From IMG/VR virus record IMGVR_UViG_3300020559_000006: a stretch of 50,037 bases of DNA; one strand, written 5' to 3'. The position numbers were made by a program, and so were the translations under genes. Under the pieces are notes generated by a model. That model had not been told where the DNA came from. It was given only the letters and a program-made list of their open reading frames with translations, and made no database searches. This stretch comes from a virus. Positions 1-50,037 of the stretch are shown piece after piece (within the stretch, counting starts at the first letter, position 1; every line of letters begins with the position of its first letter).

Positions 1-69
1 GTAAGCTGATCCGCAACATGGAGAATAGCATTTAAGCAAAACTAAAGCCGCAATTCAAATGTCGGATCA

Positions 70-98
70 TCTACAGATTTTCTGCTATAGTCTATAGT
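70..98 (+). promoter_or_regulatory. Candidate promoter of the TIR gene (TCTACA-17-TATAGT), contains tandem CTATAGT CTATAGT
   Basis: -35-like 70-75, 17-nt spacer, -10 TATAGT 93-98. GGAG SD at 110-113 and ATG at 124. Confidence 0.3.
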
Positions 99-123
99 TC
101 AGATATATTGGAGTTAATCCCAA

Positions 124-360
124 ATGTCCAGACCTAATGAAGACAAAGTTCGGATTCAATGCCGACTGCCAAAAGACAAAAAAGCAGCCTGGGATAAGGT
201 TTTGATAGAAGCCGGCTTTTTCTTCCGGCAAAAAGAAAATATTTATCCTATGTATGGGGAATTTCTAGAAGCACTGCTAGATCGTGATCCTAGAGCGTCC
301 TCAGTTATTTTGAAAATATCTTCTAAAATAATTGAAAAACCACTTGACAAACTAGAATAA
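124..360 (+). CDS. TIR-encoded small protein, possible ribbon-helix-helix (CopG/Arc-like) regulator
   Basis: 78-aa ORF with a GGAG SD. N-terminal VRIQCRLPKDKKAAWDKVL looks like an RHH beta-strand followed by a helix. Paralogue at 49686..49910. Confidence 0.4.
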   Translation: MSRPNEDKVRIQCRLPKDKKAAWDKVLIEAGFFFRQKENIYPMYGEFLEALLDRDPRASSVILKISSKIIEKPLDKLE

Positions 361-372
361 CTCTAGTAGACT
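344..372 (+). promoter_or_regulatory. Inward-facing left-arm promoter (TTGACA-17-TAGACT)
   Basis: TTGACA 344-349 overlaps the 3' end of the TIR ORF; -10 at 367-372 followed by ATAAATATAGGG. Same architecture as the early promoter family. The spacer holds the inverted repeat ACTAGA-N5-TCTAGT. Confidence 0.55.
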
Positions 373-405
373 ATAAATATAGGGTAAAGCAAAGGAAAGA
401 AACAA

Positions 406-558
406 GTGAAGCTAGTAAAAGTTGAGAACAACTGCCAAATGGAAGCAACTGCAGAATATATAACGCTTGAAGCGATCACTTCAGTTGAAGAAGCAGCCAA
501 AAATGGCTGCACTTGGGCTTTAGCCCAGCTAGAAGAGTGGGGCATAAAGTTTGAATAG
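406..558 (+). CDS. Small ORF (50 aa from GTG 406, or 39 aa from ATG 439)
   Basis: Not in the ORF track (<60 aa). AAGGAAAG lies upstream of the GTG. Its stop sits inside the 64-nt repeat. Confidence 0.3.
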   Translation: MKLVKVENNCQMEATAEYITLEAITSVEEAAKNGCTWALAQLEEWGIKFE

Positions 559-602
559 CCCGCCTGACGAGTCCGGCTGACTACCGGACGAAACTACCAC
601 CT
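539..602 (+). repeat. 64-nt direct repeat, copy 1
   Basis: GGGGCATAAAGTTTGAATAGCCCGCCTGACGAGTCCGGCTGACTACCGGACGAAACTACCACCT is identical to 1754-1817. Confidence 0.95.
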
Positions 603-620
603 CGTTGGGTAGACGAGGTG
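559..620 (+). ncRNA. Hammerhead-like motif, degenerate (predicted inactive)
   Basis: Same CUGACGA core, stem II and GAAA as the 1774 copy. Position 16.1 is A rather than U, and the 3' strand of stem I (GAGGUG) no longer pairs with CCCGC. An alternative 8-bp hairpin CACCUCGU/ACGAGGUG forms at 598-620. Confidence 0.5.
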
Positions 621-650
621 ATTCAAATTGATATAAATGAGGAAGAAAAA

Positions 651-1769
651 ATGTTTAAGATTAATGCTCAGGATTTACACTTTACTATTCAGAAGAAATT
701 AAATAAGATCCTTGGCGGATCTTTAGTTGATGGAATTATTGCAACAGGGATTAACCCTGATGAACTTGACTGGGAAGAAACAGAAATTGAAATTTACGGC
801 AGCATAGATTTTGATTGCGACAGACTATCCCAGTGTGTTTCCTGGGGTGAAGAAAAGCAAGAGCAATTAGAAGTAAAAGATGCTTTGTTGTCTGACATTA
901 AGAATGGGTTTAATAAGTTAGATGACTGGCACAAGTACCAAACAAGAGGTGCTTGGGGCTTCTTCGGTTCAGGTTTATCTTCCGGGATTAGCTACTATAT
1001 ACACGAATTAGACCGTAAATATTGCGGTCAAGTTTTTAAAGCTACCGGACGTGATAAAGAAGTAGCTACTTATGACCAAATGGACGGTTTTGGCTTTGCC
1101 GATTCTGTTGACAAACACGTATACACAAAATATGAATATAAACACTCAGATGGTACTATCATCTGGGTTACTGAAAATAAGAAAACATACACTATTCCTA
1201 CTGAACAGGAAGTAGTGGGGAGAATACAGGTTTTAATTTATGAACACTGCAAAAGAGAAAAAATGACATGGGAACTGTTTGTTAGTGACATTGAAAATCG
1301 AAAACAAAAGAACGCGGCTTTTGATGCTGCAGATTTAGCAGCAAGACAAGCAGCCATAAAAGCGGCTGAGTCCGCCATACCCATGCCTGAGTGGTTTCAG
1401 AAAGAGGTTTATTCCAAGGGCAGCGTCAATCGCTTTTGGATTGGTGATGATTACATTTATTCATTCTGGTGGGACACCCAAGATGGGACAGTGTGGCAAC
1501 AATGTGAAGACCGCACCCGTGGGTTGGCTGAACGCACCAGGAAATCTAAATCCTTGGGTTCAGATAGAGATGAGATTATGAACCATATAAACAGCCTATT
1601 GGCTGAACGCAGACGGGCAAGTGAGTTGCTCGCGCAACAAGAAGAAATTAAGCAGCAACAAGAAAAAAGGTACGACGAGTACAGGCACGATCAGAAGATA
1701 AAGAACGGTGTTGTTAAGCCCTTTGAGAAGTGGCTCAAACAAGAGTCAAGAGAGGGGCATAAAGTTTGA
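651..1769 (+). CDS. Hypothetical protein (372 aa)
   Basis: Long ORF with ATG 651 preceded by GAGGAAG (the track ORF starts at 618). No motif recognised. Flanked by the 64-nt direct repeats. Confidence 0.7.
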   Translation: MFKINAQDLHFTIQKKLNKILGGSLVDGIIATGINPDELDWEETEIEIYGSIDFDCDRLSQCVSWGEEKQEQLEVKDALLSDIKNGFNKLDDWHKYQTRGAWGFFGSGLSSGISYYIHELDRKYCGQVFKATGRDKEVATYDQMDGFGFADSVDKHVYTKYEYKHSDGTIIWVTENKKTYTIPTEQEVVGRIQVLIYEHCKREKMTWELFVSDIENRKQKNAAFDAADLAARQAAIKAAESAIPMPEWFQKEVYSKGSVNRFWIGDDYIYSFWWDTQDGTVWQQCEDRTRGLAERTRKSKSLGSDRDEIMNHINSLLAERRRASELLAQQEEIKQQQEKRYDEYRHDQKIKNGVVKPFEKWLKQESREGHKV

Positions 1770-1817
1770 ATAGCCCGCCTGACGAGTCCGGCTGACTACC
1801 GGACGAAACTACCACCT
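1754..1817 (+). repeat. 64-nt direct repeat, copy 2
   Basis: Identical to 539-602. Confidence 0.95.
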
Positions 1818-1829
1818 GGTAGTCGTGGG
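1774..1829 (+). ncRNA. Hammerhead self-cleaving ribozyme, stem I open (type I topology)
   Basis: CCCGC | CUGACGA | GUCCGG-CUGACUA-CCGGAC | GAA | ACUACC-ACCU-GGUAGU | C17 | GUGGG. All invariant core positions are present, with G10.1:C11.1 and A15.1:U16.1. Predicted cleavage falls between 1824 and 1825. Confidence 0.8.
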
Positions 1830-1863
1830 AAGTCACAATTTCACCCCACAAGAGGAAATAAAC

Positions 1864-2226
1864 ATGATCTACTCGTTTTTAAGTCAGGAATTTAACCAGA
1901 AGTTAGGGATTAATCCCGACTTTTCCTACGAGAGGGAAAGTCAAGGTAACACCTTTTATTTCTATATCAGGGAAGGTGTCCTCGTAGTTGAGGAATTTGA
2001 ACACTGCTACGACGATAAAGACCTCGTGAAAGAGGTTAAAATCATCCTAAATAAAGGCGACCACATAATCGCTGATTCGGTAGGTGGACTGACCTTGATC
2101 AAGTTGTTCAAAGTCGGTGTTAGGGTTAGTCTGCTTGATTCAGAGTTGGTAGGGTTGCCACTGGAGCAACAGACGGAGGACATAAAAACGGATATTATTT
2201 ATTCACTGGTTTCTTTAGGTGACTAA
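1864..2226 (+). CDS. Hypothetical protein (120 aa)
   Basis: ATG 1864 preceded by AGAGGAAA. The track start at 1825 coincides with the ribozyme cleavage site and is unlikely to be used. Confidence 0.6.
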   Translation: MIYSFLSQEFNQKLGINPDFSYERESQGNTFYFYIREGVLVVEEFEHCYDDKDLVKEVKIILNKGDHIIADSVGGLTLIKLFKVGVRVSLLDSELVGLPLEQQTEDIKTDIIYSLVSLGD

Positions 2227-2581
2227 AGGAATTTTGTGGGCTGTCATCCAGACACCCCTATTAATTCCCCAACGCTACCCCGTTGGGAGTCCCCGCCATA
2301 TAACCCTTCAGTTTGGGGTGCATCGGGAAAACTGGACACACTGGATAGGCGAAGAGTTCCAAGCCACAACTTTATATGAAGCTTGGAACGGCAAAATACA
2401 AGCTGTAGCTGTCAAACTTCCTGATCATATTCCCTGCGCTAACAAATATCCTCACATATCTGTTAGTTGGTGTAAAGGCATAAAGCCCTATGAATCGAAC
2501 CTGATGCTGTCATCAAAGTTTGACTACAGACTGTTCAAGCGGTCTGTAAAGATGAAAATAGAGTTTTTGGAGTGGGGTTAG
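2219..2581 (+). CDS. Small 2H-phosphoesterase-like protein (LigT/Acb1-like two HxT/S motifs)
   Basis: HITL at His27 and HISV at His79, each inside a hydrophobic strand context. GTG start overlaps the upstream stop. Confidence 0.4.
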   Translation: MTKGILWAVIQTPLLIPQRYPVGSPRHITLQFGVHRENWTHWIGEEFQATTLYEAWNGKIQAVAVKLPDHIPCANKYPHISVSWCKGIKPYESNLMLSSKFDYRLFKRSVKMKIEFLEWG

Positions 2582-2610
2582 ACTTTTGCGGAGCTTCTTA
2601 GTTCCGCGAT

Positions 2611-2647
2611 CGCCAAGATACAAGTAATATTTGCTTATATCTTGGCG
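2611..2647 (+). other. 10-bp stem hairpin (CGCCAAGATA/TATCTTGGCG) next to a HIP1 site
   Basis: Perfect inverted repeat with a 17-nt loop in the 2582-2684 spacer. The T tract is weak. Confidence 0.35.
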
Positions 2648-2684
2648 GTTTATTCGCAAACATAACATTAGGAGTTCAAAATGA

Positions 2685-3116
2685 ATGAGTGTTTATTTTT
2701 TCAGTCGGCACAAAATAGACCCTAAAATGGTCGAAGACCTGGGGGGTGGTGCTATAAACCAGGTTAGAGGGACGATCAAAGATATTCGCCGCACTGGCGA
2801 CACTATCACATTCAGCGAGATAATTCTTGCTCAAGACACAGATAGCGTTCAAGAGATAGTATGCCATACGATCTCGGCTGACTCAATAGTGGTAGCAGTT
2901 GCACCACTAAACCTCCAAATAGACTGGCTTAACGCGGGGATAAGGACCTTCCTTATCCCCCAGACCACACGGGAAGTGGTTGACGGAGAACCGATTTTCT
3001 CCTACACTGGACTGGTGCGGATAAAGAGAATAATAATAGACAAAGAGCAGTGGGTAGGTGTTTCACCTACCATTGAACAGAAACACGCCGAGAGATCGGC
3101 GTTGCACAATTCATAA
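2685..3116 (+). CDS. Hypothetical protein (143 aa)
   Basis: ORF downstream of TTAGGAG. Confidence 0.6.
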   Translation: MSVYFFSRHKIDPKMVEDLGGGAINQVRGTIKDIRRTGDTITFSEIILAQDTDSVQEIVCHTISADSIVVAVAPLNLQIDWLNAGIRTFLIPQTTREVVDGEPIFSYTGLVRIKRIIIDKEQWVGVSPTIEQKHAERSALHNS

Positions 3117-3124
3117 TTTTTAAA

Positions 3125-3153
3125 AGACAGGGTACTTAGATACCCTGTCTTTT
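3125..3153 (+). terminator. Rho-independent terminator of the left-arm operon
   Basis: AGACAGGGTA-CTTAGA-TACCCTGTCT followed by TTT. Confidence 0.8.
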
Positions 3154-3215
3154 GCACAGTTACTTAAACAAATGGCGTGAAGTCAACGGCCATTTAGTTT
3201 CTATTAAAATAATTT

Positions 3216-3258
3216 AAAATCCTCCAAAGTGCTTTTGTATAAGACTTTGGAGGATTTT
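3216..3258. terminator. 15-bp stem hairpin, bidirectional-terminator-like
   Basis: AAAATCCTCCAAAGT / ACTTTGGAGGATTTT with a 13-nt loop and A/T runs on both sides. Confidence 0.6.
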
Positions 3259-3539
3259 TAAATTTAATTATGAGGGATAAAAGGCATACAAAAAATGCGT
3301 GTATGCCTTATGTGTGCTGAAATCTAGCAACTACCGTGATAAATATCGAGTAACCTTACAGATAGTGAACAACGTTACTTTTTGGGTGTAATTGGGTTTA
3401 TTGATGTATCTTGGCTTACTTTTCATTGGGAATTACGTAGAATGTTCATTCCCTGTTCTTTGGGTATGGGGTGATAAATATCCGTAAAACTGGTAAATCA
3501 GATTGGTATTCTGGATAAACAACCAATCTGATCTAATTT

Positions 3540-3959
3540 ATGTTGCACAAAATAATTGTCGGAACTATGTTAATGGTCGCAATACCTAGCCCTTACGCGA
3601 TCGCACAAAATGCACAAAATGGCGATACATTGACTGGATACTTGGAATTAATCTCATCTGGCATGGGCGTAAATAGTAGGGGTGAGTGTTATGGGCGAAA
3701 TGGATTTATCGACATAATGGGTCAAATCCCGGTAATCATCAAAAACGAGTCGGGGACAGTTATTGCCGTCGGGAAAACAGAGACAGGTAAACAACCCGAA
3801 GAACATTCAGCGGTAAGATGTATTTTTAATTTTCGGGTTGAGAATATCCCAAAATCAGTTTTTTATAGCGTCGAGATAGGGCGACGTGGGAGCGAAACGT
3901 TTTCCCATCAACAATTAAAGGATCAGGGTTGGGATTTGAAGTTGAGACTGCACAGATAA
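3540..3959 (+). CDS. Secreted protein of unknown function (moron-like)
   Basis: N-terminal signal peptide MLHKIIVGTMLMVAIPSPYAIAQNA. Isolated gene after a 420-bp hairpin-rich spacer. Its stop abuts the tape measure stop. Confidence 0.6.
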   Translation: MLHKIIVGTMLMVAIPSPYAIAQNAQNGDTLTGYLELISSGMGVNSRGECYGRNGFIDIMGQIPVIIKNESGTVIAVGKTETGKQPEEHSAVRCIFNFRVENIPKSVFYSVEIGRRGSETFSHQQLKDQGWDLKLRLHR

Positions 3960-6900
3960 TTACCTATTCAACGCCCCGCCCGGACGCTGTTGTTTCTGAA
4001 TTTCCGCCAACACAACTGATCTTAGAGAATTTTGCAATTGTGGAACATTGACCGAGCTATCCCCGCCGCCCTCTACAGTGACGGGGATATTTATGTTCAT
4101 GTTTTTAGACCCGATTTCATTACTTAAATTTTGACCACCTCCGACAATACCACCATTCGCAAAATTCAATATTTTGTCTAATCGCAGTTCTTGAAAACGC
4201 TTAGATTGTTCTGCGGTCAATATCATCTCATCTTCATTAAACACGCCCAGTATTGCTTTCCTGCCCCCTGACTGAACCCTCTCGCGGTTTAGTGCTTCTG
4301 ATATGGGGTTACTATTTCCTGTGGCGTAATTGGGGACATATCCTTCACTAAATCCCAGTATCCCACCGCCTTTACCGCCTCCACCGCCGAACAAACCACC
4401 ACCTCCACCAAAGATACTAGAAATAAGGGAGTTAACCGCCAATTGGGTTAATTGTTGGGCGATGCTTCCGATCAGGTCTTTGAAGGCATCCCCCGCAGAT
4501 TTAGACCCAGAAATGATGTCACCAAAGAATGAACCGAGGGCGTTTTTACCAACATCTAATAAGTCTTTGCCGAGTGTTTTCACTTGTTGAGAAATACCCT
4601 CTAAATTAATCTTGTTAATTGCTTCGGCATTGGCTTGTAGTGCAGCTATTTCTTGCTCTGTGTACTCGTTGGCTTTTCCTTTCGCGGCGGCTATTTGTTG
4701 TTCAATTTGTAGTAATTCTTGTTTATATCTAAATTGTTCCTCCATTCTTGCGGCTTCAGCTTCTAATGCGGAGACTTCATATTCATTGCCACCACGTCTG
4801 CGAATTAAACCAGTTTGTGCTGGTAACATTGATGCTTCTTTAGAAAGCGCAGATTCTAGATCCGCAAACCTGCCTTGTTCAATGGTTTTTTGTCCTTCTC
4901 TGGTAAGGGTTTCAAAACTTGATTTTGACTGTTCGCCCAATATTTTAATTTTTTCGTTTAAGTCAGCAATCTTACCGTCTAAAACTTTAATTACATCACT
5001 AGCAGCGTCTAGTTTGCCTTCATTGATTAATTTCTCGCGTCCTTGGGTTAAATCATCATATTCCTGCTTGAGAGTGGTTAACACCTGCTTTTCTTGTTGA
5101 ATTGCGTTTATTTTATCTAATTGAAACTGTAACTCAGCTTTTTGTTGTTGAGTCCGTGCGGTAGAAATTTCTTTATTAAGCTCAAGAACTTGTTTGTTGT
5201 GTTCAATTTCCTGTTTTTCCGACTCCCTTAGCCGTTGATTTTGCAACTCAATTTGTTTACGCTGATTCTCAAATAGTTTTAAATCCACGCCACCCTTATT
5301 AGCAATTGAATGAATTTGAGCAACTAAATTATTAATATCTTTCTGAAGCCGCTTGACTTCCTCAGAATCTTTTTTCAATCCCCCCTCACCCAACAAATAA
5401 ACTTTCCGATCCTGTAAATCATAAAGTTGATTTTGCAGTGGCATTAATGCGGCCTTAGCACTGTATTCAATCTGCGCCTTATCAATTGTTAATTGGATAC
5501 CCTGTTTTGTCGCATCATCGCCAACTAATGATTGCTGCAATTTCAACTGATTAATGTACGCTTCATGGACGCGAGATAACTTTTCAATTTCTCGCTGACG
5601 ATCCTTGTTCTTCTCGATTTCTTTTTCTGCACTGGACTGGTTTAAATTATTGGTTTCTAACTCCAAGTCTCGCAACTGTTTCTGAGATTTGATGATTTCA
5701 TCTAACTGATTAATTGCTTTGGAGTAATCCACGCCAGCATCATCCGGCGTAACAGTTTCACCACGCTTTTTAGCCGCTGCCAAAATCTCTAATTTCTTAT
5801 TTCTGGCATCAAGAAGATCCTCGCGTTCCTGAGAAAATTTGATCAAATTCTCCTGATACCTGTTATCAATCTCGTATTGTTTGGCGCGTTTCTGAATAAT
5901 CTTTTTAGCTTCATCATCTGGGGCTAAAGCCTCGTAAGCTGCAAACTCAGCCCGTTTTTCTTTGTCTAGTTGATCACGTTTTTTAGCATCTAATTCTCGC
6001 TGCTGTTTTTGAGCGTTATCAGCCTGTTTAGTAGCCGCGTCAATCTCATCTTTAATTTCTCGATATTTGGTTTCTGCAAGTTTACGCCGTGCTGCTAATA
6101 AATTCCGTTGATCTTCGGCATTGCCACCTTGAGCGACACCTGGGGTTTGCGCTAATTCCCCGTTCCCCGTTCTCCGTTCTCCAATAGCTGCTTGTTGAGC
6201 AGGTGTAGTATTTGACTGGCTCAGAAATAATTGCATCTCAGAGTTACGCCGCTTGGTTAATCCTGGCAATGCTTGTTTAACTCCGCGATGTTCACCTTTA
6301 TTCCACCTCAGAAACTCTTTAGCCGCACCTGCATAATCTCCAGAGTTTAGTTTTTTGAGTAGGGTACTTTCTCCTAATGCCCCTTCACCCACGTTAAAAG
6401 CGAACGAGGTCAAAGCATCCAATTGATTATTGTTGATGGGGACTTTGACCATTTTCTGAACGCGAGAACGTTTGTAAAGTAACTCATTTAATAGCCGTTG
6501 GTTTGCTTCTTCAACTGTTAAGCGATCGCCTGTTGATTTAGCCTTAGTCCCAAAACCAACCGAGTATTGAGTTCGATCAAAGTATGGTGTTGCTGCAAAA
6601 CCTTCTGATTTTTTAACTAGCGCAACTAAGCTATCTGTCACGCCAGCTTTACCGAAAATCTCCTCATTCTTACCACGCACAATATTGGCAGTGCGAGACG
6701 ATAAACCCGCACCTGTGGGTAGTGCATTTTTCGCTGCTTCTTGGATAGGCTTAAAGCTATTAAGCTCTGTCCCGACGACGGCGTTCACAATACCTACTTG
6801 CCCCTTCCCTTCATCAAAAATCAATTGTTTTGCGCCACTTTGCTTGAGAGCATTTCGGAAACTGTCAAACTCTTGTTGGTTGGCAAAAACAATACACCCA

Positions 6901-9071
6901 GCACTCCCTGGGGCTGTCTGTCGGTTTGCATCTAAGTGAAAACCAATTGCAGATCGTTGAGTGCGAAAAGTGGGATTTACAGGAATAAATCTTGATCCAA
7001 CTCCTGCTCCCATCCCTGCAACTTCGCCACCAATATTGTAAGTGCCATATTCAACAGGTGCTAGTGATCCGCTTTGAGTAGTTCCACCTGCCCCGAACAT
7101 TCCTTGGGTGCGACGAGTACCGCTATTTACAGTGTGTTGAGCGATCGCCCGTCCTTGATCGTCATAAACTACCAAGGCTATTTTCTCTAGCCCGTTTTCG
7201 TCTTTTTGCCCAGTGCGGCGCATGATTACCTTGCTTTTGGGGTTCGCGGGTGATCCTAACCCAAAAAAACCTTGCACGCCCTGAACGATGTTCCCTATTA
7301 TGTTATTACCATTACCAGAGTTAGGTGACGATGCCTGTAGCTGTGCTTGCGGCTGTGTCGTTGGTTGTTGATTTTGTCCTGTTGCCCATTTCCAAAATTC
7401 CTCAGCCTTCTTGGTAGCTAATTGAAACGCGCTGCCAATTCCCGGTATTCCTTGACTTGCAAATTCCCCAGCTTTTTGAATAGCACTACCAATATTTGAT
7501 GTCCATTTACCAATATTTTCGCCAATAGCTTGAGTAATTGAAACTGCGGTTTTTAGCCCTGCATTCAACAAATTAATGCCGTTAGTTGTGAGATTTACAA
7601 CACCATTAAATAAGGACTGAATCAACTTAATCAATGATTTAACTAAATTTACACAGGTATTCCATGCCGCAACAATTCCATCAGCGATCGCTTTTGATAT
7701 ATCAATGGTTTTCTGCCAAATATTATTTAAAGTTGGTTCACTGGCAACCCAAATATCAGCCGCGCCTCTAGCACCTGCTTGGATACCACCAACAATTAAA
7801 TTTATCCCATCAAAAATAAATTTTAACCCGTCAAAAACGACTTTAACTACTCCCCAAAAATCATTAAAGGCAGTAGACATATCCCTGATAATATTCGGGT
7901 TAGTTTCTAAATATTTGGTGAAACTTGTTATCCCGTCTAATAATAATTTAAACGCACCCGCTACTAACTCTTGAATAGCTTTATTTAGGGATTGAACCAA
8001 CTGCGGATTAGCTTTAAAAGTTCCGACTAATTTCTCAGATTCTTTGCGGACATCCTTCATGATTCCGTTAGAAGATGTCAAGCCAGACACAATATCACCA
8101 AATGTCTGGACAATGAAATTCATGATCGGCTCAAATGCCACGCCGATTGATTTCTGGAACTGATAAAAAGTATCTTGGACGTTGGATAGACGACCTTCTA
8201 AAGTTTTTGCTTTATTCTCCATTGCCCCAAAATACGCCCCGCCCTCAGCACTCATGCGGCGTAAAGCTTCCTCAAGGTGACGAAATTCTAGTTTTCCGTC
8301 TGTGGCCAGTTGTCTAATTTCAGATTCCTTTGCCCCTAGCATTTTGGCAAGTTCAGCCCGAAGCTGCACCCCGCGCCCCGTAAATTGGTCAATGTCTTCA
8401 TTCTGTAATTTCCCCTCAGTCCGTGATTTGGCGTAAACTTCCATCAAGTCGCCAAGTCTGGCGTTAGCACCTGCGGCGACATCACCAATGGTTTTGAGGT
8501 CTTTGATAATCTGATCTGGTTTTGCACCGGTTGCTAAGTTTTGGATTGCTGCTTGCTGTAAATCCTTTAGCTCAAACGGTGTAGTAGCTGCAAACTTCTC
8601 TAACTTGCCGACAAAATCATCAATTTCTTTTTGATTGCCCTTGAGGAAGGTTTTTAGTGAAGATTCAAAGTTTTGGAAGTCTTTGGTAACATTGAAAATC
8701 TCACCCGCGAATTGTTGAACCGCACCCAGTGCCGAACCAACTACACCAGTAATTGAGTTAAACGCCCCAATCCCAGCCCCAACAAAAACACCATTAAAGA
8801 CATTGCTTAAAATGCCCTTAATCGGCTCAACTGCGTTCTTGAATCTATCCGTGAAAGTTCTCCCCGCGGCCTGTCCGGCACTCGCAGCTTGAGCAGTTGC
8901 TTGGTTTAAACCTCCTAGCCTGTTTCCTCCGACACTTCCAAAGGCTTGGTTTATCTGCTTCTCAATACCCTTGGCTACCTGCGTGGCGTAAGCCTTGGTT
9001 TGATTCAATTGTTGGTATAGTGCGGCTTGGTTGGCCGTTAGCTGTAGTTCAAGAGTACCAAGGGAAGTCAT
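3960..9071 (-). CDS. Tail tape measure protein with embedded GH24 lysozyme and YkuD-like (L,D-transpeptidase fold) domains
   Basis: 1703 aa. TP901-type TMP core (FELKDLQQAAIQNLATGAKPDQIIKDLKTIGDVAAGANARLGDLMEVYAK...). Lysozyme LVKKSEGFAATPYFD...NQLDALTSFAFNVG at ~6225-6640. IGFHLDAN...GSAGCIVF at ~6885-6950. Long coiled coil and Gly-rich C-terminus. Confidence 0.9.
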   Translation of the reverse strand: MTSLGTLELQLTANQAALYQQLNQTKAYATQVAKGIEKQINQAFGSVGGNRLGGLNQATAQAASAGQAAGRTFTDRFKNAVEPIKGILSNVFNGVFVGAGIGAFNSITGVVGSALGAVQQFAGEIFNVTKDFQNFESSLKTFLKGNQKEIDDFVGKLEKFAATTPFELKDLQQAAIQNLATGAKPDQIIKDLKTIGDVAAGANARLGDLMEVYAKSRTEGKLQNEDIDQFTGRGVQLRAELAKMLGAKESEIRQLATDGKLEFRHLEEALRRMSAEGGAYFGAMENKAKTLEGRLSNVQDTFYQFQKSIGVAFEPIMNFIVQTFGDIVSGLTSSNGIMKDVRKESEKLVGTFKANPQLVQSLNKAIQELVAGAFKLLLDGITSFTKYLETNPNIIRDMSTAFNDFWGVVKVVFDGLKFIFDGINLIVGGIQAGARGAADIWVASEPTLNNIWQKTIDISKAIADGIVAAWNTCVNLVKSLIKLIQSLFNGVVNLTTNGINLLNAGLKTAVSITQAIGENIGKWTSNIGSAIQKAGEFASQGIPGIGSAFQLATKKAEEFWKWATGQNQQPTTQPQAQLQASSPNSGNGNNIIGNIVQGVQGFFGLGSPANPKSKVIMRRTGQKDENGLEKIALVVYDDQGRAIAQHTVNSGTRRTQGMFGAGGTTQSGSLAPVEYGTYNIGGEVAGMGAGVGSRFIPVNPTFRTQRSAIGFHLDANRQTAPGSAGCIVFANQQEFDSFRNALKQSGAKQLIFDEGKGQVGIVNAVVGTELNSFKPIQEAAKNALPTGAGLSSRTANIVRGKNEEIFGKAGVTDSLVALVKKSEGFAATPYFDRTQYSVGFGTKAKSTGDRLTVEEANQRLLNELLYKRSRVQKMVKVPINNNQLDALTSFAFNVGEGALGESTLLKKLNSGDYAGAAKEFLRWNKGEHRGVKQALPGLTKRRNSEMQLFLSQSNTTPAQQAAIGERRTGNGELAQTPGVAQGGNAEDQRNLLAARRKLAETKYREIKDEIDAATKQADNAQKQQRELDAKKRDQLDKEKRAEFAAYEALAPDDEAKKIIQKRAKQYEIDNRYQENLIKFSQEREDLLDARNKKLEILAAAKKRGETVTPDDAGVDYSKAINQLDEIIKSQKQLRDLELETNNLNQSSAEKEIEKNKDRQREIEKLSRVHEAYINQLKLQQSLVGDDATKQGIQLTIDKAQIEYSAKAALMPLQNQLYDLQDRKVYLLGEGGLKKDSEEVKRLQKDINNLVAQIHSIANKGGVDLKLFENQRKQIELQNQRLRESEKQEIEHNKQVLELNKEISTARTQQQKAELQFQLDKINAIQQEKQVLTTLKQEYDDLTQGREKLINEGKLDAASDVIKVLDGKIADLNEKIKILGEQSKSSFETLTREGQKTIEQGRFADLESALSKEASMLPAQTGLIRRRGGNEYEVSALEAEAARMEEQFRYKQELLQIEQQIAAAKGKANEYTEQEIAALQANAEAINKINLEGISQQVKTLGKDLLDVGKNALGSFFGDIISGSKSAGDAFKDLIGSIAQQLTQLAVNSLISSIFGGGGGLFGGGGGKGGGILGFSEGYVPNYATGNSNPISEALNRERVQSGGRKAILGVFNEDEMILTAEQSKRFQELRLDKILNFANGGIVGGGQNLSNEIGSKNMNINIPVTVEGGGDSSVNVPQLQNSLRSVVLAEIQKQQRPGGALNR

Positions 9072-9150
9072 AGGAATAAACCCGCCTCAATGTTATAGGC
9101 ATTTGAATGATTTTTCCCTTAAAAAGCTAGGATTAGATCATCTAAAATTG

Positions 9151-9759
9151 CTATAATCGAATTATCTCATAGAAAAAATTGCCATTATTTTCTGATATCC
9201 ATCCAGAAGATTCGCTATTGTATCTGTGAGCATGGATTTTGTAGCCAGGATTTTTCGTTAATGGTTCAGTAATAAAACTGGGGTCAAACCAGATTATTCG
9301 GTTGTTGGGTTGAATGGCGAAACAACCGTTATCAAGTTTTAAAACATGGCCACATTTATGTTCGCTTGGATCTTCCGCCCAATCTCCACCAACCCAATCA
9401 ATTGTGAACATATACTCACCGTCATACCATTTTCCATCTTTGAGAATGGTTTTACAACGTAGTTCGGAAAGGTAGGAATAGGCGATCGCACATGGCTGAT
9501 AACTCAAGCAATCCCACAATTGCAACCAATCTAATGGTAGTTGCTCGCAATCTTCTCTCCAAGCGAGAGCATGAATTGGGACTCTAGCAAATTGCGCTCC
9601 CTGGTTAGTAACTAAATTAAACCCAACTGCCCGACCAGGAATAGAAGTCATGCCGAATACCCGGACGGGTACGCATCCTGTTTGCTGTAAATCCCAATCA
9701 TAAAGAAATGACTTGTTAATAAAACATTTGAAGTGGGGGATATCTACATTGAAGGTCAT
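9151..9759 (-). CDS. Hypothetical protein (202 aa)
   Basis: ORF in the tail operon; no motif recognised. Confidence 0.55.
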   Translation of the reverse strand: MTFNVDIPHFKCFINKSFLYDWDLQQTGCVPVRVFGMTSIPGRAVGFNLVTNQGAQFARVPIHALAWREDCEQLPLDWLQLWDCLSYQPCAIAYSYLSELRCKTILKDGKWYDGEYMFTIDWVGGDWAEDPSEHKCGHVLKLDNGCFAIQPNNRIIWFDPSFITEPLTKNPGYKIHAHRYNSESSGWISENNGNFFYEIIRL

Positions 9760-9843
9760 GTGCGATCGTAAAATAAAATCACCATTGTAACAACAAAACC
9801 GCCACTTGTGTAGCGGTTGTTGCGACAGTCATACGACTATCCC

Positions 9844-10524
9844 CTAACCCTGCTTTAAATTCATCAAAAATTGATACATGACTTGATTGTGTCTCGCGTC
9901 AGCTAAAGCATTATGCTCACCAGATTCTTGTTTTGGTAGTTCAGGATTACCTAAGTCATCACACAACTGCTTGATGTCTTTTGTGTACATAGGAAATCCA
10001 TTTGGCAATGCAATCATTGCCCCAAATAATTGGCAGAATACGACATGATCGTAATCTGCATAGTAACCCCATATTTCAGGCTTTGCTCTACCAATCCCTA
10101 AGCTGTATTTTGTTTTAGTCTTTGAATGATAAGCAAACACCTGGGTTGCTTGCATTAACCTGATTAGCCAAATTGGAGATTGAGATTGAATTTTTAGTAG
10201 AAATTTATTCCATCCGGTTGGTTTTACTGATTCTACTTCACCATAGCAATAGAAGAAATTAGCAACTTCTTCCGCTATCTCAGCCTTCGTTTTCCATACT
10301 TTTGATTCCTCCCAAAGACGTGGTGAAACCTCAATAGGCAACGGATCTTTGGGAGGTAACTTAGAAATTACATTATTCTTTACCCATTGGGATGCTTTAG
10401 TTAAATCACAATCCCTATTGACGGCATAAAATTCTCTGCCATCCTCGCAGACAATCCCTATAGATATCAATGATATAGTCGTTCCGTCCTCTATAAATTC
10501 TGTGTCTAGAAAATATTTGGTCAT
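9844..10524 (-). CDS. DEDDh 3'-5' exonuclease (DnaQ-like fold)
   Basis: Exo I FLDTEF, Exo II YYADYDHVV, Exo III HNALADARH. Start taken at MTKYFLD. Confidence 0.7.
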   Translation of the reverse strand: MTKYFLDTEFIEDGTTISLISIGIVCEDGREFYAVNRDCDLTKASQWVKNNVISKLPPKDPLPIEVSPRLWEESKVWKTKAEIAEEVANFFYCYGEVESVKPTGWNKFLLKIQSQSPIWLIRLMQATQVFAYHSKTKTKYSLGIGRAKPEIWGYYADYDHVVFCQLFGAMIALPNGFPMYTKDIKQLCDDLGNPELPKQESGEHNALADARHNQVMYQFLMNLKQG

Positions 10525-10568
10525 AAATGTGATCCGCAAAATAAAAGAAGTGTTGTAAATCTAACACG

Positions 10569-10838
10569 CTATTTAACTAATTTCTCAATCTCTCCCTCAA
10601 TATCTGCAAATGCCCCAAGCACACGGGGAGGAAGAATACCAATGTCGCGCAACTCAATATAAATTTGTGCTGTTTCCCGCGACATTGGTATTTTCTGCTT
10701 TTGCCCCTGTTCCGTATCTGGAAATGGCAAGAAGTCTTGTAATGTCGCTTTCTCAGAGAACGACGCGCCAATTTTAGCGATCGCACTTGATTCTAAATTG
10801 GTGTGCAATTTGTACTGACGGTACAAACTTTCCACCAT
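10569..10838 (-). CDS. Hypothetical protein (positional tail-chaperone candidate)
   Basis: 89-aa ORF between the major tail and tape measure genes. Confidence 0.4.
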   Translation of the reverse strand: MVESLYRQYKLHTNLESSAIAKIGASFSEKATLQDFLPFPDTEQGQKQKIPMSRETAQIYIELRDIGILPPRVLGAFADIEGEIEKLVK

Positions 10839-10846
10839 TTCCCGAA

Positions 10847-11635
10847 TTACCCAACAAGGGACGCGGTGGAAGTTTCTTCTGTGATAACTGGGGTCTGTGA
10901 CTCCAAAATACTGGATGGTGTAATAGGACTCTCGGTAGAACTCACGTTCTTTTTCCGTGAGCTCTTGGTACTCTTGAAGCCTTTTGATTGCTCCCCCAGC
11001 GTTACTTCCTCTGGTTCTTGTTCAACTGTAAATATTGGCAATTCCGCCCATTCCCTCTCTTCGCCTAACGTGAATGAGAATAATTGTGAGTATAAGTTTT
11101 GGGGAAGTTTGCGGACAATTTGACGGATAATATCATCTCTGTTTTGATCAGACATCCATCTTTCTTCGGGAACTGCCATCAATTGAGAGCATTTTTCCTT
11201 GTCAGGCGAACAGCGGAATGATGCTTTGAGATTATCAATATTAGCCAATATCCAATCAGGCGCAAGTCGTGATTTTAAAATCATGATTGCAACTTCCTGA
11301 GATTGTCGCTCAACCATCATTTCAGGCTTTTTAATTCTACCTAGTTCGTTGCGGTAGTCAATCGCAAATGTAAGCAATCGGTCTATTTCTTCCTCAGTTT
11401 TACCCGTGTTTCCTTCTAAAGTTCTGCGAATTAAACCAATTGCTTCTTGTTGGGAAATTTTTTCTTTCTCAACAACAATATCTGCAATTTCCGCCAATGG
11501 AGCAATTTCTTGGAATTGCACATTACGGATTTTATCTGCCATATAATCTTTTTCTTCTGGGTTTAATCCGCCCATTTTAGGCAGCGGAAAACCAGCAATA
11601 ACAACTATCTCAGGGATTCCCCAGGGGTTCTGCAT
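10847..11635 (-). CDS. Hypothetical protein (positional tail assembly chaperone candidate)
   Basis: 262-aa helical, acidic ORF downstream of the major tail gene. No slippery heptamer found. Confidence 0.45.
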   Translation of the reverse strand: MQNPWGIPEIVVIAGFPLPKMGGLNPEEKDYMADKIRNVQFQEIAPLAEIADIVVEKEKISQQEAIGLIRRTLEGNTGKTEEEIDRLLTFAIDYRNELGRIKKPEMMVERQSQEVAIMILKSRLAPDWILANIDNLKASFRCSPDKEKCSQLMAVPEERWMSDQNRDDIIRQIVRKLPQNLYSQLFSFTLGEEREWAELPIFTVEQEPEEVTLGEQSKGFKSTKSSRKKNVSSTESPITPSSILESQTPVITEETSTASLVG

Positions 11636-11873
11636 ATTCTATCCTTATATCGTCTTGTGGTGAGAGTAATCGGGTAAAAGTGGGATTTTTCCTAATGGCT
11701 TCTGGTACGACAATTAAACAGATTTTCTCACCAGATAAACTGTACACAGGCATATTTACAGGTAGTCCAGATGTGAAATAAGCCGCACCACAAATCAAGT
11801 GATCTGAGCGCAGCTTACAATTAATCAACGCTACTGTATGTCCGGTTGAGTGGAGGCATTTATGCAATGTCAT
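11610..11873 (-). CDS. Hypothetical protein (87 aa, Cys/His-rich)
   Basis: ORF immediately after the major tail gene; overlaps the next ORF by 26 nt. Confidence 0.4.
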   Translation of the reverse strand: MTLHKCLHSTGHTVALINCKLRSDHLICGAAYFTSGLPVNMPVYSLSGEKICLIVVPEAIRKNPTFTRLLSPQDDIRIEYAEPLGNP

Positions 11874-11876
11874 CTA

Positions 11877-12590
11877 TTAGGAAATAGTTACAGTTGTCGG
11901 GGGTGTATAGAAATAGCTATCACCTTGGATCTGTGCGCTACAACTGAAAGCCCGTTTTTCCTGAACTGGGTTTTGAGGTGATGCCGATTCAAGTAAGGCT
12001 ACACCCTCATGGGCTTCACCGCTTGGGAATGCCAGCCTAAAATAAAACTCACGCCCAGCAAAAGCGTCTTGATGAGCAATCTTCCGAAGAATGCCACCGC
12101 CTAGGTCTCCATAGACTAGGTTGAAGTCTAAAGCCATTGTCTTGGCATTACCTACCGTCACTTTTTCCGTGCCTAAGCCACTTAAATAATTAGTGGTGTC
12201 GGAGTTTTTTATCTGGGGTGTAATGGTAGCGTTTGTACACCCTGCGACGAACACAAGGGCTTTAGTTGTTGCAGTTGCCGCGCTGGCAACTGAGGCTGAT
12301 AGCGGCAAGGTGTGGATTGACGTTGCAGCAGCGGCAGCGCGATTACTGACTGTCACTGTGGTACTTCCGAAGGTTAGGATAGTCCCAGCATCCAACGCCA
12401 CTGGCAAGGCTGCCACATTAATAGATTCCGCGCCAGATAGTGCAGATGCAGAGGTGGTGATTGTGTAGGAGGGCGGTGTTCTAGAACTGATAACAATGTT
12501 GCCGACTGTTTGCGTGGGTAATTCACCAATCTGGAAGGTAATTCCCAGCGTAGTTTCAACAACTGAGGGGCGGGCAATAACTAAAGGCAT
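11877..12590 (-). CDS. Major tail (tube) protein candidate
   Basis: 237 aa, Ser/Thr/Ala-rich and beta-type. Sits upstream of the chaperone-position ORFs and the tape measure. Confidence 0.5.
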   Translation of the reverse strand: MPLVIARPSVVETTLGITFQIGELPTQTVGNIVISSRTPPSYTITTSASALSGAESINVAALPVALDAGTILTFGSTTVTVSNRAAAAATSIHTLPLSASVASAATATTKALVFVAGCTNATITPQIKNSDTTNYLSGLGTEKVTVGNAKTMALDFNLVYGDLGGGILRKIAHQDAFAGREFYFRLAFPSGEAHEGVALLESASPQNPVQEKRAFSCSAQIQGDSYFYTPPTTVTIS

Positions 12591-12627
12591 AGGATGTATT
12601 TATATGACTGCCTTTAGTTTTCCCTTT

Positions 12628-13404
12628 TTAAATATTTAGGTAAGTGTCTGTTTCAACATTAAAATTACCTGTGTACCTGACGTTTTTAGTAACCCTCAAA
12701 ACATTTACATGAGCTTTTATGGCAGTTGTGTAATCCATGCCTCCGCCAATAGTATGGGCATTGAATAAAGTTGTTTGACTTGCAAAGTTATTATTGTTGA
12801 AAGCTTGAACTACTCCATTAATGCAAAGATAGATAATAGTTGCTTGAGGAATTGTAGAATCTATGCAAGCGGCTAAATGATTGAAATCATTTACATAAGG
12901 TTGAGTAAAAACTACTTCAGTCTCAGTACCTTGGCTTGTAGTCCAAGTGAAGTGTAGGGATATCGTGGGATTTTCTATTAATAGAGATGAAGTAGTATAA
13001 CCCATTCGCCAGCGACCATTAACCGCTACAGCTTTATAATTCCCGATTATGCCTGATACCCAACCTATCGCTGGTTCTGTTATTTTGATCAAAGAATCTA
13101 TAGTTTTTTTGCTCCCTGCAAAGGGAGCAAAATTAGACACAAAATCAGAACCTAGGGTGAGGTGGTTAGCACCCGAAAAAAACAAACTACCAAGACCATA
13201 CTTTTTAGGGTTAATTGTATTAATTACTCCGTTTTGGTTCATGATTGAATGATTAAAACTAGAATTATCAACAATATTCGTATTATTAGTGCCATTGCCT
13301 TTAAGAAGCAATACAACACTATTTAAATATGGATCAACGTTAGGATTGGGATCTGGTTGGGGAGAAGAAACGCTTGTCAATAACCCGCTTCCTAATATGC
13401 TCAT
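12628..13404 (-). CDS. LamG/concanavalin-like jelly-roll protein (tail fibre accessory)
   Basis: LLLKGNGTNNTNIVDNS...HLTLG pattern. Resembles 42996..43844. Confidence 0.45.
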   Translation of the reverse strand: MSILGSGLLTSVSSPQPDPNPNVDPYLNSVVLLLKGNGTNNTNIVDNSSFNHSIMNQNGVINTINPKKYGLGSLFFSGANHLTLGSDFVSNFAPFAGSKKTIDSLIKITEPAIGWVSGIIGNYKAVAVNGRWRMGYTTSSLLIENPTISLHFTWTTSQGTETEVVFTQPYVNDFNHLAACIDSTIPQATIIYLCINGVVQAFNNNNFASQTTLFNAHTIGGGMDYTTAIKAHVNVLRVTKNVRYTGNFNVETDTYLNI

Positions 13405-13427
13405 AGTATTTTTCTGTAATTTGACAA

Positions 13428-14387
13428 TTAATCAGGTATGAACTGCAATCCGCGCAACTGGAAAAAATAGCCTGTTTGTCCTCCGTTATCAGACCGGAGA
13501 ACTTGGATATAATGAGTGCCGGGGTTTAAGCTTCCTAACTTAATCTGGTATTCCTGGGGGGATGCACCACCTTCGGCTGTTGCGCCATATTTAAATTCTC
13601 CATTCAACCAGATAAAAATGGCGTTGTCTATTCCAGCCTCAATTACTGCATTATTCAATTTTTGAGTAAGGTTAATAGGGTAAATAATCGCGTTTTCTGT
13701 GAACAAAACCCATTGCAGAGGAATAGATTGTAGATCCGACCAATAGCCGTTCCCGATAGCCGTCATTGGATTTGTGAGCCATGCGCCTAAGATAGACGCG
13801 ACTGGGGTTAAATCTGGCTCAGGCAGTGTCGCTTCCCCTGTAAATTGGAGGATATTCCCTAGGCTCGAATTGTAATATCCTAGGAGGTTGCTAAAATAGA
13901 CATCAGAGTAATGTCCCGGAGGTAGAACTAGAGTTCCACTGGATAATTTACTTGTCTTGAATATTCCTGTGATTTGATATTGATCCACCCCCAATCTTAT
14001 GTTTTGCCATTGTTCACAAGTAAATTCTTGGTAATCAATCACGCCATTGTTAGGGCTCCATAAAAATGAAGTTCCTGATAAAGTCCGCAGTTGATTTAAT
14101 AGATCATTCACCTGTGACCCAATCAGTACAGGCGACGTTATAGACCATTCTTCATTTATCTGATCAACGCCTTGAAAAACCGTTTGCTGATATCCGTCAC
14201 CTAGCTTATTTATTAATAGTGGGAGTGATGCTTTTTTGGATGCACTCCACAACGGGTTAAGAATTAAAACGGGTTTAACGCTGCCATCATTTACGGCATT
14301 TTCACAGGCTGTTAAATCTGCATAAAGCCCCGGCGTACCGTAAACAGAATCAAGTATGCAACTAAAATTAATGTAATCGTAAGGCAT
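13428..14387 (-). CDS. Tail fibre / receptor-binding candidate
   Basis: 319-aa beta-rich ORF in the fibre block. Confidence 0.35.
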   Translation of the reverse strand: MPYDYINFSCILDSVYGTPGLYADLTACENAVNDGSVKPVLILNPLWSASKKASLPLLINKLGDGYQQTVFQGVDQINEEWSITSPVLIGSQVNDLLNQLRTLSGTSFLWSPNNGVIDYQEFTCEQWQNIRLGVDQYQITGIFKTSKLSSGTLVLPPGHYSDVYFSNLLGYYNSSLGNILQFTGEATLPEPDLTPVASILGAWLTNPMTAIGNGYWSDLQSIPLQWVLFTENAIIYPINLTQKLNNAVIEAGIDNAIFIWLNGEFKYGATAEGGASPQEYQIKLGSLNPGTHYIQVLRSDNGGQTGYFFQLRGLQFIPD

Positions 14388-14846
14388 TTAATTAAGTGCC
14401 TCTTGAACTTGTGAAGCATTGACAGGGTAAACCCCTAAATCTTCAGCGCGTGATTGTCCGGGTATTTGTGATTGGTAGCTTGGGTCTAGTTCGGTTTCTC
14501 CTAGTTTTGCGATAATAGCGTCATAGGAAGATTGAGACAAAACACCACCTGCAAGCAGTGCTTGAGTATTGCCAATTATCCAAGTTAAATTTTTTTGTTG
14601 AAGTGCATCCAACACCCGGTCATAGGTTTTAGTTTCGTATATTGCAAACACTTCTTGCGGCTTAACCAAAGTAATTACTTCCTCAATTGTCGGTATTTTA
14701 GGTACTTCTGTTTGCGTATCTGGATTTGCTATTAATGGACGATTGTTTAACAGATTAGCAATAGCCGGATAATTTTGTGCTGTCACTAAATCGGCGTATT
14801 CCATATTAGCTAATTCAGTTTGTAAAATCTCAATTCTCGATGTCAT
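14388..14846 (-). CDS. Conserved small protein, paralogue of 43890..44321
   Basis: Shares LLNNRPLIANP/YLNDKVLVNNP, TIEEV/TLEEV, WIIGN/WIVGN, GGxLSQxSxDAII and DPxYQxQI with the other copy. Start taken at MTSRIE. Confidence 0.55.
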   Translation of the reverse strand: MTSRIEILQTELANMEYADLVTAQNYPAIANLLNNRPLIANPDTQTEVPKIPTIEEVITLVKPQEVFAIYETKTYDRVLDALQQKNLTWIIGNTQALLAGGVLSQSSYDAIIAKLGETELDPSYQSQIPGQSRAEDLGVYPVNASQVQEALN

Positions 14847-14850
14847 TTTA

Positions 14851-15444
14851 TCAAGCCCCCGTGTAATATCCAATTGAATAGCCAACAGAATTAGCACCAC
14901 TTAAATTTAAAATTAGTGCGGTATTTGTGGCTAATTTTATCTCCCTTCTTTCGGGAAAAGTCAGTGCTAAACCGCTTCCTTGGGTTTGCCCTAAGCATCG
15001 AAGTAAATTACTAGAACCCTTCAGAATTATCGTTGTTGCCGTTGTAGATTCATTTTGCAAAACTAAGTGAGTAATGTAAATTGAAAGTCCACTACCAGGT
15101 GCGGCAACAATAGTATTATCCCCACTGGTTGCAATAGTCCCGGACACAGGGGTGATAGTCGGTTTTTCAGGAATGTTCCTAACGATTAGACCTCGCTCAG
15201 TCCCCATAGGTGTTGCGTTAGTTGCCCTGAGAGCTTGTAGATTCGTACCATCAGAAGCACCGATCAAAGTCGCGTCTGCCGGCACTGTTCCCCCAGTCGC
15301 AACGACGGACGGGTTGGATGCCGTAATACTCCCATTAATCTCAAAAATGGCGACATCAGGATTGTTCGTCGTCCCTGCTGACGTAGCAGATAACGCCCGT
15401 TGCCTTATAGTCCCAGTTCCGTCAATATATGGTGCTGTAGCCAT
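14851..15444 (-). CDS. Fibre-like structural protein
   Basis: 197 aa, Thr/Ser/Gly/Ala-rich, directly downstream of the J homologue. Confidence 0.4.
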   Translation of the reverse strand: MATAPYIDGTGTIRQRALSATSAGTTNNPDVAIFEINGSITASNPSVVATGGTVPADATLIGASDGTNLQALRATNATPMGTERGLIVRNIPEKPTITPVSGTIATSGDNTIVAAPGSGLSIYITHLVLQNESTTATTIILKGSSNLLRCLGQTQGSGLALTFPERREIKLATNTALILNLSGANSVGYSIGYYTGA

Positions 15445-15447
15445 TTG

Positions 15448-17712
15448 TTAAAATTCCATTGCAAAAACAGAGGCATATCGAGAAGTGAAAGTCGCATTCC
15501 AGTTATATTTATTCAGGTTTATCGGACTAGAAGCAACCCAACGCGATGACCTGCCGTTAATGTCAACTGCCGCGACTCTGACGTAATATTTCCCAGCCGA
15601 TATGTTTGTAAATTGTGTTGAGGCACTTGTTTCAAATCTGGTATTCCCCCACAAACCATCGTCGCCAAGGCGTAATTCAATTGTGTAGCCTGTGATATAT
15701 GGATCACGCTTACTATTTAGCAATGGAAAATCCCATACTGCATTGAGATCAAACAGGTCAATTGTTCGGTAGCTAAAGGTGATATTTCTAGGAACTGACA
15801 CAACGACGGGAGGATTACGCCGCTCTGGCAACGGCTCAAGACTCCAGCCATTTTCAATTCGAGAATATTTGGCGGGATTGTACTCGATGGCCGTAATTTC
15901 GTGAAACATTTCCATGCTGCCAGCACTTGGAACACGATTCAAAACCCGGAATAACTGCGGCTGTACCGTAGATGACGCGAGAATCCAGTTTGACTCCGGG
16001 GGTGGTGCTGATGATAGGGCTAAATTTAAAGTGAGGATTATCGCGGCTGTTCCTGGCGAGTTGGTAACGACTCTTTCGTGAACCGTGCCATCAGCAAGCA
16101 TTACCGTGAGGGTGTAAGTTTCATCCTCTAGAATTTCCACAGGATTATCAAGAGTGATTGCTGTTGTAGTGGCCGCCGCGATCAGCCCGCCATACCGGAT
16201 ATCAGCCCTTTTTGAGTCCATGATCCTGATAATATCGCCGGGCTTTGTATAAGTCCCGTATGCCCTGCTTTTAAAAGTTACGGTTTCCTGCTCCAGTCTG
16301 TCAGTTAGCAGCGTGGCATACCCAGCCCGTCGCGCTTGTCCTCTTGACGTGCAAGCAAAAGCAGATAGCTCAATTTCCCTTACGCCATATTTAGCAATTC
16401 CATCAGGATCGTCAATTGCTTCTACGGATTGACGGTAGAAGTCGTCAGGATTTGCCCAAGTTACTAATGCTATAGTGTGTCTGGTTTTCAGCCCTGTGCG
16501 AGTGTACGAAAACATCCCCTCTTCAATATCAGATTGGGTAAATTGTGCCACTGGTGATCCGGGTTTGTCTGCCACAAATCCGATTGCTCCAGACATCCAG
16601 TAGGAGAAGCCACGAAATATTGATAGAAACTGCTGAATTACTTTGTACGCCTCGTCTTTGCCCTCTAGCAATAAATGGCATTGAAACCTATGCTCTGTGC
16701 CGCCATAGCCATTAGGGACGTACTCATTGCAGTATTGGCTAATTTCGTATAATGCCCATTTATCAATTTGGGACTGATTGATAAATCTACCAAGTCCGTA
16801 GCGAGTATTGGTGATTAAGTCATATAAAATCCACGCCGGATCTGCCACTGCTACCGATGGCGTAGTAAAAGTCCCATTCCAAGTTCCGCTAAATGTTAGC
16901 CCCCTTGTAGCGGTAGGGGTGGCATTGCTGGGAATTTGAATTTTCCGCCCTGCTAACTTCAGGGATATTTGGGGCAATGATTGGAACTGAGCCGCCTTAA
17001 AACTAAACCCAAATAATGCGCTGTTGGGATATGCAAGTTTAACTTCAGTTGCTTGTGTGTAGGATTGCCACCTTAAAACCCGTTGATACCGTGTTTCGTC
17101 TGCGTCCTGCGGCGTAGTTCGTTCTACGCGGACGCTGAAGCTTGAAACCGTGCCACCGGTGTTATTAACTGCAAAGGCGTATTCAAATTCTGTTATCGTG
17201 GCAAAGCGTCCGCCTATATTGCCTTCATAAACGAGAACAAACGCACCCGCACCCTGTTTAATAAAAATCTTAAACCCTACATTTAACCCCAGCACGCCCC
17301 CATCTGGCGGATATTCCTGTAGGACCACACCCAATCGAACACGAATAATATCTAGATTGGCGTTGGTAATTGTGCGGGTAACTGGGAGTAGGTTTTTCAC
17401 TTCAGAACTAACGCTAGTTTCTGAGGTTATTTCATCCCCAAAACCAGGCATCCTGCTTTGCCCTTGAGTTCCGAGCCTGTAATCCCATGTAAATCCGTCG
17501 AAGTTCAGAGAGCCGTCGGTATTTTGAATAGGAGTTTCATCAAGGTAGACAGATTTTAGCCCAGCTATTGGTCCTTCTATTTCTCCCTCTGACACAATCC
17601 CTAAAACTGATGCGATTGAAACGGAAGTTCCTGATACTGCGGTTTCTGGCGGTTTTGCGGGCTTGCCACCACCACTACCGCCAAATCCTTTAAATTCTTG
17701 TTTTTTTGGCAT
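15448..17712 (-). CDS. Lambda J-like tail tip / host specificity protein
   Basis: Extensive colinear similarity to lambda gpJ as I recall it (SEGEIEGPIAGLKSVYLDETP, YPNSALFGF, WALYEISQYCNEYVPNGYGGTEHRF, ACTSRGQARRAGY). Start taken at ATG 17712 (MPKKQEF). Confidence 0.9.
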   Translation of the reverse strand: MPKKQEFKGFGGSGGGKPAKPPETAVSGTSVSIASVLGIVSEGEIEGPIAGLKSVYLDETPIQNTDGSLNFDGFTWDYRLGTQGQSRMPGFGDEITSETSVSSEVKNLLPVTRTITNANLDIIRVRLGVVLQEYPPDGGVLGLNVGFKIFIKQGAGAFVLVYEGNIGGRFATITEFEYAFAVNNTGGTVSSFSVRVERTTPQDADETRYQRVLRWQSYTQATEVKLAYPNSALFGFSFKAAQFQSLPQISLKLAGRKIQIPSNATPTATRGLTFSGTWNGTFTTPSVAVADPAWILYDLITNTRYGLGRFINQSQIDKWALYEISQYCNEYVPNGYGGTEHRFQCHLLLEGKDEAYKVIQQFLSIFRGFSYWMSGAIGFVADKPGSPVAQFTQSDIEEGMFSYTRTGLKTRHTIALVTWANPDDFYRQSVEAIDDPDGIAKYGVREIELSAFACTSRGQARRAGYATLLTDRLEQETVTFKSRAYGTYTKPGDIIRIMDSKRADIRYGGLIAAATTTAITLDNPVEILEDETYTLTVMLADGTVHERVVTNSPGTAAIILTLNLALSSAPPPESNWILASSTVQPQLFRVLNRVPSAGSMEMFHEITAIEYNPAKYSRIENGWSLEPLPERRNPPVVVSVPRNITFSYRTIDLFDLNAVWDFPLLNSKRDPYITGYTIELRLGDDGLWGNTRFETSASTQFTNISAGKYYVRVAAVDINGRSSRWVASSPINLNKYNWNATFTSRYASVFAMEF

Positions 17713-17740
17713 AATCTCAGATAACAAAATCTGAGATTAT
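17711..17740 (-). promoter_or_regulatory. 12-bp stem hairpin that contains the J start codon
   Basis: ATAATCTCAGAT-AACAAA-ATCTGAGATTAT. On the minus-sense RNA the AUG lies in the 3' arm. Confidence 0.35.
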
Positions 17741-17786
17741 ATTTGCCTGTACAAGCCTTTATAATTCAGGAACCAGTAGCATTCAC

Positions 17787-17990
17787 TCATGATTTTTGTT
17801 TCTCAAATACGTAATGCCAATCAAGCCAAAACTTGAAGCAAGCAAACTGAATTATCAAGTTGCCGTAGCTCCAATTGATATAGACCAACCGCCAGTCTAG
17901 CAATGTTAACTGGAATTTTATCTCAATCCCGTCAATTGTCGCGCCGTTGTATTTGCCTTTCGGCAAGATGGCTTTAAGTTGATTTAACAT
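17787..17990 (-). CDS. Hypothetical small ORF
   Basis: 67-aa ORF in the 430-bp divergent spacer; no support beyond being open. Confidence 0.2.
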   Translation of the reverse strand: MLNQLKAILPKGKYNGATIDGIEIKFQLTLLDWRLVYINWSYGNLIIQFACFKFWLDWHYVFEKQKS

Positions 17991-18157
17991 TCTAACGCTG
18001 CGTAAAGTTATGCAAATGGTTTTTCCTTATGGTGAATCATCAGTGGTATTAATTTCTTCTGATTTTTTCGCATTCTCTAGTGATAAAGAAGGGGCGATTA
18101 AAGCATTAGAAACAGCGATCGCACAAAACCAATTACTACCAAATCAAGAGGGATAAC

Positions 18158-19006
18158 ATGAACGCAGAACAACTCAAGATCATTGCAGAAAATTCACCCC
18201 GTAAAGCCGCGGCAATTCTAGGTGTTCACATCAGAGAGGTCCGATATCACAAGCAAAGAATGGAGGGGAAGAGTGTAAAACAGCCAAAAGAACCCAAAAC
18301 AAACCACAAGAAATGGACCCAAGAAGAGGACAATTATTTATTAACTTTCGGGAATGGCTCAACTTATCCAGAGTTGCAGGAAGCGCTTAAAGCGTCTCGG
18401 ACCCAAATAGACCATAGGTGCAAAATTCTTGGCGTTTCTCCAAAGAAACTAAAACATCACAAAACCCTCGCAGAAGAGGAAAAAGAGGTTTGTTTGCAAG
18501 GGTATCCTCATCAAGCAGCGGAAAAGCTGGGAGTTTCCATCTCAACTGCTAGACGACGTAGAAGAGAGCTACTGAAAATGGATTATCGGCATTTTGACGC
18601 ACGGACTTCAGTGCCATTACCGCCATCTACACCAACTAAATCGCTGATAAATTTTGTTAGTTTGAATGATGCTAAACAACCCGTAGAACCAACATGGACT
18701 CCTGATAACGACAGGCTTTTAATTAAGCAAATTAGCAATAATTCCATTGATAAAGTCGCTGAATTATTTGGACAACCTAAAGAGCAAATCGAGGAAAGAT
18801 TACACCATGTTTTGAAGGAAGAAAAAAACAAGATTGGGATTAATGAAATTTTGTCACAATTTCAAATGACCACCGGACAAATTCACCAGATGAAACTTAT
18901 TTATTCCTACAGCCCTAAATCGGCTGTGAGATATTGCGAAGTAATCAGAGAATATGCAAAGAACAAAACCGCATATTCGCCAGCAAGAATTAGGAATGAC
19001 AGATGA
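18158..19006 (+). CDS. DNA-binding protein with Myb/SANT-like repeats
   Basis: WTQEEDNYLL...SRTQIDHRCKILG and WTPDNDRLLIKQ...; also two HTH-like AAxxLGVxI segments. Confidence 0.4.
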   Translation: MNAEQLKIIAENSPRKAAAILGVHIREVRYHKQRMEGKSVKQPKEPKTNHKKWTQEEDNYLLTFGNGSTYPELQEALKASRTQIDHRCKILGVSPKKLKHHKTLAEEEKEVCLQGYPHQAAEKLGVSISTARRRRRELLKMDYRHFDARTSVPLPPSTPTKSLINFVSLNDAKQPVEPTWTPDNDRLLIKQISNNSIDKVAELFGQPKEQIEERLHHVLKEEKNKIGINEILSQFQMTTGQIHQMKLIYSYSPKSAVRYCEVIREYAKNKTAYSPARIRNDR

Positions 19007-19683
19007 ACCAATTAACTTTAGATTTTCCCGTACCAGAATCCACAAAACCAACTATGGAGCGCCATGATTTTGATAGATACGACAGCCCTCACTGGTTCAT
19101 CACTCATTTACCCAATTACATCAAGCTAGAGGGCATAGTTGGCGAACCATGCAAAGGCAGTGGGAATATATCTAAATTGCTTGGATTTATTAAGCACGTA
19201 AATCATGTATGGACTAACGATATAGATCCTAGTGTTGTTTCTGATTATCATCTTGATGCGGCTGATCCAAAATCATGGGAACAACTACCATATACGGATT
19301 GGATTGTCACTAATCCGCCATTCAATGCAGCATTACCAATTCTCAAAAACAGCCTAAATCATGCGCGGTTGGGCGTGGTTTTCTTCCTGAGATTATCCTT
19401 TGTCGAACCAACAGAAGAACGCGGACAATGGCTATTTGAGAACCCCCGTAACTTGGATTTAATTTACCCAAGATTTAAGTTTAGAAAGGATAAGAACAAC
19501 GAACGGTGGCAGACGGATTCAGTGCCAATAATTGCTATGATTTGGCATAAAGATACGAGCGAAACAAGAGGATCTATCACTATCCCTCAATCGCATATCT
19601 TGGGGTTTCATAATAACCCTGAGAACGCGCCAAGTTTTGATAGGCAAGTGGAGATTTTGCAACAAGTTCAAGCAAATAATTAG
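19003..19683 (+). CDS. N6-adenine DNA methyltransferase (orphan)
   Basis: AdoMet motif EPCKGSGNIS and catalytic TNPPF. ATGA overlap with the upstream gene. No restriction partner seen. Confidence 0.75.
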   Translation: MNQLTLDFPVPESTKPTMERHDFDRYDSPHWFITHLPNYIKLEGIVGEPCKGSGNISKLLGFIKHVNHVWTNDIDPSVVSDYHLDAADPKSWEQLPYTDWIVTNPPFNAALPILKNSLNHARLGVVFFLRLSFVEPTEERGQWLFENPRNLDLIYPRFKFRKDKNNERWQTDSVPIIAMIWHKDTSETRGSITIPQSHILGFHNNPENAPSFDRQVEILQQVQANN

Positions 19684-19696
19684 GAGAAAAATAATC

Positions 19697-20143
19697 ATGG
19701 ATACATTACTAATTTCATTGCACCCGCGTCACAGTCAAAATATTGTATTAGGCAAGAAAACAATTGAGTTGAGGAAAACAAAACCAAGAATGAGAAAATC
19801 AGAAAGTCGTTTAGTCCAGAAGAAATCATTAGCATTTCGGAATATTCTCATTTACAAAACTACTCCTACTTCGGAAATTAAATTATATTGTCAGGCATGG
19901 GATTGTGGCGCATTATTAGCATCCGAATGGACTAAACACTCAACTGATTTATGCCTTTCTGCTGAAGAAATTGAGAATTATTTAGGATCTCGCATGGGTT
20001 ACGGAATTAGAATTAGAAACCCTCGACAAATTACGCCTATCCCACTATCAAAAATGCGTGAGTTGGGTATAGCTCCACCACAAGGTTTCTGTTATTTAAA
20101 TAATGAAATGATTGAAAGATTAGGGATTAAATTTAATGATTGA
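19697..20143 (+). CDS. ASCH-domain-like protein
   Basis: MDTLLISLHPRHSQNIVLGKKTIELRK pattern. AGGAG SD at 19682-19686. Confidence 0.55.
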   Translation: MDTLLISLHPRHSQNIVLGKKTIELRKTKPRMRKSESRLVQKKSLAFRNILIYKTTPTSEIKLYCQAWDCGALLASEWTKHSTDLCLSAEEIENYLGSRMGYGIRIRNPRQITPIPLSKMRELGIAPPQGFCYLNNEMIERLGIKFND

Positions 20144-20242
20144 TGACTTAATCCCCTGGAATCCCGCCCATTTCGGACATACAGACTTTCAAAAAGAAGC
20201 CGATGGTAACAGGGGCTTTTTATTGGCAAATATAAAAATAAA

Positions 20243-20920
20243 ATGCCAATTATCAGTAATCTTCTATCACTCAACCCCGACTCACCCATAGAACTGTTTG
20301 AAGTCAGCGGTTATAACCTAGCTACACCATCAGAAACTCTTTACATCTGCAACTATACCGGGGTGTCCTTTGAGGGTCAAGAATATGCCGCTATTGGTTT
20401 TGAGTCTGAAGGCTTTGATTTAGTTGGACAAGGTCCAATTCCCACGCCGCAACTCATAGTTTCAAATATTGGGCGTGTCGTCTCTACTTGGCTGGCTGAG
20501 TGCAAAACTAACCCGAACTACCGACTAGAAGGAACAACAGTAAAACGGCGAATTACCCAACGGCAATTCTTAGATGGTGGTGAGAATGAAAATGCGGCGA
20601 TCAAAGAACTTCCCCAGCAAATATTTGTAATTGAACAGATGGTCAGCGAAACCTATATTGCTGTTCAGTTCCGACTCGGATCGTCATTCGATGTCGAGGG
20701 TGTGACTTTGCCAGCCCGTCCGTTACTGCGGTCATGCTCATGGCGATATCGTTCCGCTGAGTGTGGATACTTGGGCGGTGGCTACACCCTCAACAATGCT
20801 CCTACCTCCAACGCTGCGTTAGACCAGTGTGCCAAAACATTGACAGCCTGTAAGGTGCGGTTTGGGGCTGCGGTGGATCTGCCGTTTGGTGGTGCACCGG
20901 GGTTAAATACTTATAGCTAA
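20243..20920 (+). CDS. Lambda L-like minor tail protein
   Basis: PIELFEV..., PTPQLIVSN, and the Cys cluster CSWRYRSAECGY...CAKTLTACKVRF match lambda gpL as I recall it. Confidence 0.85.
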   Translation: MPIISNLLSLNPDSPIELFEVSGYNLATPSETLYICNYTGVSFEGQEYAAIGFESEGFDLVGQGPIPTPQLIVSNIGRVVSTWLAECKTNPNYRLEGTTVKRRITQRQFLDGGENENAAIKELPQQIFVIEQMVSETYIAVQFRLGSSFDVEGVTLPARPLLRSCSWRYRSAECGYLGGGYTLNNAPTSNAALDQCAKTLTACKVRFGAAVDLPFGGAPGLNTYS

Positions 20921-20978
20921 TACTTATGTTGATATTGACGGTTTCCAGCCTGTGTGTTTTTGCGGACACAGAACAAGA

Positions 20979-21392
20979 TCAAACATAATTATTCAAAATT
21001 TCTAATTCACTTAACCGGAAGGTGGCCACAAGATTATCAGTTTCACTAAACGGCGATATTGACTCCCTACGACGGGGGAAATATTGCCGCATTTTGTCTA
21101 TGGCACTATTGAATTTAGAATATTCTGCGAGGGTTCTATCTCCTATTGTTTTAACAGAAACCACCCACTCATACCGCTGTTCTTGCTGACTATTCAGCAT
21201 TAGCGACGACGACGAAACATTTTTAAATCTACCAATACTTACTTCCAGTCCACCTGTAACCGCGCCTTTTGGGGCTGATGGTGGTTCTACCCAAACAGCA
21301 GGTTGTCCGTTACCAAAAGTACCAAGTTCCTGCGCTAGTAAATCAACAATTGCGGCTCTAAGCTCTGGTACAGTGTGGATGTTTTTAATCAT
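20979..21392 (-). CDS. Possible tail terminator/completion protein
   Basis: 137 aa. Call rests on size and N-terminal pattern only. Confidence 0.3.
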   Translation of the reverse strand: MIKNIHTVPELRAAIVDLLAQELGTFGNGQPAVWVEPPSAPKGAVTGGLEVSIGRFKNVSSSSLMLNSQQEQRYEWVVSVKTIGDRTLAEYSKFNSAIDKMRQYFPRRRESISPFSETDNLVATFRLSELEILNNYV

Positions 21393-21712
21393 GATAATTT
21401 CATGGATTGCGACGCTTTCAATGTTCCACTACTAACAGGAACTTCATCTAAAAACCGTTGATTCAAATAATGTGCGGTTTGGATAAATGCCATATCTAAA
21501 GTAGTTTGGTAGTTACTTTTAAAAACTGCGGGTAAATTACTACCAGCTAACGCCCGATCAGTCCATCGGTTTCCTTGTCTCTCATGCAAGTCATAGGCGT
21601 AGGGTGCTGACCATTGCCAATCGGCAATGGTTACGGTTAATCGTGGTGGTGTCCAGCTTCTCCAGATTGGCATTTTATTTTTATTTTTCCCATATCCCTC
21701 GACAATAAGCAT
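21389..21712 (-). CDS. Possible head-tail joining protein
   Basis: 107 aa. ATGA overlap with the next gene. Confidence 0.3.
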   Translation of the reverse strand: MLIVEGYGKNKNKMPIWRSWTPPRLTVTIADWQWSAPYAYDLHERQGNRWTDRALAGSNLPAVFKSNYQTTLDMAFIQTAHYLNQRFLDEVPVSSGTLKASQSMKLS

Positions 21713-21714
21713 AT

Positions 21715-21737
21715 AACCCTCTATTTTGAGGGTTTTT
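21715..21737 (+). terminator. Hairpin AACCCTC-TATTTT-GAGGGTT+TTT belonging to the repeated terminator-promoter unit
   Basis: Identical unit on the minus strand at 31331-31354. Here no plus-strand gene lies upstream. Confidence 0.5.
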
Positions 21738-21738
21738 A

Positions 21739-21819
21739 GTCATCAAAAAAATATTTTAAAAATTTTTCCAAAACCCCTTGACAAATATTTGTTATCCTGT
21801 TACTATATAAGAGTGAGAG
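21739..21819 (+). promoter_or_regulatory. Early promoter P1 (TTGACA-17-TACTAT) with palindrome ACAAATATTTGT
   Basis: -35 at 21778-21783, -10 at 21801-21806, palindrome at 21781-21792, A/T-rich upstream element. About 80 nt nearly identical to P2-P5. Confidence 0.8.
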
Positions 21820-21842
21820 AAAAAACAACAGGAGAAAGAACA

Positions 21843-22265
21843 ATGCTTGAATTAACAAATCAGAATCAGAGAATTATAGCTGGTTGCCTTGGAAATGGGG
21901 TCACTTTTGGGGATGTGCTTAATGATCAAACTGTGGCTCATGTTTCCTTTGAGGGGCAAATAACATGGCATTCTGATTACAAAAAAAAGATCGCAGAAGC
22001 TACTAAAAAACACATTCAAGAAACATCACTAGAATATCAAAAACAAGCCATGATCCCTCTTGATGCCATTATCAGCCCTAGAGATCACAAGTTTATGGCC
22101 ACTTACCTATATAAAAATTCTCAAGGTCAATACAAACATTTAGCAGATATCTACTACCCCAAAGGCAAGGACAAAGGGGGAGTTTATCTCAAAGTGTGGG
22201 AAGGCATTGTGCCACCTGAAATACTGGAAGAAATGAACCAGCTTTATAAATCCAATGGAGGATAA
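21843..22265 (+). CDS. Early protein, unknown function (140 aa)
   Basis: ATG 21843 after GGAGAAAG. The track start at 21726 lies upstream of the promoter. Confidence 0.7.
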   Translation: MLELTNQNQRIIAGCLGNGVTFGDVLNDQTVAHVSFEGQITWHSDYKKKIAEATKKHIQETSLEYQKQAMIPLDAIISPRDHKFMATYLYKNSQGQYKHLADIYYPKGKDKGGVYLKVWEGIVPPEILEEMNQLYKSNGG

Positions 22266-22302
22266 AACCCAGCCCCCAAAAGGGGCATTTTATATCACGA
22301 TA

Positions 22303-22327
22303 AAACCCTCAACTTTGAGGGTTTTTT
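22303..22327 (+). terminator. Rho-independent terminator
   Basis: AACCCTCAA..TTGAGGGTT followed by TTTTT. Confidence 0.75.
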
Positions 22328-22385
22328 ATTGTTTAAAATTCGTGGCAGTCTGAGAAATTTTACTAACTTAATTCACGGTAAACTG

Positions 22386-22463
22386 TCACTTTTTAACTTT
22401 AAAAAAACTTTCCAAAACCCCTTGACAAATATTTGTTATCCTGTTACTATATAAGAGTGAGAG
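22386..22463 (+). promoter_or_regulatory. Early promoter P2
   Basis: -35 at 22422-22427, -10 at 22445-22450; same palindrome. Confidence 0.8.
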
Positions 22464-22483
22464 TTCAATAAAAGGTAAAAACA

Positions 22484-22780
22484 ATGATTGATGTCTACTA
22501 CAGTTGTCTTCTGGATGAAGAAAACTGCCCAGAAATCACTACAGCATCAAGAAAAAGGGCTTTAGAATTAGCTCAACAAAAAACTAGTAACCCTGTATCA
22601 GTAGCAGAATTTGAAAAGGGGGAATATCTGTTATTTTATGAGAAAATTTCAGTTGATGAGACATTGCCTGAGAACAGGGGATATACTATAGAAGCCATTA
22701 TCAATGACTTAACTCCTCAATGTAGTGATGCAGAATATTCCTCTCATAGAAAAGTTAAAGTTACCTCCCAAGAGTGCTAA
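22484..22780 (+). CDS. Early acidic protein, unknown function (98 aa)
   Basis: ORF between P2 and a terminator; Glu/Asp-rich. Confidence 0.7.
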   Translation: MIDVYYSCLLDEENCPEITTASRKRALELAQQKTSNPVSVAEFEKGEYLLFYEKISVDETLPENRGYTIEAIINDLTPQCSDAEYSSHRKVKVTSQEC

Positions 22781-22807
22781 GACTGAAATATTTGTCCTAT
22801 TCTTAGT

Positions 22808-22836
22808 AACCCAGTGCATAAAACACTGGGTTTTTT
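22808..22836 (+). terminator. Rho-independent terminator
   Basis: AACCCAGTG-CATAAAA-CACTGGGTT followed by TTTT. Confidence 0.8.
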
Positions 22837-22847
22837 CATGTTGCCTA

Positions 22848-22928
22848 AGTCATCAAAAAATATTTTAAAAATTTTTCCAAAACCCCTTGACAAATATTTG
22901 TTATCCTGATACTATATAAGAGTGAGAG
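22848..22928 (+). promoter_or_regulatory. Early promoter P3
   Basis: -35 at 22887-22892, -10 at 22910-22915; same palindrome. Confidence 0.8.
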
Positions 22929-22952
22929 AAAAAAACAACAGGAGACAAAATA

Positions 22953-23216
22953 ATGTTTGTTACATTTGAAACCATAGAATCTAAACAAATCACAATTGAC
23001 ATCACTGGAGTAAGTGGCTGGGATAATGAGCAATTAACAAGATATGCCTGTGAACAATTGAATACAGACTACACAGATTATCAAGATAGAAGAAGTAGAA
23101 AACTGAAAAAAGGGGCAGTAGTAACTCCAATAAATTGGAGGCCTCTAAAAGTCTCTTGCAGACAAAAAATGCTTACCATAAAAAGACCACCTAGGAAATA
23201 TTCAGTAGTTTTCTAA
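22953..23216 (+). CDS. Early protein, unknown function (87 aa)
   Basis: ORF between P3 and a terminator. Confidence 0.7.
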   Translation: MFVTFETIESKQITIDITGVSGWDNEQLTRYACEQLNTDYTDYQDRRSRKLKKGAVVTPINWRPLKVSCRQKMLTIKRPPRKYSVVF

Positions 23217-23234
23217 ACATAAAACCTAAGCATA

Positions 23235-23270
23235 ATACCCTGGATTAGTGATAGTCCAGGGTATTTTTTT
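23235..23270 (+). terminator. Rho-independent terminator
   Basis: ATACCCTGGA-10 nt-TCCAGGGTAT followed by TTTTTT. Confidence 0.8.
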
Positions 23271-23350
23271 AGTCAAAAAAATATTTTAAAAAAACTTTCC
23301 AAAACCCCTTGACAAATATTTGTTATCCTGATACTATATAAGAGTGAGAG
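23271..23350 (+). promoter_or_regulatory. Early promoter P4
   Basis: -35 at 23309-23314, -10 at 23332-23337; same palindrome. Confidence 0.8.
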
Positions 23351-23369
23351 AAAAAACAGGAAACAAAAA

Positions 23370-24344
23370 ATGAGAGTAGCAGAAATTAACACCACAGAAC
23401 TAAATTTAGACCCCAAAAGATTTCAATACAAACTAGTCCACAATTCAACAGGTGCTACTGGTTCATTATCAGGAATTGACTCCTGGAATATCTATTTGTC
23501 AGGAATTGTATTGGTGTGGGAAGATTTTGGAGACATTTATGTGGTCAATGGTCACAACAGAGTAACCCTGGCCAAAAAGCTGGGGGTTCAAAAAGTTCTC
23601 TGTAGGTTCATTGATGCCTCTACTCATGTAGAAGCTAGGCTAGTAGGTGCACTGGCCAACATTGCAGAGGGTATGGGAACTGCCATTGATGCAGCCAAGT
23701 TTTTTAGAGACTCATCATATACCGTAAAAGACGTAAAAAACTTTGGCATTAATCCCAGGTTAAAAATAGTGCAAGATGGGTTAAGCCTGTCCAATCTGGT
23801 TAGTTTCCTGTTTGATAAGGTTATTACTGGCACTATTCCCATTGATAAGGGTGTGATTTTGGGTAGTGTAGGGACCAGAGAACAGTTGGAAGTCTGGGAA
23901 TTGATTAAGGATAAGCAGGTTAGCACCCCTGCATTGGATGAAATTATCGCAAATATCCTTAACCCTGCAACTGGGCAAATGTCCCTGCTTAACCTCTACA
24001 TAGACAGTGATGATGAGCTAATAAGACTAGAGTTAATTGCCCTGGTAAGGGTCAAGCTACAAAGATCCAAAAAACTATTACACTTAGTCTCAGATAACTC
24101 TCAATTCCTAGAGTCAATAGGAAACAACTTAAATCACACTGGCAACACATCAACTGGTGAGTTAACTCACTATGTGCTACAAATTTTTGACCAGTTAAAA
24201 AATCAGAGTGGACCAGTAAGTGACATTCTCAGTAAAGGTGTCAATGCTATAAAATCAGGTCAATCAATGCCTGATGTGATAACTGTTTGTGTTAATGAAC
24301 TAATCACAGTTATTCCTAGAATGATCAACCAAAAAGTTGCTTAA
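23370..24344 (+). CDS. ParB/Srx-like N-terminal domain protein
   Basis: IYVVNGHNRVTLAKKLGVQKV resembles the ParB box (DGHHR...A..LG). Confidence 0.55.
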   Translation: MRVAEINTTELNLDPKRFQYKLVHNSTGATGSLSGIDSWNIYLSGIVLVWEDFGDIYVVNGHNRVTLAKKLGVQKVLCRFIDASTHVEARLVGALANIAEGMGTAIDAAKFFRDSSYTVKDVKNFGINPRLKIVQDGLSLSNLVSFLFDKVITGTIPIDKGVILGSVGTREQLEVWELIKDKQVSTPALDEIIANILNPATGQMSLLNLYIDSDDELIRLELIALVRVKLQRSKKLLHLVSDNSQFLESIGNNLNHTGNTSTGELTHYVLQIFDQLKNQSGPVSDILSKGVNAIKSGQSMPDVITVCVNELITVIPRMINQKVA

Positions 24345-24358
24345 CCAAAGGTTTAACC

Positions 24359-24392
24359 AGTTGACTACTTGTTACAAGTGGTCAACTTTTTT
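24359..24392 (+). terminator. Rho-independent terminator
   Basis: 13-bp stem (one G:T) followed by TTTTTT. Confidence 0.75.
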
Positions 24393-24404
24393 GTATGAGA
24401 TAAA

Positions 24405-24923
24405 ATGAATAAACATAAACAGTTATCAATTTTTGACTTGTTTCCACAAGATGAGCAGGTGAGAGGCAAGGCAACTGAAACTCACCCCACACCACCACCT
24501 AGAAACTCAGTAATTGGCAAAATGAGGGCTATATCAATCCATGCTCCTCATGCTTATGCAATTTGCCTAGCAATAAAGCCCTATGAGTATAGAAACTCTC
24601 CTACAAAGTTTCGGGGTTGGGTTTTGATTCATTCCAGTGGCAGCAAAGCTAGTGATTCAAGCTTTAAAGACTATCAGTTAGAAGACATCAGACACCTTGT
24701 TTCCAGGCAAGCTTTAATTGGTGCTGGTTTTATATCAGACTGCCAGAGGATGGAAGAAGGGGGCTTTGCCTATTTATTCAGTGAGGTATTGTTATTTGAC
24801 AGCCCTGTTGAAGGGGTGAAGGGTTGCCAAAGCATATTTTGGGGGGACTGTAATGACCCTGCTAAAATAAAGGCTTTTGAGCAAGCTAGAGAAGAATTAA
24901 AGGCTTTTGATATTAGCCTTTAA
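24405..24923 (+). CDS. ASCH-like protein
   Basis: MRAISIHAPHAYAICLAIKPYEYRNSPTKFRGWVLIHSS matches the typical ASCH N-terminal pattern. Confidence 0.45.
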   Translation: MNKHKQLSIFDLFPQDEQVRGKATETHPTPPPRNSVIGKMRAISIHAPHAYAICLAIKPYEYRNSPTKFRGWVLIHSSGSKASDSSFKDYQLEDIRHLVSRQALIGAGFISDCQRMEEGGFAYLFSEVLLFDSPVEGVKGCQSIFWGDCNDPAKIKAFEQAREELKAFDISL

Positions 24924-24929
24924 TGTCCT

Positions 24930-24971
24930 GTAAAATAGAGGGTAATTAGTGCCAATTACCCTCTATTTTAC
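24930..24971 (+). other. Perfect 18-bp stem hairpin without a U tract
   Basis: GTAAAATAGAGGGTAATT-AGTGCC-AATTACCCTCTATTTTAC. Ends 1 nt before ATG 24973. Confidence 0.6.
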
Positions 24972-24972
24972 T

Positions 24973-25446
24973 ATGAATTGGATATACAGTATGCGTCCCG
25001 ATGTGGCGTTAATGGTGTTAGATAGCCAAATTAATATACTATTTTCTCCAATAAAAATAACCGGAAAAGTCGCAATTCATACGACATTTTATGAAGACAA
25101 GAAGGAACAAATAAAATGTGATCAAATGATTAGAGACATGGGGTACGAACCCGACCATATTCTCGAAGGTAGCTTAATGGGATGGGCAAAAGTTAAAGAG
25201 TGTATTGTTTACGATGACAATAGCTTTATGGCAGATTACAATAAGCACCGCTCTATAACGCCAAATTTACAGCAATTTAGGCAAGATAATCAATGGTATG
25301 GCGATGTTTTTGGAGTGTATTTAGAAAATATAAATATTCCAGCATTGCCGATAATCTGGATAGGGGAATACCAAAAACCCGGTACATGGTGGCAGCCCGG
25401 AGTACCGTTAGACTCCATCGGCTGCAAGATTTTATTTGCAAGTTAA
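24973..25446 (+). CDS. Hypothetical protein (weak ASCH/PUA-like resemblance)
   Basis: ORF; start uncertain (ATG 24973 or 24991). Confidence 0.4.
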   Translation: MNWIYSMRPDVALMVLDSQINILFSPIKITGKVAIHTTFYEDKKEQIKCDQMIRDMGYEPDHILEGSLMGWAKVKECIVYDDNSFMADYNKHRSITPNLQQFRQDNQWYGDVFGVYLENINIPALPIIWIGEYQKPGTWWQPGVPLDSIGCKILFAS

Positions 25447-26093
25447 GCGGCTCTTTGTGATCTTCGTCTATTGGCTATCTGTTTAATAAGTTGACCTCTA
25501 GCCGCCCTTGCTTCGCTAGGTCTAGGACGGACTGCTGGTGTTGGTGCTGTTGCTGATGCAGCCCTCCTAGAACCTCTGTTTTGATGGGGATCACCACTGG
25601 TGCTACCACCACCAGCATTGCCAGTCCTACCGCCACCACCGCCAGCATTAGCAGTAAGCCCACTTCTTCGTGCTTCTCTCATTGTCCTCCTAGAAGTTGG
25701 GTCAAGAAATTCTGCTGTCGAATAACGGTTTAGCCTGTTACGTCTTCTGGCTGGGGTATCATTGTAAGCATCAAAGCCAATCCTCATCCTCCGTGGCGTA
25801 CCTTGTCCACCTCCAATACCTCTAGCAACGTTAGCAATGCCGCCTCTAGTGCTACCGCCACCAGCATTGCCAGTGCTACCGCCACCAGCATTGCCAGTCC
25901 TACCGCCTCTTCGTGCTGTTTCTGCTATTACTTGCGGCCTACTACGTGTATCAGTAAAATCCCCCCTTTGTTGTGCTGGTGTGAAAAAACGGTTAATCCT
26001 GTTGCGAGTTCTAGGGTTCTCAAAATCAAGTCCAGTACTTATCCGTCGCCTACCTTGTCCGCCTCTAGTGCTTCTAGCAACGCCTCTAGCCAT
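25443..26093 (-). CDS. Arg/Gly-rich low-complexity protein with internal duplication
   Basis: Repeats GRTGNAGGGST(GNAGGGST) and two RxRNRxNRF/Y segments. ATG 26093 after AGGA. All other frames open here are shadows. Confidence 0.55.
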   Translation of the reverse strand: MARGVARSTRGGQGRRRISTGLDFENPRTRNRINRFFTPAQQRGDFTDTRSRPQVIAETARRGGRTGNAGGGSTGNAGGGSTRGGIANVARGIGGGQGTPRRMRIGFDAYNDTPARRRNRLNRYSTAEFLDPTSRRTMREARRSGLTANAGGGGGRTGNAGGGSTSGDPHQNRGSRRAASATAPTPAVRPRPSEARAARGQLIKQIANRRRSQRAA

Positions 26094-26140
26094 AACGGTC
26101 AATCCTAATTTTGTAAATATGTTTATCTTTAGTTTTCCCA

Positions 26141-26470
26141 ATGACGGTATTAGCAGAAAGTGATGCAGTTCACTACGAGTTACTGACAGATGAGAGCGAG
26201 ATTATCGGCAGCGTGTTTGCTGTTGACCAGTGCGAGTATATCGAGATAGTTGATTTATCCGTTGGACAAGAATTTCAAGGTCAAGGTTATGGGCGATCGC
26301 TCATGCAGATAATCTTTGACAATCACCCAGACACCATACTTTGTTTACGATGCAGCGCGTTCGACAATGGATTAAGTCAGGAAAACTTAGCGGAATGGTA
26401 TAAACGGCTGGGATTTGTGGATGGTACACCATTTCATCAAGGTGATGGGTGGATGCACAGACCTATTTAG
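26141..26470 (+). CDS. GNAT-family acetyltransferase
   Basis: Motif A VGQEFQGQGYGRSLMQ and C-terminal WYKRLGF. Confidence 0.6.
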   Translation: MTVLAESDAVHYELLTDESEIIGSVFAVDQCEYIEIVDLSVGQEFQGQGYGRSLMQIIFDNHPDTILCLRCSAFDNGLSQENLAEWYKRLGFVDGTPFHQGDGWMHRPI

Positions 26471-27353
26471 CCGTCAGCCTGGCGCTAACTTCTGGGAACA
26501 AGTCACACAATTCTTTGAGTTGAACGGGTGCGTAACGCGCTAACCACTTATAATAAGTTCCACACAGAATTTCTGGGCTACAATACCAAAGCGTCCGGGG
26601 AAATGGCTTGCCTTTTTTCTGCGGTATTTGGTGCATTGAGTAAATAGGTGAGATTGGTGCGTCCTCTTCCACTAGCAACGCCCAAACATCAATATCAAGC
26701 CAATCACCTATCGGGAGTCCACGCACATAGGGTAAATAGTCTTTTTTGTCCTGATCACGGAATTGAATTAGTCCTTCTCGACTAATTTCAAACTGGCGTT
26801 CCATGCCTTCCGCGCCGCGATTTCCCCACATACACATTACATTGGGGTTTCCATCACCATAATTATGCTGAAATTGATAGATGGCTTCGTAGGAAATGCT
26901 ATCCCTCATTTCTCCCCAATCCCAAAAATTCAATGGTTGTCCATCTTTAGTTTTTAATCCGTAAGAATTACCCCAATCTAAATATTTTTTAATAATTAAT
27001 GGAAACGGGTCATCAGTTAAATACTCCTCATAATAAAACCCGTTACCAAATGAATTGATATAATCCTCCCACTCTGGCAAAACATCATAGTGGTGCGGAA
27101 GTTCCGCACCGCAATCAATAATTAAATTACAATAATCAACCTCTGCTAATTCCAAAATTATTGCAGTTGCCATTGAGTCTTTACCGTACCCAAACCACAA
27201 TCCTGGTATGACATCCTGATTAATTTTAGGATCATCATACCAAGTCCGCACACGCTCAATGGTTTTGTTCTTGAGTGCCTGAAATTCATCAGTTTTCGCC
27301 CGTTTCGCTGCTTCTATATATTTCTTCTGCGGCAGTGCTTTCGATATTTCCAT
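26463..27353 (-). CDS. PAPS-reductase-like (PP-loop; IbrA-like) protein
   Basis: WFGYGKDSMATAIIL resembles the SGGKDS PP-loop. Last gene of the sigma-ParB operon. Confidence 0.5.
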   Translation of the reverse strand: MEISKALPQKKYIEAAKRAKTDEFQALKNKTIERVRTWYDDPKINQDVIPGLWFGYGKDSMATAIILELAEVDYCNLIIDCGAELPHHYDVLPEWEDYINSFGNGFYYEEYLTDDPFPLIIKKYLDWGNSYGLKTKDGQPLNFWDWGEMRDSISYEAIYQFQHNYGDGNPNVMCMWGNRGAEGMERQFEISREGLIQFRDQDKKDYLPYVRGLPIGDWLDIDVWALLVEEDAPISPIYSMHQIPQKKGKPFPRTLWYCSPEILCGTYYKWLARYAPVQLKELCDLFPEVSARLTAK

Positions 27354-27981
27354 CTCCCCAAATATCCCCTTCTAAAATGTTTTCAGGCCAAGTCAGTACA
27401 TCTTCTTCTGTGCGCTGCACTTCTTCTTGGGTTTCTTCGCTGTCATCTTCTTCTTGGTCGTCACTTTCTTCTTGGGCATCATGGATTAATTTCTCCAATT
27501 CTTCTAGTGGTAAATCAGCGTCTAGTTTCAATTGTTGAATACAAGCAAGTGCTAATTCTCGCGCCATTCTGTCTTGTGATTTTTGCAGAATAGCAACAAT
27601 AAATGCCTTGCAAATATCTAACTGACGGCGGACATCCCCCATTTTTGATAGGCGAACCGCGCCATCCGCTAAAGCTAAAGTTCCCTGAAATGCTGCCAAC
27701 ATTCCGTTTAAATCAAGTCCTAAAAGCCGCAGTTTTAATTCTTCGACAAACTCAAAAGTTAGCTCCCCTTGTTCAACTAAAATTTCACACGCTTGGAGCA
27801 AAGTTTTCCCTTCTTTGGAGAATTTCCCCGCGCCTTCAATTTGTGAAAGAATCCGACCATGGGCAGCATAAAAACTCTCACGGACAATGCTCTCAAAGTC
27901 ATAATCTTGGGCATCCGTGAAAGCGTCGCGCCATTTCCCAGATAATCGTTTACCGTAGAGTCCGTTATTCTTCTTTGGCAT
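27289..27981 (-). CDS. Hypothetical protein with acidic C-terminal tract
   Basis: 230-aa ORF; EESDDQEEDDSEETQEE tail. Overlaps the downstream gene by 65 nt. Confidence 0.5.
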   Translation of the reverse strand: MPKKNNGLYGKRLSGKWRDAFTDAQDYDFESIVRESFYAAHGRILSQIEGAGKFSKEGKTLLQACEILVEQGELTFEFVEELKLRLLGLDLNGMLAAFQGTLALADGAVRLSKMGDVRRQLDICKAFIVAILQKSQDRMARELALACIQQLKLDADLPLEELEKLIHDAQEESDDQEEDDSEETQEEVQRTEEDVLTWPENILEGDIWGDGNIESTAAEEIYRSSETGEN

Positions 27982-28270
27982 TACGAACCAACCGGACTAC
28001 TTGGGTAATTATCTTGTTGACTTCCTGCATCGCTTTTGAACGGCGACCATGCCTGATGTTGTTCTTTCCACATTTGGATTTATCGCGTGGTCCGGTTGAC
28101 TTCTCCCAAGGCCTATGTACTAAACATCGTTGACGTGCGGCTTCTATAAACTCAGGTGATAGGTTTTTCCGCTTGTACCTTTTAGGCGGATATTTTTTAG
28201 CCCTGAATGACTCCAAAAACTTGTCAGAATCCAACGTTTTCGGCTGTGATTGCTCCGTCTGTACTGTCAT
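27965..28270 (-). CDS. Small basic protein
   Basis: 101 aa, Lys/Arg-rich; overlaps both neighbours. Confidence 0.45.
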   Translation of the reverse strand: MTVQTEQSQPKTLDSDKFLESFRAKKYPPKRYKRKNLSPEFIEAARQRCLVHRPWEKSTGPRDKSKCGKNNIRHGRRSKAMQEVNKIITQVVRLVRNAKEE

Positions 28271-29195
28271 TTATTGCCACTCCTAACTCGGTGCTCATCA
28301 TGTCTACTATCTTTAGAATTACCTGACTCCGATATTGCTGAACCATGCCCTCAGTTGAGATGCCAATTTTGGGTGCAAGTTGGTCAAGTTTAGAGCGAAA
28401 ATTAGCTAAATCACCCTTATCTAAAAAGATAAAAAACTGTGTTTGCTCACCCTTCCCGGTGTAGTTAATTGACTGAACTGCACCAACATCTGTCACATTT
28501 TCAGTTTCAACAATGACCTTTTCCGCAGGTGGTGGAGGTGTGTAATCGCTTCTACTGGGTGTTACGTCAATGGTAGTGCCATCTTCACTCATTTGAGGAT
28601 TTGGGTATTTCTCGTCATCAAAATCGTAACCCGTTTCTTCCTGTTCCTCTTCCGGTTCTTCTTTGCGAACTAGAAAGGCTCGCATAAAACTGTTAGCAGT
28701 TGAAGTATCCCAACCCGCTGTTTTAATCTGTCTTTTGGGCATTTGCGCCAAAATTGCGGCAATTTTACCGGGGTCATCACGTCCATCATGGCTAGTATTG
28801 TTAAGTCGAAGCAGCGCCGACTTTTGGGATAGTTCATCGAGCGTGACGGGAACGACGGGGATAGCAGTCCAATAATTAGCACAAAACCGCTCTCGATGTT
28901 TTTCGGCTACTTTATCTCTCCCCGTCCCTTTGATCCACCGATCCCACTCTTTCAGGAAAAAATCTTCATCCTGTTGGCTTAACCAATCCGCACCCTGAAC
29001 CCTGCCATGTCCTGAGATGAGGTAGCCGAAACTACCGTCTAGGTTTCGCTGAATTGTGGGGTAAATCAACCATCCAAAATCTAGCAAGCTGTCACGAATC
29101 CAAGGCAAATCATTCTCTTCTGAATGTTCGCGGGGATTTTCAGGGTGGAATTTTGCCAATACGCTGGAGATTGGCAATCGTAAAACTTCACTCAT
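28224..29195 (-). CDS. ParB-like N-terminal domain protein (IbrB-like)
   Basis: GYLISGHGRVQGADWL box. Acidic linker and unknown C-terminal half. Confidence 0.55.
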   Translation of the reverse strand: MSEVLRLPISSVLAKFHPENPREHSEENDLPWIRDSLLDFGWLIYPTIQRNLDGSFGYLISGHGRVQGADWLSQQDEDFFLKEWDRWIKGTGRDKVAEKHRERFCANYWTAIPVVPVTLDELSQKSALLRLNNTSHDGRDDPGKIAAILAQMPKRQIKTAGWDTSTANSFMRAFLVRKEEPEEEQEETGYDFDDEKYPNPQMSEDGTTIDVTPSRSDYTPPPPAEKVIVETENVTDVGAVQSINYTGKGEQTQFFIFLDKGDLANFRSKLDQLAPKIGISTEGMVQQYRSQVILKIVDMMSTELGVAINDSTDGAITAENVGF

Positions 29196-30309
29196 TTTTA
29201 GCCTTCTCTACCGCTTGTTGTGAGTGAATCATTGCCTCATGCAGCGATTTTAACGCCGCTTCTACTTGAGGAGAATCGCCACAGGTTTTGATCACCCAAT
29301 CTGCAAGTCCGGTAAACTTGCTGGTAATTTGCCATTGTTGTTGTACTACCGTCATTTGTTTCTTCGATAGATTTATTAAATTATTGATAACATAATTTTT
29401 ACTCCATAGGTAAGCGGTGCTGTGGTCAACTCCCAAATAAGTTTCACACCAATAACTAGATTTACCGTTAGCGATCGCCTCCAATACTTTCACCTTCACA
29501 TCATTAGAATAGCCACGTCTCCCAGTCGGTAACGGGTTTTCTCTGAATTGAGTCTGGCAGGACTTACACAAATAACCCTGTTTTCCGTCACGCTTACCAT
29601 TTTTAATAGTTTGGTAATCTTTGCAATTTGGGCATTGAACCCGCCCTACTGCTATCAACTTTAATTTTCGTAAAGCGTCAGATTCAATTCGGCGCAACTC
29701 CTTCAATTTAATATTATGGATTTGGCACAACATTTTGGCGGGGATATGGGTAATATATAAATCTTTGATGATTGTGGCGTGAAGTTCTGGCAACTTATCA
29801 AGCAGCGGGAGAATTGACTCTGATTCCTCTGCTTGCTCCGTTGTCAACTGTTCGGGTAGTTCAGGATTATTTTGATTGCAAGCTATCGCCGCCTCTTTGG
29901 CAACTTGTAAAGAGATATTTAGTTCAATGGCCGCTTGTTCATAAGTTACGCCATGTTTTTGCGCGTGTCGCTTCAATTTTTGGTGGGTTTCTTGGAGGGG
30001 ACGCGGAACTTTTACCATCCGCGCTTTATCCCTGACAAATTGCGCCATTGCACCATAAATAAACGGCACGGCGTAACTGGAAAGTTTAATTTTCTTAGTA
30101 GGGTCAAACCTCTCCACCGCTTTGATTAATCCCTCCGCCCCAATTTGTATCAGGTCTTCTCTTGGGACTGTGCAGCAAGCGGTCATTTTACCTGCTATAT
30201 GACCGACTAGCCCCATGTTAGTCTCAACTATTTTGTTTCTCAGTCGGATGTCCCTGGTTTGGTGAAAATTAATTAAAAGTTGCTGATTGTCTAAGTATGC
30301 CGCGTCCAT
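29188..30309 (-). CDS. Sigma-70 family factor fused to a C-terminal InsA-like zinc ribbon plus HTH
   Basis: Region 2 DLIQIGAEGLIKAVERFDP...SYAVPFIYGAMAQFVRD, region 3 VKVPRPLQE, region 4 ELRRIESDALRKLK. Then CPNCKDYQTIKNGKRDGKQGYLCKSCQTQF. Confidence 0.85.
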   Translation of the reverse strand: MDAAYLDNQQLLINFHQTRDIRLRNKIVETNMGLVGHIAGKMTACCTVPREDLIQIGAEGLIKAVERFDPTKKIKLSSYAVPFIYGAMAQFVRDKARMVKVPRPLQETHQKLKRHAQKHGVTYEQAAIELNISLQVAKEAAIACNQNNPELPEQLTTEQAEESESILPLLDKLPELHATIIKDLYITHIPAKMLCQIHNIKLKELRRIESDALRKLKLIAVGRVQCPNCKDYQTIKNGKRDGKQGYLCKSCQTQFRENPLPTGRRGYSNDVKVKVLEAIANGKSSYWCETYLGVDHSTAYLWSKNYVINNLINLSKKQMTVVQQQWQITSKFTGLADWVIKTCGDSPQVEAALKSLHEAMIHSQQAVEKAKNE

Positions 30310-30695
30310 TTATCCCAAATTTAGTAATAACTTTTAAATTACCCAGTCCTGGCGTGTTTGTCACTGACCCCGAAACAGGAAACCCTGTGCAAACTACAAC
30401 TGATGTAGTAGTACAAGCATGGATGGAGGGTAACGCCGCAGTTAAACCCGAACCAGGGCAAAACCCAAATGTAGTTAACTTGCGCGGGTATGCTGTAAAA
30501 CCCCGATTACTGCCAACTGAGTTGATCCGTAAACAGTCGGAAGCATCAGCCGTTTATGTTGACCCATTGACGGGGAATGAGCAAACGGGGAAATTTACGC
30601 TACAACCGCAGTTTGACGGAAAACGCCCCAGAGTTACAAAGGCTTTAGCCCGTGCTTTGGGGTCTGAATTACAAGGTACTTTTGAGTTTAGTTGA
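30297..30695 (+). CDS. Hypothetical protein (start uncertain)
   Basis: 132-aa ORF whose ATG overlaps the sigma gene start head-to-head by 13 nt. Confidence 0.4.
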   Translation: MPRPFIPNLVITFKLPSPGVFVTDPETGNPVQTTTDVVVQAWMEGNAAVKPEPGQNPNVVNLRGYAVKPRLLPTELIRKQSEASAVYVDPLTGNEQTGKFTLQPQFDGKRPRVTKALARALGSELQGTFEFS

Positions 30696-30879
30696 ACATT
30701 AAAAGCACCCTTTGAGGCGCTTTATTCACAAGGTGGAGAAATTCTTGCCTTACCTAATGGACATAAATTTTTTGACTCTTAACTTTACAACAAGCAGGGC
30801 ATTTTACACCCTCCAAATCTTCCCGTTCCGTACAAATTTTGATTTGAGAATTTACTACATCTTCATTTAAATAAAGCAT

Positions 30880-30912
30880 AAAAAATGGGGTGATAGTTCA
30901 CCCCATTTTTTT
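30880..30912. terminator. Bidirectional rho-independent terminator
   Basis: AAAAAA-TGGGGTGA-TAGT-TCACCCCA-TTTTTTT between convergent genes. Confidence 0.8.
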
Positions 30913-30968
30913 AACCTACTTTCATGCTTTTCTTGAATTTACTAGCATTAGTACAGGTTGTTAGTTGG

Positions 30969-31226
30969 TTAGTAAGGGGCGTTTTGAATCAACCATTGAA
31001 TGTCCCCCTCATAGAGTTCCTGGTCTTCAGAGAACTCATTAACAAGATGACAAGCTTTGACAGCTTCACCTAGCAATTGTTTTGTTTGGCTCTGATCAGA
31101 CATCCAAAATGTCCAGTTTTTTTGATTACCTAATTCAACCATTTTTGCAAAAATTTCTTTTGCATATTCACACACTTTAGACCCCCATATCCAAGCACAT
31201 ATTAAATCAATTTCTACATTTTTCAT
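30969..31226 (-). CDS. Early protein, unknown function (85 aa)
   Basis: ATG 31226 after AAAGG, downstream of P5. Confidence 0.65.
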   Translation of the reverse strand: MKNVEIDLICAWIWGSKVCEYAKEIFAKMVELGNQKNWTFWMSDQSQTKQLLGEAVKACHLVNEFSEDQELYEGDIQWLIQNAPY

Positions 31227-31247
31227 GGTTTTACCTTTATTTCTCAA

Positions 31248-31330
31248 CTCTCACTCTTATATAGTAACAGGATAACAAATATTTGTCAAGGGGTTTTGGA
31301 AAGTTTTTTTAAAATATTTTTTTGATGACT
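31248..31330 (-). promoter_or_regulatory. Early promoter P5 (minus strand)
   Basis: -35 at 31289..31284, -10 at 31266..31261. Nearly identical to P1-P4, including the upstream element. Confidence 0.8.
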
Positions 31331-31354
31331 AAAAAACCCTCAAAATAGAGGGTT
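31331..31354 (-). terminator. Terminator of the repeated terminator-promoter unit
   Basis: The minus strand reads AACCCTC-TATTTT-GAGGGTT-TTTTT, 8 nt after the stop of 31362..31568. Confidence 0.7.
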
Positions 31355-31361
31355 ATATGCG

Positions 31362-31568
31362 TTATTCACCTTGTTTTTCTTTCTTCAATTTTGCCCGCTT
31401 TAGTCGCATATACTCTCTCATGTACTCTCGTTTGGCATCCTTGCGTTCGCGGTCTAATTCGCGTTCACGTTCCCTGACTTCAGGCTTCTGGCGATATTTC
31501 TTCCTCCGTGCCTTACCTTTTTCAGATCTTTCGTAATTCCATTGAGCTTTTCTTAAATTCTCGTCCAT
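31362..31568 (-). CDS. Highly basic coiled-coil-like small protein (68 aa)
   Basis: KARRKKYRQKPEVRERERELDRERKDAKREYMREYMRLKRAKLKKEK. Driven by P6. Confidence 0.6.
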   Translation of the reverse strand: MDENLRKAQWNYERSEKGKARRKKYRQKPEVRERERELDRERKDAKREYMREYMRLKRAKLKKEKQGE

Positions 31569-31648
31569 CGTGTTATACTCCTAATATTCCTGTTGAACTC
31601 TCACAATTTTCGCAGAGAAGACATAGCACCCCTCATGAGGGGTGCTAT
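31553..31648. repeat. ~95-bp direct repeat, copy A
   Basis: Covers the first 5 codons and 5' leader of 31362..31568 plus the 26-nt palindrome 31623-31648. About 85% identical to 33445-33542. Confidence 0.85.
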
Positions 31649-31675
31649 TGGTTTAGGGTTTCACTGTTTTTGACC

Positions 31676-31740
31676 TCTCTACATTTATATAGTAACAGCC
31701 TAACAAATATTCGTCAAGGGGGTTTTGGAAAGTTTTTCAA
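31676..31740 (-). promoter_or_regulatory. Early promoter P6 (diverged family member, TTGACG-17-TACTAT)
   Basis: -35 at 31717..31712, -10 at 31694..31689. The palindrome is degenerate (ACGAATATTTGT). Confidence 0.65.
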
Positions 31741-31778
31741 ATCAGGGGAAAGCTTGCTAAAACAGGATAAATATCAGT

Positions 31779-33047
31779 ATGGGCAAAGCGTTAGAGGTTT
31801 TTGAAAAAACCTGTAAAAAAGGTAAAGCTTGCGGAAATGCTTGTATTTCCGCGCTTAGAAATTGTGCAAAGAAAACCGGAGAATCCACTAAAAAGACCGG
31901 AGAATCCACTAAAAAGACCGGAGAATCCACTAAAAAGACCGGAGAATCCACTAAAAAGACCGGAGAATCCACCAAGGAAACCGGGGAATCCACTAAAAAG
32001 ACCGGAGAATCCACTAAAAAGACCGGAGAATCCACTAAAAAGACCGGGGAATCCACTAAGAAAACTGGGGAGTCTGCTAAAAAACTGGGGAGTCTACTAA
32101 AAAAAACTGGGGGGTCTACTCAACCCACTAAAACCACACTTGTATCATACAAAGCCGATTCTTCGGATCATAAGGCTTTGATGAACATAGGCAAGGATTT
32201 TTCTGATCAAACTATGGGGAAAGCACTAAAAGCATTACAAGATGCTCAAGCTGAGAAAAAGAATTTCTTTATGGACATAGAGAGGAATAACAAGAAAACC
32301 AAACAAGGAAAATGGTTCAAAAAAGATGAAAAACACGCAGCAAAATTGGATGAGAAAATGTTACTTGCCCAGAAAGAGCTTGAAGCGGCCGCAGAGGGAA
32401 CGTTACAGAAATTAAAAGCCCATCATAAAATTGATAGAGAAGATGCAGAAAAATGGGCTAATTCACTTGTTTCTGACAAATTCACGCTCACAGGTAAAGA
32501 CAGGGAAACAACTTTGACTGCTTTAGCGGATGTTTATATGATAACAGGCGGCATGGGTGCGACAGAACTAAAAAAAGTAGTAAGTACCGATACAAATAGA
32601 GCCTTTGCAGATCCATACACTGGAGAACTAACTTTAGAAAGTAAGGGTCTAAAGATTCTTGGCAAAGAATTATCTCCAGAGGCTGAAAGTAGCCTTACTT
32701 CTCGTCGTGAGACAGTGTTCCACGAATACGCGCATTTTTCGGAATTTGAGAATAAGCAATTGGCTGTCGCGTCAAGAAAATTCATTGAAGATCGGGCTAC
32801 GTCGTCTGAGCTTATGAAAATAAATGATATAACTGGATTCAGCGGATACAGAGATAATGAGATGGCAATCCCAGACAACTTTATAGACCCCTATGTAGGG
32901 AAGATATATGGTCCTTCGGGTACTTGGACTGAGGTTGTTTCGATGGGAGTTGAAAGCTTTAAAACTCCCTTTCAGATGGCTTCCTTTTACAGGCGAGATC
33001 CAGAGCATTTTAATTTTATCTTAGGAGCGATTTTACATGAAAATTAA
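31779..33047 (+). CDS. Repeat protein: 12 x KKTGEST heptads plus a C-terminal HExxH (zincin-like) domain
   Basis: 422-aa ORF. CGNACISALRNC, then the heptad array, then VFHEYAHFSEF (HEYAH at 32721-32735). Confidence 0.6.
   Translation: MGKALEVFEKTCKKGKACGNACISALRNCAKKTGESTKKTGESTKKTGESTKKTGESTKKTGESTKETGESTKKTGESTKKTGESTKKTGESTKKTGESAKKLGSLLKKTGGSTQPTKTTLVSYKADSSDHKALMNIGKDFSDQTMGKALKALQDAQAEKKNFFMDIERNNKKTKQGKWFKKDEKHAAKLDEKMLLAQKELEAAAEGTLQKLKAHHKIDREDAEKWANSLVSDKFTLTGKDRETTLTALADVYMITGGMGATELKKVVSTDTNRAFADPYTGELTLESKGLKILGKELSPEAESSLTSRRETVFHEYAHFSEFENKQLAVASRKFIEDRATSSELMKINDITGFSGYRDNEMAIPDNFIDPYVGKIYGPSGTWTEVVSMGVESFKTPFQMASFYRRDPEHFNFILGAILHEN
31869..32120 (+). repeat. 21-bp tandem repeat x12 (in-frame, coding)
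   Basis: AAAAAGACCGGAGAATCCACT units; the last three are degenerate. Confidence 0.95.
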
Positions 33048-33435
33048 ACTTGAATATTGCCCGTTTGGTGACATAGGCAAAAAAGAATTTACTTTAGCAA
33101 GTGTTGAAGTTGAGACGGAACATAATGATCCTTTCGAGTTCATTAATCCTGTTGTAAAAGTTCAAAGTTACCCAGCAGCAAGCGACCAAAAAAACAAGCT
33201 GAAAGCCGCCGCAGAAAAAGTAAGTGTCAGACAAAGCATAGAGAAAAGGGCTTTAGACGCTTGGGAAAGAGAGCTTGAGGTTTCGCGTGGATATCAGGGG
33301 CATTCTTATTCCCCGAATAATCTAGACCTGTCGCACGCTGTTTATAACTTGCCTTCTTTTAAGGTTTTGAGTATAGAAGGCAATGAAGACTTTAAAAGTA
33401 AACTCCCGCGTATTCCGAAAGGAGCGGTTTCATGA
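33037..33435 (+). CDS. Hypothetical protein (132 aa)
   Basis: Start overlaps the upstream stop region. Second gene of the repeat-bounded cassette. Confidence 0.5.
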   Translation: MKIKLEYCPFGDIGKKEFTLASVEVETEHNDPFEFINPVVKVQSYPAASDQKNKLKAAAEKVSVRQSIEKRALDAWERELEVSRGYQGHSYSPNNLDLSHAVYNLPSFKVLSIEGNEDFKSKLPRIPKGAVS

Positions 33436-33444
33436 GCAGGTGTT

Positions 33445-33542
33445 TTAAATTCTCGTCCATTGTGTGTTATCCTTGTTTTATTCCTGTTGAACTCTCACAA
33501 ATTTCGCAGAGAAGACATAGCACCCCTTGATGAGGTGCTATG
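33445..33542. repeat. ~95-bp direct repeat, copy B
   Basis: Contains a remnant MDENL start (22-codon ORF on the minus strand) and the 11-bp stem hairpin at 33514-33544. Confidence 0.85.
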
Positions 33543-33577
33543 TCTATATTTAGGGAAAACTCCCAAAAAATCTTATA

Positions 33578-35068
33578 ATGCCATCCTGGGGAACATTACT
33601 AAGCCTTGAATCCACGATACAGCAAGCCTTGGCGGTAGAATCACAAGGTGAGAGTAAGATCACGCTGTTTGAAGAATTTGAGCCTAATCCTGGCGGACAA
33701 ACACGGTTTTTAGAGATAGCTGGCTGGGATAGCACCAACGATTTACCGCAGAGATGGACAGGCTTGCTTGGGGGTATAGGCGGGGGCAAAAGTTTCGCTG
33801 GTGCAATTTGGGCGTGTTCCCGTGCCTTACTCGCACCTGACGCTAGAGGTATGATCAGCGCAAATAGCTACGGGCAATTGAGTAGAGCCACACTTCTGGC
33901 ATTGGTCGAAGTTTGCCGGATGTTCAATATCCCCCTTGAACCTTGGCGTGAGTCGGCAGAAGATCAGGCATTAGCGATCGCCAATTGTCAACGCTGCTAT
34001 ATCGGACCGGATCGGGCGTTCGTTTACGTTCTGTCAGCGTCAGCTTTTAGTGGTTCAACTCAAGCGGGGCGCGGTTTACAAATCCGGTGGTTTTGGGGAG
34101 ACGAGTTTGCATATACGCCGGAAAAGGCATTTTTAACAATTGATGGAAGATTGGGGCGTGGTCCAGGTACGCTCAAAGGTCAAGGAATATTAACCACGTC
34201 ACCAGCCGGATATAACTATCTGTGGGATAAATTTGGAGATCCGACACGCAGCGACGACTTAAGACGGATTTACCAAATTGTTTCAATGTCGTCACTGGAA
34301 AATAAAAAATATTTAGGGGAGGATTATGTAGCTTCACTAGAGGCAAACTATAGCGATGAACTGTACCAACAGGAAGTTATGGGGCAGTTCATCAACACGG
34401 TACAGGGTTTAATTTACAAATACTTTGACCGCACCAAACACTCGTTCCAGGATGAAGATGCCGAACTACTGGAATATGACCCGAATCTCCCTCTGCTGCT
34501 AACCTTTGACTTTAACCACACGCCTATAGTTTGTTTAGCAGCCCAAAAACGCGGGAACGAAATTCACTTTTGCAAAGAGTGGTTTATGATGGACTCCGAT
34601 ATTTGGGAACTGACGGAAAGTATTGTGGATTGGGTGGAGAAATACGGCATCCCCCCAGAAATACAAATATTTGGGGATGCCACCGGACGCGCTAGAACTG
34701 CGGCTAGTCGGTTAAGTAGTTGGGATATCGTGTTTCAGGGCTTAGAACCACTAGCCGCAATGCGTGGCAAAGGTTATTTGGTTCGGAAATTTGCAGATGC
34801 CAACCCATTTGTTGTGAATCGGGTCCATTCTGTCAATCAATTGTTCCGCCAAAATCGCTGTTATGTCCACTTTGCGAATTGCCAAAACTTTATCAAGGAT
34901 TTGGAACAGGTGACGTGGAGTGATGAGGGTATCAATAAAAACGATAACCCGCTACTCTCTCACCTGAGTGATGCAGCGGGTTATCTGATTCACAGTATTT
35001 ATCCGTTTAAGAAGGAAACCAGGGAACGGAAAACTGGTAAACGTAAAATTAGCGGACTCGCAGGTTGA
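33578..35068 (+). CDS. terL: Terminase large subunit
   Basis: Walker A LLGGIGGGKSFAG, Walker B WFWGDEFAY. Nuclease motifs LLTFDFNH, IFGDATGRA and LSHLSDAAGY. Confidence 0.9.
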   Translation: MPSWGTLLSLESTIQQALAVESQGESKITLFEEFEPNPGGQTRFLEIAGWDSTNDLPQRWTGLLGGIGGGKSFAGAIWACSRALLAPDARGMISANSYGQLSRATLLALVEVCRMFNIPLEPWRESAEDQALAIANCQRCYIGPDRAFVYVLSASAFSGSTQAGRGLQIRWFWGDEFAYTPEKAFLTIDGRLGRGPGTLKGQGILTTSPAGYNYLWDKFGDPTRSDDLRRIYQIVSMSSLENKKYLGEDYVASLEANYSDELYQQEVMGQFINTVQGLIYKYFDRTKHSFQDEDAELLEYDPNLPLLLTFDFNHTPIVCLAAQKRGNEIHFCKEWFMMDSDIWELTESIVDWVEKYGIPPEIQIFGDATGRARTAASRLSSWDIVFQGLEPLAAMRGKGYLVRKFADANPFVVNRVHSVNQLFRQNRCYVHFANCQNFIKDLEQVTWSDEGINKNDNPLLSHLSDAAGYLIHSIYPFKKETRERKTGKRKISGLAG

Positions 35069-35085
35069 GATACCTAATGGCGAAA

Positions 35086-35436
35086 TTACTCCCAATCAGT
35101 AACGTCAACATCAATGATCTCTGTCTTGTTCTTTGTCAAAAAGCTACCAATGCGGTAACTTATTTTGTGCTTAAGAACGATAAGAAAGTAGAAAGTCCCC
35201 CTAAAATTAAACAAAAAAGCATAAGATACTGCATCTATGACAGACACTATAAATGATTTAGGCATTAAGTTCTGGTAGCAGTAGTCCGTATAAACGTCTA
35301 CCATCTCCAAAGTAGAGTATGTGTCGTATTGTGGGAATTGACGCTTACATTCATCTTCCCACGCTCCAAATGCTTTCATAGGTTCATAAGTAAAAGCATA
35401 CCGGAGATACCACCAGCCGAACTTCATTCTTTCCAT
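35086..35436 (-). CDS. Hypothetical protein (117 aa from MERMKF)
   Basis: ATG 35436 after AAGGA. The track start at 35490 is a GTG inside the upstream small ORF. Confidence 0.5.
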   Translation of the reverse strand: MERMKFGWWYLRYAFTYEPMKAFGAWEDECKRQFPQYDTYSTLEMVDVYTDYCYQNLMPKSFIVSVIDAVSYAFLFNFRGTFYFLIVLKHKISYRIGSFLTKNKTEIIDVDVTDWE

Positions 35437-35440
35437 TGTT

Positions 35441-35569
35441 TTAATCCTTACATTTTCCTTTTTTAATGCAATCTCCTGTTTGATCGTCACGGGCTGCTAT
35501 TGTGGGATTAGCAATATTGAGAATTGTTAAGATTGCTATTAATGCGATCACGATCTGTTTTAATTTCAT
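35441..35569 (-). CDS. 42-aa pre-peptide with signal sequence (not in the ORF track)
   Basis: MKLKQIVIALIAILTILNIANPTIAARDDQTGDCIKKGKCKD. AGGAG lies 6 nt upstream of the ATG. Confidence 0.45.
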   Translation of the reverse strand: MKLKQIVIALIAILTILNIANPTIAARDDQTGDCIKKGKCKD

Positions 35570-35655
35570 GGTCACTCCTGGTGATAGGGGTAGGTTTTGC
35601 TTGGCGGCTGCCTTCCCTTTTGAATTGAATAGTTTTATGTCATCGCGGACGGGTT

Positions 35656-35922
35656 TTAGAAAGAATCGGGATCGAATTTTTTGTCTTCTGTTGATTTGAA
35701 ATTTTTGATTAGATCCAATGTAAATACGGCAATATTCGCTTTGTGCTTATGGCTTTTCCCTCTTTCACGTATTGCTACTAGCAGCGGCAAGATTTGTACC
35801 TCCAGGGGTGGTGGAATTAAAAGTTTTGTCATTTCAGTAAATAAAACTTCAATTTCCCAGTGAGTAAATTTACCGTCGCTATTTTTAGCAATTTTTTCAA
35901 GCCAAAATTCTAAAGATTCCAT
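35656..35922 (-). CDS. Hypothetical protein (88 aa)
   Basis: ORF directly after ssb. Confidence 0.5.
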   Translation of the reverse strand: MESLEFWLEKIAKNSDGKFTHWEIEVLFTEMTKLLIPPPLEVQILPLLVAIRERGKSHKHKANIAVFTLDLIKNFKSTEDKKFDPDSF

Positions 35923-35923
35923 T

Positions 35924-36550
35924 TTAAAAGTCCTCCTGTTCTTGTTCTTTCTTGCCCCCTAAAAGCTCTAATTCTCCAACTAAAATTACGGGTTTTGACC
36001 GTAATTCGCCTGTGCTTTTATCCGTCCATTCCTCAAATTTTATTTGTCCAAGAATGCCGATTAATCCGCCCTTGCGGACATAATTGCCCATCACCTCACC
36101 AGTCTTACCCCACGCTTCTAAATCAAACCAATCTGTCTGTGATGTGCGACGGACGGCTAAAGAGCATGATGTTTTGTTAGTACCAGACTCAAAATACCTG
36201 ACTTCTGGATCACGCCCTACCCGTCCTGCAATGCTGACAGAATTAACGTTTACCGGACTAGAAACCATGTCTAAAGCACTGATTTTAAACTCAGTTACTT
36301 TGGTTTTAGTGCCGTTACTTTCTTTGCTGATAATGTTGATTGCACCAACCAAGACAATAGCTTGATTCTCATCAAGTTGCGCTATTAATTCAGCTAATTT
36401 GCCAAATCCCACACACTTAATCTGTTTGACAGACTCCGATTTACTAGCATTTTGAAATGCTAGTAAGAACTCAGACATAGGTTTGTTGTCATGGCTATAT
36501 CTAAGTTGTGGAGGGGATGAAATGATGCCCGATAAAACTGCGTTATTCAT
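35924..36550 (-). CDS. ssb: Single-stranded DNA-binding protein with two OB folds
   Basis: Second half VSIAGRVGRDPEVRYFESGTNKTSCSLAV...WFDLEAWGK. First half LSGIISSPPQLRY... Acidic tip EQEQEDF. Confidence 0.8.
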   Translation of the reverse strand: MNNAVLSGIISSPPQLRYSHDNKPMSEFLLAFQNASKSESVKQIKCVGFGKLAELIAQLDENQAIVLVGAINIISKESNGTKTKVTEFKISALDMVSSPVNVNSVSIAGRVGRDPEVRYFESGTNKTSCSLAVRRTSQTDWFDLEAWGKTGEVMGNYVRKGGLIGILGQIKFEEWTDKSTGELRSKPVILVGELELLGGKKEQEQEDF

Positions 36551-36699
36551 TTATAGTCCTTTGCCGTCTAAATCCAAAAACAATATTTTCATGATGTTTA
36601 GCGGTGGCGATTCCACCGCAATTACTTTACTTATTTAACAGCCAAAAAGGAAACTAGGGAGCGGAAGTCAGGGAAGAGACGGGTTAAGGGATTGGCGGA

Positions 36700-36921
36700 T
36701 TAGCGTGAAACATGGTCAGTGTAGTTTTCTGTATTATAAAAAGCGTCTAGGATTTCTCCAACAGCTTCATTAATTTTTTCGATCTGCTTCTGCCTAAATT
36801 CTAAAATCTTTTGACAATAGGCGGGATCGTCAAACTCATGTTCTCTGGCAACATCCGCCAAATAAGATAATGCGGACTTAATAGACTCATGATCAATGCA
36901 ATCAATTTTTGGATATGACAT
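36700..36921 (-). CDS. Hypothetical protein (73 aa)
   Basis: ORF after erf. Confidence 0.5.
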   Translation of the reverse strand: MSYPKIDCIDHESIKSALSYLADVAREHEFDDPAYCQKILEFRQKQIEKINEAVGEILDAFYNTENYTDHVSR

Positions 36922-36923
36922 GA

Positions 36924-37628
36924 TTACGCAACCTCTGTTAAAACTTTAGGAAACTCACCTCTTAACACTTGTTGCCATTTTTGAACCGATGTTAAATCAG
37001 GGGATTTAACATTTTCTGTATAAGAATGAAGTGCCTGAAATTCATCCACGCCCTGAGAAATTGCCCAGTCAATGCACATATCTTTAATGAGTTGTTCAGC
37101 AGACTCTAGCTCTTTAATTGATGGAACTTGATAACTGGACAGCCAATTTATAACCCAGGCTTTCTCAACTTTCAGAAATTCCCTGATTTGCTTAATGGCA
37201 TTGCCAATGGACAATTGTCTGCTGTTGACTGATTGTCTGCTGTTGTAGGTTTTCTGTGCGGTTTTATCATCCTTTGCGCTATTTGCATCGTCATCTTCAT
37301 CAGCCGTGATTGATAACAAAGCACAAACAGTATAGCGGCGGGCATAAGTCAAAGCCGCCCCTTTCTTTTGGCTATCCTGAATATCAGGAAGCTCATATTC
37401 ACTGGTCAAAAATTCTCCTGACTCATGAAACAAATGAGTTTTTAATATGCTCCCTTTCTCCATGACTTGGACAATTGCCAATCCATGTTTACAAAGCACT
37501 GGAGTAACAGCGTCTAGAACTGAATCTAGAGATGCATAGGACACTTTAAAATGTGGATTGATTTTGTCTTTTTGTATGGACGGGAACTCAGCCCGTGCTT
37601 TTATCAATGCCTTAATTAGTTCAATCAT
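36924..37628 (-). CDS. erf: ERF-family single-strand annealing recombinase
   Basis: FKVSYASLDSVLDAV...HESGEF...KKGAALTYARRYTVCALLSITADEDDDANS. Confidence 0.8.
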   Translation of the reverse strand: MIELIKALIKARAEFPSIQKDKINPHFKVSYASLDSVLDAVTPVLCKHGLAIVQVMEKGSILKTHLFHESGEFLTSEYELPDIQDSQKKGAALTYARRYTVCALLSITADEDDDANSAKDDKTAQKTYNSRQSVNSRQLSIGNAIKQIREFLKVEKAWVINWLSSYQVPSIKELESAEQLIKDMCIDWAISQGVDEFQALHSYTENVKSPDLTSVQKWQQVLRGEFPKVLTEVA

Positions 37629-37677
37629 TTTTCACCTTTAAAATATTTTTGAATAGGGGCAATTACGCCCCGTTTAA

Positions 37678-38700
37678 CTAAGCTGCTACTAAATGGGTTA
37701 ATCCGATCAATTCCTTGGCTACAAGCTGCCAATCATCCTGATAATCCTCACCATTCATAGTCCAGCCATGATCATCATTCAGGAAGATTGAACCAGCGAT
37801 CGCCCCATTAATTCTGAGTGTGTAAGATTGTCCATGATCATGGACAAAGTTTGAAAACTCGATATTCATGCTTATGTCTTCGATAATTGGCTCTATGCGA
37901 CCAGTGGCACTGTGCATAATCACATTATTTACATATTCATCTTTGATGAATTGTTCTGCCTCTTCATACGAACTAAGAGTTTTTGATTTCTTTACCATTT
38001 CTACATTCCAGGATTGATCTAAATATATAATTTTGGCAATGACATGATGTATGTTATTGTCGACGATGGCTTCATAATAGCCAAAGTCTGTAGGAGAAAT
38101 AAAGCTGATTCTGGATGCTATTGCATTTTTAACAGCGAGTTGATGCTTGCATTCAGCGCCTCTAAAGTGATTATCCCCACACTCACAGCGCTCTTTTGGG
38201 ATGGGGTGAGCAGGTGTGACGGTGTAGTAATTGCCATTCTTATGGTTGAGAGTGACAAACTTCACGAAACCATTTTCTGTGTGTTGCTCGATAACTTCTA
38301 CAGATGCGGCTTTTTCAGCCTTTGTTGCGGCTTGCACTTCTAACTCAACCTCTAACTCTTGTTGAGCCAAGGTTTGACTATCTACGAGTGTGTAGCCCTG
38401 CCATTTGCAATGGCGTTCTGCTTGTTGGTAGGTTGTGGTGCGGTGGACAATCTCACCATTTACCAAAACCATGTAAGGCTGGGTAGAACCCTCAAAACTT
38501 TCACTTTCAAAATCAATAGTTGCTTCTACGACTTCAATTTTTTGAACCTGGGCGGATTGATGCTCAATAATGGCATCAATCCAATTTTGAATAAGTCTCT
38601 TGTCACCTGTGGGCAATACTCCCAAGTCAGAGGCGACTTTTTTAACTTTGATCATTCCTCTGTTGAGGAGTTGTTGACTGGAATAGGTTGGATGTGCCAT
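37678..38700 (-). CDS. SWIM zinc-finger protein with N-terminal SAP/Rho-N-like motif
   Basis: CECGDNHFRGAECKHQ (CxCxnCxH). N-terminal VKKVASDLGVLPTGDKRLIQNWIDAI. Confidence 0.55.
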   Translation of the reverse strand: MAHPTYSSQQLLNRGMIKVKKVASDLGVLPTGDKRLIQNWIDAIIEHQSAQVQKIEVVEATIDFESESFEGSTQPYMVLVNGEIVHRTTTYQQAERHCKWQGYTLVDSQTLAQQELEVELEVQAATKAEKAASVEVIEQHTENGFVKFVTLNHKNGNYYTVTPAHPIPKERCECGDNHFRGAECKHQLAVKNAIASRISFISPTDFGYYEAIVDNNIHHVIAKIIYLDQSWNVEMVKKSKTLSSYEEAEQFIKDEYVNNVIMHSATGRIEPIIEDISMNIEFSNFVHDHGQSYTLRINGAIAGSIFLNDDHGWTMNGEDYQDDWQLVAKELIGLTHLVAA

Positions 38701-38777
38701 GATCAATAAAACCTGATTGGTTAGAAAGCAGTCACCTTGTCCTGAGAAAACTTGTGGCTGCTTTTGTTTACTCTTCT

Positions 38778-38806
38778 ACTATAGCTGGTAACTATAGACT
38801 TGTCAA
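38778..38806 (-). promoter_or_regulatory. Consensus sigma-70-type promoter (TTGACA-17-TATAGT) for the SWIM-erf-ssb operon
   Basis: -35 at 38806..38801 overlaps the stop codon of the HTH gene; -10 at 38783..38778. Contains two CTATAGT copies. Confidence 0.7.
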
Positions 38807-39057
38807 GAGATTTTCCAAAAAAAATTTGAGACCTTGATCTGTAAGGCTTCGCAGATTTTAGCGAAGGTGTCAGCCCCTACTGTTACCTGTTTTCGCTTCA
38901 ATAACCTGGGGTTTTCGATTTGCTGGATATAACCCTCGGCCACTCCAGCCATTTGTGCCAGCTTGGCGCGAGATAACCCTGCGGATTCCCTGTGTTGCCG
39001 TAACTTGGCGGCGTAATCTTGCCCCCAATTAAAAGATGCAATAGGCGTAATGTCCAT
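38803..39057 (-). CDS. XRE/Cro-CI-type HTH regulator
   Basis: LRQHRESAGLSRAKLAQMAGVAEGYIQQIE. Start at ATG 39057 (alternative 39087). The track start lies inside the promoter. Confidence 0.8.
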   Translation of the reverse strand: MDITPIASFNWGQDYAAKLRQHRESAGLSRAKLAQMAGVAEGYIQQIENPRLLKRKQVTVGADTFAKICEALQIKVSNFFWKIS

Positions 39058-39094
39058 CTCAATGCTTACCTTTATTTCATAGTTCATAACTATA

Positions 39095-39129
39095 AAAATA
39101 ATTCCTTTTAGCGTCACTGTCAACTATAG
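39095..39129 (-). promoter_or_regulatory. Candidate promoter of the HTH gene (CTATAG-TTGACA-17-TATTTT)
   Basis: -35 at 39123..39118, -10 at 39100..39095. Confidence 0.45.
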
Positions 39130-39229
39130 CCTAATCTTGCTCATCCTCATCTTTTTCTTCAGGATGCAGTATTCGCGCTATCTTCAAAGCAATCGAGTCT
39201 TTTGCGCCTTTTTTTCATAGAATTTCCTC

Positions 39230-39285
39230 TTGACACTCTCAGGGTTAAATCCGCTGAGTTTTACGCTTACCGCGAGGTCTTATAA
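39230..39285. repeat. 56-bp inverted repeat, copy 1
   Basis: TTGACACTCTCAGGGTTAAATCCGCTGAGTTTTACGCTTACCGCGAGGTCTTATAA. Reverse complement matches 46000-46055 with 2 mismatches. Confidence 0.9.
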
Positions 39286-39289
39286 AAAC

Positions 39290-39658
39290 TCACCCAATTG
39301 ATAGCCTCTGTCCTGCAGAAGAATTAAATAATATTCCGGTATAAGGGTAAAGCCGCGTTCTAATAGTTTTAATATTATTTGATGGCCGTAGCTGGTAGCC
39401 GTCTTTATCTATTTTTGACGGGTCTAAACTAAGTTCTTCAAATTCTGCGAGGATTGCTTGCACTCGCTCAACTTGAGCCGGCTCAAGATTAATTTCCTCT
39501 ATTGATGATTGCAGCCTATTCTGGATTGAAGTCCCATAACTGAATAAATCGGGCATAAGACGCGACTGACCACTACCACCGGATACTGCTGTGCTATTCC
39601 GTAAGGTGATTTCGTACACTTCGTAAAGCAATCCAATTTCGTGATCAGTCAGAGTCAT
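39290..39658 (-). CDS. Hypothetical protein (122 aa), head-module position
   Basis: ORF; ATGA overlap with the upstream gene. Confidence 0.5.
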   Translation of the reverse strand: MTLTDHEIGLLYEVYEITLRNSTAVSGGSGQSRLMPDLFSYGTSIQNRLQSSIEEINLEPAQVERVQAILAEFEELSLDPSKIDKDGYQLRPSNNIKTIRTRLYPYTGILFNSSAGQRLSIG

Positions 39659-39984
39659 GATTGTTGCGCCTCGTAGCTAATGTTGTGATACCCAGTCCAG
39701 GAAACTACTGGGATTTTGGCAATTAGATCCCCTACATCGGCGTAGGGTCTGCCGTCTCGAACTTCCCTGGATTGGGCTGTTGTCAATCCCAACTTTTCTG
39801 ATAAATCTTTGATTGATGCGGAATTGATTTTAATTAGTTCCGCGCTGGGTTCTGTGGGTGCGGGTTGTGGTACAGGCTTTGGTTCATCGGGGGCGGTGAT
39901 TCTGTACCCCATCGCCAAGAAGTTGTTCACCTGCATTTCATGGACTTGAACCCCTTGCCCATCTGGAGAAAAGAGGATAGGCAT
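39655..39984 (-). CDS. Small protein with ComEA-like helix-hairpin-helix motif
   Basis: INSASIKDLSEKLGLTTAQSREVRDGRPYADVGDL. Directly downstream of the capsid gene. Confidence 0.45.
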   Translation of the reverse strand: MPILFSPDGQGVQVHEMQVNNFLAMGYRITAPDEPKPVPQPAPTEPSAELIKINSASIKDLSEKLGLTTAQSREVRDGRPYADVGDLIAKIPVVSWTGYHNISYEAQQS

Positions 39985-39987
39985 AAT

Positions 39988-41307
39988 TTAGAGGGATAGG
40001 ATTAAAGCGCATTTACGGAAGTCGGAAATTTTAGAACCAGTCAGCATATAGTAAGCATTTTTCTCGCTTACCGTGCCAGTATCATAATTCCCCCTAAAAA
40101 CCTGAATTGTTAAGTTCGTGTCAGAGTCGGTGACACTTGCTCCTACCGCACCTGATCCAGGAGTAGGTTCAGCAATTCGGCGGGTGGCCATTAAAATACC
40201 TTCACGATGGTTGACGGTATTAATGGACGGAATACTGGGGATGCTGAATAAATCAGTGCCAGCAACAATATCAGTCGCGGTTAATTTTGTGCCATTGGGG
40301 GCAAAAGGCACAAAACTAACAACGGGGGCAGTGGGAGTGGCTCTACTGATCCTTAGAATCACGCCAAAAGCTTTGACTGTATTACTTGTACCGATTCTGG
40401 CGATTTGTCCTACTGCGACGCTGTTTGATAAAGCGGTGGTACAAGTCAGGGTTAGGTTGATAGCGCCGACGCTGGTAGTAGTAGTGTTATCAGCGTAGGT
40501 AAAGTCAGTATTGGATGCGGCTGATGCAATGGCTAGAGTCGCTTGTGTTCCGGCGTTGGTATCCAAATCGGTAATCGCACTCTGGGAACTGATGACGTTG
40601 GATGCGCCGATGTTAAACCCAAAACGGGGTATGAAATTTCTCATACCGTCTTGAATCATTTGTCCACTACCAATGGTGGAGGCGGCAAAACCAGTTACCG
40701 CAATAGAGTCGGACAGGAACGCACCACCAGCCACAGGTGAAATTAGCGCGAAACGGTCAGCCTTGGGGACATTCTCTTTATCCAAAACCACACCCGCACC
40801 AGTTAGCCCGCTGCTATTGAAGTTGGTTAGTTGCCCGGTGGTGGAATCTACACACGCAGATAAACCAATGGGAGCGTTAGCACCTAAAGCCACAGATCCG
40901 GTTGTTGCCGTCCAAGTGGTAAACAATGAATTCATGTACTCATCGTTCGGCGTAGCGATCGCATCCGCTATTTGAGATCCAGTTTCTACCAAGTATCTCT
41001 CGATACTTTGACGGGGGTCTAGCCCGTAAGTCACCCAGCCATCAAACCACAGCCGCTCTAAAGCCACCGTACCGGAGAAGAAACCAGCCTCGGTGAAAGT
41101 ACCAGCCGCAACGCGAGGGTTTAAGTCTGTAGCTCGTCGTCGTCTTGGACGGCGGATCTTAACCTCATTGCCAACTTCAAAAGCACCGGGTTCGTAATTT
41201 GTAATACAAACACGGGGATACATCGCCATTAAGTTCAATTGCGTCAACGCGCTTAGGGCAATGCGAGTTTCTAAAAGTGCATCGTTACCGGTAAATTGTG
41301 GAGGCAT
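39988..41307 (-). CDS. Major capsid protein candidate
   Basis: 439 aa, immediately after a scaffold-like gene (portal-scaffold-coat order). No motif-level proof. Confidence 0.6.
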   Translation of the reverse strand: MPPQFTGNDALLETRIALSALTQLNLMAMYPRVCITNYEPGAFEVGNEVKIRRPRRRRATDLNPRVAAGTFTEAGFFSGTVALERLWFDGWVTYGLDPRQSIERYLVETGSQIADAIATPNDEYMNSLFTTWTATTGSVALGANAPIGLSACVDSTTGQLTNFNSSGLTGAGVVLDKENVPKADRFALISPVAGGAFLSDSIAVTGFAASTIGSGQMIQDGMRNFIPRFGFNIGASNVISSQSAITDLDTNAGTQATLAIASAASNTDFTYADNTTTTSVGAINLTLTCTTALSNSVAVGQIARIGTSNTVKAFGVILRISRATPTAPVVSFVPFAPNGTKLTATDIVAGTDLFSIPSIPSINTVNHREGILMATRRIAEPTPGSGAVGASVTDSDTNLTIQVFRGNYDTGTVSEKNAYYMLTGSKISDFRKCALILSL

Positions 41308-41334
41308 AAATTTTCTTTGTAGAAATTACTTGGA

Positions 41335-42201
41335 TTAAGCTTTCCCAAATTGCTGTTCAAGGAGTTGGTTATAGGCTTTCATGGCTTCGGGGTCTTTGTT
41401 GTAGTTGTCGTAAATTTCCTGAGCAGTCATTTTTGCAAAATCGTATGGACTCTTTTGAGGTGTAGGGCGACTACCGGGTGTGGCATCTGTTCCCGTTCCG
41501 GCTCTAGGAACAGCAAAATGGGCAAATTCTGTTTCCAGTATGTTTGGGAGAACATCTTTAAATTCAGCCTTAACGAGATCTCCAAATTTATCGGTAGATC
41601 TGATGTACAGTTTGTTAGCTTCTTTGTCCTCGATCAGCAATCCGCGCTTTTCCAGTAGGGTTAGTAAATCGCCTTCGGTGTTTGACCGTACCAAACCTAA
41701 TGCCCGCATTTGATCCAATACTTCATTCCTCATGCGAGATTGCCGGTCCGTTTCTCTAAGAGCTTGAGTTTCCCTGTCCCGATCGTCAAGCTGTTGTTGA
41801 ATCTGTTGGATCTGGGACTCATACTGTGATTTGACCTGCTCTGTTAAAGATGCTTTGATCTCTTCTATCTCATTGCCAGTTAATCGGGGTTCTCCGGCTG
41901 AGGTTGGGGTAGCTGATTCTTCTTCCTCTGTTTCCTGTCTCAACTTATTGAGAAAGTCAAGACTTGGGTTTATTGCTTCAAATCTCTCTTCCAATTGATG
42001 AGCCATTTGCTCGGATAACTTGGTTGAAGATTCCGATATGGCATCAAAAAGTTTTTTAACATCTCGCTGTTGTTTTTCGATTATTTCAATCTGTTCGGTT
42101 AATGGCTTAACAGCCCCTTCTATCACCGCAGGAAGAATTGCAGGGATTGTGGATTTAATAGCGTCTTGGATGGCTGCAAGAATTTCGGGGTCTAATGGCA
42201 T
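41335..42201 (-). CDS. Scaffolding protein candidate
   Basis: 288 aa, highly charged helical / coiled-coil composition, upstream of the capsid gene. Confidence 0.55.
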   Translation of the reverse strand: MPLDPEILAAIQDAIKSTIPAILPAVIEGAVKPLTEQIEIIEKQQRDVKKLFDAISESSTKLSEQMAHQLEERFEAINPSLDFLNKLRQETEEEESATPTSAGEPRLTGNEIEEIKASLTEQVKSQYESQIQQIQQQLDDRDRETQALRETDRQSRMRNEVLDQMRALGLVRSNTEGDLLTLLEKRGLLIEDKEANKLYIRSTDKFGDLVKAEFKDVLPNILETEFAHFAVPRAGTGTDATPGSRPTPQKSPYDFAKMTAQEIYDNYNKDPEAMKAYNQLLEQQFGKA

Positions 42202-42273
42202 AAATTAAATTTAATTTTGTTTGTACCGTTATTGTTCCCATTGGGAAAAATAAGTCAAAACGAAAAAACTTTT

Positions 42274-42999
42274 ATGGCTTTATCGGATATCAAAGATTTG
42301 TTATCAGCCATTTGGGGGGTAACAAGAGATCGCATCCCTGTATTGTCCAACGGCAAAATCCCTGTAGAAGTTGGTAGCTTAAATGTCACGGTCGGCAATG
42401 CTTCTTTGGAGATCGCTAATGATGTAGGTAATCCTGTTCCAATTAATGATGCGGGGGGCAGTATTACAGTAGACGGTACATTTTGGCAATCTACACAGCC
42501 CGTCAGTATTGCTACTTCTCCGGCAGGTTTAGCTTATGTATCTTCAGCTTCATTAACAAGACCCGCTAACGTCACAGCTTACACAGCTAATGATGTGTAT
42601 GGTGGTGTATTTGAACTTCAGAATATTGGTGCTAGTGGTGGGTTTATATTTATTGAAAGCTTAGATATTATTTTCAATATCACAGCAGTACCAGCAGGTA
42701 TGAGTACCTTTACCTTGTATTTATACGGTGTTACCCCACCATCAGCTATAGCTGATAATCTACCATTTTCTATATCTTCTGGAGATAGAGCAAGTATTCT
42801 CAATCCCAGAGGTATAGCTTTATCTGCATCATTAGCTCAAGGTGGTGGTGGTAGTGTAGTTGCTGAGGCGAGAAACCTAAGCCAACTTTATAAACTAACT
42901 GGCACTTCTTTGTTTGGATATGTGGTGACAAGTGGTGCATTTACTCCGGCTGCAAATAGTGAAAGTTTTACAATTAGAGTTAGGAGTTTTGCACCATGA
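42274..42999 (+). CDS. Fibre-like structural protein (module B)
   Basis: Beta-rich Ser/Thr/Gly/Ala composition. Start taken at ATG 42274. Confidence 0.4.
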   Translation: MALSDIKDLLSAIWGVTRDRIPVLSNGKIPVEVGSLNVTVGNASLEIANDVGNPVPINDAGGSITVDGTFWQSTQPVSIATSPAGLAYVSSASLTRPANVTAYTANDVYGGVFELQNIGASGGFIFIESLDIIFNITAVPAGMSTFTLYLYGVTPPSAIADNLPFSISSGDRASILNPRGIALSASLAQGGGGSVVAEARNLSQLYKLTGTSLFGYVVTSGAFTPAANSESFTIRVRSFAP

Positions 43000-43844
43000 G
43001 AACTTCTACTAGAATGGTGGTGTTGCGTGGTTTTAAATGTGTTCTTGATTTAATTTTTGCTATAGCCTTTGTCGCTTATGGATTAAGACGGCTTTCCAGG
43101 TTTTGGACTGGCGCAGCTATAAGAGTAATGAGAACTAGTGATGATGCGGAGCTAGATATAGGTTTTATTAGAGAGGATTTAGATGTAGTTACATTATTAG
43201 CATTTGTCGGTTTGGCCAACGGTGAGATTGTTATCTGGTATGATCAATCTGGCAATGGTCGTCATGCAGTTTCAACGGCGGGGAGGCGGCCGCGCATTGT
43301 GAACGCAGGGGTACTTGATATTGCCAACGGCAAACCCGCTGTCAGGTTTAACGGGTCAAATACGTTTTTCAGTGGTGTATCCCTTCCACTTTCTCAGCTT
43401 ACCTTAATATCTGTGTTGAATGACGTAACACAAGCACCAACTATTCGCTATTCTATTGGGACTGGCAGCGGTTCACCCGGAAGGGGAATATTCAGCAGCT
43501 TTACTGGATTCGTCCCGCCAACCCCAAATGCCTCATTGGGATACATTCCAGACGCAGGAGTTCCAGTAGTGCAGACAGGCTTTTTGCCAACAATAGGACA
43601 GTCTTATGTTGTGAGCTTAACCACGACTGCGACAGAATCAAGCATTTGGGCAAACGGTGGCAATAATGGAACGGGTGGAAAAATCACACTGAACCAACTC
43701 TTTATTGGTCAACGCGGTGACGGTCAGTGGTATTACGATGGGTATAACTCAGAAACTATCGTATTCCCATCGGCACTCTCCACCACCGACCGACAAACCC
43801 TTGAGCGTAACCAAGGCAATTACTACAACATTACAGTAGCATAA
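42996..43844 (+). CDS. LamG/concanavalin-like protein (module B)
   Basis: WYDQSGNGRHAV...GKPAVRFNGSNTFF pattern. ATGA overlap. Confidence 0.5.
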   Translation: MRTSTRMVVLRGFKCVLDLIFAIAFVAYGLRRLSRFWTGAAIRVMRTSDDAELDIGFIREDLDVVTLLAFVGLANGEIVIWYDQSGNGRHAVSTAGRRPRIVNAGVLDIANGKPAVRFNGSNTFFSGVSLPLSQLTLISVLNDVTQAPTIRYSIGTGSGSPGRGIFSSFTGFVPPTPNASLGYIPDAGVPVVQTGFLPTIGQSYVVSLTTTATESSIWANGGNNGTGGKITLNQLFIGQRGDGQWYYDGYNSETIVFPSALSTTDRQTLERNQGNYYNITVA

Positions 43845-43889
43845 GGAAAATCATGAAAATTTTGCAACTATTAGTGGATAATTAAAATT

Positions 43890-44321
43890 ATGACAAAACA
43901 ACAATGGCTGATTACTCAAATTGAACAATTCCCTCAATTATCTGCCAGGGAATTAGTATCTTACTTGAACGATAAAGTATTAGTTAATAATCCAGTTCTT
44001 ATCGGACAAATACCTGTATTAACTACACTAGAAGAAGTATCGGACGTAGTTACGGATGATGAAGTTTTAGCTATAGCTGAAAGTCCAGTCTATTTAAGGA
44101 TATTAGATGCTATTGCCCAAAATCGACCTGATTGGATTGTTGGAAATTTAACTACTTTAAAACGTGGAGGTAAGTTAAGTCAGGCAAGTTTTGATGCTAT
44201 CATAGCGTTACTTCAAAGGACTCAACCAGACCCTAATTATCAAGAGCAAATAAGTATAAGCCCTGCTGAGTTAGCGGGGCATGGGGCTATTTTAGTTAGT
44301 GATGTAGAAGAGTTGATTTAA
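43890..44321 (+). CDS. Conserved small protein, paralogue of 14388..14846
   Basis: Shared motifs listed for the other copy. Confidence 0.55.
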   Translation: MTKQQWLITQIEQFPQLSARELVSYLNDKVLVNNPVLIGQIPVLTTLEEVSDVVTDDEVLAIAESPVYLRILDAIAQNRPDWIVGNLTTLKRGGKLSQASFDAIIALLQRTQPDPNYQEQISISPAELAGHGAILVSDVEELI

Positions 44322-44370
44322 AACCACTTAGAAATCAGGGGGTTTTCATTTTCTAAATTCTAGCAGAAGA

Positions 44371-44405
44371 AAGAGCGAAACTTTTACTATTATTCGCTCT
44401 TTTTT
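44371..44405. terminator. Bidirectional terminator between module B and portal
   Basis: AAGAGCGAA-13 nt-TTCGCTCTT followed by TTTT. Confidence 0.7.
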
Positions 44406-44440
44406 CCGTTGATAATCTGGTGTTTTCTACCAAGGTTTCG

Positions 44441-45955
44441 TTAATCACTGCTTATAAAACCTGTATTCTCAGCAGTTTTGTTGTTAGAAATTTCCCCTAA
44501 AGCCTTTTCAATAGCGATCGCATCAAGGTCGTAGCTCCTAGCCGCCCGTTTTACAAAATGCTTCTGTATTTCCTTCTTAAAAGTTGGGGACGGGATAGCA
44601 GCAACATCCATCAACTGCATATCTTGTAAAAGTTCTGTCAGTGAAAAACCCAGAAACTCGTCATAGCCTGTAATTTCCCAATCAACAATTTCACCGTGAG
44701 CGATCGCCGCAGGTTCGAGAATTTGTAGCACAAATTCTTTGACACATTGCCCATATCGCTCTAATAAAATTTCTTCTGGTCTTCTATCTTCTGCCTTGGA
44801 AACTCCCGACCGAGCAATTATAGCCGCACCATCCGACGCGCTCATGGCTATTTGTTGAAGTACGTCATAAATATCTCGCTTAATCTCAGAGCGATAACTA
44901 ATAGCGGTTTGGATATTTCCGCCGCTACGCTCAAATGATGTGATGGATTGCCCTGTTTTTAATGTTAAATAATATCCGTCCCCCATCTTCCGATTTTGCA
45001 GTGGATCATCATCTTCATCATCCACGCCCGTGATTATAGGCATTGAATAATTGCTTGTATAAAGCGCGTATTCTGCCGCCGCAGTTTGGTTAAAATAAGA
45101 CTTTTGGCAATCAAATAATTGTGCCGCCATCCATAGTGATTTTGGTAAAGTCAAGGTAACAATCGGAAATTCAAATTTACCCCGGACATTAAAAATCGGT
45201 GCATCTTCAATAACAGTTTCAATCGTGATTTCTTTGCGGTCTACTGTATCAATAAACGACTGAGGTGGCACTGGCTTATTATCTTTAGGAATCTTTTTAA
45301 CAATATATTTGGAGGTAAAAACCGCGCTACCCGTACGATAAAAAACAGTAAAAGTATGCTGTGGAATTGGCGCACTATCCCATGTTTGTTGCGCCAATTG
45401 GAATTGGTGCAATTTACAAAAACTAAATCCCTCCCGTCCGCTTTTCCAGTCCCACATTGCAGTCCTGGGGTGAAGGATTACATACGGGTTTAGCTCTCCC
45501 GATTCCTTTTGATGCGCTAATGACACCGCGCCAACTGCTGATTTAGTATCTATTTGTGCGATCGCTTTACCAGTTGTCAATGCCATAAACATCGAGTTCA
45601 TCAAGAAAGTGTTGAACGATGCTCTACCGTCGTCGTCGCCTTCCAGTAATGCCCCATTTTTAAAAAACTCATTACTCCAAAACGGATCGGTACTTCCAGT
45701 GGGTACAGCCGGATTTTTAAAAAGTTCTGAGTTGAATCTGGATAAAATTGGTGAGATTTTATTACAATATGTGGCTAACCTTGTCCGTTCCTTCATAACT
45801 CCCTCTGGCCTGCCGTCGGGATTAGGTAAAAGTTTCCGCTTCATGTCATCTGTCATGGAATCACCACCCTCAACTACTGCGGTTAGGAGTTCCCAGTATT
45901 CGCAAAATTGGATGTGTTCAGGATGACGGCGTTTAAGTGCTTCTAATGTTGGCAT
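44441..45955 (-). CDS. Portal protein candidate
   Basis: 504 aa, head-module position. Assignment by size and position only. Confidence 0.55.
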   Translation of the reverse strand: MPTLEALKRRHPEHIQFCEYWELLTAVVEGGDSMTDDMKRKLLPNPDGRPEGVMKERTRLATYCNKISPILSRFNSELFKNPAVPTGSTDPFWSNEFFKNGALLEGDDDGRASFNTFLMNSMFMALTTGKAIAQIDTKSAVGAVSLAHQKESGELNPYVILHPRTAMWDWKSGREGFSFCKLHQFQLAQQTWDSAPIPQHTFTVFYRTGSAVFTSKYIVKKIPKDNKPVPPQSFIDTVDRKEITIETVIEDAPIFNVRGKFEFPIVTLTLPKSLWMAAQLFDCQKSYFNQTAAAEYALYTSNYSMPIITGVDDEDDDPLQNRKMGDGYYLTLKTGQSITSFERSGGNIQTAISYRSEIKRDIYDVLQQIAMSASDGAAIIARSGVSKAEDRRPEEILLERYGQCVKEFVLQILEPAAIAHGEIVDWEITGYDEFLGFSLTELLQDMQLMDVAAIPSPTFKKEIQKHFVKRAARSYDLDAIAIEKALGEISNNKTAENTGFISSD

Positions 45956-45999
45956 AGGGAAAACTCATAATGTTGTTGATAAGAATTTTCCCTGTGAGC

Positions 46000-46055
46000 T
46001 TATAAGACCTCGCGGTAAGCGTAAAACTCAGCGGCTTTAGCCCTGAGAGTGTCAA
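46000..46055. repeat. 56-bp inverted repeat, copy 2
   Basis: See 39230-39285. On the minus strand it contains the hairpin CTCAGGGC-TAAA-GCCGCTGAG followed by TTTT, 17 nt after the stop of 46064..46639. Confidence 0.9.
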
Positions 46056-46063
46056 TTGTCAGG

Positions 46064-46639
46064 TTATAATATTTTTTCTGCTTGCAAATCATGGGAACTA
46101 TCGGCTAGTTCCCAACGAATTTCTTTTTCTAATAGAGAAATCCAGTTGGTTCTCTCTATTTGCGATCGCCAAGGAAACTTTTTGCTATTGGATACCTTTA
46201 GAGCATGAAAGGCTACGGATGCGATCGCATTTTTGGAGGCATTTCTAACGAATCCACTACTCTCGATCCTGTCACCGCAAAGATCAACGTCCCACAAATA
46301 AGTAGGAGTGACAGTGCCATTAATGCCAGACCTGAATACACCGAAACGGTGTGTCTGGTTTTGATATTCTCGATTTCTTCCGGCGGAGAAATTAGATCGC
46401 CGTAGATTTCTGCCCAGGGTGGACAGGCTATCAAGGGCAATGATGAGGTCGTAATCTCCGACTCTGGGGAGAGGGATAATCCTGTATCCGTCCCCTTTTT
46501 TTCTGTCAATCTTGGCGACGGCGCAGTGGAATCCGTATTCCACAGAAACCAATGTGCGGTTTTGTGGTTTTGATTTGCCCGTGATTCTAAGCCATGCTTT
46601 GGTAATGAGCTTTTCAATTTTTTTTATCCAATTTTTCAT
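46064..46639 (-). CDS. Hypothetical protein (191 aa)
   Basis: ORF with two HIP1 sites; no motif recognised. Confidence 0.55.
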   Translation of the reverse strand: MKNWIKKIEKLITKAWLRITGKSKPQNRTLVSVEYGFHCAVAKIDRKKGDGYRIIPLPRVGDYDLIIALDSLSTLGRNLRRSNFSAGRNREYQNQTHRFGVFRSGINGTVTPTYLWDVDLCGDRIESSGFVRNASKNAIASVAFHALKVSNSKKFPWRSQIERTNWISLLEKEIRWELADSSHDLQAEKIL

Positions 46640-46689
46640 AAGATTACCATTTAAGTAACAATGCTTAAAAAACTAAAATAATAATTTAA

Positions 46690-47019
46690 CTATTCTCGAT
46701 CTTCATTATCTAAGAATTTAGCATCTAAGAATTTAGCGATTTTAGTAGCTATGCCATCAGTAGGTGCGCCTAGTAAATAGGCTATCAATGATATTTGGGC
46801 GATCGCCAATACTTGGGGAATTTCTTCAATAGAAAATGATTTTATTTCTGGTATATTTTGGGGGAATTCAATCTCGATCCGAACAGTTTGCACCCCCATC
46901 AATCCGATGATCATAAATGCGAAAAAATAACTATATCCTTTCCCAACACTAGAATCTTTTTTCATAATTAGTAAATAGCGACCACCCGTGATTGCGATCG
47001 CTAAAGCTAAAGAGTGCAT
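46690..47019 (-). CDS. Small membrane protein (holin candidate)
   Basis: Three hydrophobic segments and a charged C-terminus (DAKFLDNEDRE). Confidence 0.35.
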   Translation of the reverse strand: MHSLALAIAITGGRYLLIMKKDSSVGKGYSYFFAFMIIGLMGVQTVRIEIEFPQNIPEIKSFSIEEIPQVLAIAQISLIAYLLGAPTDGIATKIAKFLDAKFLDNEDRE

Positions 47020-47086
47020 CTATTGATAAATTGATTATAGCATTTTATTGACTGATATTACAACTTGTGCAGTCGTCTCCCAGGAA

Positions 47087-47428
47087 TCACAAAAACCTCC
47101 TGACCTGTTCAAATTTTCCACTAAAAGCAGCCGCCGTCACGCCCTGCTGCTGGATAGTCCACTCTTTGCAAATGTAAAGTTTTCCGTCGTCGGTAGTGTC
47201 ATCAAGCGACAATCTGAATGGTGAACCCCGTCGCGTCCTCAAAAATTCATCTACTTCGGCAAAATTAATAATATTTACGTTGATATCCCACGCGCTGCTA
47301 ATGGTATTAATGCCCTTGGTGGTACGTTGTTCTACCCCAACTTCACCATATTTAGTTTTGGCAATATCAGCGGTTTCGGTTTCTGGATTACTCCAAGTTG
47401 GGGTTAAGGGAATTATTGGGTAAGTCAT
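47087..47428 (-). CDS. Lambda M-like minor tail protein
   Basis: 113 aa. C-terminus FSGKFEQVRRF compares with lambda gpM FSAEFEQVVN as I recall it. Confidence 0.6.
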   Translation of the reverse strand: MTYPIIPLTPTWSNPETETADIAKTKYGEVGVEQRTTKGINTISSAWDINVNIINFAEVDEFLRTRRGSPFRLSLDDTTDDGKLYICKEWTIQQQGVTAAAFSGKFEQVRRFL

Positions 47429-47712
47429 AGAATATTTACCTTATAACCAAGCGCCATTAACTTGACGCTTACTGTACTTGTGTCGTCAGCGTGTCTCATC
47501 CCATTTACCTGAAACGTGAACGTCATAGGAGACAAGCAAACGCCCGTCAAGACACCATTAATAAGTAATGTTTTTGGTTCAGGAATAATCTTGATTAAGT
47601 CCAAAAACCACGATTCATCCAATAAACTGGAAATGGGTTTTCCCTTTATCACAACTTTAATTTCAGGATCTTCGCCCATATTGCCTATATTGTTTAAACC
47701 TAAATAACTCAT
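47425..47712 (-). CDS. Hypothetical protein (95 aa)
   Basis: ORF. Its ATG shares a CATG with the divergent gpI-like start. Confidence 0.35.
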   Translation of the reverse strand: MSYLGLNNIGNMGEDPEIKVVIKGKPISSLLDESWFLDLIKIIPEPKTLLINGVLTGVCLSPMTFTFQVNGMRHADDTSTVSVKLMALGYKVNIL

Positions 47713-48322
47713 GATTACAATCTATTTACAAGGGGAACTTGCAGATTATTTTACCCCACAAATTACCGTTGCTGTATCTAGTGTTGCCGAAGCTATCGCA
47801 GCATTAAAAGCCAACTTCAAAGACTTTGCTAATTACTTGTTTGAAGCGGCTTCGTTTGGGGTAAATTATCAAATCCGGGTAGGGTATCAAGAGATTGGGG
47901 AGGAGCATCTAAAATGCCCAATTTCCAAAAAAGTCCAATCAATCCGCATTACGCCTATAATTGCTGGGGCTGGTGCGGCTGGCAGGATTATCGCCGGGGT
48001 GGCACTGATTGGGTTGGCTGTAGCGGCTTCGTTTGGGGTTGTTGGGCTATTGGGAGTAGCGCCGCTGACAGTTGGGCTAACTGGGGGCGCGTTGTTGTTT
48101 CAGGGCATTTCCGCGCTATTCAGTAGACAAGATTCACCCAGCGGGGATGATAAAAAATCCCTAGTGTTTGGTGGCACGTCAACAACCGTTAAAGAAGGGG
48201 GTCGCGTGCCGATTATTTACGGGGTGGCGTTGGTGGGGCTCTACGTTATCAGTGCCAAGATTACAACTTCCTATGTTTCCGGTGGTAGTGGTGGAGGCGG
48301 TGGTGGAGGTGGGGGCAAATAA
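47711..48322 (+). CDS. Lambda I-like tail assembly protein with poly-Gly C-terminus
   Basis: IRITPIIAGAGAAGRIIAGVALIG, hydrophobic Gly/Ala segment, GGRVPIIYGVALVG. Ends SGGSGGGGGGGGGK. Confidence 0.8.
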   Translation: MITIYLQGELADYFTPQITVAVSSVAEAIAALKANFKDFANYLFEAASFGVNYQIRVGYQEIGEEHLKCPISKKVQSIRITPIIAGAGAAGRIIAGVALIGLAVAASFGVVGLLGVAPLTVGLTGGALLFQGISALFSRQDSPSGDDKKSLVFGGTSTTVKEGGRVPIIYGVALVGLYVISAKITTSYVSGGSGGGGGGGGGK

Positions 48323-48329
48323 GCCTACA

Positions 48330-48572
48330 CTAACTAGCTCTTCTAGACTGAACTATTTCTTCTAACAGCTCTACATACTTGACTTCTAGCCAAGTTCTAG
48401 CGTATAACCCATTACAGATTTCAAACTCGTCAAGAGCTTCGAGTAAGTTAGCGGTCGCAGGTGGGTTAACCACCCATTGATTTAATTTTTGTAGGATGTG
48501 ACACCTTTTCACTGGCTCCAGATCTTCGTATTTGCCAGCGAGTTTAATTTTTTCTTCCTGTGTAAGCCCCAT
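48330..48572 (-). CDS. Hypothetical protein (80 aa)
   Basis: ORF downstream of the FGE-like gene. Confidence 0.5.
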   Translation of the reverse strand: MGLTQEEKIKLAGKYEDLEPVKRCHILQKLNQWVVNPPATANLLEALDEFEICNGLYARTWLEVKYVELLEEIVQSRRAS

Positions 48573-48645
48573 CTTTAATCTCCTATATTAAGGATTGTTT
48601 TTCTCTCACAAAGAACCAATCGCGCCCCGTTGAGGGGCGTTAAAA

Positions 48646-49626
48646 CTAATCCGCCATATCTTCAGTAATACGTTCACACACAACCCGAAAACCAATATGG
48701 ATGTCGTAGTAGTGGTCGAGATTGCTGAGGTTGCGAAAAGCAGAACGACAATTCTCAGGATAGGTGTCCCACGAACCACCGCGCAGCAGTTTCCAGTTAT
48801 TATCCTCTTCATTATTTAGCCATGCGCTTCCATCTATTGGCGCACCTTCATAGTCATTATGCCAATCGTCTTGACACCATTCCCAGACGTTGCCGTGCAT
48901 ATCGTATAATCCAAAGTTATTAGCTACTCCAAAGCTGCCTACTTCTGTTGTTTCTTTTCGATAAACTCCTTTAGATCCTTGACCATAAGTGTAATTACAA
49001 TTGTAGTTAACCAAATCCGTTGTTATCGTCTCTCCAAAGTGAAATGGTGTGGTAGTTCCGGCTCGACAGGCATATTCCCATTCCGCTTCACTTGGCAGTC
49101 TGTAAGTTTTTCCAGTTATTTGGCTTAACTTTTCACAAAAAGCCACTGCATTATCCCAACTAACGCATTCAACAGGACGATTACTACCTTTAAAGAGAGA
49201 AGGGTTAGTTCCCATAATAGCTTGATATTGTGCCTGTGTTACCGGATATTTTCCCATCAAGAAACTAGGAACTGTAACATGATGTTGGGGACGTTCATCA
49301 TCATTGCTACCTTCCTCTGTTTCTGGTGAACCCATCATAAAACTGCCACTAGGAATCATCACCATTTCTAATTGAACTACATTATATCCTGTTTTTTTAG
49401 CTAGATTTTTCCACTCGGAATGCTTCCAACCTTTTAAAAGGTTGAAGGTTTTTTCATCCATTAAGAGATCATACTCGGAATGCTTCACGCCGATTAAATC
49501 GGCCAATTCCTTGACCCAGGGTAATTCGATTTCACATGAAATCATGTGAGTATTTGTTTGCATTGTTTGATTAGCTTCGACTTCGGTAAATGGTTGGATA
49601 ATTTGATTAGTTTCCATTGGAGTCAT
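48646..49626 (-). CDS. FGE-sulfatase (SUMF1/EgtB/PvdO family) domain protein
   Basis: [13 protein letters not shown]...[22 protein letters not shown]...[14 protein letters not shown]...[17 protein letters not shown]...[15 protein letters not shown]...LRGGSW. Confidence 0.85.
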
Positions 49627-49660
49627 CTCTGTCCTGTAATTTGTTTCACTCTATATTTAT

Positions 49661-49699
49661 ACTCTACTAGACTTATTCCAATTTGTCAAGGGGTGTCAA
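49661..49699 (-). promoter_or_regulatory. Inward-facing right-arm promoter (TTGACA-17-TAGAGT) with duplicated -35
   Basis: -35 at 49689..49684, with a second CCCCTTGACA copy at 49699..49694; -10 at 49666..49661. Drives the FGE-like gene. Confidence 0.55.
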
Positions 49700-49910
49700 G
49701 GGGTTTTTTAGAAAATATTTTCAGGATAACCGATAATGCTCTAGGATCACCATCTAGCAGTGCTTCTAGAAATTCCCCATACATAGGATAAATGTTTTCT
49801 TTTTGCCGAAAGAAAAAGCCGCCATCTATCAGCAGCTTGTCCCAGAGTGCTTTCTTGTCTTTTGGCAGTCGGCATTGAATCCGAACTTTGTCTTCATTAG
49901 GTCTGGACAT
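49686..49910 (-). CDS. TIR-encoded small protein, second copy (possible RHH regulator)
   Basis: 74 aa, about 88% identical to 124..360, with a different C-terminus. Confidence 0.4.
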   Translation of the reverse strand: MSRPNEDKVRIQCRLPKDKKALWDKLLIDGGFFFRQKENIYPMYGEFLEALLDGDPRALSVILKIFSKKPLDTP

Positions 49911-49939
49911 TTGGGATTAACTCCACTAGATATATCTAA

Positions 49940-49968
49940 ACTATAGACTATAGCAGAAAATCTGTAGA
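49940..49968 (-). promoter_or_regulatory. Mirror copy of the candidate TIR-gene promoter
   Basis: Lies inside the perfectly identical 99-nt terminal segment. Confidence 0.3.
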
Positions 49969-50037
49969 TGATCCGACATTTGAATTGCGGCTTTAGTTTT
50001 GCTTAAATGCTATTCTCCATGTTGCGGATCAGCTTAC

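Follow-up and report, generated by a model that had tools for sequence, protein, structure and literature searches.

In T4-like phages, mobile regulatory cassettes known as PeSLs (promoter-early stem-loops) have been described (Arbiol et al. 2010, PMC2839356; Comeau et al. 2014, PMC4122927). Motifs much like them occur in the genome considered here (hereafter the window, i.e. the whole stretch of 50,037 nt that was analysed, IMG/VR record IMGVR_UViG_3300020559_000006). They are repeated composites of ~100 nt in which a terminator-like stem-loop and an AT-rich tract are combined with a strong sigma-70-like promoter, a Shine-Dalgarno sequence and a start codon. They adjoin ORFans, bound indels between near-identical genomes and occasionally sit inside conserved modules at plastic loci. 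There are nevertheless clear differences. The phage, whose genome of ~50 kb encodes a tape-measure protein, tail J/L-type proteins and ERF but no T4-like core genes, is no T4-like myovirus but a siphovirus-like cyanophage of Anabaena/Dolichospermum. The repeat discussed below consists of a hairpin, a leader and part of a gene start, with a second copy that has lost its promoter in the window, and its founding event would be an illegitimate join within two coding starts instead of a clean PeSL-by-PeSL exchange. The motifs would thus work like PeSLs, but in a different phage group. PeSLs are further characterised by excised mini-circles that carry one chimeric motif.

The mosaic 'novel joints' and the morons of lambdoid and other tailed phages, reportedly described by Juhala et al. 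in 2000 and by Hendrix and colleagues, provide a second comparison. Shared features are illegitimate joints at gene boundaries that subsequently spread by homologous recombination in shared flanks, and extra genes with their own promoter and terminator lodged between genes that are adjacent in relatives. However, the present joint lies a few codons inside two genes, both fragments of which are still visible, and the small genes inserted at this locus are on the strand opposite to the interrupted operon. Finally, phage single-strand annealing proteins (Rad52-like, ERF) are said to permit relaxed homologous recombination, as put forward by De Paepe et al. in 2014. The phage encodes both ERF (36924..37628) and SSB (35924..36550), and its exchanges took place between sequences 84-92% identical, over homologies of ~70-100 nt, which by analogy makes ERF/SSB annealing a plausible enabling mechanism here.

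The repeated module

The imperfect direct repeats of ~95 bp that the preliminary description had placed beside the terminase gene are real, since self-BLAST of the window aligns 33445-33541 with 31553-31648 at 86.9% identity over 99 columns (E 8e-25), while a repeat search returns the pair in two blocks, one of 64 nt (91%) and one of 21 nt (95%). Its reading of the repeat as the MDENL codons, leader and palindrome of a minus-strand gene (g68) is borne out in copy A, and the 22-codon remnant that it had assigned to copy B is there as an open reading frame (Table 1). Copy A, identical in L002, L005 and L026, is the working copy of the g68 module. The two repeats are probably alleles of a single regulatory module, composed of the first codons of g68, a ribosome-binding leader and a conserved hairpin, whose place is normally in a divergent intergenic region, beside a strongly conserved sigma-70-type promoter. 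The leader box hardly varies among the A and B copies taken together, although the flanking genes are 73-90% identical, and the combinations of A and B alleles are reshuffled among genomes. A scan of the genome collection with the leader box gave no match. The g68 gene itself is kept at 79-100% nucleotide identity in relatives; its product has no family match in Pfam, PHROGs, NCBIfam or PADLOC (PHROGs of unknown function at most).

Table 1. Coordinates of the terL locus and related features in the window
Feature	Position	Strand	Description
Second repeat pair, first copy	533..605 (second copy 1748-1820)	+	Last codons of a gene, stop codon, downstream hairpin; flanks ORF 618..1769
Further copies of the 31248..31366 composite	21704-21819, 22398-22487, 22848-22959, 23265-23373
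Composite element	31248..31366	-	Terminator stem-loop, AT-rich tract, TTGACA-17-TACTAT promoter, leader of 92-aa gene
g68	31362..31568	-	68 aa, very basic ORFan; begins MDENL; 5' end inside copy A
Repeat copy A	31553..31648	-	g68 codons 1-5 (reach 5-6), Shine-Dalgarno AGGAG, leader box, hairpin
Leader box of copy A, conserved	within 31553..31648	-	Reads CCTGTTGAACTCTCACAA on the + strand
Hairpin A	31623..31648	-	Perfect 26-nt palindrome; terminator-like; between promoter and g68
Sigma-70-type promoter	31689..31717	-	TTGACG-17-TACTAT; faces g68; one of a six-member promoter/terminator family
422-aa gene	31779..33047	+	Cys-rich N-terminus, 11 x KKTGEST repeats, coiled coil, C-terminal domain
Recombination patch, 1.5 kb	32440..33940		Centred on the joint; from mismatch histogram and per-segment identities, window versus L005
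132-aa gene	33037..33435	+	Clade-specific ORFan; stop overlaps terL start (ATGA) in relatives without copy B
Remnant ORF, 22 codons	33392..33460	-	Opened by copy B; MDENLKHLLMKPLLSEYAGVYF then stop; antisense to 3' end of 132-aa gene
Remnant of older terL start	33432..33442	+	First 11 nt (MSGW-type), ATGAGCAGGTG; ends at the illegitimate joint; directly left of copy B
Repeat copy B	33443..33541	-	Six codons of a g68 allele, leader, hairpin
Hairpin B	33514..33544	both folded	Stem extended to 12-14 bp
Retained block of alternative terL 5'UTR and new start codon	33549..33580	+	TTTAGGGAAAACTCCCAAAAA...; start MPSW...
terL (large terminase)	33578..35068	+	Terminase_6N, E 8e-17; first ~360 nt inside the divergent patch

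A promoter had also been placed between the repeats. It is present, but the sole sigma-70-type consensus site between the two copies (31717..31689) reads on the minus strand, away from both plus-strand genes, and drives g68 instead of the cassette. When the six members of its family are aligned, the -35 box, 17-nt spacer and -10 box are invariant (TTGACA-17-TACTAT), with an A/T-rich tract upstream. Four of the six have a stem-loop upstream of the promoter, the hairpin of the g68 module being found instead downstream of the -10 box. A promoter scan of the window detected no sigma-70 promoter on the plus strand that could serve the cassette or terL, and none upstream of copy B, where the minus strand is unfed. 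The TATAAT at 33574-33579 overlaps the terL ATG and therefore cannot serve as the terL promoter.

From its near-twin L005 the window differs in two places only, the 1.5-kb patch discussed below and a 497-nt ORFan cassette indel at ~31282 bounded by promoter repeats. The composite at 31248..31366 is the endpoint of this indel: in L005 and L002 two motifs flank the cassette, in the window there is one. Gene gain and loss at repeated regulatory elements is recurrent in this phage group, in line with the recurrent mode of gene acquisition that the preliminary description had suggested for the genome.

The joint at terL

Six relatives (L005, L006, L008, L009, L035 and L036) possess both plus-strand genes together with copy A only, and in these genomes the stop codon of the 132-aa gene overlaps the terL start. 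Relative to them the window has an insertion of 146 nt after base 11 of the older terL start, containing six g68 codons, the leader, the hairpin, and a new terL 5'UTR and start codon. Aligned to the window, L005, L006 and L009 read ATGAGCGGGTG/GGGAAC (joint at the slash), and the window without 33443-33588 would read ATGAGCAGGTGGGG... The suspected footprint of illegitimate recombination next to terL is supported. In the outgroup L010, terL starts MAGW (ATGGCGGGATGG), from which it follows that the MSGW start is a genuine terL start that already existed before the join. The same 11-nt remnant is found in L025, L026, L034, L037-40 and host-borne copies, in different backgrounds and partly mutated (ATAGTCAGGTG).

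The right-hand side of the joint also has recognizable counterparts. The 33549..33580 block, unique within the window, has homologues in front of the terL genes of L026 and L034 as well as in front of the 422-aa gene. In joint-carrying relatives the region upstream of terL is in fact homologous to the entire intergenic region that precedes the 422-aa gene. In L015 the promoter, hairpin, leader and g68 are directly divergent from a terL that starts MPNW (MPSW in the window), and neither cassette gene is present within the 13.4 kb of contig examined. L015 is distant from the window (76% amino acid identity for terL, 46% for g68), and no donor genome with a closely similar arrangement of g68 beside terL was found. 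Matches to TerL are all below 26% amino acid identity, and 30000-36000 has no DNA match among 50,697 GenBank phage records.

We favour, with a probability of roughly three in four, a scenario in which a single old illegitimate join beside terL left copy B as its scar, which has spread between phages by ordinary homologous recombination. Two versions of the region would have existed at the outset, one with the 422-aa and 132-aa genes running straight into terL through an ATGA stop/start overlap, the other with terL directly flanked by g68 and the intergenic region that belongs to it. The join would have fused these two terL upstream versions so that codon 6 of the second g68 came to lie next to base 11 of the first terL, and would thereby have duplicated the module, broken the overlap and endowed terL with a new 5'UTR and start codon. 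The join step is deduced from the sequence of the joint, whereas the later spread is shown by comparison of genomes.

The opposite polarity, in which the copy-B junction is ancestral and the overlap type arose by deletion between two ...TG ends (ATGAGCAGGTG / ATGCCATCCTG), seems quite unlikely. It would explain why the joint is widespread, and both flanks end in TG exactly 11 nt past an ATG, so that a microhomology deletion would give an in-frame terL. However, the likeness of the 11-nt remnant to the start of terL in the outgroup L010 places this start before the join, and the overlap type is found in several diverged lineages, which would require repeated identical deletions or recombinational spread.

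It is highly improbable that copy B is instead an intragenomic duplicate of copy A, generated by slippage or ectopic copying and since decayed to 87%, although the two copies do share orientation and genome and are only 1.9 kb apart. Copy B is identical at 83 of 84 positions to the working leader (copy A) of L034/L037, compared with 84% identity to copy A of the window in the same alignment, and is therefore not a decayed copy of A, contrary to the view of it as a decaying duplicate of a gene fragment. The differences between B and A are thus not random, the A/B combinations have been reshuffled among genomes, and the terL 5'UTR and start codon to which B is attached are different ones.

The genes between the repeats

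The preliminary description held that the two plus-strand genes were foreign cargo delivered by the event that made the repeats, and proposed a search for an empty site as a check. The nearest to such a site is the distant L015, where g68 lies beside terL and neither cassette gene is present in the 13.4 kb of contig examined. Seen from an L015-like genome, everything from the 422-aa gene to base 11 of terL plus one copy of the module is extra DNA, and homologues of the 132-aa protein are restricted to a narrow clade, as might suit an acquired pair of genes. However, the six relatives mentioned above keep the cassette with a single repeat copy and with the terL stop/start overlap, and what has been inserted is thus copy B rather than the cassette. 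Nor is the composition foreign, the GC content of the cassette (0.38-0.44) being like that of the rest of the genome. Its ends have no inverted repeats, neither gene encodes a transposase or recombinase domain, and what sets the near-twin L005 apart is a homologous patch, the cassette being present in both genomes. Acquisition of foreign cargo between the repeats is therefore unlikely. Insertion of a transposon, IS or MITE with target-site duplication was also considered and rejected, in view of flanking repeats that are 97 nt long and include a gene start, and of the lack of terminal inverted repeats and transposase.

Viewed as a moron, the pair is missing from between adjacent flanking genes in one genome only, the distant L015, does not deviate in GC and is ATGA-coupled to terL in six relatives. 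Annotators should regard the 422-aa and 132-aa genes as having long accompanied terL in this clade and not as foreign cargo of recent date. The locus is a case of ordinary phage gene shuffling, not a mobile two-gene cassette, and by analogy fits recombination at conserved promoter/terminator modules, as with the PeSLs of T4.

The 422-aa gene contains 11 tandem 21-nt units. The C-terminal domain of its product has an invariant HExxHxxE...PYxGK...TE signature, in which H315, E316, H319 and E322 are unchanged in 20 homologues, and is for the most part modelled with a pLDDT >90. In view of the HExxH motif the protein was considered as a candidate metallopeptidase of the zincin type, a group defined by HExxH, a third zinc ligand and the zincin fold. 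The protein has no match in Pfam, NCBIfam, PADLOC or PDB and only PHROGs of unknown function. As to the fold check that had been suggested for both proteins, Foldseek against BFVD relates the 422-aa protein to uncharacterised phage proteins (best E 3e-15), with one weak 'lethal factor' match (E 0.05), whereas sequence and fold searches of PDB returned only coiled-coil noise for both.

The 132-aa gene evolves with a dN/dS of 0.2-0.5, and a structure model of its product is of low confidence (pLDDT 59). Directly upstream of terL, with the ATGA overlap in six relatives, it occupies the position expected of a small terminase gene. An exhaustive profile search yielded one full-length cluster, a few weak partial matches and no family, so that the protein is a candidate TerS only; no TerS family, profile or PDB match was found, and Pfam, PHROGs, NCBIfam and PADLOC were uninformative.

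Spread and fate of copy B

Four types of junction can be distinguished: the overlap, a minimal copy B, a form with an added 92-aa gene, and a form with added 70-/104-aa genes, with or without TnpB. The overlap type is present in several lineages whose cas2 is 78-96% identical in nucleotide sequence to that of the window, and the joint is found in ten further related contigs. In seven of these ten, a small minus-strand gene or a pair of them accompanies the joint, and L025, one of the seven, has, alone, an IS605-type TnpB at the terL junction. The extra cassettes at this junction in L026, L034 and L025 each come with a hairpin and a promoter. Once formed, the junction variant has moved between phages by ordinary homologous recombination through the flanking genes, its module has been overwritten by leader alleles of other lineages, and in relatives the junction has become a landing site for small promoter-gene-terminator cassettes and TnpB. 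In the window, the promoter part of copy B appears to have been lost, probably by deletion between two TAGGG pentamers, leaving the hairpin, leader and 22-codon remnant. The ERF-family annealing protein and SSB are plausible drivers of such recombination at homologies of ~100 nt. The 1.5-kb patch that distinguishes the window from L005 is centred on the joint; the exchange may have gone either way, into the window or into L005.

A metagenome scan with the junction pattern gave one relevant match, identical to the window, the other six being chance matches, and a scan of viral contigs for the terL 5'UTR block gave near-identical contigs only. One illegitimate joint that can be read base by base is an unusually well-resolved instance of phage mosaicism, and it can be traced in a natural cyanophage population through homologous patches, overwriting by alleles of another locus and use as a landing pad for ORFan cassettes and TnpB. 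Promoter/terminator modules that act as portable homology, known in T4-like phages, are thus seen at work in a siphovirus-like phage of bloom-forming Nostocales as well, unrelated to those phages.

Rather than a scar, copy B is possibly, if on balance doubtfully, an element under selection, its hairpin acting as a (bidirectional) terminator or insulator, or the leader box and hairpin as a binding or processing site. Hairpin A folds at -19.4 kcal/mol (z -4.8) and hairpin B is stable on both strands, at -21.0 kcal/mol on the plus strand and -23.7 kcal/mol on the minus strand (z -5.2 and -6.1), making it stronger than A. Over nine variants the stems display two to three pairs with compensatory changes, and the near-invariance of the leader box points in the same direction. 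Moreover, small minus-strand genes of relatives have the same hairpin immediately at their 3' side, with U-rich tracts after it, as in a terminator; these tails are good in L026 and L034 (minus strand) and weak in the window (GUCUUCUCUG / UAUAUUUA). That no version of copy B has lost the leader box or the stable hairpin, whose stem shows compensatory changes, could, as judged from the sequences, reflect selection rather than a neutral scar. However, six relatives live without copy B, the remnant ORF is not conserved (22 codons in the window versus only four in L034), and no promoter in the window feeds the minus strand. Repeated conversion by copy A alleles would explain the conservation equally well, and the loop of hairpin B is the reverse complement of the copy A loop of L034/L037. 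Loops that vary in sequence and length argue against a specific protein-binding site. If the scar is active today, it would most likely work as a hairpin between two cistrons, by which terL expression is uncoupled or attenuated relative to that of the 132-aa gene. An Rfam search of 31000-34000 (E<=1) gave no match.

In lambda, N antitermination at nutL involves the gene of a small Arg/Lys-rich protein, an early promoter, a linear box followed by a hairpin, and a second copy of box and hairpin. The arrangement here is similar in that the basic g68 is preceded, downstream of its promoter, by a conserved box and hairpin with a second copy elsewhere in the genome. An N/nut-like reading was nonetheless rejected on account of the variable hairpin loops, the absence of a promoter feeding copy B and the lack of homology to N.

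A second repeat pair

The preliminary description had pointed to the same signature at 539-1817. The repeat pair is indeed real, self-BLAST of the window aligning 533-605 with 1748-1820 at 97% over 73 nt, but no empty site was found for it: a repeat scan of viral contigs gave near-identical contigs only, and relatives of the gene at 1825..2226 came from the same two contigs.

Phage segments in host CRISPR arrays

A segment of the phage comprising the last ~37-42 codons of the 422-aa gene, the intact 132-aa gene and the joint is present as an oversize CRISPR 'spacer' of 498, 522 or ~757 nt in arrays of two unrelated repeat families, in at least six assemblies of Anabaena, Dolichospermum and Cuspidothrix. 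Every one of these giant spacers has the 132-aa ORF undamaged and oriented in the direction in which the array is transcribed, and they represent a more surprising lead than the joint itself. A literature search on oversize CRISPR spacers retrieved nothing that matched. As a tentative and rather speculative explanation, hosts might capture and keep whole small phage genes in CRISPR arrays, either expressed (as decoys or for immunity) or serving as long recombination traps, refreshed by recombination with infecting phages, in which case the hot spot at the 132-aa gene and terL, copy B included, would partly be the trace of this process on the phage side.

Between two hosts, orthologous giant spacers show a difference of 13% although the repeat and spacer next to them are identical, and each giant spacer resembles a different phage allele. 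Two more oversize spacers of these arrays contain intact small ORFs, one matching a 78-aa ORF of the phage inverted terminal repeat and the other carrying a 60-aa ORF with no match in the window.

The junction upstream of terL

The preliminary description held that a two-gene cassette had been brought in as foreign cargo between imperfect direct repeats of ~85% identity. The repeats are real: when the window is compared with itself, copy B, just upstream of the large terminase gene terL, aligns with copy A (99 columns, 86.9% identical, E 8e-25), and an ungapped search resolves the pair into two blocks, 64 nt at 91% and 21 nt at 95%. Their content is also as described. Copy A carries, on the minus strand, the first codons of g68 (MDENL...), a gene encoding a 68-aa basic ORFan, its AGGAG ribosome-binding site, its leader and a perfect palindrome, and the ORF opened by copy B is a remnant of only 22 codons. 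Two plus-strand ORFs, of 422 and 132 aa, lie between the copies. There is a promoter there as well, but it is the only sigma-70-type site of the interval (TTGACG-17-TACTAT, 31717..31689), and it lies on the minus strand, facing g68 rather than the cassette.

Among some 30 related loci, gathered by TerL-based and protein-identity look-ups, the 132-aa gene joins terL in four different ways. In type i, the overlap type (contigs L005, L006, L008, L009, L035 and L036), the 132-aa stop overlaps the terL start (ATGA), terL begins ATGAGCGGGTGGGGAAC (MSGWGT), copy B is missing, and copy A is found upstream of the 422-aa gene or, in L009, elsewhere in the genome. Type ii has a minimal copy B (the window, the identical contigs L001-L004, and L032). 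In type iii (L034 and L037-L040), copy B is accompanied by one small minus-strand gene of 92 aa, situated past the hairpin and endowed with its own TTGACA-17-TACTAT promoter. In type iv (L026), there are two small genes, of 70 and 104 aa; the hairpin occurs three times, and a unit made of promoter, terL 5'UTR and the first 18 nt of terL occurs twice. The arrangement therefore stands as a footprint of illegitimate recombination, but what the closest relatives lack is copy B and not the two genes, so that a confirmed observation, of a known kind, comes with an interpretation that is only partly supported. A transposon-like insertion is excluded by flanking repeats that are 97 nt long and contain a gene start, with neither inverted ends nor a transposase.

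Mobile DNA of other kinds is seen at this site too. The related contig L025, grouped with L026 in type iv, carries in addition an IS605-type TnpB (6657-7883; OrfB_IS605 + Cas12f1-like TNB), placed after the 132-aa gene and before terL. In the outgroup L010, the stretch directly upstream of terL (~9670-9900) may, judged by eye, encode the C-terminal part of a transposase, and the C-terminal domain of the 422-aa protein has a homologue downstream of terL on the opposite strand. TerL of L009 (8765-11335, IMGVR_UViG_3300042561_001716) is 856 aa long because of an intein in its Walker A loop (GGIG/C...HN/SGKSF; Pfam Intein_splicing, E 4e-12); antisense within the intein region is a 273-aa ORF (9072..9893, minus strand) with NUMOD1/HTH domains and an HNH-like motif.

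Coordinates of the features discussed (window positions unless a contig handle is given)
Feature	Location	Strand	Remarks
Copy A	31553-31648
Copy B	33445-33541
g68	31362..31568	minus
Palindrome of copy A	31623-31648		26 nt, perfect
422-aa ORF	31779..33047	plus	eleven 21-nt tandem units, invariant HExxH
132-aa ORF	33037..33435	plus	between copies A and B
terL	start 33578		downstream of copy B
Composite elements	21704-21819, 22398-22487, 22848-22959, 23265-23373, 31248-31366, 31660-31745
497-nt cassette	L005 385-808; L002 5847-6270		ORFan of at most 134 aa, L005 435..839 (minus)
Giant spacer, 498 nt	L024 5914-6411		Anabaena sp. FACHB-1391, JACJQS010000032.1
Giant spacer, 498 nt	L045 4652-5149		Dolichospermum planctonicum NIES-80, NZ_BJCF01000050.1
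Giant spacer, 522 nt	L047 3914-4435 = L048 1441-1962		JGI contig 3300046777 / MAG GCA_041164905.1
Giant spacer, ~757 nt	L046 5901-6657		Cuspidothrix issatschenkoi CHARLIE-1, NZ_PGEM01000178.1
Related copy	L049 1-403		Cuspidothrix MAG; at contig end, no CRISPR repeat seen

Origin of the joint

In an alignment with overlap-type genomes, the window shows ...TCATGAGCAGGTG / TTTTAAATTCTCGTCCAT ... CTTATAATGCCATCCTG / GGGAAC..., where slashes mark the ends of the insertion. To its left remain 11 nt, the beginning of the old terL; the insertion itself consists, in order, of six g68 codons in antisense, the leader, the hairpin, a 5'UTR block and a new start (MPSW), 146 nt from the old start codon (33432). 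The 5'UTR block, TTTAGGGAAAACTCCCAAAAA..., is the terL 5'UTR of types iii and iv. Since the left joint is common to all type ii-iv genomes, we infer that one old event made it; in L034 and L037-40 it has changed to ATAGTCAGGTG, which destroys the old ATG. TerL of the outgroup L010 starts with ATGGCGGGATGG (MAGW), which identifies the 11-nt remnant as a genuine terL start and thereby fixes the polarity, the overlap type being the earlier and the joint the derived state.

The simplest history would be that two collinear relatives, one with the order 422-132-terL and the other with g68 and its intergenic region right beside terL, co-infected a cell and underwent a single illegitimate crossover. 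Fusing base 11 of terL in the first to codon 6 of g68 in the second, it would have duplicated the interval between the breakpoints, i.e. the module of g68 first codons, leader and hairpin, at the cost of no gene. In the distant relative L015 (terL 76% identical at the aa level), a promoter, the hairpin, a conserved leader box and g68 are directly divergent from a terL starting MPNW, and neither cassette gene is present within the 13.4 kb of contig examined. In types iii and iv, the intergenic DNA ahead of terL is, over its whole length, a homologue of that ahead of the 422-aa gene, with the minus-strand promoter, the tract upstream of it and ...TTTTTCA..TAGGGAAA.CT...AAAAC... all included. The second intergenic region of the window is without the promoter part, which may have been lost by deletion between two TAGGG pentamers, one after the hairpin and one in the 5'UTR, as this would yield exactly the present sequence. 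The joint itself is a classical mosaic 'novel joint' of the sort known from tailed phages. It is plausible that the ERF/SSB pair of the phage drives exchange at short, diverged homologies.

Exchange of the module

Copy B might be taken for a decayed copy A, which is ruled out by its near-identity (83 of 84 positions) to copy A of L034/L037, the working g68 leader there. The sole difference is the hairpin loop (CCTTGATGA in hairpin B, 33522-33536, versus TCGTCAAGG in the L034/L037 module, L034 ~3595-3610), which is the reverse complement at 8/9 positions; in an otherwise identical module, this indicates an inversion between the hairpin arms. There are three leader alleles, in varied A/B combinations (1/2 in the window, 1/3 in L026 and 2/3 in L034), and the module is therefore exchanged between loci and between phages.

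From 30937 to 36565, the window and its near-twin L005 are identical save in two places. One is a 497-nt indel at ~31282 (within 31248-31320), where the window has one promoter element and L005 and L002 have two, flanking an extra ORFan: a clean one-versus-two-motif indel. The other is a divergent patch, roughly 32440-33940, with the joint at its centre, in which the 5' part of the window terL is 90.7-90.8% identical to copy-B-type genomes versus 87.2% to L005; the junction variant thus moves by homologous recombination. Repeated promoter/terminator elements, association with ORFans and the one-versus-two-motif indel match the PeSL cassettes of T4-like phages (PMC2839356, PMC4122927), which are also characterised by excised mini-circles. 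The present phage, however, is not T4-like.

The hairpin and the promoter elements

On either strand the hairpin folds stably (-19.4 to -20.8 kcal/mol for A, -21.0 to -23.7 kcal/mol for B, z -3.3 to -6.1), and nine variants keep the stem, with compensatory changes at 2-3 pairs, while varying in loop sequence and length. It has no match in Rfam. The relatives have it immediately 3' of small minus-strand genes, with U-rich tracts after it, and it is therefore best read as a predicted terminator or attenuator. Because it sits between promoter and g68 in L015 and in copy A of the window, it may also modulate g68 expression. Hairpin B may retain a function in the window, which would be to uncouple terL from the 132-aa gene or to attenuate terL in comparison with it; this is judged less likely than not.

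The module corresponds to the leader-and-hairpin side of one of six copies (that at 31660-31745) of a ~100-nt composite element in which an AT-rich tract and the invariant promoter TTGACA-17-TACTAT are combined with a leader and a start codon, and in four of the six with an upstream stem-loop. A second direct repeat (533-605 versus 1748-1820, 97% over 73 nt) flanks ORF 618..1769 and contains last codons, a stop and a downstream hairpin, which the upstream genes enter in different frames (...EEWGIKFE-stop versus ...REGHKV-stop). No empty site was found for it, only near-identical contigs being recovered.

The phage and its hosts

Inverted terminal repeats of ~400 bp (1-393 versus 50037-49640, 90% identity), each with a small inward-pointing ORF, suggest that the window is probably a complete linear phage genome of ~50 kb; their pairing with a TerL-type terminase is unusual. 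The genome encodes a tape-measure protein, lambda-J/L-like tail proteins, ERF, SSB and its own sigma factor, and no DNA-level relative was found among GenBank phages. The sigma-70-family protein (29188..30309, minus strand) has regions 2 and 4 and a C-terminal Zn-ribbon/HTH extension; the start of its gene overlaps divergently with a conserved 132-aa ORF (30297..30695, plus strand), and among relatives the pair may face either way with respect to terL. Ordinary CRISPR spacers from Anabaena/Dolichospermum-type arrays match the window at 1873-1904 (32/32), 23415-23443 (27/29), 23535-23564 (28/30) and 39837-39871 (32/35), linking the phage to such hosts.

Homologues of the 422-aa protein (271 to 435 aa) are nearly confined to this phage clade, with H315, E316, H319, E322 and a PYxGK...TE motif invariant. 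Its model is confident over the C-terminal part, and the structural neighbours are uncharacterised phage proteins only. The 21-nt tandem array (31875-32103, 11 copies, KKTGEST) varies in copy number among relatives and is absent in some. The 132-aa protein is an ORFan specific to the clade and evolves under purifying selection (dN/dS 0.2-0.5); none of the libraries, nor an exhaustive profile search, placed it in a family. Its position and the ATGA overlap would suit a small terminase, with nothing else in support.

Host CRISPR arrays contain giant spacers comprising the last ~37-42 codons of the 422-aa gene, an intact 132/135-aa gene and the joint (window 32975-33447, 89.6% identity). The arrays belong to two unrelated 37-nt repeat families, that of CHARLIE-1 being of the other family. 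The FACHB-1391 and NIES-80 spacers are orthologous (same array position, identical neighbouring repeat and next spacer) and only 87% identical, each being nearest a different phage allele. The 522-nt spacer has the same left end as the 498-nt ones, and its right end is 24 nt further into copy B. No description of such gene-bearing giant spacers was found in the literature searched, and the observation merits its own follow-up. A 290-nt spacer in the host array that holds the 522-nt one (L048 2870-3159 = L047 5343-5632) matches the inverted terminal repeats (84% and 80% identity to window 103-388 and 49645-49935) and holds an intact homologue of their 74-78-aa ORF (124..360, plus strand; 49686..49910, minus strand). 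A 273-nt spacer (L047 3530-3802) contains a 60-aa ORF that matches nothing in the window. In all oversize spacers, the ORFs are intact and in the sense of array transcription.
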